This document shows positions 1-64,000 of a stretch of DNA of 64,000 bases, in pieces. The DNA comes from Sphingomonadaceae bacterium. GTDB taxonomy: Bacteria > Chloroflexota > UBA6077. A program made the position numbers and the translations under genes. The first letter of the stretch is position 1. Each line of letters opens with the position of its first letter. The DNA is taken from the NCBI GenBank assembly GCA_050261575.1, contig JBLNDL010000043.1, forward strand, positions 12,115 to 76,114, given 5' to 3'. The notes under the pieces are model-generated. The model did no database searches. It was not told the DNA's origin and saw nothing but the letters and a program-made list of their open reading frames with translations.

Positions 1-263
1 CGCGCGTCGCACGCGGCGGTCATGACGAGAACCGGCACGTCGAGATGTCTGGCCCGCAGCTCGGCGAGAAACTGCCAGCCGTTGAGGATGGGCATGCGCA
101 TGTCCAACACCACCAGAGAGGGCAGCGCACGCTCGACGGCACATAGAGCCTCGGCCCCGTTGGCGGCAGTCTCGACGCCGTATCCCTCCAGCACGAGCGC
201 GTCGGAAACCACGGAGAGGATCGAAGGATCGTCGTCAACAACCAGGATGCGGCCGTCCCCCAT
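1..263 (-). CDS. Response regulator receiver domain protein (partial; 3' end runs off the window start)
   Basis: Minus-strand translation from ATG (complement of 261-263) reads MGDGRILVVDDDPSILSVVSDALVLEGYGVETAANGAEALCAVERALPSLVVLDMRMPILNGWQFLAELRA..., a canonical CheY-like REC domain with DD pair and phospho-Asp in VVLDMRMP. The start lies 3 nt downstream (minus strand) of the histidine kinase stop (267-269), with no overlap. Confidence 0.8.
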   Translation of the reverse strand, partial: MGDGRILVVDDDPSILSVVSDALVLEGYGVETAANGAEALCAVERALPSLVVLDMRMPILNGWQFLAELRARHLDVPVLVMTAACDA

Positions 264-266
264 GGC

Positions 267-2099
267 CTAGTCTCCCATAAGCTGGATACCCGCCGGCAGG
301 GCGACGTGGAATACACTCCCCTGCCCGGGCGTGCTGCTCACCCAGATGCGACCGTGGTGCTCCTCGACGATGCCGCGAGAGACGTGGAGGCCGAGCCCCA
401 TGCCCGCGAAGCGCCGATCGTCCACGTTGGTCCCCCGGTAGAAGCGGCCGAACACGTGAGGCAGGTCCTCGCGAGGAATCCCTATGCCGTGGTCGACAAC
501 ATCCAGTCGCGCTTCCCCATCCTGCTGCCATACCTTCACCACCACCTCCCCGCCACCGGGGCTGTACTTGATGGCGTTGTCGATCAGTTCCTCGAGCAGT
601 TGAGTGATCCTGATTCGATCGAAGTCTCCCACCACCTCCCCATTGGCCTCCAAACGGCACCGGCCACGTTCCTGGCGTTCCCGCCCGCACACCTCGCGGG
701 CCACCTCCACCAGGTCCACCCTCTCCCGCGCCCCCACCAGCTCTCCTCTCTCAGCTCGAGAGACGTCCAGCAGCTCGTCGACCACCCCCGCCATCCGCCT
801 GGCTTCGTTCACCAATCGTTCGACCCACTCCAGGTCCACCGGCTCCCCTGGGTTGTGCCGAGCCCGTCTCTCCAACAGTTGGGACTGGGCCAGGATCGCC
901 GTGAGGGGCGTCTTCAACTCGTGCGCGGCTGCAGAGAGGAAATCCTCCTTCATCTGAGTAGCCTGCTCACGGGCTCGGAGTCGCGCCGACTCCGCGATGA
1001 GAGTGTGGCTCTCGAGTACGACGGCTGCCTGATCGGCCAGCAGTTGGAGCAGCGACATGTCGTCTCGGGCGAAGATGGGGGCCCGGCGCACGTACGCGGT
1101 CAATACCCCCAGCCGCTTCTCCCCAATCGTGATGGGCGCCGCCAGCACTGCCTCGACCCCACCGGCACCGCACCACTCGAATTGGGCGGAGTCTCCTCGC
1201 GGCGGGCCGGGGGAGAAAGCTGGCTTCTGGGCAAGGAACGACTGTCCCGCGGTGGTGCCCTCGAGAGGGACCTCGTACGGCTTGCCGGCATCGGTGAATC
1301 GAAGTCTGCGGTCACCCTCGTCCCACAGGCCGATTCCGGCATCGGCCACACCCAGGGAGGCGGCGACGCCGCTCTCCAACTCGCGGAGGACCGCATCAAG
1401 GCTCGGGAGCCTGGGGAGGACCGCCACCCTGCCGAGGAAGCGCCGCAACTCGGGGGCCTGCCAGCTATGGCGAAGCCAGGCAGGTGGAGCGAAGCCCAGA
1501 AGGTAGAACACCGCCGAGGCGAGGTACGGGACCTCGAAGAACCCCATCGTCCACCACTTGCCCAGCCCCATACAGCCGTCGATGGCGGCGGCCAGAAAGG
1601 CCAGCCCCAGCAGCACCGATCCTCCCGCTGCCGCCTCCATTCGCCGCCTGGTCACGCCGGCCGATCTCCTGGACTCGCGAGCGAAGGCCGCCGTGGCGTA
1701 CGACTGGTGTCCCACGAAGAAGGTAACGGACAGCAGCGTGTACCACAAAGGTCTGGGAGGGGGCAGCCAGAACGAGCCCGCGACCAGCAGCAGCAGGCCC
1801 GCCTCCGAGAGACGCATCACGACCGGCGGGACGGAAGAGAAGTCGTTGACCAGCCTCAGCAGGAAGTGCGAAAGCGCCAGCATGAGGGATGTGTTCGCCG
1901 CGTCGGGCAGCGGGCCGGGCGCGACAAGCCCGACTGCTACCGCCAGGTTGATCATGATCGCAAGGCTGGGTGCCCCGAAGAGCAGGGCGATGTCCACGTT
2001 CGCCCCAAGGGGGAAGCGGACCGCATCGACGAGGGCCGCCGCGAACACCAGAAGGAATAGGGTCCACGTGAGGTACTGAAACAGGAGATCCGTGCTCAC
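267..2099 (-). CDS. Sensor histidine kinase with multi-TM N-terminal region, GAF domain, HisKA and HATPase_c
   Basis: The ORF shows an H-box (AAHELKTPLTAILAQSQLL), N/G boxes (IDNAIKYSP, GMGLGLHVSRGIVEEHHGRIWV) and about 8 hydrophobic helices N-terminally. I place the start at GTG (complement of 2097-2099) after a GGAG; the six-frame ORF extends to 2459 but that N-terminal extension is Arg/Pro-rich and looks non-coding. Confidence 0.75.
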   Translation of the reverse strand: MSTDLLFQYLTWTLFLLVFAAALVDAVRFPLGANVDIALLFGAPSLAIMINLAVAVGLVAPGPLPDAANTSLMLALSHFLLRLVNDFSSVPPVVMRLSEAGLLLLVAGSFWLPPPRPLWYTLLSVTFFVGHQSYATAAFARESRRSAGVTRRRMEAAAGGSVLLGLAFLAAAIDGCMGLGKWWTMGFFEVPYLASAVFYLLGFAPPAWLRHSWQAPELRRFLGRVAVLPRLPSLDAVLRELESGVAASLGVADAGIGLWDEGDRRLRFTDAGKPYEVPLEGTTAGQSFLAQKPAFSPGPPRGDSAQFEWCGAGGVEAVLAAPITIGEKRLGVLTAYVRRAPIFARDDMSLLQLLADQAAVVLESHTLIAESARLRAREQATQMKEDFLSAAAHELKTPLTAILAQSQLLERRARHNPGEPVDLEWVERLVNEARRMAGVVDELLDVSRAERGELVGARERVDLVEVAREVCGRERQERGRCRLEANGEVVGDFDRIRITQLLEELIDNAIKYSPGGGEVVVKVWQQDGEARLDVVDHGIGIPREDLPHVFGRFYRGTNVDDRRFAGMGLGLHVSRGIVEEHHGRIWVSSTPGQGSVFHVALPAGIQLMGD

Positions 2100-2660
2100 T
2101 TCGCTCCGCAGTCCCGGATGGTCGGTTCTCCCGCGGGCACTACGGCCGCCACGCCAGCCGACACCGATCACCGCGCCACGCGATCGACCGAACGATCCCT
2201 GCCGCAGGGGAGTCGCTGGCCCTGCTAGAAGCAAGATGCGGGCCTTCCACAACGTGGCGGGGTGGGGACTGGCAGAGTGGATCGACACTCGCAACGCCGC
2301 CCCTGGGCCGGATGTGGTGGTGCGCCCGTGCGCCCGACTCCGGCGCACCTCTTCGGGACTTGCCCATCGAAGTGGCCCATCCGGCAGGCGCGTGATGCAC
2401 GTCGGCATCGCCGATCCATCAGCAGGGGCACACCGTGCGTGCGCCCCCGTTGTCTGCACGCAGCGACGCCATTCCGAACGCTCGTAGGTAGACAGGCAGG
2501 CCCGACCCTGCGGCCATCGGTAGGGTCTCGTAGTCTGGAACAGGGAACGCGAGTTGCCTCACCGCGATCGAGAGCAGCGGTTGTGGAGGACGTGGCGCTC
2601 GGCCGACTCGGGCCGGCGAGCGAGTCCCCACCAGCCGTGGAGCCACAGGAGGCAGATGCC

Positions 2661-3692
2661 ATGTTCCGGCGCCGCTCGTCCGGCCGGCGGGAAGGCCACG
2701 GGAACGAGCGTTCAGAGGACCGCGGAGGACACCCGCACCACCACGGTGCCCCGGACCCAAACGTGTTGGCATCGGAGCAAGGTGTAAGGGCAGTGTGGTT
2801 GTCTTTCACCGGCCTGGCCGCCACTGCCCTGGCCCAACTGCTCGCGGTCTATCTGTCGGGAAGCGTCGCCCTCTTCGCCGACACCGTCCACAACTTCGGC
2901 GACGCCACCACGGCCATACCGCTCTGGGTCGCCTTCTCGCTTGCGGCGCGGAGGCCCTCTCGGCGTTTCACCTACGGCTACGGCCGGATGGAGGATCTGG
3001 CCGGGGCCGCCATCGTGCTGATCGTCCTGCTGAGCGCCGCGCTCGCGGGCTACGAGTCGATCCGGCGCCTCCTCGACCCCGAGCCCGTCCACAACCTGTG
3101 GGCGGTCGCCATCGCCGCCCTGATCGGCCTGCTGGGCAACGAGGCCGTCGCCCGATTCCGGATCCGGGTCGGCCGTGAGATCGGCAGCGCAGCGCTCGTG
3201 GCCGACGGCTACCACGCCCGCGCCGACGGCCTGACCAGCCTGTCCGTCTTGCTAGGGGCCGTGGGCCTCTGGGCAGGCATCCCCATCTTAGATCCGATCG
3301 TGGGGCTTCTGATCGCGGGGATGATCCTCCGCATCGTGTGGGATTCGGGAAGGATCGTTCTCACCCGCCTGCTGGATGGAGTGGAGCCTCACCTCGTCGA
3401 GCAGATCGAAGACGTCGCCCGGGAAACCCCTGGGGTCCGCGAGGTGGGCCAGGTGCGGCTCAGATGGCTCGGCCACCGCCTTCACGCCGAGGTCAACCTC
3501 TCGGTGGACCCCAGGCTCTCAGTCGAACGGGGGCACGACGTGGCACAGGAGGTGCGCCACCGTCTGTTGCACCGGCTGGAGCACCTCGCCTACACCACGA
3601 TCCACATCGATCCGGACGGGTCGGCCGGTGAGGAGCACCATCACGTCCCGCTGCACTCCCACGACGACCTCCCGCCCCACTCGCATCCCTGA
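2661..3692 (+). CDS. Cation diffusion facilitator (CDF) family metal efflux transporter (CzcD-like)
   Basis: ATG at 2661 preceded by AGGAGG (2647-2652). Six TM helices; motifs FADTVHNFGD, YGYGRMEDL and a His-rich C-terminal tail (HHHVPLHSHDDLPPHSHP). The ORF-track extension back to 2262 is rejected. Confidence 0.8.
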   Translation: MFRRRSSGRREGHGNERSEDRGGHPHHHGAPDPNVLASEQGVRAVWLSFTGLAATALAQLLAVYLSGSVALFADTVHNFGDATTAIPLWVAFSLAARRPSRRFTYGYGRMEDLAGAAIVLIVLLSAALAGYESIRRLLDPEPVHNLWAVAIAALIGLLGNEAVARFRIRVGREIGSAALVADGYHARADGLTSLSVLLGAVGLWAGIPILDPIVGLLIAGMILRIVWDSGRIVLTRLLDGVEPHLVEQIEDVARETPGVREVGQVRLRWLGHRLHAEVNLSVDPRLSVERGHDVAQEVRHRLLHRLEHLAYTTIHIDPDGSAGEEHHHVPLHSHDDLPPHSHP

Positions 3693-4083
3693 CACGTTGC
3701 GCACATTTCTGCGCGGCGCATACAATGCCCACGGGCGGTTAGGGGTATCGGACGCATCCGTAGGGGCGGGCCCGCGTATCTGCCCACACCGGCCCCGCTG
3801 TAGGGGCAGACCTGTGAGTGCAACGGGGCGCACACAGAGCGTGACGCGAGCGGGCACGCGATGCTACGCTCGCCCACGGGCACGGCCCCCGTCGAGAGCC
3901 CGGCGTTCCCATGTGCACGAAGACCGTAGATGGATAGGTTGATTCCGTCCACCGAAGGCCGAGTCTTCGATGATCGCGCCGCAGGATCGTGGTCGATATG
4001 GCCCAGGAGTTGCAGCAGCAGGTGAGACTGCCCACGCCGATGGGATCGAGGCGTGCGGGCGCACCCCACCTGGGAGAGAGTCG

Positions 4084-5130
4084 ATGGTTCAGCAGGCGGG
4101 CCTCGTGGCCCTCTTCGGCTCCGGAGAGACCTCGGCCAGCGGAAGGCGGGTCTACGAGTGGGTGTTCTCTCGGCTGGCCCCACCGCTCAAGGTCGCCATT
4201 TTGGAAACCCCTGCCGGATTCCAGCCGAACTCAGCGGCAGTGGCCCACAAGATCGGCGACTTCCTGGCAGAGCGGCTTCAGAACCACCACCCCAGGGTAG
4301 ACGTCGTCCCCGCTCGACGGCGCGACGGCCCCTTCAGCACCGACGACCACGACCTTCTCAGACCGATGCTCAGTTCCAAAGTCCTGTTCATGGGGCCTGG
4401 CAGCCCCACCTACGCCGTCCGCCACCTGCGAGGCAGCCTGGCTTGGGAATACCTGCGGGCTCGGCACCGGTTGGGCTCGGCCCTGCTCCTGGCAAGCGCG
4501 GCCACTATCGCGGTCGGCGCCCACACCCTGCCGGTCTACGAGATCTACAAGGTGGGGGAGGAACCCCATTGGCAACGGGGGCTCGACCTCTTCGGCCCCT
4601 ACGGACTCTGCCTGACATTCGTTCCACATTGGGACAACGCCGAGGGGGGAGCGGAGCTGGACACCAGCCGGTGCTTCATGGGGGAGGCCCGCTTCCGGCG
4701 ACTGCTGGAGCTGTTGCCACCGGGGACCACGATCGTAGGCATCGACGAGCACACAGCTCTGGTCGCCGATCCCGCGGTGGGGGTCTGCCAGGTGATGGGT
4801 CGGGGAGGGGTCACCCTGCTGCGCGATGGCGTGGAGAGTCGATTCCGCAGCGGCCAGAGCTTCCCCATGGAACGGCTGGGTCCCTTCCGGGTTCCCTCGG
4901 CGAAGGAGGGCATCTCACCGGAGGCGTGGGAGCGGGCACTGGCCGCCGGGGAAGGCGAGCCGCAGATGGCAATCGACCCGCCCTCTGAGTTGGTGGCGAT
5001 GGTCCAGAGGCGAGAGGCGGCAAGGAGGCAGCGGGACTGGGCGATCGCGGATGCCCTTCGCGCCGAGATCGCCGAGTTGGGCTGGCGCGTCACCGACACG
5101 CCAGAGGGCCCCCTGCTGGAACCTTCGTAG
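4084..5130 (+). CDS. Peptidase S51 / class-I glutamine-amidotransferase-like protein (cyanophycinase or peptidase E-like) with a C-terminal CysRS-type tail motif
   Basis: N-terminus (VALFGSGETSASGRRVYEWVFSRL...VAILETPAGFQP) resembles the S51 dipeptidase/cyanophycinase fold. The C-terminal ELVAMVQRREAARRQRDWAIADALRAEIAELGWRVTDTPEGP closely mimics the extreme C-terminal segment of cysteinyl-tRNA synthetase/MshC (...[31 protein letters not shown]). Confidence 0.55.
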   Translation: MVQQAGLVALFGSGETSASGRRVYEWVFSRLAPPLKVAILETPAGFQPNSAAVAHKIGDFLAERLQNHHPRVDVVPARRRDGPFSTDDHDLLRPMLSSKVLFMGPGSPTYAVRHLRGSLAWEYLRARHRLGSALLLASAATIAVGAHTLPVYEIYKVGEEPHWQRGLDLFGPYGLCLTFVPHWDNAEGGAELDTSRCFMGEARFRRLLELLPPGTTIVGIDEHTALVADPAVGVCQVMGRGGVTLLRDGVESRFRSGQSFPMERLGPFRVPSAKEGISPEAWERALAAGEGEPQMAIDPPSELVAMVQRREAARRQRDWAIADALRAEIAELGWRVTDTPEGPLLEPS

Positions 5131-5435
5131 CCGCCACCCGAAGAACCCCTCCCGCAGCGCCGACGGGATTGCCTCAGCCAGTTCGATGGGACGACGTACG
5201 TGGATGTCGTGGTCGGTGCCGGGAAACCAAAGGAGCGGGGCACCGAGTTCAAGAGGATGGAGCTTGCGCGGTAGCCACGGTTGGCTCGGCGACGCTGGCC
5301 TGTCCTTGCAGCTCGGCGCCGAAGGGTCGTGGCGGACTCATGGGCAGCCCTTCTGACAGAGCGCGAAGGGGCACGAACCGGCCGCACCTTCACCGTCGGT
5401 GGGCGACCGTGGCGATGGGGGCCGGTGGGTAGCCT

Positions 5436-5798
5436 CTAGGCCTCGTCGTCGACGGCAAGGTCACGCCGCACGACGACCCGGACTTCTCCGGCGTGGAAAC
5501 GCCTGATCTTGCCCTGGACCCTGACTCGCAGCGTCGACTCTGCGCACAGGTTTGCCCCACGGCCGACGTGCAGCCGGGCTTCATCCCAGTAGGAGGCGAC
5601 GAACTGTCGGGTTCCGCCGCGGCCGTCCGGCCCCTCGAGGATCAAGGTATCGGACACGACGGTCCCGGACTCGCCCTCTGGAGTGACACAAGGGGTTCCC
5701 GACACGAAGGGCGACACCAGCGGAAGGGGGCTGGGCTCCGCCAGCAACTCCTGAACGGAAAGGGTGTTCTCGACTGCGGATTTCACTTCTTCGACCAT
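5436..5798 (-). CDS. Hypothetical protein (120 aa)
   Basis: ATG at complement of 5796-5798 (MVEEVKSAVENTL...); coding-like composition; no recognisable family. Confidence 0.4.
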   Translation of the reverse strand: MVEEVKSAVENTLSVQELLAEPSPLPLVSPFVSGTPCVTPEGESGTVVSDTLILEGPDGRGGTRQFVASYWDEARLHVGRGANLCAESTLRVRVQGKIRRFHAGEVRVVVRRDLAVDDEA

Positions 5799-6218
5799 AG
5801 TTGAGCCTCGTTTTCGTCTGCCTGCCTCGACGCTGGCAGAGGGAAGAGTATGGGAGAGGGCAGACCCGACGACACCGCCATCCGTCGGAGGCTCTGCCCC
5901 CATTTCCGTCCTTATGTAATTCTGCCACAACTGGGCAACTGTCTGCATAGTCAGGTCGTCGCAGGGACTGTTCCTGGTAGAACTATGCAGGCATCTCGTT
6001 CAGGTCAGCTTCCCCGGCCGGAGGCGTGTGCGCTACTCGGTGCGCCGTTCCGCAAGTCCCATAGAGACAACCGCTCGGGGTGCTGGAGCGAGCCGGAGGG
6101 CCGCCCCAGGTGAGCGATTTCGTTCGTGACCCGTTCGGCCGGGCCGCCAACCGGTAGTAGGAGCGACCGACCCGCAGGAGCGGACGTTCGGGGCGGCCCG
6201 GGCCAGTCCGTCAGGAAG

Positions 6219-6268
6219 CGCGACTGCCGCGAGAGCCACCGGAGATGCCGGCTCTTGCGGCAGTCGCG
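6219..6268 (-). terminator. 19-bp GC-rich stem-loop downstream of the D-aminoacylase stop (candidate intrinsic terminator)
   Basis: 6219-6237 cgcgactgccgcgagagcc pairs with 6250-6268 ggctcttgcggcagtcgcg (18 Watson-Crick pairs plus one G-U) around a 12-nt loop. It lies 50-100 nt past the stop at 6319, with no clear U-tract. Confidence 0.4.
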
Positions 6269-6318
6269 TCGGGAGCAGGTGTGTCCCGGCTCGGAAGGGT
6301 CGCCCGGGCCAACAACCG

Positions 6319-7884
6319 TCAGAGTGCGTGTCCCGGCAACGCACCCGTGTGGCGCCCTTCGGAGATCACGAGCCTCCCGTTGACCAGCACGTGGTTGATT
6401 CCGACCGGGTATTGCATTGGATCGTCGTAGGTGGCCGTGTCCTTGACTCGGGCTGGGTCGAATACCACCAGATCGGCAGCCTTGCCCTCCTCGACGACTC
6501 CCCGATCCCGCAGCCCGAGCCTGGCCGCTGGAACCGAGGTGGCCTTCTTGATCGCATCCTCCAGCGTCAGCACTCTCCTCTCCCTCACGAAGTGGCCGAG
6601 GATGCGAGGGTAGTTGCCGTAGGCTCTGGGATGAGGTTTCCCGATCATCACAGCGTCGCTACAGAACATGTGCCAGGGCAGCTTCATGATCTCCTCAACC
6701 ACCTCCTCCGACTGGGAGAAGAGGATCATCGTGACGGCGAACTCCTCCTCCAGCAGCAGCCGGATCAGCGCCTCGTACGGAGTGACCCCCCACACCTCGG
6801 CGATCTGACTGAGGCTCTTGCCCACCAGTCCCTCGTTCGCCGACGACTTCACGAAGGAGACGTAGATGTTCTCCGGTCCGGTGGTTCGGAATCGGCTGTC
6901 CCACTGGCCCGGCAGCCCCTCCAGCGTGTCCCGCTCGAGGCGCGCCCGCTCTTCCCGGCTCTCGAGGATCCGTCTCAGCCCATCGGGTCCACCACCCGTA
7001 GCCCAGGGAGGCAGGACCGCGGAGAGGAAGGTGCTGCCGGCGGTGTAGACGTACTGATCGCAGGCCACGTCCACCCCTTCCCGCCTGGCTGACTCGATCA
7101 TCTCCACCACGCGGTCCAGCCTGCCCCACATCTGTCGGGAACCGATCTGGAAGTGGGTGATCTGGATGGAGCATCCGGATCGCCTTCCCACCTCCAGCAC
7201 TTCCTCCAGCGCCGGGACTATGAAATCACCCTGGGAACGGATGTGGAAGCTGAAGAACTTGCCGTGTCTCGCCACCACCTTGCCCAGAGCCACTAGCTCG
7301 TCCAGATTGCCATAGGCCTGGGGAACGTAGATCAGCCCCGAGGAGAGGGCGGAGGCGCCCTCCTGGAAGGATGCCTCGAGCACCTCCGCCATCGAACGCA
7401 GCTCGTCGGGGGTCGCCGGGCGGTTCTCCATCCCCAACACGGCCAGCCGGAGGTTCCCGTGGCCCACCATTGGCGCCCAATTGGGGCTGGTGTTCACGAG
7501 CCTGTCCCGATACTGGGCGAAGCTCTGCCAGTCCCACTCGCCGGGATTCCCCTCCAGCCCCTCCAACTGCGCCCGCCACAGGGGTTGGTCCCGAGGGCTG
7601 ATCGGAGCCGCCGAGTAGCCGTCGAGGCCCGCAACTTCGGTGGTGATCCCCTGATGGATCTTCGGATCCACCCTCGGGTCGGACAGCCAGATCAGGCTCG
7701 AGTGGCTGTGGATGTCGATGAAGCCCGGGCAGACCACCTGTCCCTCAGCGTCGATCACGCTGCCCCGGCGAGGAAGGCTCGGGGCTACGGCCGCTATGGT
7801 CCCGTCAGCTACGGCGACGTCCGCCCTGAAGCCCGGTCTGCCCGTCCCGTCGACGACAGTCCCGTTGATTATCGTGTAGTCCAT
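6319..7884 (-). CDS. N-acyl-D-amino-acid deacylase (D-aminoacylase), amidohydrolase superfamily
   Basis: MDYTIINGTVVDGTGRPGFRADVAVADGTIAAVAP...VVCPGFIDIHSHSS matches the D-aminoacylase N-terminus and metal-binding HxH. The start is internal to the 753-aa ORF; the upstream 230 codons overlap the next gene and are rejected. Confidence 0.85.
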   Translation of the reverse strand: MDYTIINGTVVDGTGRPGFRADVAVADGTIAAVAPSLPRRGSVIDAEGQVVCPGFIDIHSHSSLIWLSDPRVDPKIHQGITTEVAGLDGYSAAPISPRDQPLWRAQLEGLEGNPGEWDWQSFAQYRDRLVNTSPNWAPMVGHGNLRLAVLGMENRPATPDELRSMAEVLEASFQEGASALSSGLIYVPQAYGNLDELVALGKVVARHGKFFSFHIRSQGDFIVPALEEVLEVGRRSGCSIQITHFQIGSRQMWGRLDRVVEMIESARREGVDVACDQYVYTAGSTFLSAVLPPWATGGGPDGLRRILESREERARLERDTLEGLPGQWDSRFRTTGPENIYVSFVKSSANEGLVGKSLSQIAEVWGVTPYEALIRLLLEEEFAVTMILFSQSEEVVEEIMKLPWHMFCSDAVMIGKPHPRAYGNYPRILGHFVRERRVLTLEDAIKKATSVPAARLGLRDRGVVEEGKAADLVVFDPARVKDTATYDDPMQYPVGINHVLVNGRLVISEGRHTGALPGHAL

Positions 7885-7922
7885 CGGCGGATCTCCTGGA
7901 TTGCTCGGCCTCGCGGCTGCCC

Positions 7923-9023
7923 CTACCGGAACTTGCCGCGGCCGGCGATGGGCATCGCCACCTCTAACCGCCCGCCCCTTATGCCGTATAGAGTGTCGTG
8001 GAGGTTGACGGTCGTGCACACGTGGCTGGGGATGAACTCGACCCTGTCCCCCGGGGCCAGTCTCACCGAGGGGTCGGTTAGGTCGATCCTGGCGTGCTCC
8101 TCCGACAGACGTGCCAGTCTGCCGCCGGGGACACCGATCAACTCGGGCATGCCGTGGTCGTTGGTCATGGCCTTCAGGCCAGCATCCGCGATGGCCCGAT
8201 CGGGGGCGGGGCGGCTGATGATGGTGGCCAGCAGCGTCAGGGCGCAGCCGAAATCGATCCCGAGATCGCGGTAATCCACGTCCATCAGCACGTAGCTCCC
8301 CACCTGGATCTCGGTCATGCCGGAGACGGTCGACGTGATGGCGTAGGTACCGGTGCCACCGCCGCTGACGATGCCCACCTTCAGCCCGGTGGCCTCGATC
8401 TGCTCCTTGGTCCGGATCAGCTTCTCCATGGCGGCGCGGGTGGTGGCTTCCCGCTCGGCCGGGTCCTTGATCCGCTGGCAGAAGCCCTCGTAACCCATCA
8501 GGCCAGCGAAGACGAGGCCTGGCATCTGGGCGACCCGGTGGGCCAGGGCCACGGCCGCCTCGCCCGGCTCGACCCCGCACCGGTTCATGCCGACGTTGAC
8601 ATCCACCAGTACACGCAACTTCGCCCCCGCGGCGGTCACACCGGCCGACAGATCCGCCACGTTGCGGGCATCGTCCACCGCCACCATAAGGTCGGCGTGG
8701 CGGGCAAGCCCTGCCAGACGTGCGATCTTTCGGGCGCCCACCACCTCGTTGGCGATAAGGATATCCTTGATGCCGGCGTTGACCAGGGTCTCGGCCTCCT
8801 CCACCTTCGCGCAGGTGATGCCGATAGCCCCCGCCTCGATCTGCTTCAGCGCCACCGCCGGGGTCTTGTGAGTCTTGTAGTGCGGGCGAACTCGGACCCC
8901 ACGGGCCCTGAGGAAGCTGTCCATTCGTGCGATGTTGGCCTCCATCACGTCCAGATCGACCAGGAGGGCCGGAGTGTCCAACTCATTCTTGTCCATGCCA
9001 GGATAGTTGGCGTCGGGCGCCAT
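7923..9023 (-). CDS. DSD1 family PLP enzyme (alanine-racemase-fold; D-threonine aldolase / D-serine dehydratase-like)
   Basis: ATG at complement of 9021-9023 preceded by GGAGGTGG; MAPDANYPGMDKNELDTPALLVDLDVMEANIARM...RVRPHYKTHKTPAVA (PLP-Lys motif); 38-nt gap to the D-aminoacylase gene, so an operon. Confidence 0.8.
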   Translation of the reverse strand: MAPDANYPGMDKNELDTPALLVDLDVMEANIARMDSFLRARGVRVRPHYKTHKTPAVALKQIEAGAIGITCAKVEEAETLVNAGIKDILIANEVVGARKIARLAGLARHADLMVAVDDARNVADLSAGVTAAGAKLRVLVDVNVGMNRCGVEPGEAAVALAHRVAQMPGLVFAGLMGYEGFCQRIKDPAEREATTRAAMEKLIRTKEQIEATGLKVGIVSGGGTGTYAITSTVSGMTEIQVGSYVLMDVDYRDLGIDFGCALTLLATIISRPAPDRAIADAGLKAMTNDHGMPELIGVPGGRLARLSEEHARIDLTDPSVRLAPGDRVEFIPSHVCTTVNLHDTLYGIRGGRLEVAMPIAGRGKFR

Positions 9024-9227
9024 GGTTGCCACCTCCCCACTTCTTGGTGCATTCCCACCGTGAGACGGGTTACGCCGCACCAGAGAGACTGTCTCCCCGG
9101 CACGCCGGCATCCCAGCGCATGGTAATCCGTCAGACCATGACTGTTCAACAGGAAGGGGAGCAGCTCGGGGGTGATCCTTCTTGGACCCGTGGGCAGGAG
9201 ACGGGGCACGGGTGCCAGGAGGCCACC

Positions 9228-9539
9228 CTACAGCCCTTCCTCCTCCCCAAGCGTCCGCGGCTGCGCCCATGTCTGCTCCTCCACCGCCCGTCGCAGGCTC
9301 GGCTCCAGTGCCTCCTCCAGCAGGTCGTCCAGTAACCCCGAGGCCAGGTCCAGTGTCTGGGCCATGCCCTGCAGTTCGGGGTTGCCACTCTCCCGGCATC
9401 CCTCCGCCAGCAGCCCGAAGCGGCGTGCCACGGACCGCAACTCCGATAGTAGTGGATCCACGTAGCCGGACTCCAGGTCCGACAGGGTCCCCTCTTTCAG
9501 CGCCTCGATCACTCGCTCTCGGTCCCAAGTCTCAGCCAT
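9228..9539 (-). CDS. Hypothetical acidic protein (103 aa)
   Basis: ATG with RBS GAGAGAGGTAGGGA; high GC3; no recognised domain. Confidence 0.5.
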   Translation of the reverse strand: MAETWDRERVIEALKEGTLSDLESGYVDPLLSELRSVARRFGLLAEGCRESGNPELQGMAQTLDLASGLLDDLLEEALEPSLRRAVEEQTWAQPRTLGEEEGL

Positions 9540-9737
9540 TCCCTACCTCTCTCGGCAACGCCGGCCGCACCGCATCGGAGCCTCGCCCCGACGACCAGTT
9601 CACCCGCAACGAGCCGCACGCCGCGGGGATCGCCGCTCCACCGCCAGCCGCCTTCGCCGCCAGCAGCGCTCCAACGCACGACGGTCCATCGACCCCACGC
9701 CCCGCTCAGTGAGCGGTTCCCCAAGACCGCTCGTACC

Positions 9738-10865
<1,128 letters not shown>

Positions 10866-10943
10866 GCCCCTCTCCTCCCGCCTCGGCCCTGAAGTGCTTA
10901 TGTCAAGATAACTCCCAAGTCGAGGTCCCGAGGGGCCACGCTT

Positions 10944-10969
10944 GGGGCGGGTCCCGCGGGACCCGCCCC
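10944..10969. terminator. Perfect 26-nt GC palindrome between the convergent SDR gene and queG
   Basis: ggggcgggtcccgcgggacccgcccc is its own reverse complement; it sits just 3' of the SDR stop (10980). Confidence 0.4.
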
Positions 10970-10979
10970 AGGTGCCATC

Positions 10980-21108: not shown

Positions 21109-22200
21109 ATGGTGCGTGTGCTAGCGGTTGACGTGGGAACCGGGACCCAGGACCTGCTGCTCTTCGACAGCGAAGCCGAGCTCGAGAACTGCATCCAGAT
21201 GGTGATGCCCTCGCCCACGCAGTTGGTGGCCTCGCGGATCAGGCGTGCCACCGCCGATGGTGCCGGCGTCCTCCTCACAGGGGCGACGATGGGTGGCGGG
21301 CCGTGCGCCTGGGCTGCCGAGGAGCACCTGCGTCGGGGTTTGCCCCTGTACGCCACCCCGGACGCAGCACGCACCTTCGACGACGACCTGGACAACGTGG
21401 AGAGAATGGGAATCCAGTTGGTGGACGGGGAGTCCGCCCCCGGCGAGCTTCGCCGCATCGAGATGGCCGACTTCGACTACCAGGCCATAGCCCGTGCCGT
21501 AGAGGCATTCGGCGTCGAGATGGAGGTCGACGCCGTCGCCGTGGCGGTCTTCGATCACGGCGCCGCCCCGCCCGGCGTGAGCGATCGCGCCTTCCGCTTC
21601 GAGTACCTCGCCGACACGGTTCGCCGGAACGATCTCTCGGCCTTCGCCTACCTGCGCGATGAGATCCCCGCCCGCCTGACCCGGATGCGCGCCGTGGCGT
21701 CGAGCGTGCCCCCCGATCTCCCGCTCCTGGTCATGGATACCGGCCCCGCCGCCGTCCTGGGGGCGATGGACGATCCTCGGGTGCGTGCCGCCTCCAGTGC
21801 GATCGTCGCCAACCTGGGCAACTTCCACACCCTGGCTTTCCACATCGCCGACGGCCGCATCCTCGGATTATTCGAGCACCACACGGGTGAGCTCTCTATC
21901 GAGAGGCTGGAAGGCTACCTGCGACAACTGGGTGACGGCACGATCTCCAACGAGCGGGTCTTCGCGGACAAGGGGCACGGCGCCCTGATGGCGAGCGCCC
22001 CCTCCTCGCCGCCGGAGCTGCTGGCGGTAGTCGGCCCCCGCCGGAAGCTCCTGAGTCGCTCGGCGCTGGCTCCGCACCTGGCGGTACCCCACGGAGACAT
22101 GATGCTTACGGGCTGCTTTGGGCTGCTTCGGGCGCTAGCACGCAAGCGGCCCGATTGGGTGCCCGCCATCGGGCCGTCGCTCATCGCAGGCCCGTCGTAG
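21109..22200 (+). CDS. DUF1786 family protein (putative ASKHA-fold ATPase-like)
   Basis: N-terminus MVRVLAVDVGTGTQDLLLFD resembles the phosphate-1 motif of actin-fold ATPases. Family assignment is from memory and only moderately confident. Confidence 0.5.
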   Translation: MVRVLAVDVGTGTQDLLLFDSEAELENCIQMVMPSPTQLVASRIRRATADGAGVLLTGATMGGGPCAWAAEEHLRRGLPLYATPDAARTFDDDLDNVERMGIQLVDGESAPGELRRIEMADFDYQAIARAVEAFGVEMEVDAVAVAVFDHGAAPPGVSDRAFRFEYLADTVRRNDLSAFAYLRDEIPARLTRMRAVASSVPPDLPLLVMDTGPAAVLGAMDDPRVRAASSAIVANLGNFHTLAFHIADGRILGLFEHHTGELSIERLEGYLRQLGDGTISNERVFADKGHGALMASAPSSPPELLAVVGPRRKLLSRSALAPHLAVPHGDMMLTGCFGLLRALARKRPDWVPAIGPSLIAGPS

Positions 22201-22222
22201 CGCTCCGCCAGACCGATCGTGA

Positions 22223-22272
22223 GGAGACGGCGTCGCCTCGACTCCGCCGGCGCTGGGGACGACGCCGTCTCC
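22223..22272. terminator. 13-bp inverted repeat between the convergent DUF1786 and gcvH-like genes
   Basis: ggagacggcgtcg (22223-22235) pairs with cgacgccgtctcc (22260-22272) around a 24-nt GC-rich loop. Confidence 0.3.
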
Positions 22273-22353
22273 GTGATCATCGCGGAGTCGGGATTGTCCC
22301 AGCCCCGCGGTCGGTGGCGCCAGCGCCGCCACGATGCCAGGGGATCGTCCCCC

Positions 22354-22797
22354 TCAGCCCTTCAGCAACCCCCTTCGGCGCCAGTCGTCGATCGATCGCT
22401 CCAGCCAGGGGTGAACGCCCTCGCCGTGCACCAGGGCGGCCAGATCGCGCGGCGCGTCCTCCGGCTCCAGCACGATCAGCCATCCCCGGTCGTATGGATC
22501 GGAGTTCAGCAGGCTGGGGCGGCTCATCACCTCCTCGTTCACCTCGACCACCCGGCCGGATATAGGCGCCTTGAGCGGCCCCACGTACTTCCCCGCCTCC
22601 ATGGTGCCGAAGGGCTTCCCCGCAGCCACCGGCCTGCCCGGAGGCTTCAGCCGGACCGCTCCCACGGTGCCGGCAGAGCGCTGCGCGAGGGCGTCCAGCC
22701 CGACCCTCGCTCTATCCCCCTCCAGACGTACCCATAGGTGGTCCTCTGGGTGGTAGTAAAGGTCATCCGGTAGCACAATGCCTTCAGCCTGAGCCAC
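22354..22797 (-). CDS. Glycine-cleavage H-protein-like lipoyl-carrier protein (GcvH family, with about 25-aa C-terminal extension)
   Basis: GTG start with AAGGAGG-N5 spacing; MAQAEGIVLPDDLYYHPEDHLWVRLEGDRARVGLDALAQRSAGTVGAVRLKPPGRPVAAGKPFGTMEAGKYVGPL...NSDPYDRGWLIVLE follows the GcvH pattern (YTKEHEWV...VGITDHAQ...ESVKAASD...NSDPYGEGW), with a candidate lipoyl-Lys in MEAGKY. Confidence 0.75.
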   Translation of the reverse strand: MAQAEGIVLPDDLYYHPEDHLWVRLEGDRARVGLDALAQRSAGTVGAVRLKPPGRPVAAGKPFGTMEAGKYVGPLKAPISGRVVEVNEEVMSRPSLLNSDPYDRGWLIVLEPEDAPRDLAALVHGEGVHPWLERSIDDWRRRGLLKG

Positions 22798-22919
22798 GAT
22801 AGCCTCCTTGGAAACCCTGAGAGATCCGTAGATATCGCAGATCGACGCAGATGGACGGCCACGAGATGCGCATCTGCGTGCTTCTGCGTGCGTCTGCGGA
22901 TCGGTTCTGTCGGGCGTCG

Positions 22920-24167
22920 TCAGTGTCCACACACCCCCGCCAACAGCTCCACGACGTCCACCACCTCGACGCCGGAGGCGCTCGCCTCCGCCCCTTGCGC
23001 GAGTGTCCGCACGCATTGGGGGCAGGCGGTCACGATGGTCCCCGCGCCGGTGCTGGCCAGTTGCGCCACCCGGCGGGCGGCCACCCTGCCCGCAAGGAGC
23101 GGGTCCACCATCTCCAGGTCGCCACCGCCGCCGCAGCACTCCCCGCGCTCCCTCCCCTCGTGGACCTCCACCAGCCGCACTCCCGGGAGGGTCTCCAGCA
23201 GCCGCCGCGGTGCGTCGTACACGCCACCGTTTCGCGCCAGGTCGCAGGGGTCGTGATAGGTCACCACCCGCTCCTCAGCCCCACCGGCCGCGGCGTGAGA
23301 GGGCGGCATCGCCCTCGACTCCGCCGACGTAGCTCTCGTCGCCGGCCCCCCGCTGGCCGAGCCATTGCGGCCATGCGGCAGCGGCAGCCGGCCCGCTTCC
23401 GCCAGCTCCAACAGGAACTCCGTGGAATGGAGCATCCGAACGCCGGGCAGTCTGGGGGCGTACTCCTCCATCCACATGATCCGGCAGGCCGGGCAGGTGA
23501 AGACCACCGTCCCCGCCTCCTTCTCCAGAAACCGAGTAACGTTGGCGTCGATCACCCTCTCGGCCCGGTCGCCCATCCCGGCCATCATCAACGGAAAGCC
23601 GCAGCACACCTCCCCCTCACCCAGCAGGGTGAAGTCCACCTGGGCAGCGGCCAGCAGCCTCACGAACGACTCCGCTATCCGCTGGACCCGCGGGGAAAAG
23701 GATGACGAGCAGCCGACGAAGTACACGACCTCGGCCCGATCCCGCTGGTAGAGGTCCGGCCGGGCGTCATCCATGTACTCTACCCACCCCGCCCTCTCCT
23801 CGTTGGGGTAGCCGTAGATGTTGCCGCTCGCGGCGACGTTGCCGCTCGCTGCAGCAATCCCCGAGGGAGCCAGATCGCGGGCAACGGTCTCTGCTCGAGC
23901 CCGCAGCCAGAACCTACGCAGGTCGATGTGAGTGGAGCAGACCCTCGTACAGTGTCCGCACATGGTGCACTGGTACAGCCGGACCATCTGGTCCGCCGAG
24001 GGGGGCCTGCCCTCGAGCAGCATCCTGGTGAGGTGGATCCTCCCCCTGGGGGAGCAGGACTCCCACCCGACGCCGGCGTAGGTGGGACAGACCGCCCGGC
24101 AGTAGCCGCAGTAGGCGCAGATGGTGGATTCGGCCTCCAACCCTTCGAAGAAGACGCGCTCACTCAT
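22920..24167 (-). CDS. Iron-sulfur oxidoreductase of the GlcF/GlpC/LutA/HdrD type (2x[4Fe-4S] ferredoxin motifs plus two CCG cysteine-rich domains)
   Basis: CAYCGYCRAVCP and CTMCGHCTRVC; CCG domain 1 VGCSSSF...CCGFP...CPAC; CCG domain 2 HDPCDL...CCGGGG...CPQC. The ATG overlaps the upstream stop (ATGA). Confidence 0.8.
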   Translation of the reverse strand: MSERVFFEGLEAESTICAYCGYCRAVCPTYAGVGWESCSPRGRIHLTRMLLEGRPPSADQMVRLYQCTMCGHCTRVCSTHIDLRRFWLRARAETVARDLAPSGIAAASGNVAASGNIYGYPNEERAGWVEYMDDARPDLYQRDRAEVVYFVGCSSSFSPRVQRIAESFVRLLAAAQVDFTLLGEGEVCCGFPLMMAGMGDRAERVIDANVTRFLEKEAGTVVFTCPACRIMWMEEYAPRLPGVRMLHSTEFLLELAEAGRLPLPHGRNGSASGGPATRATSAESRAMPPSHAAAGGAEERVVTYHDPCDLARNGGVYDAPRRLLETLPGVRLVEVHEGRERGECCGGGGDLEMVDPLLAGRVAARRVAQLASTGAGTIVTACPQCVRTLAQGAEASASGVEVVDVVELLAGVCGH

Positions 24168-25606
24168 CGCCGCCTCCCAAGGGCCACGAACACCGCCGCC
24201 AGCACCGCAGCCCCCGCATCGAACGTCACCGGCCACAGGGGGAACGGCGATCGGTACAGCTTGCCCGGGTTCATGATGCCCAGGGGGTCCAGCATCTGCT
24301 TGCGGCGCCGAAGCTCGGCCATCTGCCGCCGCGTGAACAGGCGAGACAAGTAGGGCGTGTTCCACAGCCCCACGCCGTAGGGCCGCGCGCCGTGCCGCGC
24401 CCCCAGGTTGTGCAAGCGCCTGGTGTAGCCTATCGCCGCGAGGTACTCGACGGCGTTCCGCTCGTCGGCAGGGTAGATGGACATCACCATCGCCCAGTCC
24501 GGGGCGACCGCCACCCCATAGGTGCCGATGGGCACCCGATCCCGGCGGGAGAGGGTCCGCACCGCCTCCAGGTACGCGCCCAACCCGCCCAGCGGCAGCC
24601 ACTGCTCGGCAGCCAGGAGGGAGGGTCCACCCCGCTTCGCCCGCAGGTGGAACAGGCGGGAGTTCCACTCCTCCAGCGCCGCCTCCGAGGAAAGCTCCCG
24701 TCCGCGTAGGCGTACCAGGCAGTCGTCGCCCCGCCGAACCTCCTCGGCGTCTCCCTGGAAGCTGGCCAGGAGAACGAGAGACCCGCCCGCGGGATCCACG
24801 GGGGTGTCGAAGCCAGCCTTCGCCAGCATGCCCAGGTATCCGGCATCGGCGAAGAAGAGGGTGAAGGGGCACGGCTGCCATATGGCAGCCGCGCGAAGGG
24901 CTTCGGCGAGTGCGGCGGGGCTATCGAAGGCGAGCAGATGGTGGGACTCCACCTCCGGCCTGGCCCGGACGGCCAGCTCCACCCCCGTCACCACGCCCAG
25001 CGTTCCCTCGGCGGATACGAACCAATCCAACGGTGGATCGGTGTCGCGGCTGACCGTTCGAAGTTCACCGTTGGGCAGCACCACCTCGAGGCTCACCAAC
25101 TGGTCGCCCACCGCTCCGTACTTCAGGCTGCCGATTCCGTGACCCTGGGTGCTGATCCAGCCCCCCACGGTAGCGGAGAGCGCGCTGGATGGGTAGGAGC
25201 GGACGGCGAACCCCTCGAGCCGCAGGGCGTCGTCCAGTTCGAACCAGGTGGTAGCCGGCAGCACGCGGACGATCCCCCGTGCGGGATCCAGGTCGATCCC
25301 GCCACGCATGTCGTTCACGTCCAGCACCAGTCCGCCTCGCGCGGGCACGGCGTCGTAGTAGCTGGTGCTGGCGGCTGCGCGGGGGGTCACGGCCACGTGC
25401 GACTTCGCGGCCTCGCGCACTACCTCAGCCACCTGACGGGCGCTCCGAGGGCGAACCACCGCATCGGGCAGCGTCCGAAAGAAGGGGCGAGTCAACAGGG
25501 CCGGAACAGGGGCCAGATCGCGGGAGTAGAGCGTCCGCTCGACGAGGTCGTCGGTAACGCGATCGGCCGGCAGCCCGGCCGCGATGGCTAGCTGCACTTT
25601 GCCCAC
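24164..25606 (-). CDS. FAD-linked oxidase (GlcD / D-lactate dehydrogenase family, PCMH-type FAD-binding) with hydrophobic C-terminal segment
   Basis: GTG start after GAGGAGG; the N-terminal FAD-binding domain pattern (AVTPRAAASTSYYDAVP...GGLVLDV) plus the GlcD-like C-terminal domain. Confidence 0.8.
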   Translation of the reverse strand: MGKVQLAIAAGLPADRVTDDLVERTLYSRDLAPVPALLTRPFFRTLPDAVVRPRSARQVAEVVREAAKSHVAVTPRAAASTSYYDAVPARGGLVLDVNDMRGGIDLDPARGIVRVLPATTWFELDDALRLEGFAVRSYPSSALSATVGGWISTQGHGIGSLKYGAVGDQLVSLEVVLPNGELRTVSRDTDPPLDWFVSAEGTLGVVTGVELAVRARPEVESHHLLAFDSPAALAEALRAAAIWQPCPFTLFFADAGYLGMLAKAGFDTPVDPAGGSLVLLASFQGDAEEVRRGDDCLVRLRGRELSSEAALEEWNSRLFHLRAKRGGPSLLAAEQWLPLGGLGAYLEAVRTLSRRDRVPIGTYGVAVAPDWAMVMSIYPADERNAVEYLAAIGYTRRLHNLGARHGARPYGVGLWNTPYLSRLFTRRQMAELRRRKQMLDPLGIMNPGKLYRSPFPLWPVTFDAGAAVLAAVFVALGRRR

Positions 25607-27087
25607 ACCTCCTCAGCGCGATACGAACTGCGCACCAGTGGCGAGGAGGCGACCCCCTGGAAGCCCATCGCCAGAGCCACCTCCCGGTACCAGTCGAAGA
25701 CCGCGGGATGGATGTAGTCGACCACTTCCTGCTGGCGCGGGCTCGGCTGCAGGTACTGGCCGATCGTCAGTAGGTCGCAGCCGACGCGCCGGAGGTCGCG
25801 CATCGCGTCGACCACCTCCCCGCACCTCTCCCCCAGCCCCACCATCAACCCCGACTTGGTCTTGAGGCCTCGCCTCCTGGCCCAGGCCAGCACACCCAGC
25901 GACCGTCGGTAGCTGGCTCTGGCCCGCACGGAGCCCGATAGCCGCTCCACCGTCTCCAAGTTGTGGTTGAACACGTCGGGCCGGGCATCGGCCACCGACT
26001 CCAGGGCAGACTGCGACCCGCCGAAGTCGGGCACCAGCACCTCCACGATCGCCTCGGGCAGCCTCCGGCGGATCGCCCGGATCGTTGCCGCGAAGAGCCC
26101 GGCGCCACCATCCGGAAGGTCGTCCCGTGCCACCGAGGTGACGACAACGTGGCGCAGCCCCAGCCTGGCGGCCGCCTCGGCGACCCTGGAAGGCTCCTCT
26201 GGGTCCGGAGGGCCCGGCCAGCCCGCCCTCACGTTGCAGAAGCGGCAGTGGCGCGTGCACACATCTCCCAGCACGAGGAAGGTCGCCGTGCCCCGACTCC
26301 AGCACTCCCCCAGATTCGGGCATGCCGCCTCCTCGCAGACGGTGTGAAGGCCAAGCCCCGCCACCACCGCCTCGACGGGCGCCGTCGCCTCCTGGGCAGC
26401 CATCGCCATCAGCCACGGTCCTGGGGTCCTCCGCGGCTCCACCTTTCGCCCGAAGATCCGGGCAAAGGCTCCTACGAAAGCATCCTCGACCTCCTCGATG
26501 CCGATCCTGCGCCCCAGGATCGCTCGCATGGATGTGACCCCGCGATCGGCCAGGCCGCAGGGCACTATCGTCCCGAAGGCCGCCATGTCCGGGTCGACGT
26601 TCAGGGCCACGCCGTGGGTCGTTACCCTATCCCGCACCGCGATGCCCACGGCCGCGATCTTCTCTCTGCCGACCCAAACACCCGGGTAGCGCTCGACCCG
26701 CTGGGCGACGATGCCCCACCCCTCCAGCAGATCCAGCACCACCTGCTCCAGCCGCCACAGGTAGCCGTGTAGGTCGCGGTTGGGAAGCCTCAAGATCGGG
26801 TACGCCACGAGCTGGCCGGGGGTGTGGCAGGTGGCGCGGCCGCCCCGCTCCGTCTCAACGACCTCCACGCCCAACACCCGCAGCCGGTCGCGAGGCACCC
26901 GCAGGTCCTCGATGCCGCCACCACGCCCCAGCGTGACCACGTTCGGGTGCTGCACGAGGAGCAGACAGTCCCCGACGTCGTCCCGCCGACGCGCCTCCGC
27001 CAGACGCTGCATCAACCGCAGGGCCTGGCGGTATCCGACCACCCCCATCCGAAGCAGGTATACGGGATCGTGCCGAGGCCCCATCAC
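25588..27087 (-). CDS. Bifunctional fusion: octanoyltransferase LipB (N-terminal about 215 aa) fused in-frame to lipoyl synthase LipA (C-terminal about 280 aa)
   Basis: LipB blocks (LLLVQHPNVVTLGRG, CHTPGQLVAYPIL, GVWVGREKIAAVGIAV) run without an intervening stop into LipA blocks (GLHTVCEEAACPNLGECW, CTRHCRFCNV radical-SAM CxxxCxxC). The start overlaps the lpd stop. Confidence 0.8.
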   Translation of the reverse strand: MMGPRHDPVYLLRMGVVGYRQALRLMQRLAEARRRDDVGDCLLLVQHPNVVTLGRGGGIEDLRVPRDRLRVLGVEVVETERGGRATCHTPGQLVAYPILRLPNRDLHGYLWRLEQVVLDLLEGWGIVAQRVERYPGVWVGREKIAAVGIAVRDRVTTHGVALNVDPDMAAFGTIVPCGLADRGVTSMRAILGRRIGIEEVEDAFVGAFARIFGRKVEPRRTPGPWLMAMAAQEATAPVEAVVAGLGLHTVCEEAACPNLGECWSRGTATFLVLGDVCTRHCRFCNVRAGWPGPPDPEEPSRVAEAAARLGLRHVVVTSVARDDLPDGGAGLFAATIRAIRRRLPEAIVEVLVPDFGGSQSALESVADARPDVFNHNLETVERLSGSVRARASYRRSLGVLAWARRRGLKTKSGLMVGLGERCGEVVDAMRDLRRVGCDLLTIGQYLQPSPRQQEVVDYIHPAVFDWYREVALAMGFQGVASSPLVRSSYRAEEVWAKCS

Positions 27088-28451
27088 AGCCTCGGCACGA
27101 ACAGCGCCTGCCCGAGGACAGCTCGCGCCGATTCCACGACGCTCTCGCTCAGGGTGGGATGGATCCGGAGCGACCAGGCGACATCCTCTGCAAGTGCCTC
27201 CAACTGCAGGGCCATGGCCGCCTCGGCGATCGATTCGGTCGCCCTGTGGCCGACGATGTGCACTCCCAGCAGCCTTCCACGCTTCCGATCGGCCACCAGC
27301 TTGACCCCTCCGTCCATCTCCCCAAGCCCCATGGCCCGCGGATTGGTGGATAGGGCCACGTTGGCCACCTCGACGTCGTATCCGGCATCGACGGCCTGAT
27401 CCTCGGTGAGGCCGACGGCAGCCACCTCGGGGACGGAGAAGGCGTAGCGTGGCACTATCCGTCGATCCAGCCGCCGGTCCTTCCCCATGGCGTTCTCCGC
27501 GGCCACCAGCCCCCCTGCCGTCGCCAGGGAGGAGTACATCGGATCACCGGTTGCGTCCCCCACGGCGTAGAGCCCCGGCACGTTGGTCTGCTGACGGTCG
27601 TCCACCACTACCGCGCCATCCTGGAGCCGGACTCCCGTCTCCGCCAGCCCGAGGTCCAGGGTTGCCGGCACCCTGCCGCACCACAACAGCCGGTCGGCCA
27701 CGATCTCCCTCTCGCCCCTCGGGCCCGACAGTGTTACCCTCAGGCCCTCCGAGCCACGCTGTGCCGCCCGCACCGTCGCGTTGCCGATAACCTCGATCCT
27801 CTGCCCCTGCAGAGCGGCCTGCAGCCGCTGTCCTATCTCGTAGTCCTCCTCAGGCAGTGGGTATGGCCCGTCCACCACCAGGGTCACCCGGCTACCCAGG
27901 GCGGCGTACAGGGTCGCGAACTCGACCTCCGAGGGTCCCCCGCCCCAGATGGCGAGTCGCTCGGGCACCTTCTCTAGCTGCATGGCCTCATCGGGCCGCA
28001 GCACCTCATCGACCCCCGGGGGCAACGGCGCCCACCTCGCCCCCGTGGCGAGGATCACGGCCCGGCTCGCCTGCAGCCGCCGGCCATCGACCTCCACCGT
28101 CCGGAGGTCCACCAGCCGGGCCACACCCTGCACCACCTCGATGCCGAAGGTGGGAAGAAGACCCGCCATCCCCTCCCGCAGCTCGGAGACGATCTGCTCT
28201 TTGCGGGCGATCATCTTCGGAACGTCCAGGCTCGCCGGGCCCACCCGGACACCCATCTCCTCGGCCTGTGCGACGCGCCGATACAGCTCGACGCTCGCCA
28301 GGAAGGTGGTCAGGGGAATGCAGTTCCGGTTGACGCAGTTGCCGCCCAGCTCCGCGCGCTCCACCAGGGTCACCTGTGCGCCCAGTTGCGCCGCCCTCGC
28401 CGCCGCCGCGGTCCCGCCCGGCCCTCCACCGATAACGATCACGTCTGGCAT
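27084..28451 (-). CDS. lpdA: Dihydrolipoyl dehydrogenase (E3)
   Basis: MPDVIVIGGGPGGTAAAARAAQLGAQVTLVE...GGNCVNRNCIP (redox disulfide), plus NAD and interface domains. Confidence 0.9.
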   Translation of the reverse strand: MPDVIVIGGGPGGTAAAARAAQLGAQVTLVERAELGGNCVNRNCIPLTTFLASVELYRRVAQAEEMGVRVGPASLDVPKMIARKEQIVSELREGMAGLLPTFGIEVVQGVARLVDLRTVEVDGRRLQASRAVILATGARWAPLPPGVDEVLRPDEAMQLEKVPERLAIWGGGPSEVEFATLYAALGSRVTLVVDGPYPLPEEDYEIGQRLQAALQGQRIEVIGNATVRAAQRGSEGLRVTLSGPRGEREIVADRLLWCGRVPATLDLGLAETGVRLQDGAVVVDDRQQTNVPGLYAVGDATGDPMYSSLATAGGLVAAENAMGKDRRLDRRIVPRYAFSVPEVAAVGLTEDQAVDAGYDVEVANVALSTNPRAMGLGEMDGGVKLVADRKRGRLLGVHIVGHRATESIAEAAMALQLEALAEDVAWSLRIHPTLSESVVESARAVLGQALFVPRL

Positions 28452-28488
28452 CAGACCCTCCAGTATTCCGTCCCCGGCAGCTCTTCAC

Positions 28489-29823
28489 TCACAACAGCAG
28501 GCGGTACGGGTTCTCGATCAGTTCCTTCAGAGTCCGCATGAACTCGGCTGCAGGAGCGCCGTCCACGACGCGGTGGTCTATGGTGAGACTCAGCACCATC
28601 GTGGACCGCCTCGCGATCTCGTTCTCGTGGATCACCGGCTTCTCTGCGATGCGCCCCACACCCAGGATGGCAACCTCGGGCGAGTTGATGATCGGGGTGA
28701 AGCCGTCGACGCCGTAGGAGCCCAGGTTGGTGATAGTGAAGGTGCTTCCGGTCACCTCGTCCACCGAGAGGCTGCCGTCCCTCGCCCCCTGTGCCAAGCG
28801 TCGCGACTCCTGGGCTATCTCCCGCACCGTCCGCCGGTCGGCGTCCCGAAGGACGGGCACGATCAGCCCCTCCTCCAGCGCCACGGCGATGCCGATGTGG
28901 ATAGGCTCCAGCAGATGTATCTCGTCGCCGATAAGGACCGAGTTCAGCAGCGGATGGCTTCGAAGGGCCTTGGCGACGGCCTTCACCAGCAGGTCGTTGT
29001 AGGTCAGGTCGAACTCGGCTTTCAACTGGCTCCGCAGCCTGACCAGCTCGGTCGCGTCGACCTCCATCTGGATGGTGAGCTGGGCCATGGTGTGGAGGCT
29101 CTCCACCATGTGCTCCGCGATGGCCTGGCGCACGCCGGCGAACGGGATGGTGCGCGCCACCGACCGTGCCTCCGCCGCGCCCGGGGCTTTCTTTCGGGCT
29201 TCGGCGAAGCGCACCACGTCCTCCTCGGTGATACGGCCTCCCAAGCCGCTACCGCGAACCTCGCCCAGGTCCACACCGCGTTCGCGGGCCAACCGCCGTG
29301 CAGCGGTGGTGGCCAGCACCTCCGCGGGCACCCCCGGCCGCTCGCTCTCGGCGACGAAGCGGAGCACGTCCGCCTCCGTCACCATGCCGTCGGCGCCGGA
29401 GCCCAACACCTGCCCCAGGTCGATCCCCCTCTCCTTGGCCAATCGGCGGGCGGCCGGTGAGGCCACGACGAAGGTCGCACGAGCCTGCACCGCCTGGGCC
29501 TGCTGGGTGGCCAGCGCCGGGGCTGCGGCGACGGGCTCGACTGCCGCCGGAGCCTCGGGCACCTCTTCCACGGAGGGAACCGCCTCGCCAGGCACGGTCA
29601 CGAAGCCGAGGGTAGCCCCCACCACCCGGGTCTCTTTCGGCCGGGTCACGATCCTCAGGATGCCTGCCGACGGAGCCGTCAGGGTGTAGGTGATCTTCTT
29701 GCTCATCACCACGGCGACCGGCTCATCCTTGGCTACCTCGTCACCCTCCTGTTTGAGCCACTTGGCTACGATACCTTCCTTCATCGCCATGCCCAGCTTG
29801 GGCATGATGATCTTGGTTGCCAT
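28489..29823 (-). CDS. Dihydrolipoamide acyltransferase (E2; single lipoyl domain, PSBD, catalytic domain)
   Basis: MATKIIMPKLGMAMKEGIVAKWLKQEGDEV (lipoyl-Lys in GMAMKEG), two E3-binding-like segments, and a C-terminal DHRVVDG catalytic motif. Confidence 0.85.
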   Translation of the reverse strand: MATKIIMPKLGMAMKEGIVAKWLKQEGDEVAKDEPVAVVMSKKITYTLTAPSAGILRIVTRPKETRVVGATLGFVTVPGEAVPSVEEVPEAPAAVEPVAAAPALATQQAQAVQARATFVVASPAARRLAKERGIDLGQVLGSGADGMVTEADVLRFVAESERPGVPAEVLATTAARRLARERGVDLGEVRGSGLGGRITEEDVVRFAEARKKAPGAAEARSVARTIPFAGVRQAIAEHMVESLHTMAQLTIQMEVDATELVRLRSQLKAEFDLTYNDLLVKAVAKALRSHPLLNSVLIGDEIHLLEPIHIGIAVALEEGLIVPVLRDADRRTVREIAQESRRLAQGARDGSLSVDEVTGSTFTITNLGSYGVDGFTPIINSPEVAILGVGRIAEKPVIHENEIARRSTMVLSLTIDHRVVDGAPAAEFMRTLKELIENPYRLLL

Positions 29824-29889
29824 CGCCCAATTCCTCCGATCGGGGTCGGGACCGATGGCTGGGGGGGCCGAGTGCGGTCCCCCCAGCTC

Positions 29890-30894
29890 TCAGTCCTGGT
29901 CGAGACTACCGAGCCGATGGAAAACGCCCGAGCGGGCCGCCACCTCCATGCACCGGGTGAAGTCCACCACCCGGGGACCGTTCATCGTTAGCCGAACGGA
30001 GAGGGTGGGATGCCCGTAGATCTCGATCTCACGCTCGCCGTCCAGCGCCACCGTCGAAACCTGGGAGTCCAGCACCACGGACTCCCCCAACGATAGAAGC
30101 CGGTGCTCTCGGACATCGACTGGGGTCAGCAACCCTGGGGCGACCGGCGCCAGCACACGGGAGCCACCCTGCCCGAGAGCCAGATAGATCCCTTGGCCGT
30201 CCTTGCTGGTCAAGTGTCGAAAGCAGCTACCCAGCGACGAGATGCCGATGTTGCCTGGCTCCGACCTGGCCAGGACGATCTCCCGCACCCGGCTGAGGTC
30301 CCATATCGCCCTGCTGGCCACCCAGAGATCGGTACTCGTGACCGCGTCGATCAGTGCGATGTCGACCAACTCCTCGTCGAGGAACAGTTCGAGCCGCTTA
30401 GCTCGGTAGGTCACATCGTCGACCGGCACGGCGCCTGTGGCCACGAGGCCAGCGACCATCCCGGCGATCGTGCCCTCCACCATGCTCGGGAATACGTTGT
30501 TGGTGCCTGTGGAGATGGGGACGAGTGGGATCGCCCCACACCCCTTCGCCACCACCCTGTTGGTGCCGTCCCCACCGAGCACCACGATGCACCCTGCCCC
30601 CATCCGGCTCAGCAGCGCCGCGGCCTCGGAGGAGTCCCTGTCTGTGCCGCTCACCGCCATGTCCATCACCTCGGCCCGCAGGGACCGGAGGCCCAGGCCG
30701 TCCAGCGCCCGCAACCCGAGGCCATAGCTATCGGGCATGATGCTCGCTCGATCGACACCCAGCCTATCCAGGGCCAACATCACCCGCCGCAGGATGCTGA
30801 CCTTCTCGTTGTTGCCGAACACCGACGCGTGGGCCACCAGACGGCGAATATCCCTTCCGGACGCCGGGTTGGCGATGATCCCGACTGTAGACAT
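29890..30894 (-). CDS. ATP-NAD kinase / diacylglycerol-kinase-fold protein (AcoX-like) embedded in the 2-oxoacid dehydrogenase operon
   Basis: ATG at 30894 with GGGGAG RBS; GGDGT motif (VVLGGDGTNRVV) and NAD-kinase-like core. Its position between E1beta and E2 recalls acoX of acetoin dehydrogenase clusters. Confidence 0.65.
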   Translation of the reverse strand: MSTVGIIANPASGRDIRRLVAHASVFGNNEKVSILRRVMLALDRLGVDRASIMPDSYGLGLRALDGLGLRSLRAEVMDMAVSGTDRDSSEAAALLSRMGAGCIVVLGGDGTNRVVAKGCGAIPLVPISTGTNNVFPSMVEGTIAGMVAGLVATGAVPVDDVTYRAKRLELFLDEELVDIALIDAVTSTDLWVASRAIWDLSRVREIVLARSEPGNIGISSLGSCFRHLTSKDGQGIYLALGQGGSRVLAPVAPGLLTPVDVREHRLLSLGESVVLDSQVSTVALDGEREIEIYGHPTLSVRLTMNGPRVVDFTRCMEVAARSGVFHRLGSLDQD

Positions 30895-31105
30895 GAGAGG
30901 CTCTCCCCAGGGTCGGCGCTCCCGATCGATGGAACGGCCGGCCAATCTAGAAACATCGCGGAGGGCCGGCCGCACTCGCTCGCACCACGCCGCCGGCCCG
31001 CCCAGTTCCTGCCACCCGCGGCCGGGAGCGAGGGGCGTGACGCTGCGCCCGCACCACGGCCCCCCCGCCTTTCGGGGGGCGCCCCCCGCCCCACATCACA
31101 ACGGG

Positions 31106-32134
31106 TCAGCCCACCGCCGTCCTCACCGCCGCGGCGATCTTGCCGGCGCTGGGGATGTATGCATCCTCCAGCACCGGGCTGAAGGGCACCGGAGTGTGGG
31201 GTGCCGTCACCGCCACGGGTGGCGAGTCGAGGTAGCCGAAAGCCTGCTGAGCCGCCAGAGAGACGATGTCGTTGGCCACGCTGCAGCGCGGGTTGTCCTC
31301 GTCCACCACCACCAACCTGTGGGTCTTCTTCACCGACTGCAGAATGGTGTCCTCGTCCAGGGGCGAGAGGGTCTGAGGATCCACCACCTCAACCTGTATC
31401 CCGTCAGCCGCCAGCTCCTCGGCGGCCTCCATGGCAAAGCTCCGCATCCGGCCTATCGCCACCACCGTCGCGTCCTTGCCCTCCCGGGCGATCTCCGCCT
31501 GGCCCAGAGGCACGACGTAGTCGTCCTCGGGCACAGGACCCGAGCTGTCCAGCAGCACCAGGTGTTCGAAGAAGATCACCGGGTCGTCGTCGCGGATGGA
31601 TGCCGCCAGCAGCCCCTTGGCGTTGTACGGGGTGGACGGCACCACCACCTTGAGGCCCGGCATGTGGGTGAAGACCGAGTAGAGGACGGCGGAGTGCTGC
31701 GCGGCGGCTCTGAAGCCGGCGCCATACAGTGTGCGGATGACCATCGGCACCTTGGCCTTGCCGCCGAACATGTAGCGGATCTTGCCGCCCTGGTTGAAGA
31801 TCTGGTCCATGCAGACGCCGAAGAAGTCGACGAACATCAGCTCGGCTATCGGCCGCAACCCGGTGGAGGCGGCGCCCACCGCCGCACCGATGAAGGACGA
31901 CTCGCTGATGGGGGTGTCGATGACGCGGGTCCGGCCGAACTCCTGCACCAGCCCCTTGGTGACCCCCAGGTCACCGCCCCACGCCTCTTCGCCCTTCTCC
32001 TCCAGGTGGGTCCGCGCGCCGCCCGCCACATCCTCGCCCATCAGGATCACGGTGGGATCCCGGCGCATCTCCAATCGCATGGCCTCGTTGAGCGCCTCGC
32101 GGAAAGTCAGCGTTCTCGTCGTCACAGTGGTCAT
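31106..32134 (-). CDS. 2-oxoacid (acetoin/pyruvate-type) dehydrogenase E1 component beta subunit
   Basis: Transketolase-like pyrimidine-binding and C-terminal domains (VILMGEDV, FFEHLVLLD). Confidence 0.9.
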   Translation of the reverse strand: MTTVTTRTLTFREALNEAMRLEMRRDPTVILMGEDVAGGARTHLEEKGEEAWGGDLGVTKGLVQEFGRTRVIDTPISESSFIGAAVGAASTGLRPIAELMFVDFFGVCMDQIFNQGGKIRYMFGGKAKVPMVIRTLYGAGFRAAAQHSAVLYSVFTHMPGLKVVVPSTPYNAKGLLAASIRDDDPVIFFEHLVLLDSSGPVPEDDYVVPLGQAEIAREGKDATVVAIGRMRSFAMEAAEELAADGIQVEVVDPQTLSPLDEDTILQSVKKTHRLVVVDEDNPRCSVANDIVSLAAQQAFGYLDSPPVAVTAPHTPVPFSPVLEDAYIPSAGKIAAAVRTAVG

Positions 32135-32147
32135 CGCGCGTCCTCCC

Positions 32148-33116
32148 TCACCGATAGCTGACGTAGACGTCGGTCAGCACCTCTTCCGGAGCCGGATAGG
32201 GCGCCGCCTCGGCAAACTGGACGGCTTCGTCCACAGCCCTCTTCACCTCGGAGTCGATCCGAGAGATCTCGTCCTCCGAGAGGAGACCCCGCTCGAGCAC
32301 CCTCTTCCTGAAGCCGTCGATCGGGTCCCTCGCGCGGTTCTTGGCCCTCTCTTCCTCAGTGAAGTAGCTCAGGTTGTCGCCCTGGAAGTGGCCGTAGTAG
32401 CGGAACGCCTTGCACTCGATGAGCGTAGGGCCCTCACCCCGACGGGCGCGCGCAATCGCCTCGCCCGCCGCCTCGAAGACCGCGAAGAGGTCGGTGCCGT
32501 CGATAGCAAAGCCCGGCATGCTGTAGGCCGTGGCCCGGTCGGCGATGTCGTGGACAGCGGCGTGGTAGTGGGCAGGGGTGCTCTGCGCGTAGCCGTTGTT
32601 CTCGCAGACGAAGACCACCGGCAGCTTCCATATGGAGGCAAGGTTCATCGACTCGTGCATCGTGCCCTGCTCGGCCGCGCCGTCCCCGAAGAAGCAGACG
32701 GTCACCTGATCGGTACCCTTGACCTTCGCCATCAGGGCCGAGCCGCAGGCCAGCGGCCCGCCGGCCCCGACGATGCCGTTGGCACCCAGCATCCCCTTGG
32801 TCACGTCGGCGATGTGCATCGAGCCGCCCTTGCCCTTGCAGGCGCCCGGCGCCTTTCCGTACAGCTCAGCCATCATCGCCTTCAGGTCGACGCCCTTGGC
32901 TATGCAGTGCCCGTGACCGCGATGGGTGGAGGTAATGAAGTCTCGGTCGGTGAGGTGGGCGCACACCCCCACGGCGATCGCCTCCTCGCCTGCATAGAGG
33001 TGCACGAAACCCGGTATCCTACCCTCTGCAAACAAATCGGCCGCCCTGTTCTCGAACTCGCGTATCAGCCGCATCCGTTCGTAGATCCAGGGCAGTCTCT
33101 CCTTGAGTTCAGTCAT
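32148..33116 (-). CDS. 2-oxoacid (acetoin/pyruvate-type) dehydrogenase E1 component alpha subunit (TPP-binding)
   Basis: TPP motif GDGAAEQG...NN (CFFGDGAAEQGTMHESMNLASIWKLPVVFVCENNGYA); the roughly 320-aa size and FRYYGHFQGD are typical of AcoA-like E1alpha. Confidence 0.9.
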   Translation of the reverse strand: MTELKERLPWIYERMRLIREFENRAADLFAEGRIPGFVHLYAGEEAIAVGVCAHLTDRDFITSTHRGHGHCIAKGVDLKAMMAELYGKAPGACKGKGGSMHIADVTKGMLGANGIVGAGGPLACGSALMAKVKGTDQVTVCFFGDGAAEQGTMHESMNLASIWKLPVVFVCENNGYAQSTPAHYHAAVHDIADRATAYSMPGFAIDGTDLFAVFEAAGEAIARARRGEGPTLIECKAFRYYGHFQGDNLSYFTEEERAKNRARDPIDGFRKRVLERGLLSEDEISRIDSEVKRAVDEAVQFAEAAPYPAPEEVLTDVYVSYR

Positions 33117-33299
33117 GGTCAGTCTCCTTCGTCCTCTCAGACGGGCGGCAAGCCCGTCGCTGCTAGGCGCATGGACAGACTCTCTGCTCCACCATCAAGG
33201 AAAGCTCCGGCCGGCCAATTCCGCTCTCGCGTTCGGGCTCCTAAAGAAGACGGGCTCGAACCAGTTGACACCTCCTTTCTCTCGACCCAGCGCCCCTCG

Positions 33300-33318
33300 G
33301 GCAAAGCGCCACTTTGCC
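33300..33318 (-). promoter_or_regulatory. Small hairpin inside the 310-nt untranslated gap between lplA and the E1alpha gene
   Basis: ggcaaag-cgcca-ctttgcc (7-bp stem). A second 7-bp hairpin overlaps the lplA stop codon (33422-33440). Confidence 0.2.
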
Positions 33319-33426
33319 ATGGGTCCGCGGGGACACCGCCTCCCCACCGATCCGCCCCTGTGGCCGCCTCCTCGAGGCCGCGCTGCTGTCGGCGACTGCG
33401 GAGCGGACCACGCAGGACCGGATGCC

Positions 33427-34518
33427 TCATCCGGGATCGTCGCCGCGGTGCCCCTCCGACAATGCCAGCAGGACGGCTGCGATCTCCTCCGGCGTCACCC
33501 CCGGCGACTGGAGGTCCAACTCCCCGTACACCCCCTGCAGGCGAGGTAGCAGCGCTTCGGGCCGCAGTTCAAGCCCCCGAACCGCCTCCTCCAGTGCGTC
33601 GAGTCCGGCAGCAGGCGACATGGTGAAGTCGCCGGAGATGGTCAGATCGTCGATACGCCCATCGCGGACGGACGCCGTGACTCGGATCAACCCGCCCGGC
33701 GCCTTGCGCTCAGCCTCAACCACCTGCACGCCCTCGTGTATCTTCACCCCATCGCGCTTGAGGCCGCCCCGCAGATACAACCATCGGCGCGACGACAGCC
33801 GCTCGTCCCACCGGCGAGCCGCCGCCTCCTCGCGCTCCGTCAGAGCACCGGGCACGATCTCTCGACCTAGGAGGGCGGACAGCTTGTCGAGGTAGAGGCC
33901 CTTCACGGCTTCACGATCGGGAAGCCGCCCTAGCTCCCGGGACATCGTGGTCACGTACTCTCGGAGGCTCCGGTACACCTTATCCCGCATCTTCTCGGAT
34001 GGCAGCCTCAGGACACGCACCATCGCCTCGTGGTCGAAGTCGAACATCAGGCTGCCGACCACCACCTCTGCCTCCCCCATGCGTGCAGCACCCGTCCCCC
34101 CGATCTTCCTGCCATCCACGTGCACGTCGTTGATCGGCCGGTGGTAGGCAGCTATGCCGAGGGCCCTGTAGGTGTCCACCAGCGCCTGCACGTGGAGGGC
34201 GAAGCGGCCCTCCACCGACGATGGGAGATGCTCCCGATGGAAGACCCACTGGGTGAAGAGCTGGTCGCGGTCCAGGTAGACGGCGCCGCCGCCCACCTCC
34301 CGTCGATAGACCGGAAGGCCGTGGGCCCGGCAGAAGGCCATATCCACTTCCTTCTCCAGGTCCTGGTGGAAGCCAATGCACACGTAGGGGTCGATGGGGG
34401 ATACGAGAACGAGGGAGTCTGGGGTCTCGGGGAGCATGGCATGAGCCAGGGCGTGGTAGATCGACTGCGACCGCACCGGCGGGACAAATCCAAGGTCCAG
34501 GAGACGAATGGCATCCAT
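33427..34518 (-). CDS. lplA: Lipoate-protein ligase A (BPL/LPL catalytic domain plus C-terminal domain)
   Basis: ATG with GGAGG 5 nt upstream; VLVSPIDPYVCIGFHQDL...RREVGGGAVYLD...KIGGTGAARMGE (lipoyl-AMP binding Lys region). Confidence 0.85.
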   Translation of the reverse strand: MDAIRLLDLGFVPPVRSQSIYHALAHAMLPETPDSLVLVSPIDPYVCIGFHQDLEKEVDMAFCRAHGLPVYRREVGGGAVYLDRDQLFTQWVFHREHLPSSVEGRFALHVQALVDTYRALGIAAYHRPINDVHVDGRKIGGTGAARMGEAEVVVGSLMFDFDHEAMVRVLRLPSEKMRDKVYRSLREYVTTMSRELGRLPDREAVKGLYLDKLSALLGREIVPGALTEREEAAARRWDERLSSRRWLYLRGGLKRDGVKIHEGVQVVEAERKAPGGLIRVTASVRDGRIDDLTISGDFTMSPAAGLDALEEAVRGLELRPEALLPRLQGVYGELDLQSPGVTPEEIAAVLLALSEGHRGDDPG

Positions 34519-34644
34519 TACCGCCTCCGGAGGACACCCGGAACGTCGGGCAGCGACTATCGGAGACCCGAAACGCTCATGACAGGTACCCCAGATGGCG
34601 CTCGCCCGGCATGGTCCAGACCGCCATCTGCCTGCCGAGGAACC

Positions 34645-34673
34645 ATTCTAATGATGATGTGGGGTTTATGCAA
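34645..34673 (-). promoter_or_regulatory. Weak sigma-70-like promoter candidate upstream of lplA (TTGCAT-N17-TAGAAT on minus strand)
   Basis: In an AT-richer patch 130-155 nt upstream of the lplA ATG; the -35 is a poor match. Confidence 0.2.
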
Positions 34674-35036
34674 GCGCCTCTTCTGTTTTCCAGTGGCTAT
34701 TACCTGTAGCCTGCGTTCCTGAACCGCGCCAACGATGACCCGCGCGCGGCCTCAGATGAAGCGCGTCACGAACCACTTCAACTATATCAATGCTTCGCCC
34801 TCGATTGGATGCTATAGTCAATGGTGCATGACGATATCATGCGATTCCTTAACACAGTGCACCGGCTGCCATACCCTTAGCCTTCTCTATGCTCGCCACT
34901 ATCATCGAGGAACGCTGTCCTGTCGAGATTCGGGCAGAGAGCGAAGATGGGCTAGCACCGCCAGAGACTCGCTCTGGCGGCAACGTCGGCGCCACGCTGG
35001 CGACTGAAGGGGGACGATGGAACGCAGAACATCCCT

Positions 35037-35147
35037 CTGGGCCACCACGGGGACCCGGAAGACATCGCCAACGTGGTGGCGTTCCTCGCCTCGGACAAGG
35101 CGAAGCTCATCACGGGGCAGGCCATCAACGTGGACGGGGAATGGTGA
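35037..35147 (+). pseudogene. Remnant of an SDR oxidoreductase gene (C-terminal 36 codons only)
   Basis: [39 protein letters not shown] is a textbook SDR C-terminus (compare [37 protein letters not shown]), but nothing SDR-like is left upstream. Confidence 0.5.
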
Positions 35148-35160
35148 AGGCCTGCATCCA

Positions 35161-35240
35161 AGCAGGTATCTCTAGTCCATATCGACTTCTCTGGCGGGAA
35201 ACGCGTACGCTGTCTGGAGATGCCTGATTAGGAGTAACGC
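35161..35240. repeat. Copy A of a roughly 75-bp repeat with imperfect terminal inverted repeats (caggtatctc...gagatgcctg)
   Basis: About 74% identical, ungapped, to the copy at 37018-37095; the two copies directly flank the glycoside hydrolase gene. Confidence 0.5.
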
Positions 35241-35288
35241 GGCCGTCCCTAAACGGGGCTTCGCCCGGCGCCACCAACGCCGCACCTC

Positions 35289-36857
35289 TCACGGACGGCG
35301 AGACAGGAGGATCCGGGCGGCCCCACCGAGGGACGGATGCTCTCGGGGCTTCAGCACCACCTGCTGAGGGTTGGGCTCCTCGACCTCCGCGCCGAGCGCA
35401 TCGAAGACCCGCTTTCCGGCCGGCAGGGGCACCGTGACATCCCTGCCGGCCACTTTCGACCAGACGACGGTGAACTCGACGCCGTCGCTTCGAGTCCCGT
35501 CCACCCTCATGGTCTCTTCGCTCTCCGACCACGAAACACTGGAGATCCTCGCCAGCAGTCTCGCCATGGTGGTGAGCGCCAGGTAGGAGGGCTTCTTCAC
35601 CAGACGTCCGTTCTCGATCCTCGTCAAGGAGAACCTGTCTTCGCCGCCGTCCAGGGCTGAGTAGAAGTACAGCCGGTCCATCATGCCGGAGGCGACGGCG
35701 AGGGATGTGATCTGCGGGATGTACCCCTCCGCGAGCTGTCCATCGGTGGCCGGCGTCTGCCCCGAATTGACAGTGGGGTTACCCACTTCTGCCAGGTCGA
35801 ACTTGAGGTCGTTGAGCCCCACCTTCGCCATGGTCTCGCGCATCCGGGTCAGCCTCTGCAGGAACCCGTCTATCGGGCCGTAGTAGTGGTCCGCCACCCT
35901 CTGGAAGGGGAGGAACTTCGAGGAGCCGTTCGCCCACCCCGGTAGGAGCGAGTCGAAGGTACCGAGCAGCTTCTGCAGATACTCGCCCTCCCCGAAGTAG
36001 GCCATTCCCGGCAGCGCGAGTTCCAGATCGTCGAGGCCCTCTCGCTTCTTGACATCGGCGGCGGTCGAGAGGGTCTTCACCAGTTCTGGGAGGTTGTCCC
36101 GCCACGCCGCGCCCGGATCGTTCGGCTCGTTGCCCCAGACGATAGTCCGAACGCCGTACCCGTGCAGCGCACGGATGATCCTGGCCACCTTCTCTGGGCT
36201 CAAGGGTCTGTCGAGTTCCACCACCGCCGTGGCATGGCGGCCGTTGGACATCGCCCAGACGGCACGGTCGAAAACGCGCCGCTGCACGTTCTCCAGGTAG
36301 TCGGTGCCCCGGAACCCCCCGACGAGCGGGCCGTTGCCGAACAGCAGGAACCGTTGTCTTCCATCGTCGACGAACACCATGTGGGGCGAGATGGCAAACC
36401 GGAAGTGTCCGATGTCTAGCTCTTCCTCTTCCTCCATCAGCGGCCAATTGTTCAACCCGAGCCTGGACTCGGTCAGGGGGGTATCGCCGAGGAGCTGTTG
36501 GAGGGGGCTGGGCGCGTGTCCCCCGCGCCTCTCCTCTGCCTCTCTTCGCGCCATACAACTCGCCACAGCCTCGCTCGGCGACCGCGCCGCGATATCGAAC
36601 GACAGCGGGTTCCCCCTGGCGACGCAGGCCTCGATCATATCCCGCTCCGACTGCGAAGCCCCTTCGAGGGTATCGGGCAACTGGGTTATGACCGTCGGCA
36701 GGGTAGGCGGAAGGGGGGGTTGCGCCCAGGGTCGAGCGAACGCGGCACTAGGGTTCGCAACCACACCGACGGCAAGCGCCGACAGGCTGCCAAGCAACCG
36801 GCGGCGGCTGACGACACCGTTCCAGGATCGAATCGCAGTCTCCAACATCTCCACCAT
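35289..36857 (-). CDS. Tat-secreted glycoside hydrolase (clan GH-A-like, NEP motif)
   Basis: ATG at 36857 with GGAGGAGG; twin-arginine signal (SRRRLLGSLSALAVGVVANPSAAFA); VRTIVWGNEPN catalytic-acid motif. Confidence 0.7.
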   Translation of the reverse strand: MVEMLETAIRSWNGVVSRRRLLGSLSALAVGVVANPSAAFARPWAQPPLPPTLPTVITQLPDTLEGASQSERDMIEACVARGNPLSFDIAARSPSEAVASCMARREAEERRGGHAPSPLQQLLGDTPLTESRLGLNNWPLMEEEEELDIGHFRFAISPHMVFVDDGRQRFLLFGNGPLVGGFRGTDYLENVQRRVFDRAVWAMSNGRHATAVVELDRPLSPEKVARIIRALHGYGVRTIVWGNEPNDPGAAWRDNLPELVKTLSTAADVKKREGLDDLELALPGMAYFGEGEYLQKLLGTFDSLLPGWANGSSKFLPFQRVADHYYGPIDGFLQRLTRMRETMAKVGLNDLKFDLAEVGNPTVNSGQTPATDGQLAEGYIPQITSLAVASGMMDRLYFYSALDGGEDRFSLTRIENGRLVKKPSYLALTTMARLLARISSVSWSESEETMRVDGTRSDGVEFTVVWSKVAGRDVTVPLPAGKRVFDALGAEVEEPNPQQVVLKPREHPSLGGAARILLSRRP

Positions 36858-37017
36858 TTCCTCCTCCGTCGCCCGCACTTGGCCCGCCAAGGCCATCCGG
36901 CGCCATCGCCGGACCGGACGGCGCGTGCCATCTCCACACCCGGCGAGATCGGGTTCACCCGCCGTCGTGTGGGGACATGATAATGCAGAGAGCACACCTG
37001 CCCAACCCTCGACACTC

Positions 37018-37095
37018 AGCAGGTATCCCTAGTTCGTGTCGGCTTCTCCAGCGAGAAGCGTGTGCTCGATCCAGAGATGCCTGCTCAGCCGCGGT
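37018..37095. repeat. Copy B of the roughly 75-bp repeat; its left flank CTCGACACTCAGC recurs at 39348-39360
   Basis: See copy A. The 13-mer plus aggtatccc also occurs upstream of the cupredoxin-like gene, with about 68 nt inserted between the two parts there. Confidence 0.5.
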
Positions 37096-37284
37096 GGTCG
37101 CTCCCCGCCCCGCTCTCTTGCTGGTAGCTGCAAGGTTCCCTCCGCCGTGGGTTGCCAAGAATGGAACGATAGGGGCAGATGGCCCGTTCCATTTCAACGG
37201 CACGACGAATGCAAAGCGAAGCAGCGGCCGCGATGCGCGGCCCTAGGCTGACTCACTCACCAGTCTCAGCCTTAGGGGCGAAAG

Positions 37285-37632
37285 ATGTCCGAGCAAGAGA
37301 TAGAGGGCGTCAGGTTCAGACCAAGCCCGACCAAGAAGATGGATCGGGAGTACGATCTATCCGACATGCGCGTCGTCTACCGCCGCGGCGACTGGAATAG
37401 CTGGGCAGAGATGATCCACTGGCTCGAGACCGAGGGTGAGAGAGACAACGAACTCACGCCGGGCGAGGTAATCGCCATGGTAGAGGACCTCCGCCAGGTC
37501 GAGAGAGACAATACCCCCTTCACCAAGGATCCGCAGAAGGCGTACGATTTGGCCCACCAGCACCGTGCCAGGCGGGTGGCGGGCAAGCCTCCAGGAGTGG
37601 GAAGAGGGAGAGTACGACGCAAGGGGGTGTGA
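37285..37632 (+). CDS. Hypothetical protein (115 aa), translationally coupled to apgM
   Basis: Coding-like composition; the stop overlaps the downstream GTG start. Confidence 0.45.
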   Translation: MSEQEIEGVRFRPSPTKKMDREYDLSDMRVVYRRGDWNSWAEMIHWLETEGERDNELTPGEVIAMVEDLRQVERDNTPFTKDPQKAYDLAHQHRARRVAGKPPGVGRGRVRRKGV

Positions 37633-38840
37633 GCTTGGACCTGGACTTCATCCGACGGCTGGTGAAGCCGGCCGACAGCAAGATCGTCCTGCTGGTGATG
37701 GACGGATTGGGGGGCGTTCCTAGAGAAGCCGACGGTCCGACGGAGTTGGAGGCGGCCAACACTCCACACCTGGATGCGCTGGCGGCCCGCTCCGTCTGCG
37801 GCTTGCACCAACCCGTCGGGTTCGGCATCACACCTGGGAGCGGCCCCTCCCACCTCGCGCTCTTCGGCTACGACCCCATTCGGTATCAGATCGGCCGGGG
37901 TGTGATGGAGGCACTGGGGATCGGTTTCGATCTGGCCCCACAGGACGTGGCCGCGCGCGGCAACTTCTGCACCATCGACGAGGCCGGCCGCGTGATCGAT
38001 CGGCGGGCAGGGCGCATCGGCACCGAGGAGAGCAGGGAGCTATGCGCCCTGCTGCGGCAGATCGAGCTGCCGGGCGTTCAACTGTTCGTCGAGCCCGTCA
38101 AGGAGCACCGTTTCGTGCTGGTGCTGCGCGGTAAGGGTCTCTCCGGCGAGGTGAGCGACACCGATCCCCAGGCGCTCGGGCGAGAGCCCCTGGAACCCGC
38201 GGCTCTGTCCCCGGATGGGGAGAGAACGGCGGAATTGGTCAGGCAGTTCGTGGCGGAGGCCCGCCGCATCCTCGCCGGCCATCCCACCGCCAACATGCTG
38301 CTGTTGCGAGGCTTCTCCAAGCGCCCCACCTGGCCCTCCATGCGGGAGGTCTTCGGGCTGAGGGCCGCCGCCATAGCTCCCTATCCCATGTACCGGGGCG
38401 TGTCCCGGCTGCTGGGCATGGAGGTGCTCGACACCGGAGAGAAGCTGCAGGAGGAGTTCGATGCGCTGGAGCAGAGGTGGGGTGAGTTCGACTTCTTCTA
38501 CCTGCACGTGAAGCGTACCGACAGCGCGGGGGAGGACGGCGACTTCGACCGGAAGGTGGCTCACATCGAGGAGCTGGACGCTCTGCTGCCCCGGCTCACG
38601 AATCTGGGGCCGGACGTGGTGATCGTCACGGGCGATCACTCGACGCCATCGGTGCTGCGTGCGCACAGTTGGCATCCGGTGCCCGTGCTCCTGTGGTCCC
38701 GTCACTGCCGGCCGGACGGAGTGGATCGCTTCGGCGAGCGCGCCTGCATGGCGGGTAGCCTCGGTTCCAGGCTGTCCTCGGTGGAGCTGATGCCGCTGGC
38801 GCTTGCCAACGCCCTGCGGCTAGAGAAGTACGGCGCGTGA
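37629..38840 (+). CDS. apgM: 2,3-bisphosphoglycerate-independent phosphoglycerate mutase, archaeal type
   Basis: KIVLLVMDGLGG...(metal-binding Asp), TGDHSTP, and the alkaline-phosphatase-like core typical of ApgM. Confidence 0.85.
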   Translation: MSLDLDFIRRLVKPADSKIVLLVMDGLGGVPREADGPTELEAANTPHLDALAARSVCGLHQPVGFGITPGSGPSHLALFGYDPIRYQIGRGVMEALGIGFDLAPQDVAARGNFCTIDEAGRVIDRRAGRIGTEESRELCALLRQIELPGVQLFVEPVKEHRFVLVLRGKGLSGEVSDTDPQALGREPLEPAALSPDGERTAELVRQFVAEARRILAGHPTANMLLLRGFSKRPTWPSMREVFGLRAAAIAPYPMYRGVSRLLGMEVLDTGEKLQEEFDALEQRWGEFDFFYLHVKRTDSAGEDGDFDRKVAHIEELDALLPRLTNLGPDVVIVTGDHSTPSVLRAHSWHPVPVLLWSRHCRPDGVDRFGERACMAGSLGSRLSSVELMPLALANALRLEKYGA

Positions 38841-39435
38841 TCCGCGGGGCGCGATGCGCCCAAGGTCCGGTCCAGGGCGGCGGGCCCCACATCCCACGGC
38901 CCCGTCCCGGTCAAGAGCAGGCCTGACGCTGCGCACGCTCGCGCCGCCTGTCCTCCGCCGCCCGCCGGTCCGAGCGCGGCCGCCGAGCGCCCTGACGGTG
39001 CCCCCACCTGCTACGATCCTTGTATCGGCCCGGCGTGCCGTGGAGACGCGTGCCGGCCGAGTGGACGGCCGGTTATGTGGGGAGCGTGCTGGGGGATACA
39101 GGGCTACCGTATCCTCGCCCGGAAAGGCTGCATCAGCCCCACGACGGACCGCCCCTTCCCGCGGGCTCTGTTTCGCGTCTGCCTCGGGGTACCCGGGGAT
39201 ACGGTGTAGCGACCAGCAGAGCCGCCGGCCCCACGGAGGGAACGGCACCGTCAGAATCACGTGCATACATCCACAGCGTGCCGTCTTCCGGCAGTGACTT
39301 GCCCTCCAGAGAGCTGTGGGGTTAGAGAGACTCTAAGCCCAGTCCCACTCGACACTCAGCCCCGCTTAAGGATCGTCCCTTACACTTCCAGCGCAGGGTA
39401 GTCTTTCTGTTCGTCGTCGAGGGGTGAGGTATCCC

Positions 39436-39822
39436 ATGACACCAGAAAACGTGCTGTCGTTGATGGCCTTCGTGCTGCTGGTGGCTTACGCAGGGGTGAG
39501 TCTCCGAATGCTGCGCGGGCGACAGGCGGGGACGAGAGCAGCCATCACGACCGAGGGTGTCCAGGAGGTGGAGATCCTGGTGAAGGGTCGCTACCACCCC
39601 AGCAGCGTGATCGTGAGGAGGCAGATCCCGGTGAGGTTGCGCTTCAACCGGCAGGAGGACGAGCCCTGCTCGGAGCGGGTGATCTTCTCGGTCCTCCGGC
39701 TCGAGAGGTGGCTCGCCCCCTTCGCCGTCACGGTGGTGGAGTTCACCCCGAACCAGACGGGCGACTTCCTGTTCACCTGTGCCCATGGGATGTACCTGGG
39801 GCGGCTCGTAGTCGAGGACTGA
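39436..39822 (+). CDS. Cupredoxin-like domain membrane-anchored protein (copper-resistance-associated PF13473-like)
   Basis: N-terminal TM helix, then VQEVEILVKGRYHPSSVIVRRQIPVRLRFNRQEDEPCSERVIF...VEFTPNQTGDFLFTCAHGMYLGRLVVED (Cys...C.HG.M ligand-like set). ATG 39436 with GAGGT-N5. Confidence 0.65.
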   Translation: MTPENVLSLMAFVLLVAYAGVSLRMLRGRQAGTRAAITTEGVQEVEILVKGRYHPSSVIVRRQIPVRLRFNRQEDEPCSERVIFSVLRLERWLAPFAVTVVEFTPNQTGDFLFTCAHGMYLGRLVVED

Positions 39823-39922
39823 GAACCGGGGACGGGGGAGGTAGGGCAGCGCCGGGCGGCCTGCCTCCCGGTCCCTCGTGCTGGTCTGGGCGGCGGGGGC
39901 ACGTGACGCTAGAGAGCAGGCG

Positions 39923-39956
39923 AGGCGAGCGAGCACAGCCTCGCGGTCGCGCCCGT
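39923..39956. repeat. Short dispersed intergenic repeat, copy 1 (gaggcgagcgagcacagcctcgcggtcgcgcccg)
   Basis: 29/34 identical to 48551-48584; both copies sit 30-50 nt upstream of plus-strand genes (lgt, yeeE). Confidence 0.35.
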
Positions 39957-39986
39957 CCTACACTCACTTATGCTCAGGAGGTGCCA

Positions 39987-40874
39987 GTGGGGCCTATCTT
40001 CATCGATCTCGATCCAACGATAGTGCGGCTGGGCCACTTCTCCCTGCGTTGGTACGGCCTCTTCATCGGTCTCGCCATCGCGGCCGCTTTCTTCGTCGCC
40101 CTCAGGGAGGCCAGGCGCAAGGGCGTGGCCGAGGACGACGTCATAGGACTTGGGATGTGGGCGGTCTTGGGCGGCTTCGTGGGGGCGAGGCTGCTGCACG
40201 TCATCGACAGGTGGCCGGAGTATGCGGCCCAGCCGGAGACCATTCTCGCAATCCAGAACGGCGGGCTGGCCATCTACGGAGGCATCCTGGGGGGTGTCTC
40301 GACGGGGGCGCTCTACGCCCGACGGCGCGGACTCCCCATCGCGAGGATGGCAGACCTGGCGGCGCCGGGGCTGATCCTGGCTCAGGCCATCGGCCGGATA
40401 GGCTGCATCATCAACGGCGACGCCGTCGGGGCTCCCACCGACCTCCCCTGGGGGATGGTCTATCTGAACCCCGAGGCCATGGCCCCCAGCCTGGGAGTCG
40501 CCTACCACCCCACCCCTGTCTACGAACTCGTGGGAGACCTGCTGATCTTCGCCCTGCTGTGGGCGCTCAGGAAGCGGCTGAGGGTAGATGGGACGCTCTT
40601 CCTCGTGTACCTGGGGCTCTACTCCAGCCTCAAGTTCGCCGTCACCCTGGCACGCCAGGAGGTGGTATGGTTCGCGGGCCTGCAGGAGGCGCAGTTGGTG
40701 TCGCTCTTGGGCGGCCTTTCAGCCCTGGCATTGCTGATCTACATATCAAGACGGCGACCCGCAGGAGTTGGCGGGGGCGCGTTGGGCACGTCCACGATCA
40801 CCGCGGGAGGCCCCGCTGCTGCCACCGGCAAGAGGAAGGCGCGGAAAGCCAGATCCAGACGTGGAGCTCGCTAA
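39987..40874 (+). CDS. lgt: Prolipoprotein diacylglyceryl transferase
   Basis: GTG start with AGGAGG-N5; the Lgt signature GLAIYGGILGG plus the H/Y/R catalytic set; a Lys/Arg-rich C-terminal tail. Confidence 0.85.
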   Translation: MGPIFIDLDPTIVRLGHFSLRWYGLFIGLAIAAAFFVALREARRKGVAEDDVIGLGMWAVLGGFVGARLLHVIDRWPEYAAQPETILAIQNGGLAIYGGILGGVSTGALYARRRGLPIARMADLAAPGLILAQAIGRIGCIINGDAVGAPTDLPWGMVYLNPEAMAPSLGVAYHPTPVYELVGDLLIFALLWALRKRLRVDGTLFLVYLGLYSSLKFAVTLARQEVVWFAGLQEAQLVSLLGGLSALALLIYISRRRPAGVGGGALGTSTITAGGPAAATGKRKARKARSRRGAR

Positions 40875-40948
40875 GAGCTAGCTGAGAGTGCCGGGACGGC
40901 CCTACAGTCATCGCCGAAGCCCAGACGGGCGGCATCCTCCCGAGCGCC

Positions 40949-41287
40949 CTAATCCTGCTCGAGGTCACGGCGCATCTCCGCGTACTGCTCCCTGGTGATT
41001 TCCCCCCTGGCGTACCGTTCTCGAAGGATGTCCAGCGGGAGGTTAGCCGTGGGGGCCGCTCCTGCGCCCTCCTGCTGGGCCTGTCGGATGAGCCAGATCA
41101 CCAGCACCACGCCTCCGGCCACGATCAGCACCCAGAACAGCATCATGAAGATCCACCACAGCGGGCTGAAGCCCATGCCGCTCCAGCCCATCATACCGGC
41201 GCCCATCATGCCCCCTCCGAGTAGCCCCAGGAGGAGGACGACCAGCGCAACTGCGCCAACTACGATGGCGACGTCTCTCCCTTGCAT
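40949..41287 (-). CDS. SHOCT-domain membrane protein
   Basis: Two TM helices, then LDILRERYARGEITREQYAEMRRDL (a SHOCT motif). Confidence 0.7.
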   Translation of the reverse strand: MQGRDVAIVVGAVALVVLLLGLLGGGMMGAGMMGWSGMGFSPLWWIFMMLFWVLIVAGGVVLVIWLIRQAQQEGAGAAPTANLPLDILRERYARGEITREQYAEMRRDLEQD

Positions 41288-41308
41288 GGGAATCGTTCTC
41301 TTCCTCTG

Positions 41309-42232
41309 TCAGGCTCCCGGTCCCACCGCAGGCGAGGGCGACGGCGTTCCGGGCAGAGGGCCTGCGACCCGCATCATCTCCCCCACGATATCCTGCATCC
41401 GGTCGAGTTGCTGTTTCAGGTCCTGCCTCTGCTCGGGGCTCACCCGGGCGAGGGCCGGCCCCATCAGGTCTATCAGTCGGTTCATGTCGTCGGTCAGGTC
41501 CGCCATGTGGCCCGCCATCAACTCCAGCTCCTGGGGACTCAATTGCTGCATATGGGTGTGGAACTGCCGGTGGGTCTCGCTCATCTGATCGTGCATCCAC
41601 CCCATGTCCCCAGGGCCCATGGGGCCAATCGGCCACGGCGTGCCATCGGGAGACATCGTCGGTCCCGCCCCGGGTGTGGCTTGCGGCCCCATCGGGCCGG
41701 CTCCCGGCGTGCCACGCGGCTCAGGCGTTGCAGCCATCGGGGTAGCCCAGGGCATCATCCGCCGCATCTGTTGGAGGTCGGCGTGCATCTGCTGAACGAT
41801 CTTCTCCGCCTCCTGCCGCTCCTCGGGCGTCATCTGGTCCACAACCGGCTGCATCAAGAGCATGAACCGGCTCATCTCGTCCATCAGGTCGGCCATCAGC
41901 GTGGCCACCTGCTGCCTCCGCTCCGGCCCCATCTGCGGTAGCTGGCTGTGGAGTTGGACCAGGTCGCGGTGGAGGTCTCGCATCTGCTGCTGTATCGACT
42001 GTACGTCGGCAGGAAGGGGGGTCGCCGGAGCGGCGGCTCGCGCCCCAGCCACTGCGGTGGTGGGCGTGGCGGCGCCAGCCTGGACAACCGCTGCTGCCCC
42101 GGCGGCTGGGCTTGGGGTGCCCGCCGGGAGTGTCTGGTCGGCCGGTGCGCATGCCGCCACGATCGCGCCAAGTCCGATCGCGAGCAGAATCACCCCTGCC
42201 TGCTTTCCCCGCATCTCTCCTCGATTACTCAT
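41309..42232 (-). CDS. Met/His/Gln-rich lipoprotein with two LTXXQ-like repeats (CpxP/Spy/ZraP-like periplasmic protein)
   Basis: Lipobox IVAAC; internal duplication (...MTPEERQEAEKIVQQMHADLQQMRRMMP / ...VSPEQRQDLKQQLDRMQDIVGEMMRV); a Met/His cluster MGWMHDQMSETHRQFHTHMQQ. ATG 42232 with GAGGAA-N6. Confidence 0.55.
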   Translation of the reverse strand: MSNRGEMRGKQAGVILLAIGLGAIVAACAPADQTLPAGTPSPAAGAAAVVQAGAATPTTAVAGARAAAPATPLPADVQSIQQQMRDLHRDLVQLHSQLPQMGPERRQQVATLMADLMDEMSRFMLLMQPVVDQMTPEERQEAEKIVQQMHADLQQMRRMMPWATPMAATPEPRGTPGAGPMGPQATPGAGPTMSPDGTPWPIGPMGPGDMGWMHDQMSETHRQFHTHMQQLSPQELELMAGHMADLTDDMNRLIDLMGPALARVSPEQRQDLKQQLDRMQDIVGEMMRVAGPLPGTPSPSPAVGPGA

Positions 42233-42242
42233 CACTCGTTCC

Positions 42243-43427
42243 TCACTTCGCCCCAACCTGAGCGGGCGTCCGGGTGGGCTCGGTCGGCTCCTCGGCCCCC
42301 TTGAAGCCCTCCTCCATGAACTCCGTCTCGGCCTCCTGCAGCGCCTCGCCCATGGCGGTGTGCACCGCCTCCTCGGGGATGGTCCTGGAGAGGAAGCTCT
42401 TCACTATACCCATCGATCGGTCAGTCTTTTCTATCGACTTCATCGCGTCACGCTCGATCCCGGCCATGGCCCGTATTGCGTCCACCGTCTCCGGGATCGT
42501 TATCGCCTCGTTGTGCACCTGGAAGGTGAGGTAGAGTTCCTGGCCGTCGGAGGCGAGGGCATCCTCCCACACCGCCACCTCCCACATGTCGTTGCGTGGA
42601 CGCTTCAGATCCCGCATCAGCTCGATCACCGAGTTGAGGGCCACAAGGCCGTCGGTAGCCCGAACGAAGGCGACGCGGGGCTCCTCCCATAGGGCATGGC
42701 GCAGCTCGTCCACACTCACGGGATGGGTCGTCTCCACCATAGCGAAGTGCATGTGACTCAGGTTGTATGGACCCGCTCCGGCCATGGTCGTGATGTTCAG
42801 CCCCTCGATGACGCTCTGGGCATCGGGCCCCTGGTGGCTTGGCACCTTCGTCTCCGGGATGGCGGTGTTGATCATCCCATTCTTGTGGGACTCCCACGGG
42901 TCGGTCCCGCGCCGCAGCAGCACCGCCCTCGCCCGCTTGATCCAGCCGCGCCGGTTGAGTGCGTTCATGATGCGGCAGAGCGCCGTAGTGTTGCAGGAGA
43001 CCACGCGGACGAACTGCCGGTCGATGGCGCCCACGTAGTTGACCTGGGCCGTGAAGGAGTAACCCGCCAGTTCGTGCTTCTCTCCCCCCTGGAAGATGGC
43101 CTTCACCCCCGCCTGCTCGTAGGCAGCCTTGTTCCTGGCCCCGATCCCCTTGGGGGTGCAGTCCACCACGAGGTCAACCTTCTTCAGCAGTTCGTGCAGT
43201 GGCCCGGTTACCGGGATGCGGGCTTGCTCCATCTCGGCTCGCTTCTCGGGGACCGAGGCGTAGATGGGATAGCCCGACTGCGCGGCCACTCGGATGCGAT
43301 AGTCGTAGGTAACGTCCGATATCCCCACCAACTCCATGTCGTCCTGGAGGACCACGGCGTCGGCGACACGCTTGCCGATGACGCCGTAGCCGTTGACCGC
43401 CACTCGAACCTTTCTGTTCTTAGCCAT
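42243..43427 (-). CDS. Glyceraldehyde-3-phosphate dehydrogenase, type II (archaeal-type), with about 50-aa acidic C-terminal extension
   Basis: MAKNRKVRVAVNGYGVIGKRVADAV, IFQGGEK, VRVVSCNTT (catalytic Cys), PSHQGPD and IPETVDAIRAM closely track archaeal GAPDH blocks. Confidence 0.85.
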   Translation of the reverse strand: MAKNRKVRVAVNGYGVIGKRVADAVVLQDDMELVGISDVTYDYRIRVAAQSGYPIYASVPEKRAEMEQARIPVTGPLHELLKKVDLVVDCTPKGIGARNKAAYEQAGVKAIFQGGEKHELAGYSFTAQVNYVGAIDRQFVRVVSCNTTALCRIMNALNRRGWIKRARAVLLRRGTDPWESHKNGMINTAIPETKVPSHQGPDAQSVIEGLNITTMAGAGPYNLSHMHFAMVETTHPVSVDELRHALWEEPRVAFVRATDGLVALNSVIELMRDLKRPRNDMWEVAVWEDALASDGQELYLTFQVHNEAITIPETVDAIRAMAGIERDAMKSIEKTDRSMGIVKSFLSRTIPEEAVHTAMGEALQEAETEFMEEGFKGAEEPTEPTRTPAQVGAK

Positions 43428-43709
43428 CCGCGGTGTTCCCTCGTCCTTCGATTGTCGTACACAGCGATGGGGGCCGGGCCACTGGAATTGGCCACCCGTC
43501 AGCCGCCCCAGTGATGGCACGTGTCGTACCGTAGAAGAGGTCCATGGCTGCCTCTCGCGCATCTCTCGCCACCTTTTCAGCCCCACCTAAGCGGAGGTTA
43601 AGCTCCCTCCTGTATTGTTAGCGCGGCGAGGGGGCAAGCTCATCCACACCTGGCAGAGCACGGCGCTTGCCGGTTTTCGGCGTCTCACCCGGGATCTCAG
43701 CGTCCCGCG

Positions 43710-43793
43710 ATGGAGTACACCCCGGACAGGCCCGACGAGTACAACTTGAGCTGCCAGATGGGGATACTGCGCGACAAGCTGATCGTGGAGTAG
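43710..43793 (+). CDS. Possible 27-codon small ORF upstream of the methyltransferase gene (MEYTPDRPDEYNLSCQMGILRDKLIVE)
   Basis: ATG...TAG ending 5 nt before the next ATG; no RBS evidence. Speculative. Confidence 0.15.
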   Translation: MEYTPDRPDEYNLSCQMGILRDKLIVE

Positions 43794-43798
43794 GGTCC

Positions 43799-44482
43799 AT
43801 GAGTAAAAGGCTATGGGACTACGGTCTTTGGGAGGTGGCGCTGGCCAACTCGGCGCTCTTCATCGTCTTCGCCTTCAGCTTCACCAGGCCCCGCACCGCC
43901 CGCGACTGGCGCTCCTTCGGGGCCTTCTCCGCCTTCCTGGTGGCGCTCTTCGCCGAGATGTACGGCTTCCCCCTGACGATATACCTGCTCTCCGGATGGC
44001 TCGGAAGCCGCTACCCGAGCATCGACCTGTTCTCTCACGAAAACGGCCACCTCCTGGACACCCTGCTCGGGTGGGGCGGCGATCCGCACTGGACCAGCCT
44101 CCACCTGCTCAGCGATGGGCTCATCGTCCTCGGCTTCCTCATCGTCGCCTTCGCCTGGAGAGTGCTCTACCGAGCCCAGAGGCGTGGGGAGCCGGCCACC
44201 TCCGGACTGTACAGCCGCGTCCGGCACCCCCAGTACGTCGGGTTCATCGTCGTCATGCTGGGCTTCCTCCTCCAGTGGCCGACCATTCCGACGCTGGTGA
44301 TGTTCCCGATCCTCGCTTCGATGTACGTCCGGCTGGCTCGAAGGGAGGAGCGCGAGGCCCTAGAGGCTTTCGGCGAGGAGTACGCACGGTATGCCCGGGC
44401 CACTCCCGCGTTCCTCCCGCGTCTCGGTCGCATAGGGGCAGCAGGACGTGACGAGACCGCCGAAGCCCGGGACCAACCTTGA
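43799..44482 (+). CDS. Isoprenylcysteine carboxyl methyltransferase / PEMT-family membrane methyltransferase
   Basis: ICMT family C-terminal motif GLYSRVRHPQYVGFIVVMLG...E...EE.L...FG..Y..Y; several TM helices. Confidence 0.75.
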   Translation: MSKRLWDYGLWEVALANSALFIVFAFSFTRPRTARDWRSFGAFSAFLVALFAEMYGFPLTIYLLSGWLGSRYPSIDLFSHENGHLLDTLLGWGGDPHWTSLHLLSDGLIVLGFLIVAFAWRVLYRAQRRGEPATSGLYSRVRHPQYVGFIVVMLGFLLQWPTIPTLVMFPILASMYVRLARREEREALEAFGEEYARYARATPAFLPRLGRIGAAGRDETAEARDQP

Positions 44483-44718
44483 CGCGAACGTGGGCGCTGG
44501 CTGTGGCGTTCGCGGCCACAGCCGCGGCGCTCGGCGGCTACACCCCCGTGGCCATCTACGGCGGTGCCGCGTGGGTCTTCCTGCTCTCGATGATCATCAC
44601 CATGCACACGGTGACGCCCTGGCTGAAGAAGCGGTCTTTGGGTCCCATAAAGAGAAGTTGGAGGTTGAAGCGATGGAGTTTCTTGGGGCGAATGCCGGAT
44701 GGATCGTGTTCGGGCTAA
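44479..44718 (+). CDS. Small two-TM membrane protein (hypothetical), TTG start overlapping the upstream stop
   Basis: Very high GC3 over the first roughly 50 codons; hydrophobic (LAVAFAATAAALGGYTPVAIYGGAAWVFLLSMIITM); the 3' end overlaps the next ORF. Confidence 0.3.
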   Translation: MTRTWALAVAFAATAAALGGYTPVAIYGGAAWVFLLSMIITMHTVTPWLKKRSLGPIKRSWRLKRWSFLGRMPDGSCSG

Positions 44719-44909
44719 TGTTGGTGCTGATGATGCGGATGCACCGCGGTGGCGCAGGCTGCTGCGGAGGCCACCAGCACGGAGGCAACCGGCCGGAGCA
44801 GCAGCCGGACCGGGAAAAGGAATCTCTACCCCCGCCTCGAGAGGCCAGGAGCGAGAAGGAGGAGGCTGTGGCCACCGGCAACCACCCTCACTCGGGTGGC
44901 TGCCACTAG
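44673..44909 (+). CDS. Small His/Cys-rich membrane protein (DUF2933-like?)
   Basis: GGAGG-N8-ATG; one TM helix, then MHRGGAGCCGGHQHGG...GNHPHSGGCH. Confidence 0.4.
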   Translation: MEFLGANAGWIVFGLMLVLMMRMHRGGAGCCGGHQHGGNRPEQQPDREKESLPPPREARSEKEEAVATGNHPHSGGCH

Positions 44910-44948
44910 CGTGTAGTTGCCGAGGCGGGGCAGGGCGCCTGCCCCGCC

Positions 44949-45194
44949 TCAGCCTCCCTTCTGCACCACGATCTCCCAGTCCGTGTCGTTCAGCTGAGCG
45001 ACCCTATGGACCCGATGGCCCTCGGCCTGAAGGCTGCGCGGCACGTTGGTCGTGGCGGGCAGGTGGTCCACCACCACCCTGAGGATCTGTCCCGTCTCCA
45101 TCTCCTCCAGAGCCAGCTTCGACCAGACGAAGGTGTAGGGGCACACCTCGCCTCGCAGGTCGATCTCTCGGTCTGTCCTGGTGATCTCTTGCAT
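44949..45194 (-). CDS. TusA-like sulfurtransferase (SirA/YedF/YeeD family)
   Basis: IDLRGEVCPYTFVWSKLALEEMETGQILRVVVD (CPxP active-site motif). Confidence 0.75.
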   Translation of the reverse strand: MQEITRTDREIDLRGEVCPYTFVWSKLALEEMETGQILRVVVDHLPATTNVPRSLQAEGHRVHRVAQLNDTDWEIVVQKGG

Positions 45195-45207
45195 GGCGAT
45201 GCCTTTC

Positions 45208-46302
45208 TCAGTGCGACGTTGTTGCGGGCTCGCGGAGGCCGCAGAACCACTCGTAGTCGATCAGCTCGCGGATGGTGGGCTCGTCACCGCAGATCGGGCA
45301 GCGGGGATCGCGGCCGATCCTAACCTCTCTGAACTCCATGGAGAGGGCGTCGAACAGCAGGAGCCGGTTCACCAGCGGCTCCCCGATCCCCAGGATCCAC
45401 TTGATCGCCTCCACCGCCTGAATCGAGCCGACGATGCCGGGCAGCACCCCGAGGACGCCGGCCTCGGCGCAACTGGGGACGGTGCCAGGCGGTGGAGGGG
45501 AGGCGAACAGGCAGCGGTAGCACCCCCTGCCCGGCGCGAAGAGGGTGGCCTGCCCCTCGAATCGGAAGATGCTGCCGTGGACCAGCGGCTTTCCCAGCAG
45601 GACGCAGGCGTCGTTGATCAGGTATCGGGTGGCGAAGTTGTCGGTGCCGTCCAGCACGACGTCGTAGCCGGAGAAGATCTCCAGGGCGTTCTCCGCGGAG
45701 AGCCTATCCGCATGTTTGATCACCCGGACGTCCGGGTTCACCTCGGCGATGGTCTCCTGGGCCGAGTCCACCTTCAGCCGCCCGAGGTCGCTCTGGCCGT
45801 GGAGGATCTGCCTCTGGAGGTTGCTCAGGTCCACCCGATCGAAGTCGATGATGCCCAGGGTGCCCACCCCCGCCGCGGCCAGGTAGAGGGCAGCGGGGGA
45901 GCCGAGCCCGCCTGCGCCCACCAGCAGCACCCTCGAGCCGAGCAGCTTCCGCTGCCCCTCGCCCCCCACCTCCGTCAGCAGGATGTGGCGGCTGTAGCGC
46001 ATCACCTGCTCTCGGGTGAAGGGGAGGGCACCACCCGCCATTGCCGGGATGATGGAAAGCTCGTCCCCCTCTCGCAGGACGGCCTGCTTCCCCCCCAGAT
46101 CCTCGACCGGGTCCCGGTTGATGTAGAGGTTCACGTGATGCAGGATCTCGCCCGAGGGGTCCAGCACGCGATCCTTGATGCCGGGGAAGCGACCCTCCAA
46201 CTGCTCCAGGACGGCCTGGACGGTGCCGGCCTCCACCTCGACCTTCGCCTGCCCTCCCGTCAGGTGGCGGAAGGGAGTGGGTATGTACACTCTTGCGGAC
46301 AC
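45208..46302 (-). CDS. Fusion of a MoaD/ThiS/CysO-type ubiquitin-like sulfur-carrier domain (ending in internal Gly-Gly) to a MoeB/ThiF/MoeZ-type E1-like adenylyltransferase
   Basis: Residues 1-96 (...ILHHVNLYINRDPVEDLGGKQAVLREGDELSIIPAMAGG) have the beta-grasp sulfur-carrier pattern and terminate in GG. They run directly into ALPFTREQVMRYSRHILL...GAGGLGSPAALYLAAAGVG (the ThiF/MoeB nucleotide-binding motif) and a C-terminal CxxC...CxxC zinc site (CYRC...CPIC). There is no rhodanese domain. Confidence 0.8.
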   Translation of the reverse strand: MSARVYIPTPFRHLTGGQAKVEVEAGTVQAVLEQLEGRFPGIKDRVLDPSGEILHHVNLYINRDPVEDLGGKQAVLREGDELSIIPAMAGGALPFTREQVMRYSRHILLTEVGGEGQRKLLGSRVLLVGAGGLGSPAALYLAAAGVGTLGIIDFDRVDLSNLQRQILHGQSDLGRLKVDSAQETIAEVNPDVRVIKHADRLSAENALEIFSGYDVVLDGTDNFATRYLINDACVLLGKPLVHGSIFRFEGQATLFAPGRGCYRCLFASPPPPGTVPSCAEAGVLGVLPGIVGSIQAVEAIKWILGIGEPLVNRLLLFDALSMEFREVRIGRDPRCPICGDEPTIRELIDYEWFCGLREPATTSH

Positions 46303-46353
46303 GGGTTACTCCTCCAATGGGGTTCTCGGTTCTGGGTGCTGGGGGCGCCGCTC

Positions 46354-47271
46354 CTATAGGTCGGGAATGCTGAGGTAGCGCTCCCCGGTGTCGGGCAGGA
46401 GGGTCACCACCCGCTTACCCGCCCCCAGCTCCTGCGCCACCGACAGCGCCGCGAAGACGTTGGCACCCCCGGAGATGCCTGCCAGCAGCCCCTCCTCGCG
46501 GCTCAGGCGCGAGGCCGTCCGGATGGCGTCCTCGTCCCGCACCGGCACTATCCTGTCCAGGATCTCGCGGTCGAGGATGGTCGGCACGAAGCTGGCGCCT
46601 ATCCCCTGGATGGCGTGGGGGCGCGCCCTCTCCCCCTTCAGCACCTGGGAGCGGGCGGGCTCCACGGCCACGACCAGGACCGAGGGGTTCGCCTCCTTGA
46701 GCAGCTCGCCGACCCCGGTGATGCTCCCGCCGGTGCCCACGCCCGCGACGAAGGCGTCCAGCCGGCCCCCGGCAGCCTCCAGGATCTCCAGCGCTGTGGT
46801 CCGCCGGTGCACCTCAGGGTTGGCGGGGTTGTTGAACTGGTCGGGCATGAAGTAGTCAGGGTTGCGCTCCAGCAGTTGCTGCGCGGCGAAGACGGCCCCG
46901 GACATCCCCTCGATGGCCGGGGTAAGGATCAACTCCGCCCCGAACCTGGCGAGCAGTCGCTGCCTCTCGACGCTCATGTCCTCGGGCATCGTGAGGATCA
47001 GCCTGTAGCCCTTCACGGCGGCGACCATCGCCAGGCCGATGCCGGTGTTGCCGCTGGTCGGCTCCACGATGGTGGCCCCCGGCAGGAGCCTCCCGGATCG
47101 CTCCGCCGCCTCCACCATGGCGAGCGCCACGCGGTCCTTGACGCTTCCCCCCGGGTTCCGCGCCTCCACCTTCACCAGCAGCTCGGCGGAGCCCGGTCCG
47201 GGGAGCCGCCTCAACCGCACGAGGGGGGTGTCTCCGATCAGATCCAGGACGCTATCGGCGATGCCGGCCAC
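46354..47271 (-). CDS. cysM: Cysteine synthase (CysK/CysM family PLP enzyme)
   Basis: PLP-Lys motif GGSVKDR, TSGNTGIGLA and GTGGS loops. Confidence 0.85.
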   Translation of the reverse strand: MAGIADSVLDLIGDTPLVRLRRLPGPGSAELLVKVEARNPGGSVKDRVALAMVEAAERSGRLLPGATIVEPTSGNTGIGLAMVAAVKGYRLILTMPEDMSVERQRLLARFGAELILTPAIEGMSGAVFAAQQLLERNPDYFMPDQFNNPANPEVHRRTTALEILEAAGGRLDAFVAGVGTGGSITGVGELLKEANPSVLVVAVEPARSQVLKGERARPHAIQGIGASFVPTILDREILDRIVPVRDEDAIRTASRLSREEGLLAGISGGANVFAALSVAQELGAGKRVVTLLPDTGERYLSIPDL

Positions 47272-47415
47272 GGGGAGTCCCTCCAGGGGAAAAGTCTATG
47301 ATGTCGCGCGGGTAAGTCAACAATGCGAGGGGATTCTATCGGGGCGCCTGTTGGGGGCGCAACCCCCTTTTCCTTAGAGTTCGCTGAGAGCCGCCCCGCC
47401 AGCGCCCCAGAGCGC

Positions 47416-47443
47416 TTGACAAGGCGCCGCCAGCGTGAATAAT
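47416..47443 (+). promoter_or_regulatory. Strong sigma-70-like promoter candidate (TTGACA-N16-AATAAT) for the dsrEFH-yeeE-yeeD transcription unit
   Basis: Perfect -35 TTGACA at 47416-47421, then 16 nt, then AATAAT at 47438-47443; about 70 nt upstream of the GTG at 47516. Confidence 0.45.
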
Positions 47444-47515
47444 GACGGCACGAATTGTTGAGTATCTCGCGCGGAAAGCTAGACTTTATCCCGCCGTCTT
47501 CATCCGGAGGTCGCC

Positions 47516-47812
47516 GTGACGCTCGCCATCCTTCTCACAAGCGGCTTCGAATCCGCCGACAAACACACCGCGCTGAGGCTGGCCGAGGCTGCTCTCGCCC
47601 AGGGACATCACGTGAAGCTCTTCCTGATGGGCGACGGCGTCTACAGTGCGTCCATCTTCGGCAACCTCGCCCAAAAGGGGGCTTCCGTCGTGTGGTGCTC
47701 GCACAACGCCCAGCAGCGCGGGCTGCTGCCGGTACAAGGTGTCTCCGCGGGAAGCCAGTTCGAGTGGGCGGAAATGGTGGCCCAGGCGGACAGGGTGGTG
47801 AGCTTTGGATAA
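47516..47812 (+). CDS. DsrE/TusD-like sulfur-relay protein
   Basis: GTG start with GGAGGT; a roughly 98-aa DsrE/DsrF-fold protein with Cys in WCSHNAQQRG. Confidence 0.65.
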   Translation: MTLAILLTSGFESADKHTALRLAEAALAQGHHVKLFLMGDGVYSASIFGNLAQKGASVVWCSHNAQQRGLLPVQGVSAGSQFEWAEMVAQADRVVSFG

Positions 47813-48170
47813 GTTGAGGCAGGGCAAGAATGTCGTCGTGCTGATCCGGCGATCCCCCCTCGGCAGCCTCAAAGCTTCCGAGGGGCTGCGGATGGCCGTG
47901 GGGCAGAGCATGGCCCACCGGGTCACGGTGCTGCTGGTGGACACCGCGGTGTGGCTGGCCGGGCCACTGAAGCCGGAACTGGTGGAGGGGGGAGGGGTCG
48001 GCAAGCACCTGGGCATGCTGACACGTCTGAAGCAGCGGGTGTGGGTGGAGGCATCGTCGATGGAACGGTATGGACTGGAGCCGAGCCTTCTCCGGGAGGG
48101 CGTCTCGATCGTGAGCGGGCAAGAGATCGACGAGGCGCTGCTCGCAGCCGACGCCGTCGTTGTGTACTGA
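47805..48170 (+). CDS. DsrF/TusC-like sulfur-relay protein
   Basis: NVVVLIRRSPLGSLKASEGLRMAV parallels the TusC N-terminus (KIAFVFRSAPYGSASGREALDA); the start (TTG 47805 or 47814) is uncertain. Confidence 0.6.
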   Translation: MDKLRQGKNVVVLIRRSPLGSLKASEGLRMAVGQSMAHRVTVLLVDTAVWLAGPLKPELVEGGGVGKHLGMLTRLKQRVWVEASSMERYGLEPSLLREGVSIVSGQEIDEALLAADAVVVY

Positions 48171-48179
48171 GGTGACGAG

Positions 48180-48437
48180 ATGAGGGCGCTCCACATACTG
48201 CGGTCTATGGAGGACGAGCGCGCGTTGGCGACTGCGCTCTCGCACGCCGCCGATCACCCCACCAGCCTGCTGCTGCTCCAGGATGCGGTGCTGGCCAGGG
48301 TGGACGGTTTCCCGGGCCCCGTCTACGCCTCTGCCGAGGACGTCGCAGCCAGGGGAAAGGGCGGCACCTTTCGGGAGGTCGACTACGAGGCCATCGTGAA
48401 CCTCATCTTCGAGCACGATCGAGTGATCACTTGGTGA
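48180..48437 (+). CDS. DsrH/TusB-like sulfur-relay protein
   Basis: An 85-aa protein with RBS GAGGTG-N5-ATG; a small DsrH-fold pattern (LHILRS...LLLLQDAV). Confidence 0.6.
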   Translation: MRALHILRSMEDERALATALSHAADHPTSLLLLQDAVLARVDGFPGPVYASAEDVAARGKGGTFREVDYEAIVNLIFEHDRVITW

Positions 48438-48476
48438 CGGAGGGGCGATACCCGGCCACGTCCCTCCAGACCATCG

Positions 48477-48501
48477 AGTCGGGGTTGTCCCAACCCCGAC
48501 T
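48477..48501 (+). terminator. 11-bp stem-loop 40 nt after dsrH (terminator or attenuator candidate)
   Basis: agtcggggttg-tcc-caaccccgact; no U-tract. Confidence 0.3.
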
Positions 48502-48550
48502 GGTCGCGCAGTCGACCGCCGCCGTTGGGGCGCAACGCGAGCGAGCACGC

Positions 48551-48584
48551 GAGGCAAGCGAGCACAGCCTCACGGTTGCGGCCG
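48551..48584. repeat. Short dispersed intergenic repeat, copy 2 (gaggcaagcgagcacagcctcacggttgcggccg), with a partial tandem duplication (gcgagcgagcac) immediately upstream
   Basis: See copy 1 at 39923-39956. Confidence 0.35.
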
Positions 48585-48635
48585 ACTCCGCGATGACACA
48601 AACAGACCAACCCAGCAGCAGATGGGAGGTGGCAT

Positions 48636-49922
48636 TTGGCGACGACGACGTTGGCGGATTTCAGCTTACAAACCCCTGCTTTCACTGACCGTTTGCGGTC
48701 GGTGCGAGACAGGGTCTTCGTGGAGTACTGGCCCTACTGGGCAGCGGCAATGGTTCTCGCGGTGCTGAACATCTTCGAGTTCGGTTTCGGTGGCCGTGCC
48801 TGGGGGGTCACCACCGAGTTCACCCGGTGGGGTGGGCACCTGATGCAACTGCTGGGGGTGGACGTCGGCAACTGGCTCTACTTCAAGCAGATCGGACTAG
48901 AGGGTATGCCGTGGGACCGTGGATCCGGATGGATCAACATCGGCATGCTCCTCGGCGCGCTGATCGGGGCGCTTCTCAGCACCAACTTCAAGATCCGGAT
49001 GCCGAGGCGGCGGATCCGCCTGGTGCAGGGGTTCGTGGGGGGTGCCATCGCCGGATTCGGCGCCAGGCTCGCCATGGGATGCAACCTCGGCTCCTTCTTC
49101 AGCGCCATCCCGCAGTTCTCTTTCCACGGCTGGCTCTTCATGGCTGGTCTGTTCCTGGGCACCTACCTGGGGACCAAGATCGTCCTCCTGCCGGTCTTCC
49201 TGGGCAAGCCCGAGCGACATCGAGGTAGAGCGGGCGAGCCGACGCCCGACCCCACCGGGAGGAGCATCCAGCCGATCCTGGGCCTCGTTCTGCTGGGGCT
49301 GGTGGGATCGGGAGTCGCCTACTACGTGCTGTTCGGCAAATGGACGCTCGGGGTTTGGCTGCTGTTCGGGGTCGGGTTCGGCTTCGCCATCGAGCGGGGG
49401 CGGTTCTGCTTCACCTCGGCCTTCCGCGAGCTGTGGATCACCCGCCAGGCGGACCTGTCCAGGGCCCTCGCCCTGGGCATGATGGTCGCCACCATCGGCA
49501 TGGCTATCCTGATCTACGCAGGCAAGGTGCCCGAGGCGCAGTGGGCGAGCCCTGGCGCACTGCTGGGCGGGATAATCTTCGGTACAGGCATCGTCGTGGC
49601 CGGCGGGTGCGAGACCGGGTGGATGTACCGCTCCGCCGAGGGGTACGTGCAGCTCTGGATGGCTGGCCTCGGCACCATCGTGGGGGCCACGCTGCTGGCT
49701 TGGGCGTGGGGATCCGCAGGGCTGTACCACTACCTGGTCGAGGGCTGGCCCAAGATCGCCCTCTTCAAGTGGATCGGCTGGCCGGCCGCGATCCTGGCGA
49801 CCCTGGCCCTGTTGGCGGGCTGGTATCTCTTCGTGACCTGGTGGGAGTCGCGTGGATCCCTCTCCGTTCCCCGGGCTGCTGCCAGGGGCATCGCATCAGA
49901 CAAGGAGAAGGCAACGGCATGA
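48636..49922 (+). CDS. YeeE/YedE family thiosulfate (sulfur-compound) transporter
   Basis: Two homologous halves, each with a conserved Cys in a GxC motif (LAMGCNLGS / VAGGCETG). TTG start after GGGAGGTGG; the start is uncertain. Confidence 0.8.
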   Translation: MATTTLADFSLQTPAFTDRLRSVRDRVFVEYWPYWAAAMVLAVLNIFEFGFGGRAWGVTTEFTRWGGHLMQLLGVDVGNWLYFKQIGLEGMPWDRGSGWINIGMLLGALIGALLSTNFKIRMPRRRIRLVQGFVGGAIAGFGARLAMGCNLGSFFSAIPQFSFHGWLFMAGLFLGTYLGTKIVLLPVFLGKPERHRGRAGEPTPDPTGRSIQPILGLVLLGLVGSGVAYYVLFGKWTLGVWLLFGVGFGFAIERGRFCFTSAFRELWITRQADLSRALALGMMVATIGMAILIYAGKVPEAQWASPGALLGGIIFGTGIVVAGGCETGWMYRSAEGYVQLWMAGLGTIVGATLLAWAWGSAGLYHYLVEGWPKIALFKWIGWPAAILATLALLAGWYLFVTWWESRGSLSVPRAAARGIASDKEKATA

Positions 49923-50167
49923 GCGAGACCGAGAGGATCGTCGTCGATAGGGTCCTAGACCTGCGGGGGGAAACCTGCCCCTACCCGCCCATCTACACTG
50001 TACAGGAGTTGGCCGACATGAATCCTGGGGAGGTGCTGGAGGTAATAGTGGACCACCCGCCGTCGGTCACCAACGTCCCCAAGGAGGTGGCCCGGCATGG
50101 CCACGCGGTGCTTGGGGAGCCCGTACGGCAGGGCGCGGTGTACCGGATGCGCTTCCAGGTGCGGTAG
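49919..50167 (+). CDS. TusA-like protein (YeeD-type partner of YeeE)
   Basis: ATG overlaps the yeeE stop (ATGA); LDLRGETCPYPPIYTVQELADMNPGEVLEVIVDHP. The ORF track lists 49920, but counting in the printed sequence places the ATG at 49919-49921. Confidence 0.75.
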   Translation: MSETERIVVDRVLDLRGETCPYPPIYTVQELADMNPGEVLEVIVDHPPSVTNVPKEVARHGHAVLGEPVRQGAVYRMRFQVR

Positions 50168-50232
50168 GACCGTGGTTCGCCGCGGGGTGTGGCATTATTA
50201 GCAGGGAGCCGACGGCGGGGTCGTCGGCTCCC

Positions 50233-50964
50233 ATGACGCCCCCAGGTAAGGGTGAACGGATGGGTATGATGAACGCAAAGATCCTGGTGATCGACGACGA
50301 CGCCAACGTCACCAGCCTCCTGAAGAGGGGCCTCTCCTACGAGGGCTACAGGGTGCTCACCGCCGCCTCCGGGAAGGAGGGGTTGGACCTGGCTCGAGAG
50401 CAGCCTCCCGACCTGGTGGTGCTGGACGTGATGATGCCCGGCATAGACGGCCTGGAGGTGTGCCGCCGGCTGCGCGCGGCGGACGCGGCTCGTCCCATCA
50501 TCCTGCTGACGGCGAGGGATGGCACAGCCGACCAGGTGCAGGGGCTGGAGACGGGGGCCGACGACTACGTGGTCAAGCCCTTCACCTTCGAGGTGCTGCT
50601 GGCCCGCATCAAGGCGTGCCTTCGTCGATCCGAGGCGAGCGGGGCAGAGCAGCTTCGTTTCGCCGACCTGGTGCTGGACACCGGAACCCACACCGCCCGG
50701 CGGGGCCGCAGAGAGATCGACCTGACCACCACCGAATACGAGCTGCTGCTCCAGTTCATGCGGCACCCGCGCCAGTTGCTCGCGAAGGACCAGTTGATGG
50801 ACAGGGTGTGGGGTTACAGCTTCGAGGGGAACTACAACATCCTCGAGGTGTACGTCCGCTACCTCCGCAGCAAGCTGGAGGCCGAGGGGGAGCCTCGGCT
50901 GATCCACACGGTGCGGGGGGCAGGGTACCTCCTGAGAGAGCCGCGGGAGGGCGAGGAGGAGTAG
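50233..50964 (+). CDS. OmpR-family response regulator
   Basis: REC (KILVIDDD...LVVLDVMMPGIDG) plus a winged-helix trans_reg_C domain (LTTTEYELLLQFMRHP...RYLRSKLE). The start is probably ATG 50260-50269. Confidence 0.85.
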   Translation: MTPPGKGERMGMMNAKILVIDDDANVTSLLKRGLSYEGYRVLTAASGKEGLDLAREQPPDLVVLDVMMPGIDGLEVCRRLRAADAARPIILLTARDGTADQVQGLETGADDYVVKPFTFEVLLARIKACLRRSEASGAEQLRFADLVLDTGTHTARRGRREIDLTTTEYELLLQFMRHPRQLLAKDQLMDRVWGYSFEGNYNILEVYVRYLRSKLEAEGEPRLIHTVRGAGYLLREPREGEEE

Positions 50965-50967
50965 AGA

Positions 50968-52449
50968 GTGTACTCGTCCCTCCGGCTGAGGCTTGCGGTG
51001 TGGTACGCGACACTGCTGGCCCTCATCCTGGCGACCACCGCCTTCCTCTCCTACAGCTTCCACAGCAGCTACCATTACCAGGAGGTCGATCGCTCTCTGG
51101 TCGGCACAGCGGTTCACGTCCGCGGCGAGCTGCCGGTAGGGGATGGCCGGTATCGACTCCAAGATGGGATCGATCTCTCGCGAGTGGACGAGTTCGCCTC
51201 CCCAGACGTCTACGTGCGCCTCTACGACGCTGACGGCGGGTTGATCGCGGCCTCCCCCAACTCTGGGCATCAACCACAGGCGGATCCCCGACTGGTATCC
51301 GAAGCGCCTCCAGATCGCGCGGGCGGTGGCCCACTTGGGTCGCTGCTTCATCTCTTGATCAACCTTGGACAGGCGGACCTGCCGGAGGATGGTGGATTCC
51401 TGACCGTGGTGCAGGAAGGGCGGGGCAGGACCAGGCTGTACGCGGTTCCCATCAGGGCCGGCGACCGGCTGCTGGGGTACCTGGAGGCAGGGTCGTCCAT
51501 GGATCGGCTCGACCGCTCCATAGAGAGGCTCGGCCTGCTACTCGCTTCAAGCTCCGCCCTGGGACTCCTGGCAGCGCTGCTGGGGGGGTGGGCCATCGCA
51601 GCCGGCGCGCTGCGCCCGGTGGCAACGATGGCCAGCACGGCTCGGGCCATCGCGCTCTCCAGGGGCTTCTCTCGCAGGCTGCCCCATCCCCGCAGAGACG
51701 ACGAGCTGGGCCAGTTGTCCGTAACCTTCAACGAGATGCTGGCGAGCCTCGACGAAGCCTATCGGGCGCAGCAGCGTTTCGTCGCCGACGCATCGCACGA
51801 GCTGCGGGCGCCCCTCACAGCGATCCAGGGCAACCTGGAGCTGCTGGAGCGGGCGCCTCAGATGAGCGAGGTGGAGAGGGCCGAGACCCTGTCCTCCCTT
51901 CGCCGGGAAGCCGGACGGATGGGCCGTCTGGTGGCCGACCTGCTGGTGCTGGCGCGCGCCGACGCCGGCCAGCCCTTGAGGCGGGAGCGGGTGGAGCTGG
52001 ATCGGCTGCTCCTGGCGGTGTTCCAGGAGACGCGGGTGCTGGCCGGAGGGCGGAAGCTGTCGATACGCGACCTGGATCAGTTGCTCGTGCTGGGGGATCC
52101 GGACCGGTTGAAGCAGTTGCTGCTGATCCTGGTGGATAACGCCATCAAGTACACGCCCGAGGGGGGCGAGATCCAGCTTGCCCTCCGAAGGGAGCCCGGC
52201 GCGGCAGTCGTCTCCGTGTCCGACACCGGGATCGGCATCTCAACCGAGGACCTCCCTCACATCTTCGAGCGCTTCTACCGAGCGGACAAGGCTCGGTCCA
52301 GGGATCTGGGCGGCACCGGTCTGGGGCTGTCCATCGCCAGGTGGATAGCCGAAAGCCACGGAGGCCACATCTCCGTGGAAAGCGAGGCCGGCCGGGGCAG
52401 CGTCTTCACCGTCCGGCTGCCCCGAGCGCACTCCTCTCAGGGGCTCTAA
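50968..52449 (+). CDS. Sensor histidine kinase (two TM helices, periplasmic domain, HAMP, HisKA, HATPase_c)
   Basis: GTG start 4 nt after the regulator stop; H-box ADASHELRAPLTAI, and N/G boxes. Confidence 0.85.
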   Translation: MYSSLRLRLAVWYATLLALILATTAFLSYSFHSSYHYQEVDRSLVGTAVHVRGELPVGDGRYRLQDGIDLSRVDEFASPDVYVRLYDADGGLIAASPNSGHQPQADPRLVSEAPPDRAGGGPLGSLLHLLINLGQADLPEDGGFLTVVQEGRGRTRLYAVPIRAGDRLLGYLEAGSSMDRLDRSIERLGLLLASSSALGLLAALLGGWAIAAGALRPVATMASTARAIALSRGFSRRLPHPRRDDELGQLSVTFNEMLASLDEAYRAQQRFVADASHELRAPLTAIQGNLELLERAPQMSEVERAETLSSLRREAGRMGRLVADLLVLARADAGQPLRRERVELDRLLLAVFQETRVLAGGRKLSIRDLDQLLVLGDPDRLKQLLLILVDNAIKYTPEGGEIQLALRREPGAAVVSVSDTGIGISTEDLPHIFERFYRADKARSRDLGGTGLGLSIARWIAESHGGHISVESEAGRGSVFTVRLPRAHSSQGL

Positions 52450-52560
52450 GCGCGTCGTTCCGATTCTATGACGTAGGGGCCGTGTGACGCGAGCACGTGC
52501 AGAGTCACCCCTGCCCTACTCGACGAACAAGCCCACTCAGACTCTCTCAGTCCCGGCTCA

Positions 52561-53358
52561 TCAGGAGGTGCACGTGGACGGCCTTTCACGGATCGTTCGC
52601 ACCATCACCGCTATGCCCGCCAGGTTCGAGGCGACGCCAACCAGCATCAGAGGCTGCCGGTACTCGGAGAGCAGGAGGGCCGCGCCGGAGAGCCCCACGA
52701 AGGGCAGCACATCGGCCACGTGGTGGGCACAGCAGGCCAGCATCGCCACGCTGGAGGTGCCCGTGCTGGCCCCGGCCACGGCGGCGGCGGAGCCGGTGCC
52801 CTTCTTCTTGTGAAGGGCCCTCCGCATGTAGAAGAACAGGTCCAACTGAACGCCGAACCCCAGGGCAATCGCGAGGACGAAGTACCAGTCCTGCGACAGC
52901 AGCTCCGCCGCGTGCTCGAACCCCTGGGCGAGGGTGACAAGACCCAGGTACAGGGCCACCAGGAGCGCGGATCCGGCCGCCCCGTACATGGCGGGGCGCC
53001 CGAGGAAGTCCCGCAGGCCCAGCCCTGTCGGCGACCGCTCCTGCTGCTCCGCTGCCGGCGCACCCGGCGCTGGCTCGGGCTCGCCCGGGTGGTAACCAGC
53101 GGCTGCCACGGCGTCCTGCAGTAATCCAGCAGTGACCCGGGCTGGATCGATGCGGAGTACCGCCATCCCCGGGACCAACTCCACCCGGGCGTCAACGACG
53201 CCCGGAACGCTCTCGAGGGCTGCGCGGGTACGGCGGACGCGCGCCTGGCAGGTCAAGCCACGGACAGGCATCACCAACTCGACCGGTTCGTCGGAGCCGT
53301 TCGTTGGAGCCGTCGACGAGCCCTCGCGCGTTTCGGCGGCCATCACGACACCTCCCAC
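52561..53358 (-). CDS. Membrane protein with N-terminal degenerate HMA (heavy-metal-associated) domain and MerT-like Cys-Cys transmembrane region
   Basis: VELVMPVRGLTCQARVRRTRAALESVPGV... has the HMA fold pattern with only one Cys of the CxxC pair; C-terminal TM helices include SVAMLACCAHHVADVLPFVGLSGAALLL (resembling the MerT CC...GLSGA motif). Confidence 0.5.
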   Translation of the reverse strand: MGGVVMAAETREGSSTAPTNGSDEPVELVMPVRGLTCQARVRRTRAALESVPGVVDARVELVPGMAVLRIDPARVTAGLLQDAVAAAGYHPGEPEPAPGAPAAEQQERSPTGLGLRDFLGRPAMYGAAGSALLVALYLGLVTLAQGFEHAAELLSQDWYFVLAIALGFGVQLDLFFYMRRALHKKKGTGSAAAVAGASTGTSSVAMLACCAHHVADVLPFVGLSGAALLLSEYRQPLMLVGVASNLAGIAVMVRTIRERPSTCTS

Positions 53359-53867
53359 CTGAACACTCGCTCTTTCACCCCGGCCACGTCACGGATGACC
53401 AGCTCCAGCACCCGCACGCCAGAGGCCAGGATCGCCTTCCCAGAGGTGTCCTTCGCCGGGAAGCTCAGCGTCCCCGATCGATGGTGCCCTCCAGATGGTG
53501 CATCCCACCGTTCGGGCTTCAGTTCCTGCCCTCGATCGTTTCGCAGCACCGCCAGCTTGCCGAGATCGTACCCGTCCAGGTTGACCGAATGGGTGTCCAT
53601 GGCCACGGAGAATGCGAGCGGACGGTCGGTGTCCCCGGGGTTCTGCCAGGTCACCTTGATGGTCACACTCCCACCCTCGCTGGTGCGAGTAGTGCCCCTG
53701 GCAGCGGCGGCTCCGCTACTGCTCTGGGCCTGAGGCCGTGAGAGCTCCGCCGCCACGACGCTGGCGGAGGGAGCCTTTGCCTCCGTGGAACTGCATCCGA
53801 GCAGGACAACCGCGGACACACCCAGCGCCAGTCCAATGCCGATTAGTCTCCAACGTCGTCGTTGCAA
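53343..53867 (-). CDS. Lipoprotein of unknown function
   Basis: TTG start with GGGGAGG-N7; signal peptide plus lipobox (LALGVSAVVLLGCSS); a beta-rich mature domain with a HHRSG motif. The ORF-track N-terminal extension is rejected. Confidence 0.55.
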   Translation of the reverse strand: MQRRRWRLIGIGLALGVSAVVLLGCSSTEAKAPSASVVAAELSRPQAQSSSGAAAARGTTRTSEGGSVTIKVTWQNPGDTDRPLAFSVAMDTHSVNLDGYDLGKLAVLRNDRGQELKPERWDAPSGGHHRSGTLSFPAKDTSGKAILASGVRVLELVIRDVAGVKERVFRWEVS

Positions 53868-54018
53868 CCTGATACCTCCCCGGGGCGGCCCGCCGGACTC
53901 GATACGGGCGGCGGGCTGCACGTTGGTCTCGTCCTCCGCATAAGATACTCCCCGGGGATGAACGGACCCTGAAAGGGGGCTTAACGGGGGCTGAGAGATG
54001 GCGTCAGGCGGAGCTTCC

Positions 54019-54603
54019 TTAGGGTGTGTCGGAGGCAATAGGGGGTGTATCGGTGGGCTTCCCGCGGCCCTCGTACCTGGCATCGCTGGGGGCAGACAGT
54101 CGCAGCCAGGCCAGGCGGGAGTACAGGCCGGCCATCAGCCCCAGCGGACAGAGGTACCGACACCAGGCTCGCCCCCGCCAGAGCAGAGAGGAGACGAGGG
54201 CTCCGGAGGCTAATGCGAGGAGGAGGAGCGCCGTGAAGGGGCCGCTGCTCTCCAGGGAGAGAAGGAGAAACAGGAAGCCCATGATGGCCAGGCCGAGAGC
54301 GGCAATCCAGGGGCCGACCGCCCTCAGCCGCGCAGGGGGCAGCGGCAACGCGGGTCGCCGGAGCCGCTGCGCCAAGTCGCCCAGGGCGGAGAAGGGGCAC
54401 ACCGCGCACCAGAGGCGGGCGGTCAGCAGGATGAAGAAGGGGAGGAGCGTCCACCAGAGTTGCCATACCAGCGCCGCTCCGAGATTCATCTCGCTGCGCT
54501 GGGGCGGACGCAGGGCAAGAACGACCACTGCCGTAGCGGCCGCCAGCAGCGTCGCCTGCGGGATGAGCGGGAACCACGGCCAGCGGAGCAGCCTGCTAAC
54601 CAC
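54019..54603 (-). CDS. NapH/MauN/NosR-like four-TM membrane protein with two CXnCP motifs and no ferredoxin domain
   Basis: WCAVCPFSALGDL and WCRYLCPLGLMAGL follow TM2 and TM4 (compare NapH/NosR CGWLCPxG). GTG start at 54603 overlaps the upstream stop by 8 nt (GTGGTTAG); the 38-codon N-terminal extension has 84% GC3 and encodes TM1. The ORF-track ATG at 54684 is rejected (GC3 59%, and it overlaps the upstream gene). Confidence 0.6.
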   Translation of the reverse strand: MVSRLLRWPWFPLIPQATLLAAATAVVVLALRPPQRSEMNLGAALVWQLWWTLLPFFILLTARLWCAVCPFSALGDLAQRLRRPALPLPPARLRAVGPWIAALGLAIMGFLFLLLSLESSGPFTALLLLALASGALVSSLLWRGRAWCRYLCPLGLMAGLYSRLAWLRLSAPSDARYEGRGKPTDTPPIASDTP

Positions 54604-55015
54604 CGAAGAACGCACGGTAGTAGAGCTTCTGCACGGGTTTGACCGGGGAGTCCGTCTCCACCGTGATCTCGAACAGGTGAGCACCTCCCATCCCCTCGTG
54701 CATGCTGGGCGCCAGCATCAGGTAGCTGTTCTCGCCAGGTTGCAGTGTCGTAGCACCTACGACCGGGGTGGGCGGTCAACAACCTTCCACGGTCTTCACG
54801 CCGGGGGTGGCGACGATCTTAACGGGCCTATCTCCCACGTTGCGCATCTCGAATCGGGCTGGCGCCAGCCTGCCCAGGGGGACCCGCCCCAGGTCGACGC
54901 TCTCGGGGGAGAAGACCAACTCCCCCTCCCTGCTGCCCCCCAGACCCCCGGACAGCCCCAGGAGGGCCACAGCCGCCATTCCGAGAGCCAGCGCCACAAG
55001 GGTGGCTCGTCTCAT
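54596..55015 (-). CDS. DUF1573-like secreted protein with in-frame TGA (candidate selenocysteine, motif G-C-U) followed by a hairpin
   Basis: ATG 55015 (RBS GAGAGGTG-N5), signal peptide MRRATLVALALGMAAVALLGLSGG, then a DUF1573-like core (LVFSPESVDLGRVPLGRLAPARFEMRNVGDRPVKIVATPGVKTVEGC). A TGA at 54776-54778 sits exactly where DUF1573 proteins carry the conserved CGC(T) cysteine motif. The same frame continues for 59 more codons at 78% GC3 (PPTPVVGATTLQPGENSYLMLAPSMHEGMGGAHLFEITVETDSPVKPVQKLYYRAFFGG*) and resembles the DUF1573 C-terminus. A 7-bp hairpin (gucguag-GUG-cuacgac, + coordinates 54747-54763) starts 12 nt after the UGA with G/U in the apical loop, consistent with a bacterial SECIS. 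If the TGA were a stop, the annotated product would be only the 54779-55015 part. Confidence 0.5.
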
Positions 55016-55516
55016 CCCTGCACCTCTCACAGTCCACCCATCCGGAATCACAAACCCATCGTCCTATAGACAAGATAATAGTTCTGCATGCCGGGGCTGG
55101 CAGGTTTCTCTCAGGAACTTCTAAGTTGGCGCAGATTAACCTGGATTAGTCAGGATCACGCAGGGACCGTGCCGTGGGTTCGCCATCTCTAATCGGGCTC
55201 TCAGCAGTGGCTCATGTAGCCTTAATACTCGGCTGCTATTGTCGCGGGGGATAGCGTCTGCTACGTTCCTGCAGAGGGCAACCGCCAAACCACGGCACTG
55301 GCGAATCGCCGAGGGACACAGAACGGAGATGGAGAAGCGAGGTTGGGCACAGAGAACGCAGAACTCCGAAGTGAGGAGCCGCTCCAACAACGAGCCGCCG
55401 AGGCTTCCCTGCCAGTAGGCCGCCTCCTCGATTCCCATGAGGCGGTGTCGACACCCCCTCCGCGGTACCGGAACGGTATTGGCGGCAGGCCCGCACGGCG
55501 CCGGGGGAGCAGGGTG

Positions 55517-56005
55517 ATGCGTGTGCTGCCGCTCGTCTTCGCCGCGGTGCTCGTGTGGGTCGTTGGGAGCGGGCTGTGGTACGCGGCGAACGGATCGAGC
55601 GGGCCTGTCCTTCAGTCCTTCGGCAGCTATCGGCTGACTCAGGCGACCACGGGCCAGGAGGCTGTGGCGCAGATGTCCAGGCTGCACGGCAAGGGAGTGG
55701 GCGTCACCGGCGGCTACGTGGGCCACTATGAGGGGCCTTCCGGGGGTGCCATGGCGTATGTCGGCGAGACCGCCGGTGAGGGGGACGCCAGGACGCTGCT
55801 CGCGCAAATGGAGCGGCTCATAGCGGCAGGAAACCCGTACTTCACCGACCTGAAGCCGCTCACCATCGATGGGGTCCGGGTGCTATCCGTGAGGAGTGGC
55901 CAGGAGGCTCACTACTTCTGGCAGGCGGGAAACAAGGTAGTTTGGATCGGGTTCGACCAGGAGGACCCCGCCGGGATATCTGCTGCGGTGCAGGCGTTCA
56001 GATAG
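55517..56005 (+). CDS. Hypothetical membrane-anchored protein (162 aa)
   Basis: ATG with GGGGGAG-N7; N-terminal signal-anchor (MRVLPLVFAAVLVWVVGSGLW); no family recognised. Confidence 0.5.
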   Translation: MRVLPLVFAAVLVWVVGSGLWYAANGSSGPVLQSFGSYRLTQATTGQEAVAQMSRLHGKGVGVTGGYVGHYEGPSGGAMAYVGETAGEGDARTLLAQMERLIAAGNPYFTDLKPLTIDGVRVLSVRSGQEAHYFWQAGNKVVWIGFDQEDPAGISAAVQAFR

Positions 56006-56021
56006 GTAAGGGGGTGCATCG

Positions 56022-56498
56022 ATGTCGATGGATAGGGCCGCCGTCGCCGACCCGGGAACGGTACGAAGGGCGGCGTCGGATGCCCGCAGAAGGGGCAAAC
56101 GTATCCGGTTCGCCATCGCGGGTCTGATCCTAGTGGCTGCTCTCGGGTACATGATCTACTCGGGCATCGCCAGCAATTCCGAGTACTACCTCACGGTATC
56201 GGAGGTGTACACCCTGGGGGCCCAGGCCCAGGAGAGCCAGATCAAGATCGGGGGGACGGTGGTGGAAGGGAGCGTGGTCTGGGAGCGGGCAACGAACGCC
56301 GTCAGCTTCGACATCACGGACGAGAAGGGCAAGAGATTGCCGGTCATCTACGCGGGGGTGGTGCCCGACTCCTTCCAGCCGGGGGCCGAGGTGATCCTGG
56401 AGGGTAAGCTACAACAGGACGGCAGATTCGCCGCCACCACGCTTCTGGCCAAGTGCGCCTCCAAGTACGAGCCGCAGATCCCAGGGATGGGCGGGTAG
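56022..56498 (+). CDS. ccmE: Cytochrome c-type biogenesis protein CcmE, Cys-variant (CXXXY instead of HXXXY)
   Basis: Membrane anchor plus OB-fold (VSFDITDEKGKRLPVIYAGVVPDSFQPGAEVILEGK) and a C-terminal LLAKCASKYEP where canonical CcmE has LAKHDENYTP. Confidence 0.8.
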   Translation: MSMDRAAVADPGTVRRAASDARRRGKRIRFAIAGLILVAALGYMIYSGIASNSEYYLTVSEVYTLGAQAQESQIKIGGTVVEGSVVWERATNAVSFDITDEKGKRLPVIYAGVVPDSFQPGAEVILEGKLQQDGRFAATTLLAKCASKYEPQIPGMGG

Positions 56499-56740
56499 CA
56501 CATCGCCACAGGTCTGGCGTGTACTCGAGCGTAGGGCAGGGACGAGCCCCTGCCCCCCCAACTCTAAGCTCGCCTCAAGACTCCCTTCAGCCCCCTCTAA
56601 GCTCGTGCATGTACCCTTGGAATCCACCGTGGGGCAGTGCGGCTATCGCGACTCTGAGATCTGCCGCCCCCTACCTGCGTCATGCGTTCACGCGTCACGC
56701 TCCACGTGGGTCCTGCTTACCGAAACCAGATCATGGAGGG

Positions 56741-56992
56741 TCAACTGCGCTCGGGCAGGCTCTTCGGCGTCTCCTGCTTGGAGTCGTGGCAGGAGGGCTG
56801 GTCCTGCTTCCCGCGGCCCAGCATCCCCTTCATCATGAAGATGTGAAGGAGAGGGCACAGCGCCACGAGGGCATAGGTGGCAAGGCTGCTCAGGGGGATA
56901 TTCAGGATCGTCACGGCGAAGACGGCCACCATGGGAATGAGGCAGCAGAGCAGCATGATCATCATGTGCCGGTTGCCGGAGTGTTGATGCAC
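56741..56992 (-). CDS. Small His-rich N-terminus / Cys-Cys membrane protein (DUF2933-like?)
   Basis: MHQHSGNRHMMIMLLCCLIPMVAVFAVTILNIP...; overlapping opposite-strand ORFs look non-coding. Low confidence. Confidence 0.35.
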   Translation of the reverse strand: MHQHSGNRHMMIMLLCCLIPMVAVFAVTILNIPLSSLATYALVALCPLLHIFMMKGMLGRGKQDQPSCHDSKQETPKSLPERS

Positions 56993-57110
56993 GGTCCACC
57001 TCCGTCGGTTCCTCTGCCCTCCGGGGCAGGCACCGTACAGTCTGCCAGACCATGGTTAAGGCGCGGTTAGGGACAGCTTAGGTCGAACTGAGAATCCTTG
57101 GGAGATTGCC

Positions 57111-57779
57111 ATGAAGATACTGGTAGTAGAGGACGACGAAGAGATGCGCAGCCTGCTGCTGCGAACCCTCACCTACGAGGGCTACGTGGTCGATGCGGTG
57201 GCCACAGGCGAAGAGGCCATAGAGCGGGCGGCTCCAGTACCCCCGGATCTCGTCGTTCTGGACCTCATGCTACCCGGTATCGACGGGTTGGAGGTGTGCA
57301 GTCGCCTGCGGGCCGGTTGCGGAGTCCCGATACTGATGCTGACGGCGCGGCGTGCCCTGGCAGACAAGGTGGCCGGGTTCGAGCGCGGTGCCGACGACTA
57401 CCTGGTGAAGCCCTTCGCCCTGGAGGAGTTCGCGATACGGGTCAAGGCGCTCCTCCGCCGCAGCGGCCTGAACCCGGGCTCTCGCCTCCGCTGCGGCGAC
57501 CTGACGATGGATCTGGCCTCCAGAGAGGTATGGCGGGGCGATCGGCAGATCGTTCTCACCGCCAAGGAGTTCGATCTGCTGGAGCTGCTGATGCGCCATT
57601 GCCGACAGGTGCTCAGACGGGAGCTGATCTACGACCGGTTGTGGCGATACGACTTCGGCGGCGAGTCGAACATCATAGACGTCTACATCCGGTATCTGCG
57701 CTCGAAGCTGAACGCTCAGGGTGAGCCGGAGCTGATCCACACAGTCCGCGGCGTCGGCTACGTGCTGAAGGAGGGCTGA
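57111..57779 (+). CDS. OmpR-family response regulator
   Basis: MKILVVEDDEEMRSLL...LVVLDLMLPGIDG plus a winged-helix output domain. Confidence 0.85.
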   Translation: MKILVVEDDEEMRSLLLRTLTYEGYVVDAVATGEEAIERAAPVPPDLVVLDLMLPGIDGLEVCSRLRAGCGVPILMLTARRALADKVAGFERGADDYLVKPFALEEFAIRVKALLRRSGLNPGSRLRCGDLTMDLASREVWRGDRQIVLTAKEFDLLELLMRHCRQVLRRELIYDRLWRYDFGGESNIIDVYIRYLRSKLNAQGEPELIHTVRGVGYVLKEG

Positions 57780-57785
57780 CGCGCC

Positions 57786-59186
57786 TTGCTTCCCCTGCGG
57801 TGGCGGCTCACTCTCTGGTTCAGCACGCTCCTGGGGCTCACCCTGTCAGCTTCCGGTCTGCTCACCTACGTCGTCGCCAGCCATCGGCTGATGGGCGAGA
57901 TGGACGACCAGTTGCAGCAGGTGGCCAACCAGGTCCATCGCGAGCTGAACATCCCCCAGCAGGAGCAGCTCGATCTGCTCTCCGTGGCCCCGAGCCGGCT
58001 GGTGCCCGCATCCAGTGAGTTCTCCGCGCCGGGCCTATACGTCCAGGTCGTGGACGAGCAGGGCGCCGTCGTGGCCACCTCCCCCAACTTGAGAGGTGAA
58101 CAGCTACCGATGCAGCCATCACTCGTATGGGCGGGCCTGAAGGGCAGGGCCACGGTGGAGACCCTCATCTCGGCCTCACAGGAGGAGGTGCGGGTGAGGA
58201 CGGTGCCGATGATTCACGGGGAGAGCGTCCTGGGGTTGGTCCAGGTGGGTCAATCGCTGCACCACGTGAATCAAACCCTTCGGTGGCTAGGCTTCCTGCT
58301 GGCCGTGGGCGTCGCCGCGGTGTGGTCGCTGGCCGTGCTGGTTGGCTGGATCCTTGCCGGCCGTGCCCTCCAGCCTGTGAGCGCCATCACAGAGGCTGCC
58401 GCAGGGATCGCAGCCACCGGGGACTTCGGGGAACGGATCGCCTACTCGGGTCCCCGGGACGAGATCGGGCGGCTCGCGGCCACCTTCAACCGAATGATCG
58501 ACCGATTGGAATCCACATTCCAGTCCCAGAAGCAGTTCATTGCCGATTGCTCCCACGAACTGGGCACACCCATCGCGGTCATTCGAGGCAACGCGGATCT
58601 GCTCAACCGGCCCCTGCCGCCGAAGGAGGCGCGGGAGTCACTGCGGGCGATCCAGTCGGAGGCAGCCCGCATGGAGCGGATCGTCACCGACCTGCTGGAG
58701 ATGGCCGAGTTGGATCTGGCCGGTGACAGCCTTACCCAGCCGCTGCGGCTCGACCATCTGGTGCGGGAGGTGTTCGGCGCCACACGCCCAGTCGCCAGCG
58801 GCAGGGACTTCGCCCTGGCTCGGGTGGAGCCGGTGACAGTGACAGGGAACCCCGACCGGCTTCGAGAGCTGCTGCTGAACCTGGTGGACAACGCCATCAA
58901 GTACACGCCCGAGAGGGGGAAGATCAGTTTATCGGTTCGGAAGGATGGCCCCTGGGGGGAGGTAGCGGTGACCGATACAGGGATTGGGATACCGGTGGAG
59001 GAGCAGGATAGGATCTTCGATCGCTTCTATCGGGTGGACAAGGCCCGATCTCGGGCAAGCGGAGGGACGGGGCTGGGGCTCGCCATAGCCAAGGCCATCG
59101 CCGAGGGACACGGGGGTCGCATCTCGGTGGTCAGCGAGCCGGGCCGGGGTAGCAGCTTCCTGGTGCGACTGCCACACGCAGGCTGA
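57786..59186 (+). CDS. Sensor histidine kinase (two TM, HAMP, HisKA, HATPase_c)
   Basis: H-box ADCSHELGTPIAVI; G boxes DTGIGIP / GGTGLGLAI. Confidence 0.85.
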   Translation: MLPLRWRLTLWFSTLLGLTLSASGLLTYVVASHRLMGEMDDQLQQVANQVHRELNIPQQEQLDLLSVAPSRLVPASSEFSAPGLYVQVVDEQGAVVATSPNLRGEQLPMQPSLVWAGLKGRATVETLISASQEEVRVRTVPMIHGESVLGLVQVGQSLHHVNQTLRWLGFLLAVGVAAVWSLAVLVGWILAGRALQPVSAITEAAAGIAATGDFGERIAYSGPRDEIGRLAATFNRMIDRLESTFQSQKQFIADCSHELGTPIAVIRGNADLLNRPLPPKEARESLRAIQSEAARMERIVTDLLEMAELDLAGDSLTQPLRLDHLVREVFGATRPVASGRDFALARVEPVTVTGNPDRLRELLLNLVDNAIKYTPERGKISLSVRKDGPWGEVAVTDTGIGIPVEEQDRIFDRFYRVDKARSRASGGTGLGLAIAKAIAEGHGGRISVVSEPGRGSSFLVRLPHAG

Positions 59187-59266
59187 AGCCAGCGGCTGCG
59201 ACGCCGGCCTGACCGGGCCATGGTTTCGCGATGGATGGCCGATCTCGTAAACCAAGGGGGTAAGGG

Positions 59267-59713
59267 ATGGTGCGCACCTCGACTGGAGTGGGGGCAGAGC
59301 GTCTGAGGTTTCTTGCGGTGGCCGCCACTCTGGCCCTGTGTCTGGTCGTCGCCGCTCTCCTCACTTCGGGGCTGGGACTCGTGTTCTCGAACGCCGATGG
59401 TCCTGCTACCGGAAGTGAAGTCCCCTACTTGGGCATCACCTACGTTCCCCTGTCCCACGAACTGGCCGCTCGTTACGGTGTGGAGGCTGGAACCGGGGTG
59501 CTGGTCACCGACGTTGCCGAAGGCAGTCCGGCGCGACGAGCTGGGCTGAGGCGAGGCGACATCCTTCTATCGGTCGATTCCGTTCCGCTCTCCCAGCCGT
59601 CGACGTTGATCGGGTTGCTGTCCGACCGGCGGTCTGGCGACCGGATCCCCCTTCAGCGAGTGAGGGACGGCCAGACGGCTAAAGTGGAACTGATCCTCGG
59701 CGCCAGGCGGTAG
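59267..59713 (+). CDS. Membrane-anchored PDZ-domain protein
   Basis: Signal-anchor plus PDZ core (GVLVTDVAEGSPARRAGLRRGDILLSVDSVPL). Confidence 0.65.
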   Translation: MVRTSTGVGAERLRFLAVAATLALCLVVAALLTSGLGLVFSNADGPATGSEVPYLGITYVPLSHELAARYGVEAGTGVLVTDVAEGSPARRAGLRRGDILLSVDSVPLSQPSTLIGLLSDRRSGDRIPLQRVRDGQTAKVELILGARR

Positions 59714-59721
59714 ATAGGAAG

Positions 59722-59757
59722 ATCAGTTGGGGCGACCGGCCGGTCGCCCCAACTGAT
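59722..59757. terminator. Perfect 36-nt palindrome (18-bp stem) between convergent genes; bidirectional terminator candidate
   Basis: gatcagttggggcgaccgg|ccggtcgccccaactgat; 9 nt after the PDZ gene stop and 26 nt after the minus-strand gene stop. Confidence 0.5.
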
Positions 59758-59782
59758 TCTGGCCCCGCCTGCATCCGAGTGT

Positions 59783-61024
59783 CTAGGACCGGACCGGTGC
59801 ACCCCTGGAGCCCGCCTGCTGCCGCAGGATGTGCACCAACCTCTCCTTCTTCTCGGCACGCAACCTCTCGTAGTCGCCCCGGCCGATCTGGCCGGCCTCG
59901 TACCAGTCGTCGAGGTTGGCAATGGCGGCCAGCAGATCCCGCTTCTCCAGCTCCAGCAGAGCAGGGTTGATCGGCGCTGCGCGCCGAGAGCGCTTGGAGG
60001 TCGCCGGGTGGGAGAGGCTGTAGGCTGGGACCGGTGCCGGCTCCGCCGCGCGCTTTCGGAGCAGGAGGAAGGCGGCAGCCAGCGCGGCCAGGACGCCCAC
60101 GGCCACCCCTATCAGGGCAAGGGGGCCACCGGGGATCCCGCCCTGGGGCAGTCCCTGAAGGTTGACGTTCAGGGTGGTGTCTACCGGCAGCTTGTCGCCG
60201 CTGAACAGTTGGTAGGTGGTGCCCTGGATGTTCTGGGTTCCGTGGTTGGCCAGGCCGGAGATCTCCGCCCGCACCCCGTTGGGCACCAGCACCTGCACCT
60301 TCTCCACATTCTGCTGCAGAGTCGTGGCGAAGGAGAGGGTCGTGCCGTCGTAGGGGATCTTGTAGGAATAGATCTTCTGGGTCTCGCCGGGATAGAGAGG
60401 CATGGTGTCTACGAAGCCCGCCCCGTCCTTGACTATGCAGCAGCTCATCAGGGTATCGCCGTACTCCAGGTTCCTGGCGCCCGCGGGCGGCAGGTAGCGG
60501 CTCGTCTCACGCTGGTCCGTTCCCACCTCGCGAGAGCCGATGTAGGTCTTGTCGGAGTCGTTGCGCATCACCAGGATCTCGCTGACCTCCAACTCGCCCT
60601 TGCCCACGTTCAGCAGGTAGTGCTTGGCGATGGTCTTGACCACGTCGGCCTGAGCGGTGGAATCGTAGACCTTGAGGGTCACCTCCTTGACCTCGCCGTT
60701 GCCGGAGAAGGAGACCCTGGGCGCAGAGTAGTCAGCCTTCTGATAGTTGGTGGTGGCCTCGTAGGAGTAGTTGGAACTGGTATCCAGCCCCGTGAACTCG
60801 AAGTTGCCCTGGGCGTCGGTCTTGGCGGTTACCTTGTTGCGCTCCGTCTGGCCGAAGTAGGCGGTAAGGGTAACGTCGATCCCCTCCACGCTGCCACCAC
60901 CAGCGGTTGCGTTCAGCAGCTTGCCCTTGATGGTGCCGCCCTCCGCTGCATAGGCGGGCGAGGCGAGGAGGGCAACGGCCAGGACCGCCGCACCCAGGAG
61001 CCGGACGGTATTGGAACTAAGCAT
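59783..61024 (-). CDS. Secreted, C-terminally membrane-anchored protein with carboxypeptidase-regulatory-like beta-sandwich domain(s)
   Basis: Signal peptide (AVLAVALLASPAYAAEG); a CarbopepD_reg-like segment (TIKGKLLNATAGGGSVEGIDVTLTAYFGQTE...TDAQGNFEFTGL); a C-terminal TM (LALIGVAVGVLAALAAAFLLL) and a charged tail. Confidence 0.6.
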   Translation of the reverse strand: MLSSNTVRLLGAAVLAVALLASPAYAAEGGTIKGKLLNATAGGGSVEGIDVTLTAYFGQTERNKVTAKTDAQGNFEFTGLDTSSNYSYEATTNYQKADYSAPRVSFSGNGEVKEVTLKVYDSTAQADVVKTIAKHYLLNVGKGELEVSEILVMRNDSDKTYIGSREVGTDQRETSRYLPPAGARNLEYGDTLMSCCIVKDGAGFVDTMPLYPGETQKIYSYKIPYDGTTLSFATTLQQNVEKVQVLVPNGVRAEISGLANHGTQNIQGTTYQLFSGDKLPVDTTLNVNLQGLPQGGIPGGPLALIGVAVGVLAALAAAFLLLRKRAAEPAPVPAYSLSHPATSKRSRRAAPINPALLELEKRDLLAAIANLDDWYEAGQIGRGDYERLRAEKKERLVHILRQQAGSRGAPVRS

Positions 61025-61802
61025 TGGCGCCTCCTACTGCTGTCTCTTCCGAGGTCGTCCGCCCACGGTCGGCGAGAGGCTTCCCGCAGGCGGAACAGAA
61101 GCGATCTCCCGCTTCCGCCGGCTCTCCGCAGACCGAGCACCTCGTCTGCAGGGAGGCGCCGCAGCTGGAGCAGAAGGCTGCCGCGGGGTTCCTCAAGGGC
61201 GAGCTGCAGGAGGGGCAGGCAGTGCCGATGGGGGATGAGGGGGCTGCCGCCTTCTGCCCCGGAGCGCCGGGACCGCCGTTGGGGACAACACCGGCTCTGC
61301 GGTGTTGGCGGAGGCTCGCCACCTCTCGCTCGATCAGATCCTCTTCGCGGCTGGTGGCCCTCCCCGACTTGCGGGGCGCATTGCGACGCAGGGATGCCAC
61401 CTCCTGCTCGATGACGTCCTCCAGCCTTCCGCTTCGGGGCCTGCCTATCTGCACACCGGCCACCGCCGGGGGCAGGGTGTCCAGGAGGCCACTCCTGCCT
61501 TCCGGCTCCACGACCCCGTCGATGATCTTCAGCAGGGCTATCGCCTTGTCCTCGTACCGGCTCGCCAGCTCCTGGTAGTCCCGCTTGGAGAGGTTCCCCA
61601 TGGCGTGGTCGAACTCCAGCTCCTTCATCGCCGTGTAGGTGGCCTCCTTCTGGAGCAGCAACTCCTCCAGGACGGACTCCTCCGACCCTTCCGATCCGTG
61701 CACCTCTTGTGACGGCCGGCCGGTCAGCAGGGGCCAGGCAACGAAGGTGGCCACCCCCACCGCCGACACCAGCATCACCGCCAAGGTCATCTCCGCTGTC
61801 AC
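61017..61802 (-). CDS. Membrane protein with coiled-coil segment, tandem 22-aa repeat and C-terminal double zinc-ribbon
   Basis: N-terminal TM; a repeat (EDVIEQEVASLRRNAPRKSGRA / EDLIEREVASLRQHRRAGVVP); CPSC...CSSCG...CSVCG...CSACG. Confidence 0.55.
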   Translation of the reverse strand: MTAEMTLAVMLVSAVGVATFVAWPLLTGRPSQEVHGSEGSEESVLEELLLQKEATYTAMKELEFDHAMGNLSKRDYQELASRYEDKAIALLKIIDGVVEPEGRSGLLDTLPPAVAGVQIGRPRSGRLEDVIEQEVASLRRNAPRKSGRATSREEDLIEREVASLRQHRRAGVVPNGGPGAPGQKAAAPSSPIGTACPSCSSPLRNPAAAFCSSCGASLQTRCSVCGEPAEAGDRFCSACGKPLADRGRTTSEETAVGGANA

Positions 61803-61818
61803 GGCTATCGACCTCCTT

Positions 61819-62367
61819 TCACTCGAAACGCTCCAGCTCTGCCGCCAGTCGAGAGCGGTAGCTGTCGATGTCGGCCGAGCCCGGCCGGCTCGCGGCGGCT
61901 CTCACGTAGGCGTCGTAGATCTTCCGCTGCCGAACCCAGGTGGCCACCAGGAACGCGATCAGCACGCCCCCCGCCAGGATCGCCGCGAAGGGGGTGACCC
62001 AGGCCGTCAGGTTGAAGCCCTGCTTGGTGGGGGCGGCGAGGATCCGCTCCCCGTACTGGGATACCAGGGTGTCGATGATCTTCTGCTTGGACCAGCCCGC
62101 GGCCACCTTCTCCTTGACGAAGCCCCGCATGGCCACCGACTCGGGCATCTGGCAGACGGCCAGGGTCTCAACGCAGTCGGACGGGCACATCAACTCGTTG
62201 ATCAGATCGGAGGCGTCGTCAGCCAGGGCCGGCGCCCAGGTGGCCAGCAGCAGAAGGAGAGATAACAGCATCGGGATGATGCAGGCTCGGCCCTGAAGGG
62301 CCGGGTTAACCCGGCCGTCGTCAACCTGGCCCTTCAGGGCCGGAGTCTCGAGCCTCATTTCGCTCAC
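61819..62367 (-). CDS. ccmH: Cytochrome c-type biogenesis protein CcmH/CycL-like
   Basis: Signal sequence then ...LMCPSDCVETLAVCQMPES...KQKIIDTLVSQYGERILAAP (the CcmH family pattern around the Cys motif), and a C-terminal TM. The true start may be the internal ATG at 62271. Confidence 0.65.
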   Translation of the reverse strand: MSEMRLETPALKGQVDDGRVNPALQGRACIIPMLLSLLLLLATWAPALADDASDLINELMCPSDCVETLAVCQMPESVAMRGFVKEKVAAGWSKQKIIDTLVSQYGERILAAPTKQGFNLTAWVTPFAAILAGGVLIAFLVATWVRQRKIYDAYVRAAASRPGSADIDSYRSRLAAELERFE

Positions 62368-64000
62368 CTACCCTTCTGCCCCTGCCAGTGCGGCCGCTCG
62401 CTGTGCGGCCTGGCGGGCCTCAGCCCTTCGCCTCTCCCTGGCGTCGGGCCAGTAGGCGATTGCCGTTCCCAGCAGCACCACCCAGCCCCCGATCCAGATC
62501 CACATCACGAGCGGATTGACGACGAACTTGAAGGAGGCCCTTTCCTGCTCCCAGGAGGCGAGGATCAGGTAGAGGTCCTCCAGGGGGGTGCTGCGGATGG
62601 CCACCTCGGTGTTGGGGTTGCTGTGGCTCTTGTGGAACTCCTTGGAGGGGGACATCCTCCCCAGCAGCCGGTCACCGGAGTAGACGGCTACCGTGGCGGC
62701 CACCACCTCCTTGCTCTGAGTGGGGAAGCTGTTCAGCCCCTCGTAGACCAGGCGGTAGCCGCCAATAGTGGCATCCTGGCCCTTGTCCAGCGTCACCTCC
62801 AACTCCTGCTTGTATGCCTGGGAGCCGGCCACGCCGATCGCCATCAGGATGATGCCAAGGTGGATGACGTAGCCGCCGTAGCGAGGCTTGTTGCCCCAGA
62901 TGAGGTTCAGCAGGCAGGCCAGGTAGTTGCGGTTGGTGAGCCTCCGCTTGGCGCGGGCTCCACGATAGAACTCCAGCAGCAGAGTAGCCAGGACGAATGC
63001 GCATGCCGCGAAGGCCACGACGGCGTAGACCACCCGGATCCCCAGGACGAAGTAGAGGACGGGGACGCTCGCCAGGGCCACGGAGAGCGGGTAGGCGAAG
63101 TTGCGGATCAGGTTCTCGGCGGAGGCGCGTCGCCAGCCGATTAGGGGGCAGATCCCCATCAGGATCACGAGAGCCAGCAGGATCGGCCCCTCGACCTGAT
63201 TGAAGAAGGGGGCGTTTACGGTGACCTTGACTCCCCGCACGGCTTCCGAGATGAGCGGGAAAACGGTGCCCCAGAAGACGGCGAAAGCGGCGCCCACCAG
63301 CAGCAGGTTGTTCAGCAGGAAGCTGGACTCCCGAGAAAGCATGGAGTCCAGCTCGTCCTCGCTCTTGAGGTCGGGGAGACGTGCCCACAGCAGCCCCAGA
63401 GAGCCCACCAACAGGACGACCAGCATGACGATGAAGGCCGGCCCTACGCCGGAGTCCCCGAAGGTGTGGACCGATGCGAGCACCCCGCTCCGGGTGAGGA
63501 AGGTGCCGAAGATGGTCAGGGCGAAGGTGGTGATGATGAGGGCGATGTTCCACACCTTCAGCATGCCCCGACGCTGCTGGATCATGACGGAATGCAGGTA
63601 GGCGGTGCCGGTGAGCCACGGCATGAATGAGGCGCTCTCCACCGGATCCCACCCCCAGTAGCCGCCCCAGCCCAGCTCGACGTAGGCCCATTGGGCGCCG
63701 AAGAGGTTGCCCAACGTGAGGAAGAACCAGGCGAAGAGGGTCCAACGCCTGGTGCTCCTGATCCACTCGTCACCCAGCCGGCCCGTGACGAGCGCAGCCA
63801 GGGCGAAGGCGAAGGGCACAGTGAAACCCACGTAGCCGATGTAGAGCGTGGTGGGGTGGAAGAACATGCCCATGTTCTGGAGCAGTGGATTCAGCCCCTG
63901 ACCGTCGGCAGGCACGAAAGCCATCCGTTTGAAGGGATCGGAGAAGAAGGTGAGCAGCCCCAGGAAGAAGGCCATGCAGAAGCTCATGAAGGCCGTGACC
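62368..64000 (-). CDS. ccmF: Cytochrome c-type biogenesis protein CcmF (partial; N-terminal part lies beyond the window end)
   Basis: WWD domain (ELGWGGYWGWDPVESASFMPWL), many TM helices and a C-terminal periplasmic domain; the ORF is open to position 64000. Confidence 0.85.
   Translation of the reverse strand, partial: VTAFMSFCMAFFLGLLTFFSDPFKRMAFVPADGQGLNPLLQNMGMFFHPTTLYIGYVGFTVPFAFALAALVTGRLGDEWIRSTRRWTLFAWFFLTLGNLFGAQWAYVELGWGGYWGWDPVESASFMPWLTGTAYLHSVMIQQRRGMLKVWNIALIITTFALTIFGTFLTRSGVLASVHTFGDSGVGPAFIVMLVVLLVGSLGLLWARLPDLKSEDELDSMLSRESSFLLNNLLLVGAAFAVFWGTVFPLISEAVRGVKVTVNAPFFNQVEGPILLALVILMGICPLIGWRRASAENLIRNFAYPLSVALASVPVLYFVLGIRVVYAVVAFAACAFVLATLLLEFYRGARAKRRLTNRNYLACLLNLIWGNKPRYGGYVIHLGIILMAIGVAGSQAYKQELEVTLDKGQDATIGGYRLVYEGLNSFPTQSKEVVAATVAVYSGDRLLGRMSPSKEFHKSHSNPNTEVAIRSTPLEDLYLILASWEQERASFKFVVNPLVMWIWIGGWVVLLGTAIAYWPDARERRRAEARQAAQRAAALAGAEG

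What the first reader, a model, noticed from the sequence alone, without database searches (positions are those of the whole stretch)
54019..55015. Candidate selenoprotein: a DUF1573 gene reads through an in-frame UGA at its conserved Cys motif, has a SECIS-like hairpin, and is translationally coupled to a NapH-like CXnCP membrane protein
The ORF that begins at 55015 encodes a signal peptide and a DUF1573-type fold, then hits TGA (54776-54778) directly after ...VKTVEGC. That is the position where DUF1573 proteins carry their conserved Cys-Gly-Cys motif. The same frame continues for 59 further codons with 78% GC3, against about 59% for the competing frame. Those codons encode a DUF1573-like C-terminal half (LQPGENSYLMLAP...LFEITVETDSPVKP). 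Twelve nucleotides past the UGA lies a perfect 7-bp hairpin (GUCGUAG-GUG-CUACGAC) with G/U in the apical loop, the geometry expected of a bacterial SECIS. The read-through stop overlaps by 8 nt the GTG start of a four-TM protein carrying two NapH/NosR-type CX2-3CP motifs. Together these suggest an exported Cys-Sec redox protein paired with a membrane thiol/metal relay. It sits beside an HMA-MerT-like protein, a lipoprotein and ccmE. I am not aware of DUF1573 being a described selenoprotein family.
Basis: partly seen in the sequence, partly recalled or inferred. Interest (0 to 1): 0.85.

Follow-up and report, generated by a model that had tools for sequence, protein, structure and literature searches.

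The report
Unannotated Cys-Sec selenoprotein with SECIS
The in-frame UGA is almost certainly a selenocysteine codon in an exported Ig-fold (DUF1573-like) protein with a vicinal Cys-Sec motif; this subfamily is common in Chloroflexota, Rokubacteria and NC10, databases cut it into two fragments, and it probably handles copper.

Summary
The minus-strand gene 55015-54596 has TGA at 54778-54776 after ...VEGC, 59 further in-frame codons, a 7-bp hairpin 12 nt downstream, and an 8-nt overlap with a NapH-like gene.

Evidence that the UGA encodes selenocysteine:
- Full-length homologues carry Cys there (VVEGC-C-PP).
- 68 of 84 family copies examined have TGA at that codon.
- All TGA forms, and no Cys forms, have the hairpin. 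Five of its 7 pairs show compensatory changes, some between synonymous sites.
- The downstream frame is under purifying selection.
- TGA is an ordinary stop for 10 of 20 neighbouring genes.
- A YedE/FdhT-YedF selenium-metabolism pair lies 5 kb away. A relative has a Sec-containing selD on the same contig.

The novelty claim is overstated. DUF1573 selenoproteins (OS_HP2, motif UxC) have been catalogued since 2007. This is a distinct subfamily: the motif is G-C-U-P-P, scores fall far below the OS_HP2 model cutoff, and a 2026 catalogue of 119 families does not list it.

Conserved neighbours suggest copper handling: PCYCGC/OS_HP4 proteins, NapH/CcoG-like Fe-S membrane proteins (some fused to cupredoxin), CopA and CcmE. 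This function is inferred. In this window the NapH-like gene is a deletion remnant.

The parts
54596..55015 (-). Complete selenoprotein gene: 139 codons including Sec80. It encodes a signal peptide plus one Ig-like (PapD/ASH, DUF1573-type) domain. Public gene calls split it into a 79-aa and a 40-aa ORF.
   Evidence: Read-through extends the Pfam Ig-domain match to residues 33-123. dN/dS downstream of the UGA is 0.12-0.47, against 0.17-0.29 upstream.
54776..54778 (-). In-frame UGA read as selenocysteine (residue 80), in the motif E-G-C-U-P-P.
   Evidence: Cys occupies this column in every full-length homologue examined (nearly invariant, >=90%, across 93 sequences). TGA occupies it in 68 of 84 family copies.
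54747..54763 (-). bSECIS apical hairpin: 7-bp stem GUCGUAG/CUACGAC and loop GUG. It begins 12 nt after the UGA, so 19 nt separate the UGA from the loop.
   Evidence: It is present in all 63 distinct Sec-form sequences and absent from all 16 Cys forms. 92.5% of cells are paired and 5 of 7 pairs have compensatory changes. G23 is invariant and U24 is conserved in at least 90%. The structural constraints of the published bSECIS model (loop, stem, spacing; PMC13188914) are met; its energy criterion is met only with flanks (17 nt alone -7.2, 48 nt -13.7 kcal/mol).
54935..55015 (-). N-terminal signal peptide or membrane anchor, implying an extracytoplasmic location.
   Evidence: Read directly from the sequence. 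Homologues have signal anchors or lipoboxes such as LAGC or VAGC.
54662..54703 (-). Conserved M-H-E-G-M-G-G-x-H loop (M105, H106, M109, H113). It is a candidate partner of C79/U80 in a soft-metal site.
   Evidence: These columns are invariant or nearly invariant in alignments of 10 and 93 sequences. Their position relative to the CC loop is inferred from the strand order of the AF2 model.
54019..54603 (-). NapH/CcoG-like Fer4_5 membrane protein gene whose GTG start overlaps the selenoprotein stop by 8 nt. Here it is a truncated chimera: residues 1-~170 are fused to the tail of a lost PCYCGC gene.
   Evidence: Pfam Fer4_5 E 8.6e-13; NapH 37 bits against a cutoff of 213. The protein tails are compared. 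blastn shows that 1,153 bp of L001 are missing between window 54097 and 54076.
53343..53921 (-). Lipoprotein of unknown function (lipobox LLGC), a neighbour conserved in about 18 loci.
52561..53358 (-). Membrane protein with a weak N-terminal HMA domain (GLTCQARV) and an ACCAHH motif in a transmembrane segment.
   Evidence: HMA E 6.4e-5, below the cutoff. Homologues lie near the family gene in 12 loci.
55517..56005 (+). Divergently transcribed 162-aa membrane-anchored protein with no known domain. A homologous domain is fused to the C-terminus of the selenoprotein in locus L092.
   Evidence: no Pfam or NCBIfam hit.
56022..56498 (+). CcmE haem chaperone homologue, a variant with LAKCASKY.
   Evidence: Pfam CcmE E 2.7e-31. 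It lies near the family gene in 15 loci.
48636..50167 (+). YedE/FdhT selenium-metabolism membrane protein followed by a YedF-like (TusA-fold) protein. These are markers of selenium use in this genome.
   Evidence: NF033796 scores 421 bits (cutoff 350) and NF008242 scores 76.9 bits (cutoff 79).

Best explanation
The gene at 55015-54596 (minus strand) encodes one exported 139-residue selenoprotein, not two small ORFs.

How the UGA is read. SelB with Sec-tRNA(Sec) reads the UGA at 54778-54776 as selenocysteine. It is directed there by a bSECIS hairpin that starts 12 nt downstream, inside the coding sequence. This is inferred from comparative evidence, which is strong.

What the protein is. It is a single Ig-like beta-sandwich of the DUF1573 / PapD-ASH type. 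It carries a vicinal Cys79-Sec80 pair (E-G-C-U-P-P) at the end of one strand. A conserved M-H-x-x-M-G-x-H loop is predicted to lie at the same pole of the fold.

What it most likely does (inferred, about 45%). The Cys/Sec/Met/His cluster most likely forms an extracytoplasmic soft-metal site, probably for Cu(I). It would act as a copper chaperone, buffer or reduction partner together with two proteins:
- an exported PCYCGC (OS_HP4) cysteine-rich protein;
- a NapH/CcoG-like Fe-S membrane protein that carries electrons from the cytoplasm or quinol pool.

In this window the partner module is degraded by a 1.15-kb deletion, while the selenoprotein gene is intact. The confidence given below refers to the selenoprotein/SECIS claim.
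For: Sec decoding:
- Cys occupies the UGA column in every full-length homologue examined (VVEGCCPP; nearly invariant, >=90%, in the 93-sequence alignments).
- The TGA and the downstream frame are conserved in orthologues L001, L005 and L008.
- 68 of 84 family copies examined are TGA forms (80 copies in 79 loci from GTDB species representatives plus the window, L001, L005 and L008). They come from Chloroflexota, Methylomirabilota, Rokubacteria and a few Deltaproteobacteria.
- dN/dS downstream of the UGA is 0.12-0.47, similar to upstream.

SECIS:
- The hairpin is present in all 63 distinct Sec forms and absent from all 16 Cys forms.
- There are 24 doubly-changed paired cells against 3.0 in shuffles (0 of 500 shuffles reach this), and 5 of 7 pairs show compensatory changes.
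- Pair 21-27 joins two synonymous third positions: CG 51, AU 10, GC 2, none unpaired.
- The residue pairs encoded in the stem covary strictly: V/T 59, I/M 5 and V/A 4, with no V/M or I/T.
- The loop, stem and spacing fit the published bSECIS constraints. The bare 17-nt hairpin folds at -7.2 kcal/mol, marginally short of the model's -7.5 criterion; the 48 nt from the UGA fold at -13.7.

Genetic code and machinery:
- TGA terminates 10 of 20 neighbouring genes, so there is no genome-wide reassignment.
- YedE/FdhT and a YedF-like gene lie 5 kb away.
- L039 carries selD with its own Sec codon 7 kb from the family gene.
- Adjacent PCYCGC genes carry Sec in L026, L031, L068 and L075.
- tRNA-Sec has been reported in Chloroflexi (PMC5389517).

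Fold:
- The AF2 model of Cys homologue P0059 has pLDDT 95.
- Foldseek matches PapD/ASH/HYDIN Ig domains.

Copper link:
- PCYCGC is adjacent in about 45 of 84 copies, and Fer4_5 lies within 10 kb in 32 of 83 loci.
- The Fer4_5 protein is fused to a cupredoxin in Rokubacteria.
- CopA lies within 10 kb in 18 of 83 loci.
- Met-rich, SHOCT, DUF2933 and HMA neighbours are also present.
- CcoG, a protein that combines Fe-S clusters with a periplasmic Ig-like domain of unknown function, is a cupric reductase (PMC7558416).
Against: - No selA, selB, selD or tRNA-Sec lies within the 64-kb window. The rest of this genome could not be searched.
- There is no direct evidence of selenium in the protein.
- The isolated 17-nt hairpin folds at only -7.2 kcal/mol, and the local region is not more stable than shuffles.
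- One related lineage (L006/L007) has a +1 frameshift just after the TGA.
- Copper genes are frequent but not universal neighbours. CcmE, CcmF and CcdA-like genes also co-occur. The flanking two-component systems match heavy-metal models only below the cutoff.
- In this window the NapH-like partner is truncated and PCYCGC is lost.
Confidence: 0.88

Rival explanations
1. The vicinal Cys-Sec pair is a redox centre, not a metal ligand. It would cycle through an eight-membered selenenylsulfide ring like the GCUG end of mammalian thioredoxin reductase. Its job would be to reduce or isomerise extracytoplasmic thiols, for example in the PCYCGC protein or in apocytochromes c during Ccm-dependent maturation. 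Electrons would come through the NapH-like protein or CcdA.
For: - G-C-U resembles the TrxR motif (my own knowledge).
- Most selenoproteins are redox enzymes (PMC13188914).
- CcmE, CcmF and CcdA-like genes lie near many copies.
- Grx-like genes are neighbours in 7 loci.
- PCYCGC partners are Cys-rich and sometimes contain Sec.
Against: - The invariant Met/His loop (M105, H106, M109, H113) is not explained by pure thiol chemistry.
- Cupredoxin fusions, CopA and Met-rich neighbours point to copper.
- The fold is not thioredoxin-like.
- The two readings are not exclusive: a cupric reductase would need both properties.
Confidence: 0.3
2. The site binds mercury or another thiophilic metal or metalloid (Hg, Ag, Au, As), and the locus is a detoxification module analogous to MerP/MerT.
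For: - Vicinal Cys pairs are Hg ligands in MerT, MerC and MerF (my own knowledge).
- Several bacterial CU-motif selenoproteins are linked to Hg or organometal handling (SaoL, SaoC, HgcA).
- The neighbouring HMA-type membrane protein has an ACCAHH motif and gives weak MerP / MerTP / mercuric-reductase hits.
Against: - No merA, merR or merB was seen in the neighbourhoods annotated or read here; mer genes were not searched for specifically.
- The neighbours are cupredoxin, CopA-type ATPases, DUF2933 and Met-rich proteins.
- The HMA match is below the cutoff and has a single Cys.
Confidence: 0.1
3. The UGA is recoded with an amino acid other than Sec. One possibility is Cys delivered by an unusual SelB-like factor with an (8/4) tRNA-Cys system, which would use the same hairpin.
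For: Such tRNAs, and possible 'recoding with Cys', have been proposed in some bacteria (PMC5389517). The hairpin shows recoding but does not by itself identify the residue.
Against: - YedE/FdhT and YedF are next to the gene.
- A Sec-type selD lies on the same contig in L039.
- Sec/Cys alternation within a family is the classic selenoprotein signature.
- If Cys were inserted, a plain UGY codon would do, as it does in the 16 Cys forms.
Confidence: 0.04
4. The TGA is a true stop, or the gene is a pseudogene or assembly error. In that case the 79-aa and 40-aa ORFs are separate or non-functional, as public annotation has them.
For: Gene callers annotate it this way. One lineage (L006/L007) is frameshifted after the TGA.
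Against: - A stop here would cut an Ig domain in half.
- The TGA is conserved in 68 copies, whereas the real stop codon varies (TAG, TAA, TGA).
- The downstream frame is under purifying selection.
- The hairpin covaries and occurs only in TGA forms.
- Independent assemblies encode the same 79-aa product, one with identical DNA.
Confidence: 0.02

Closest known systems
OS_HP2 / DUF1573 domain-containing selenoprotein (pfam07610; NCBIfam NF041425; Zhang & Gladyshev 2007-2008)
   Same: - It is a homologous Ig-like domain. Family members align to NF041425 over its whole length (profile positions 3-97 of 98) at E down to 2.7e-9.
- Cys forms of this family carry precomputed PF07610 hits and one is named 'DUF1573 domain-containing protein'.
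- In both families the Sec lies in the Cys motif after the same strand.
   Different: - The motif is U-x-C (UGC, replacing the first Cys of CGC) in OS_HP2. Here it is C-U-P-P, replacing the second of two adjacent Cys.
- Scores are 13.6-37 bits against a cutoff of 100.
- This family has an extra conserved MHEGMGGxH loop.
- Sec forms were the majority among the 84 copies examined, whereas GOS counted 2 Sec forms against 354 Cys forms for OS_HP2.
CcoG (FixG/RdxA) cupric reductase and NapH/NosR-type Fer4_5 membrane Fe-S proteins
   Same: - The neighbouring gene has four predicted TM helices, two CX2-3CP motifs after TM2 and TM4, and (in the full-length L001 and L030 versions) further Cys clusters.
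- CcoG combines such a membrane Fe-S module with a periplasmic Ig-like domain of unknown function, and it reduces Cu(II) (PMC7558416).
   Different: - Here the Ig-like domain is a separate, exported selenoprotein.
- Matches to the NapH and CcoG models are far below the cutoffs (37-41 bits vs 213; 9-15 bits vs 317).
- No biochemical data exist.
- The window copy is truncated.
CYCXC / PCYCGC family (seleno)protein (OS_HP4; PF13798; NF041379)
   Same: It is the most frequent neighbour, adjacent in about 45 of 84 copies. It is exported, Cys-rich and of unknown function. It has its own Sec forms (UxxC) in L026, L068 and L075, and a UxxxC form in L031.
   Different: The fold is unrelated. The gene has been lost from this window by deletion.
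C-terminal Gly-Cys-Sec-Gly redox centre of mammalian thioredoxin reductase; bacterial CU-motif selenoproteins (SaoC, SaoL, HgcA, MbdU, KCU-star)
   Same: All have an adjacent Cys-Sec pair. The bacterial examples are linked to metal or metalloid binding.
   Different: There is no sequence or fold relationship. Here the pair lies inside an Ig domain and is followed by Pro-Pro. The resemblance to TrxR is from my own knowledge and was not tested.

Membership tests
Bacterial selenoprotein gene (Sec-UGA + bSECIS) | An in-frame UGA inside a conserved domain, with Cys at the same column in homologues | tested here: met
   VVEGC-C-PP in full-length homologues (that Cys column is >=90% conserved in the 93-sequence alignment); the Ig-domain match spans the UGA.
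Bacterial selenoprotein gene (Sec-UGA + bSECIS) | UGA and the downstream reading frame conserved in orthologues under purifying selection | tested here: met
   68 TGA forms; downstream dN/dS 0.12-0.47.
Bacterial selenoprotein gene (Sec-UGA + bSECIS) | bSECIS: 3-9 nt apical loop with G in its first two positions, 4-16 bp stem, 16-37 nt from the UGA to the loop, MFE <= -7.5 kcal/mol (PMC13188914) | tested here: met
   The loop is GUG, the stem is 7 bp and the spacing is 19 nt. The 48 nt from the UGA fold at -13.7 kcal/mol and the bare 17-nt hairpin at -7.2. Covariation is strong.
Bacterial selenoprotein gene (Sec-UGA + bSECIS) | selA, selB, selC and selD present in the same genome | not testable with these tools
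   None lies in the 64-kb window. Indirect support: YedE/FdhT and YedF in the window, Sec-selD on the L039 contig, and Sec-PCYCGC next to the gene in four loci.
Bacterial selenoprotein gene (Sec-UGA + bSECIS) | Selenium demonstrated in the protein | not testable with these tools
   This needs 75Se labelling or mass spectrometry.
DUF1573 (Pfam PF07610) | HMM score at or above the gathering threshold (26.1 bits) | tested here: not met
   The window protein scores 18.2 bits, E 0.0025. Many Cys-form relatives do carry precomputed PF07610 hits, so the subfamily sits at the edge of the model.
DUF1573 (Pfam PF07610) | Conserved C-G-C motif | tested here: not met
The motif is C-C-P-P or C-U-P-P throughout.
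DUF1573 (Pfam PF07610) | Ig-like beta-sandwich fold | tested here: met
   The AF2 model of homologue P0059 has pLDDT 95. Foldseek matches HYDIN, PapD, ASH and VesB domains.
OS_HP2 family (seleno)protein (NF041425) | HMM score >= 100 bits | tested here: not met
   13.6 bits for the window protein and 17-37 bits for 11 relatives; one relative gave no hit at E <= 0.1.
OS_HP2 family (seleno)protein (NF041425) | Sec in a U-x-C motif | tested here: not met
   Here the motif is C-U-P-P. The U-x-C motif is taken from PMC2398784 and PMC13188914.
NapH/MauN or CcoG family (the neighbouring gene) | Fer4_5 domain with CX3CP motifs, C-terminal 2x[4Fe-4S] ferredoxin, and a model score above the cutoff | tested here: inconclusive
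   The Fer4_5 domain is met (48.5 bits vs 22) and two CX2-3CP motifs are present. The NapH model gives 37-41 bits vs 213 and CcoG 9-15 vs 317. The C-terminal half is deleted in the window.

The most novel reading that the evidence does not exclude
This may be a large selenoprotein family that annotation has overlooked. It occurs in mostly aerobic soil and groundwater phyla (Chloroflexota, Rokubacteria, NC10). A vicinal Cys-Sec pair on an exported Ig-fold protein would serve as a selenolate ligand, or redox partner, for Cu(I). It would work with a PCYCGC (seleno)protein and a NapH/CcoG-like Fe-S membrane protein as an extracytoplasmic copper reduction and chaperone system. If so, copper homeostasis in these organisms would depend on selenium. 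Because the stop codon of the Sec gene overlaps the start of the next gene, expression of the membrane partner could also depend on selenium supply.
Probability: 0.3. Interest if true: 0.75.

Novelty: new variant of a known kind. Interest (0 to 1): 0.58.

Why it matters
- **Annotation.** Current pipelines cut these genes into two meaningless small ORFs. NCBI labels the window copy a 79-aa hypothetical protein, and no NCBIfam model reaches its cutoff. Dozens of species in Chloroflexota, Rokubacteria and Methylomirabilota therefore have an uncounted selenoprotein. A dedicated model would fix this.
- **SECIS.** The family gives an unusually clean natural data set for a bSECIS: 63 distinct sequences, covariation at synonymous sites, matched Cys forms that lack the hairpin, and an invariant G23 with a near-invariant U24.
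- **Biology.** A vicinal Cys-Sec pair in an exported Ig-fold protein, embedded in copper and cytochrome-maturation neighbourhoods, is a testable lead to a role for selenium in extracytoplasmic copper handling. It may also bear on the unexplained Ig-like domain of the cupric reductase CcoG.
- **Limit on surprise.** Selenoproteins in DUF1573 were already known, so the finding extends an existing picture and does not overturn it.

Tried and rejected
- **Rfam.** Scans of the whole window at gathering thresholds, and of 54600-54900 at E <= 10, gave nothing relevant. No Rfam model matched; bSECIS elements are reported to be highly diverse (PMC13188914), so this says little.
- **Local folding energy.** It was not informative: z = -0.59.
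- **Sec machinery in the window.** ARAGORN found no tRNA, and tblastn with E. coli SelA, SelB and SelD found nothing in the window. Among 1.2 Mb of related loci only L039 had selD.
- **Other selenoprotein genes in the window.** A GC3-based scan for further TGA read-through candidates gave 22 hits. The few inspected lay on the antisense strand of a real gene or at a junction between two genes; the rest were not examined individually, and the criterion is not discriminating at 66% GC.
- **Structure prediction of the window protein.** A Cys homologue was modelled instead.
- **Solved structures.** A sequence search of the PDB and a Foldseek search returned only generic PapD/ASH/HYDIN Ig domains, with no functional analogue.
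- **Profile search of 1.84 billion representative proteins.** It was swamped by giant multi-Ig proteins and did not give the size of the subfamily.
- **Flanking two-component systems.** They match heavy-metal models only below the cutoff.
- **Rejected readings.** A genome-wide TGA reassignment is excluded because TGA ends 10 of 20 local genes. A sequencing error is excluded by independent assemblies.
Full report
**1. The observation**

On the minus strand an ORF starts at ATG 55015, preceded by GAGAGG. It encodes a signal peptide (MRRATLVALALGMAAVALLGLSGG...) and stops at TGA 54778-54776 after ...VKTVEGC. The same frame runs on for 59 codons (PPTPVVGATTLQPGENSYLMLAPSMHEGMGGAHLFEITVETDSPVKPVQKLYYRAFFGG) to TAG 54598-54596.

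Twelve nucleotides after the UGA lies GUCGUAG-GUG-CUACGAC. The TAG overlaps by 8 nt the GTG start (54603) of a protein with CAVCP and CRYLCP motifs, which matches Pfam Fer4_5 at E 8.6e-13.

The local folding energy is unremarkable on its own (z = -0.59).

**2. Is the UGA decoded?**

*Domain continuity.* With U replaced by C, the read-through protein matches the HYDIN/VesB Ig-like domain over residues 33-123. The 79-residue piece matches only over residues 33-69.

*Cys homologues.* A search of 5.8 billion proteins found full-length 140-170-aa homologues that read VVEGC-C-PP...MHEGMGGxHLF at this point. It also found 78-84-aa 'proteins' that all end in ...EGC.

*Orthologue DNA.* The DNA behind those truncated entries (L001, L005, L008; 57-77% identity) keeps the TGA and the downstream frame. 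The true stop codon varies among them: TAG, TAA and TGA.

*Purifying selection.* Nei-Gojobori dN/dS is 0.12-0.47 downstream of the UGA and 0.17-0.29 upstream.

*Not an error.* Four further assemblies encode the identical 79-aa piece, and one of them, L009, is DNA-identical across the gene. This excludes an assembly error.

*No reassignment.* TGA terminates 10 of 20 neighbouring genes. This excludes a reassigned code.

**3. The family**

A scan of one genome per GTDB species with the family alignment confirmed 109 hits by tblastn, of which 79 loci were kept.

Together with the window, L001, L005 and L008, 68 of 84 copies have TGA in G-C-TGA-P-P and 16 have Cys.
- Sec forms occur in Anaerolineae, Thermomicrobiales, Chloroflexia, Ktedonobacter, Methylomirabilota/NC10, Rokubacteria and a few Deltaproteobacteria.
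- Cys forms cluster in Anaerolineae-type MAGs.

The count is biased by how loci were ranked. At least 64 of the 109 confirmed stretches are Sec forms, if all 29 stretches that were not kept are assumed to be Cys forms.

**4. The SECIS**

Every Sec form has a hairpin at the same register, 12 nt after the UGA. It is either GUCGUCG-GUU-CGACGAC or GUCGUC-GGUCA-GACGAC. No Cys form has it.

On 63 distinct sequences (alignment A2; pair counts):
- 92.5% of cells are paired, against 14-71% when the partner is slid by 1-3 columns.
- Five of the 7 pairs show compensatory changes.
- There are 24 doubly-changed cells against 3.0 ± 1.5 in shuffles; 0 of 500 shuffles reach the observed value.

Pair 21-27 joins the third positions of two codons, both synonymous sites. 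It reads CG in 51 sequences, AU in 10 and GC in 2, and is never unpaired.

Pair 19-29 forces the encoded residues to covary. The combinations seen are V...T (59), I...M (5) and V...A (4); V...M and I...T never occur.

The peptide V-V-G-x-T-T after U-P-P-x-x is conserved only in Sec forms. That is what is expected when an RNA structure constrains a coding sequence.

G23 is invariant and U24 is at least 90% conserved, counting from the U of UGA.

The geometry fits the structural constraints of the published bSECIS model: a 3-nt loop that starts with GU, a 7-bp stem, and 19 nt from the UGA to the loop (PMC13188914). The model's energy criterion (MFE <= -7.5 kcal/mol) is met only with flanks: -13.7 kcal/mol over the 48 nt from the UGA, and -7.2 for the bare 17-nt hairpin.

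**5. Sec machinery**

The window has no tRNA gene and no selA, selB or selD. I could not search the rest of this genome.

Indirect support:
- Window 48636-49922 is a YedE/FdhT 'selenium metabolism membrane protein' (NF033796, 421 bits against a cutoff of 350). It is followed by a YedF-like protein (76.9 bits against 79).
- Locus L039 (Methylomirabilota) carries selD 7 kb from its copy of the gene. That selD has its own in-frame TGA at SHGAG-U-ACK.
- In L026, L068 and L075 the adjacent PCYCGC gene carries TGA in a U-x-x-C motif, and in L031 in a U-x-x-x-C motif. This is the known OS_HP4/CYCXC (seleno)protein family.
- tRNA-Sec species have been reported in Chloroflexi (PMC5389517).

I put the probability that this is a genuine selenoprotein gene at about 0.9.

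**6. What is already known**

OS_HP2 is a pfam07610 (DUF1573) selenoprotein family with motif UxC/UGC. It was found in Olavius symbionts and in GOS data (PMC1976440, PMC2398784). Reviews from 2022 and 2026 list it. DUF1573 is therefore not new as a selenoprotein family.

The present family is related to OS_HP2 but distinct:
- Eleven of the twelve relatives scanned align to NF041425, most over nearly its whole length, but at 17-37 bits; one gave no hit. The window protein scores 13.6 bits. The cutoff is 100.
- The Sec replaces the second of two adjacent Cys (C-U-P-P), not the first Cys of C-G-C.
- An extra invariant M-H-x-x-M-G-x-H loop is present.
- The 2026 catalogue of 119 families and subfamilies has no such entry.
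- NCBI annotates the window copy as a 79-aa hypothetical protein.

By that review's own rule, the same domain with a different Sec position or motif counts as a distinct subfamily. On that basis this is a new subfamily.

**7. Structure**

An AlphaFold2 model of the Cys homologue P0059 (built from 93 sequences) has pLDDT 95. It is a seven-strand Ig-like sandwich.

Foldseek finds PapD/ASH/HYDIN/VesB domains and a Porphyromonas protein of unknown function (2qsv). No functional analogue appears.

The CC pair directly follows the long strand 66-77. The MxxxM-G-xH loop follows strand 96-103. If the strands alternate in direction, both loops lie at the same pole of the fold.

**8. Genomic context and function**

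Neighbours and their frequencies:
- The commonest neighbour is a PCYCGC protein, adjacent on the same strand in about 45 of 84 copies.
- A NapH/CcoG-like Fer4_5 membrane protein lies within 10 kb in 32 of 83 loci and is often immediately downstream.
- In Rokubacteria that Fer4_5 protein has an N-terminal cupredoxin domain.
- CopA-type ATPases lie within 10 kb in 18 of 83 loci.
- Met-rich proteins, SHOCT, DUF2933, Grx-like, HMA, CcmE, CcmF and CcdA-like genes also recur.
- In L092 the selenoprotein is fused to a domain homologous to the 162-aa protein encoded divergently at window 55517-56005.

By the positive-inside rule the Fer4_5 protein has four TM helices with both CXnCP motifs facing the cytoplasm, as reported for NapH (my own knowledge). 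It is therefore more likely an electron conduit than a thiol relay.

CcoG belongs to the same superfamily. It combines Fe-S clusters with a periplasmic Ig-like domain of unknown function and is a specific cupric reductase (PMC7558416).

My preferred model, at about 45%, is an extracytoplasmic Cu(I)-binding or copper-reduction module in which Cys79, Sec80, Met and His form the metal site. The main rival, at about 30%, is a selenenylsulfide redox centre that serves thiol reduction or cytochrome c maturation. The two could coexist in a cupric reductase. Hg or another metal is less likely, at about 10%.

**9. Peculiarities of this window**

blastn against the close relative L001 shows that 1,153 bp are missing between window 54097 and 54076.
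- The deletion removed the C-terminal 247 residues of the 416-aa Fer4_5 protein and most of the PCYCGC gene.
- It left a 194-aa in-frame chimera that ends with the PCYCGC tail YEGRGKPTDTPP.
- The same structure appears in independent assemblies L009-L011.
- The selenoprotein gene itself is intact.

In the other direction, L001 lacks the HMA-membrane gene that the window has.

**10. Verdict**

The candidate is real. It is one of the better-supported computational selenoprotein calls one can make without wet-lab data. It is a new Cys-Sec subfamily of an already known selenoprotein superfamily, not a new kind of system. Its function is unknown, but it is testably linked to copper.

Noticed in passing
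window 54019-54603 (-), junction at 54076-54097: The NapH-like Fer4_5 gene is a deletion chimera. Relative to L001, 1,153 bp are missing. This fuses Fer4_5 residues 1-~170 in frame to the last ~24 residues of a PCYCGC gene, which is otherwise lost. Assemblies L009-L011 have the same 198-aa gene.
   Followed up: yes
L026:7621, L031:4552, L068:9085, L075:9017 (+): The PCYCGC (OS_HP4/CYCXC) genes next to the family gene carry their own in-frame TGA in the second Cys motif (G-U-x-I-C). Two selenoprotein genes therefore sit side by side, in one case on a complete Anaerolineales chromosome (CP070811.1).
   Followed up: partly
L039:9375-9935 (+): A selD gene 7 kb from the family gene in a Methylomirabilota MAG has an in-frame TGA at SHGAG-U-ACK, making it a Sec-containing SelD. 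The gene is cut by the end of the contig.
   Followed up: partly
window 47516-50167 (+): A cluster of DsrE/F/H-like genes, YedE/FdhT (a selenium-metabolism membrane protein, above the NCBIfam cutoff) and a YedF-like TusA-fold protein. A MoaD-MoeZ fusion and a cysteine synthase lie just upstream (45208-47271, minus strand). This looks like a sulfur/selenium trafficking module.
   Followed up: partly
window 56022-56498 (+): The CcmE homologue reads LLAKCASKYEP where, from memory, E. coli CcmE has the haem-binding His (LAKHDENY). This would make it a Cys-type CcmE variant. CcmF-like and possible CcmH-like genes (assigned from N-terminal sequence only) lie at 59783-63987 (minus strand).
   Followed up: no
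L030:6966-8780 (+), also L041, L085 and others: In Rokubacteria the Fer4_5/NapH-like membrane protein has an N-terminal cupredoxin (CuA/COX2-like) domain. This 604-aa fusion lies 1.4-3 kb upstream of the selenoprotein gene.
   Followed up: partly
L092:9848-10777 (+) and window 55517-56005 (+): In a Desulfobacterales MAG the selenoprotein carries a C-terminal extension homologous to the 162-aa protein of unknown function encoded divergently next to the window gene. This is a fusion-type hint of a functional link. Neither sequence gives a Pfam hit, and the window protein gives no NCBIfam hit.
   Followed up: partly
L006:10001-10442 and L007:1307-1750: This orthologue has a run of seven C directly after the TGA, one base too many, which shifts the conserved downstream frame by +1. 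The locus also lacks the Fer4_5 and PCYCGC genes. It may be a pseudogene, a homopolymer error shared by two assemblies, or something else.
   Followed up: no
window 52561-53358 (-): A membrane protein with a weak HMA-like N-terminus whose metal motif is degenerate (GLTCQARV, one Cys) and with an ACCAHH motif in a predicted TM helix. No family model covers the membrane part. L001 retains only a 75-bp remnant of this gene.
   Followed up: partly
window 40949-42256 (-): A SHOCT-domain membrane protein with a Met/Gly-rich N-terminus, followed by a 315-aa lipoprotein-like protein very rich in Met. This composition is typical of copper-binding proteins.
   Followed up: no
whole window / P0001: NCBI labels the source MAG 'Sphingomonadaceae bacterium'. 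However, the nearest relatives of this locus (83-87% nt identity, L001-L004) and the whole family distribution point to Chloroflexota. The MAG is probably mislabelled or misbinned.
   Followed up: partly
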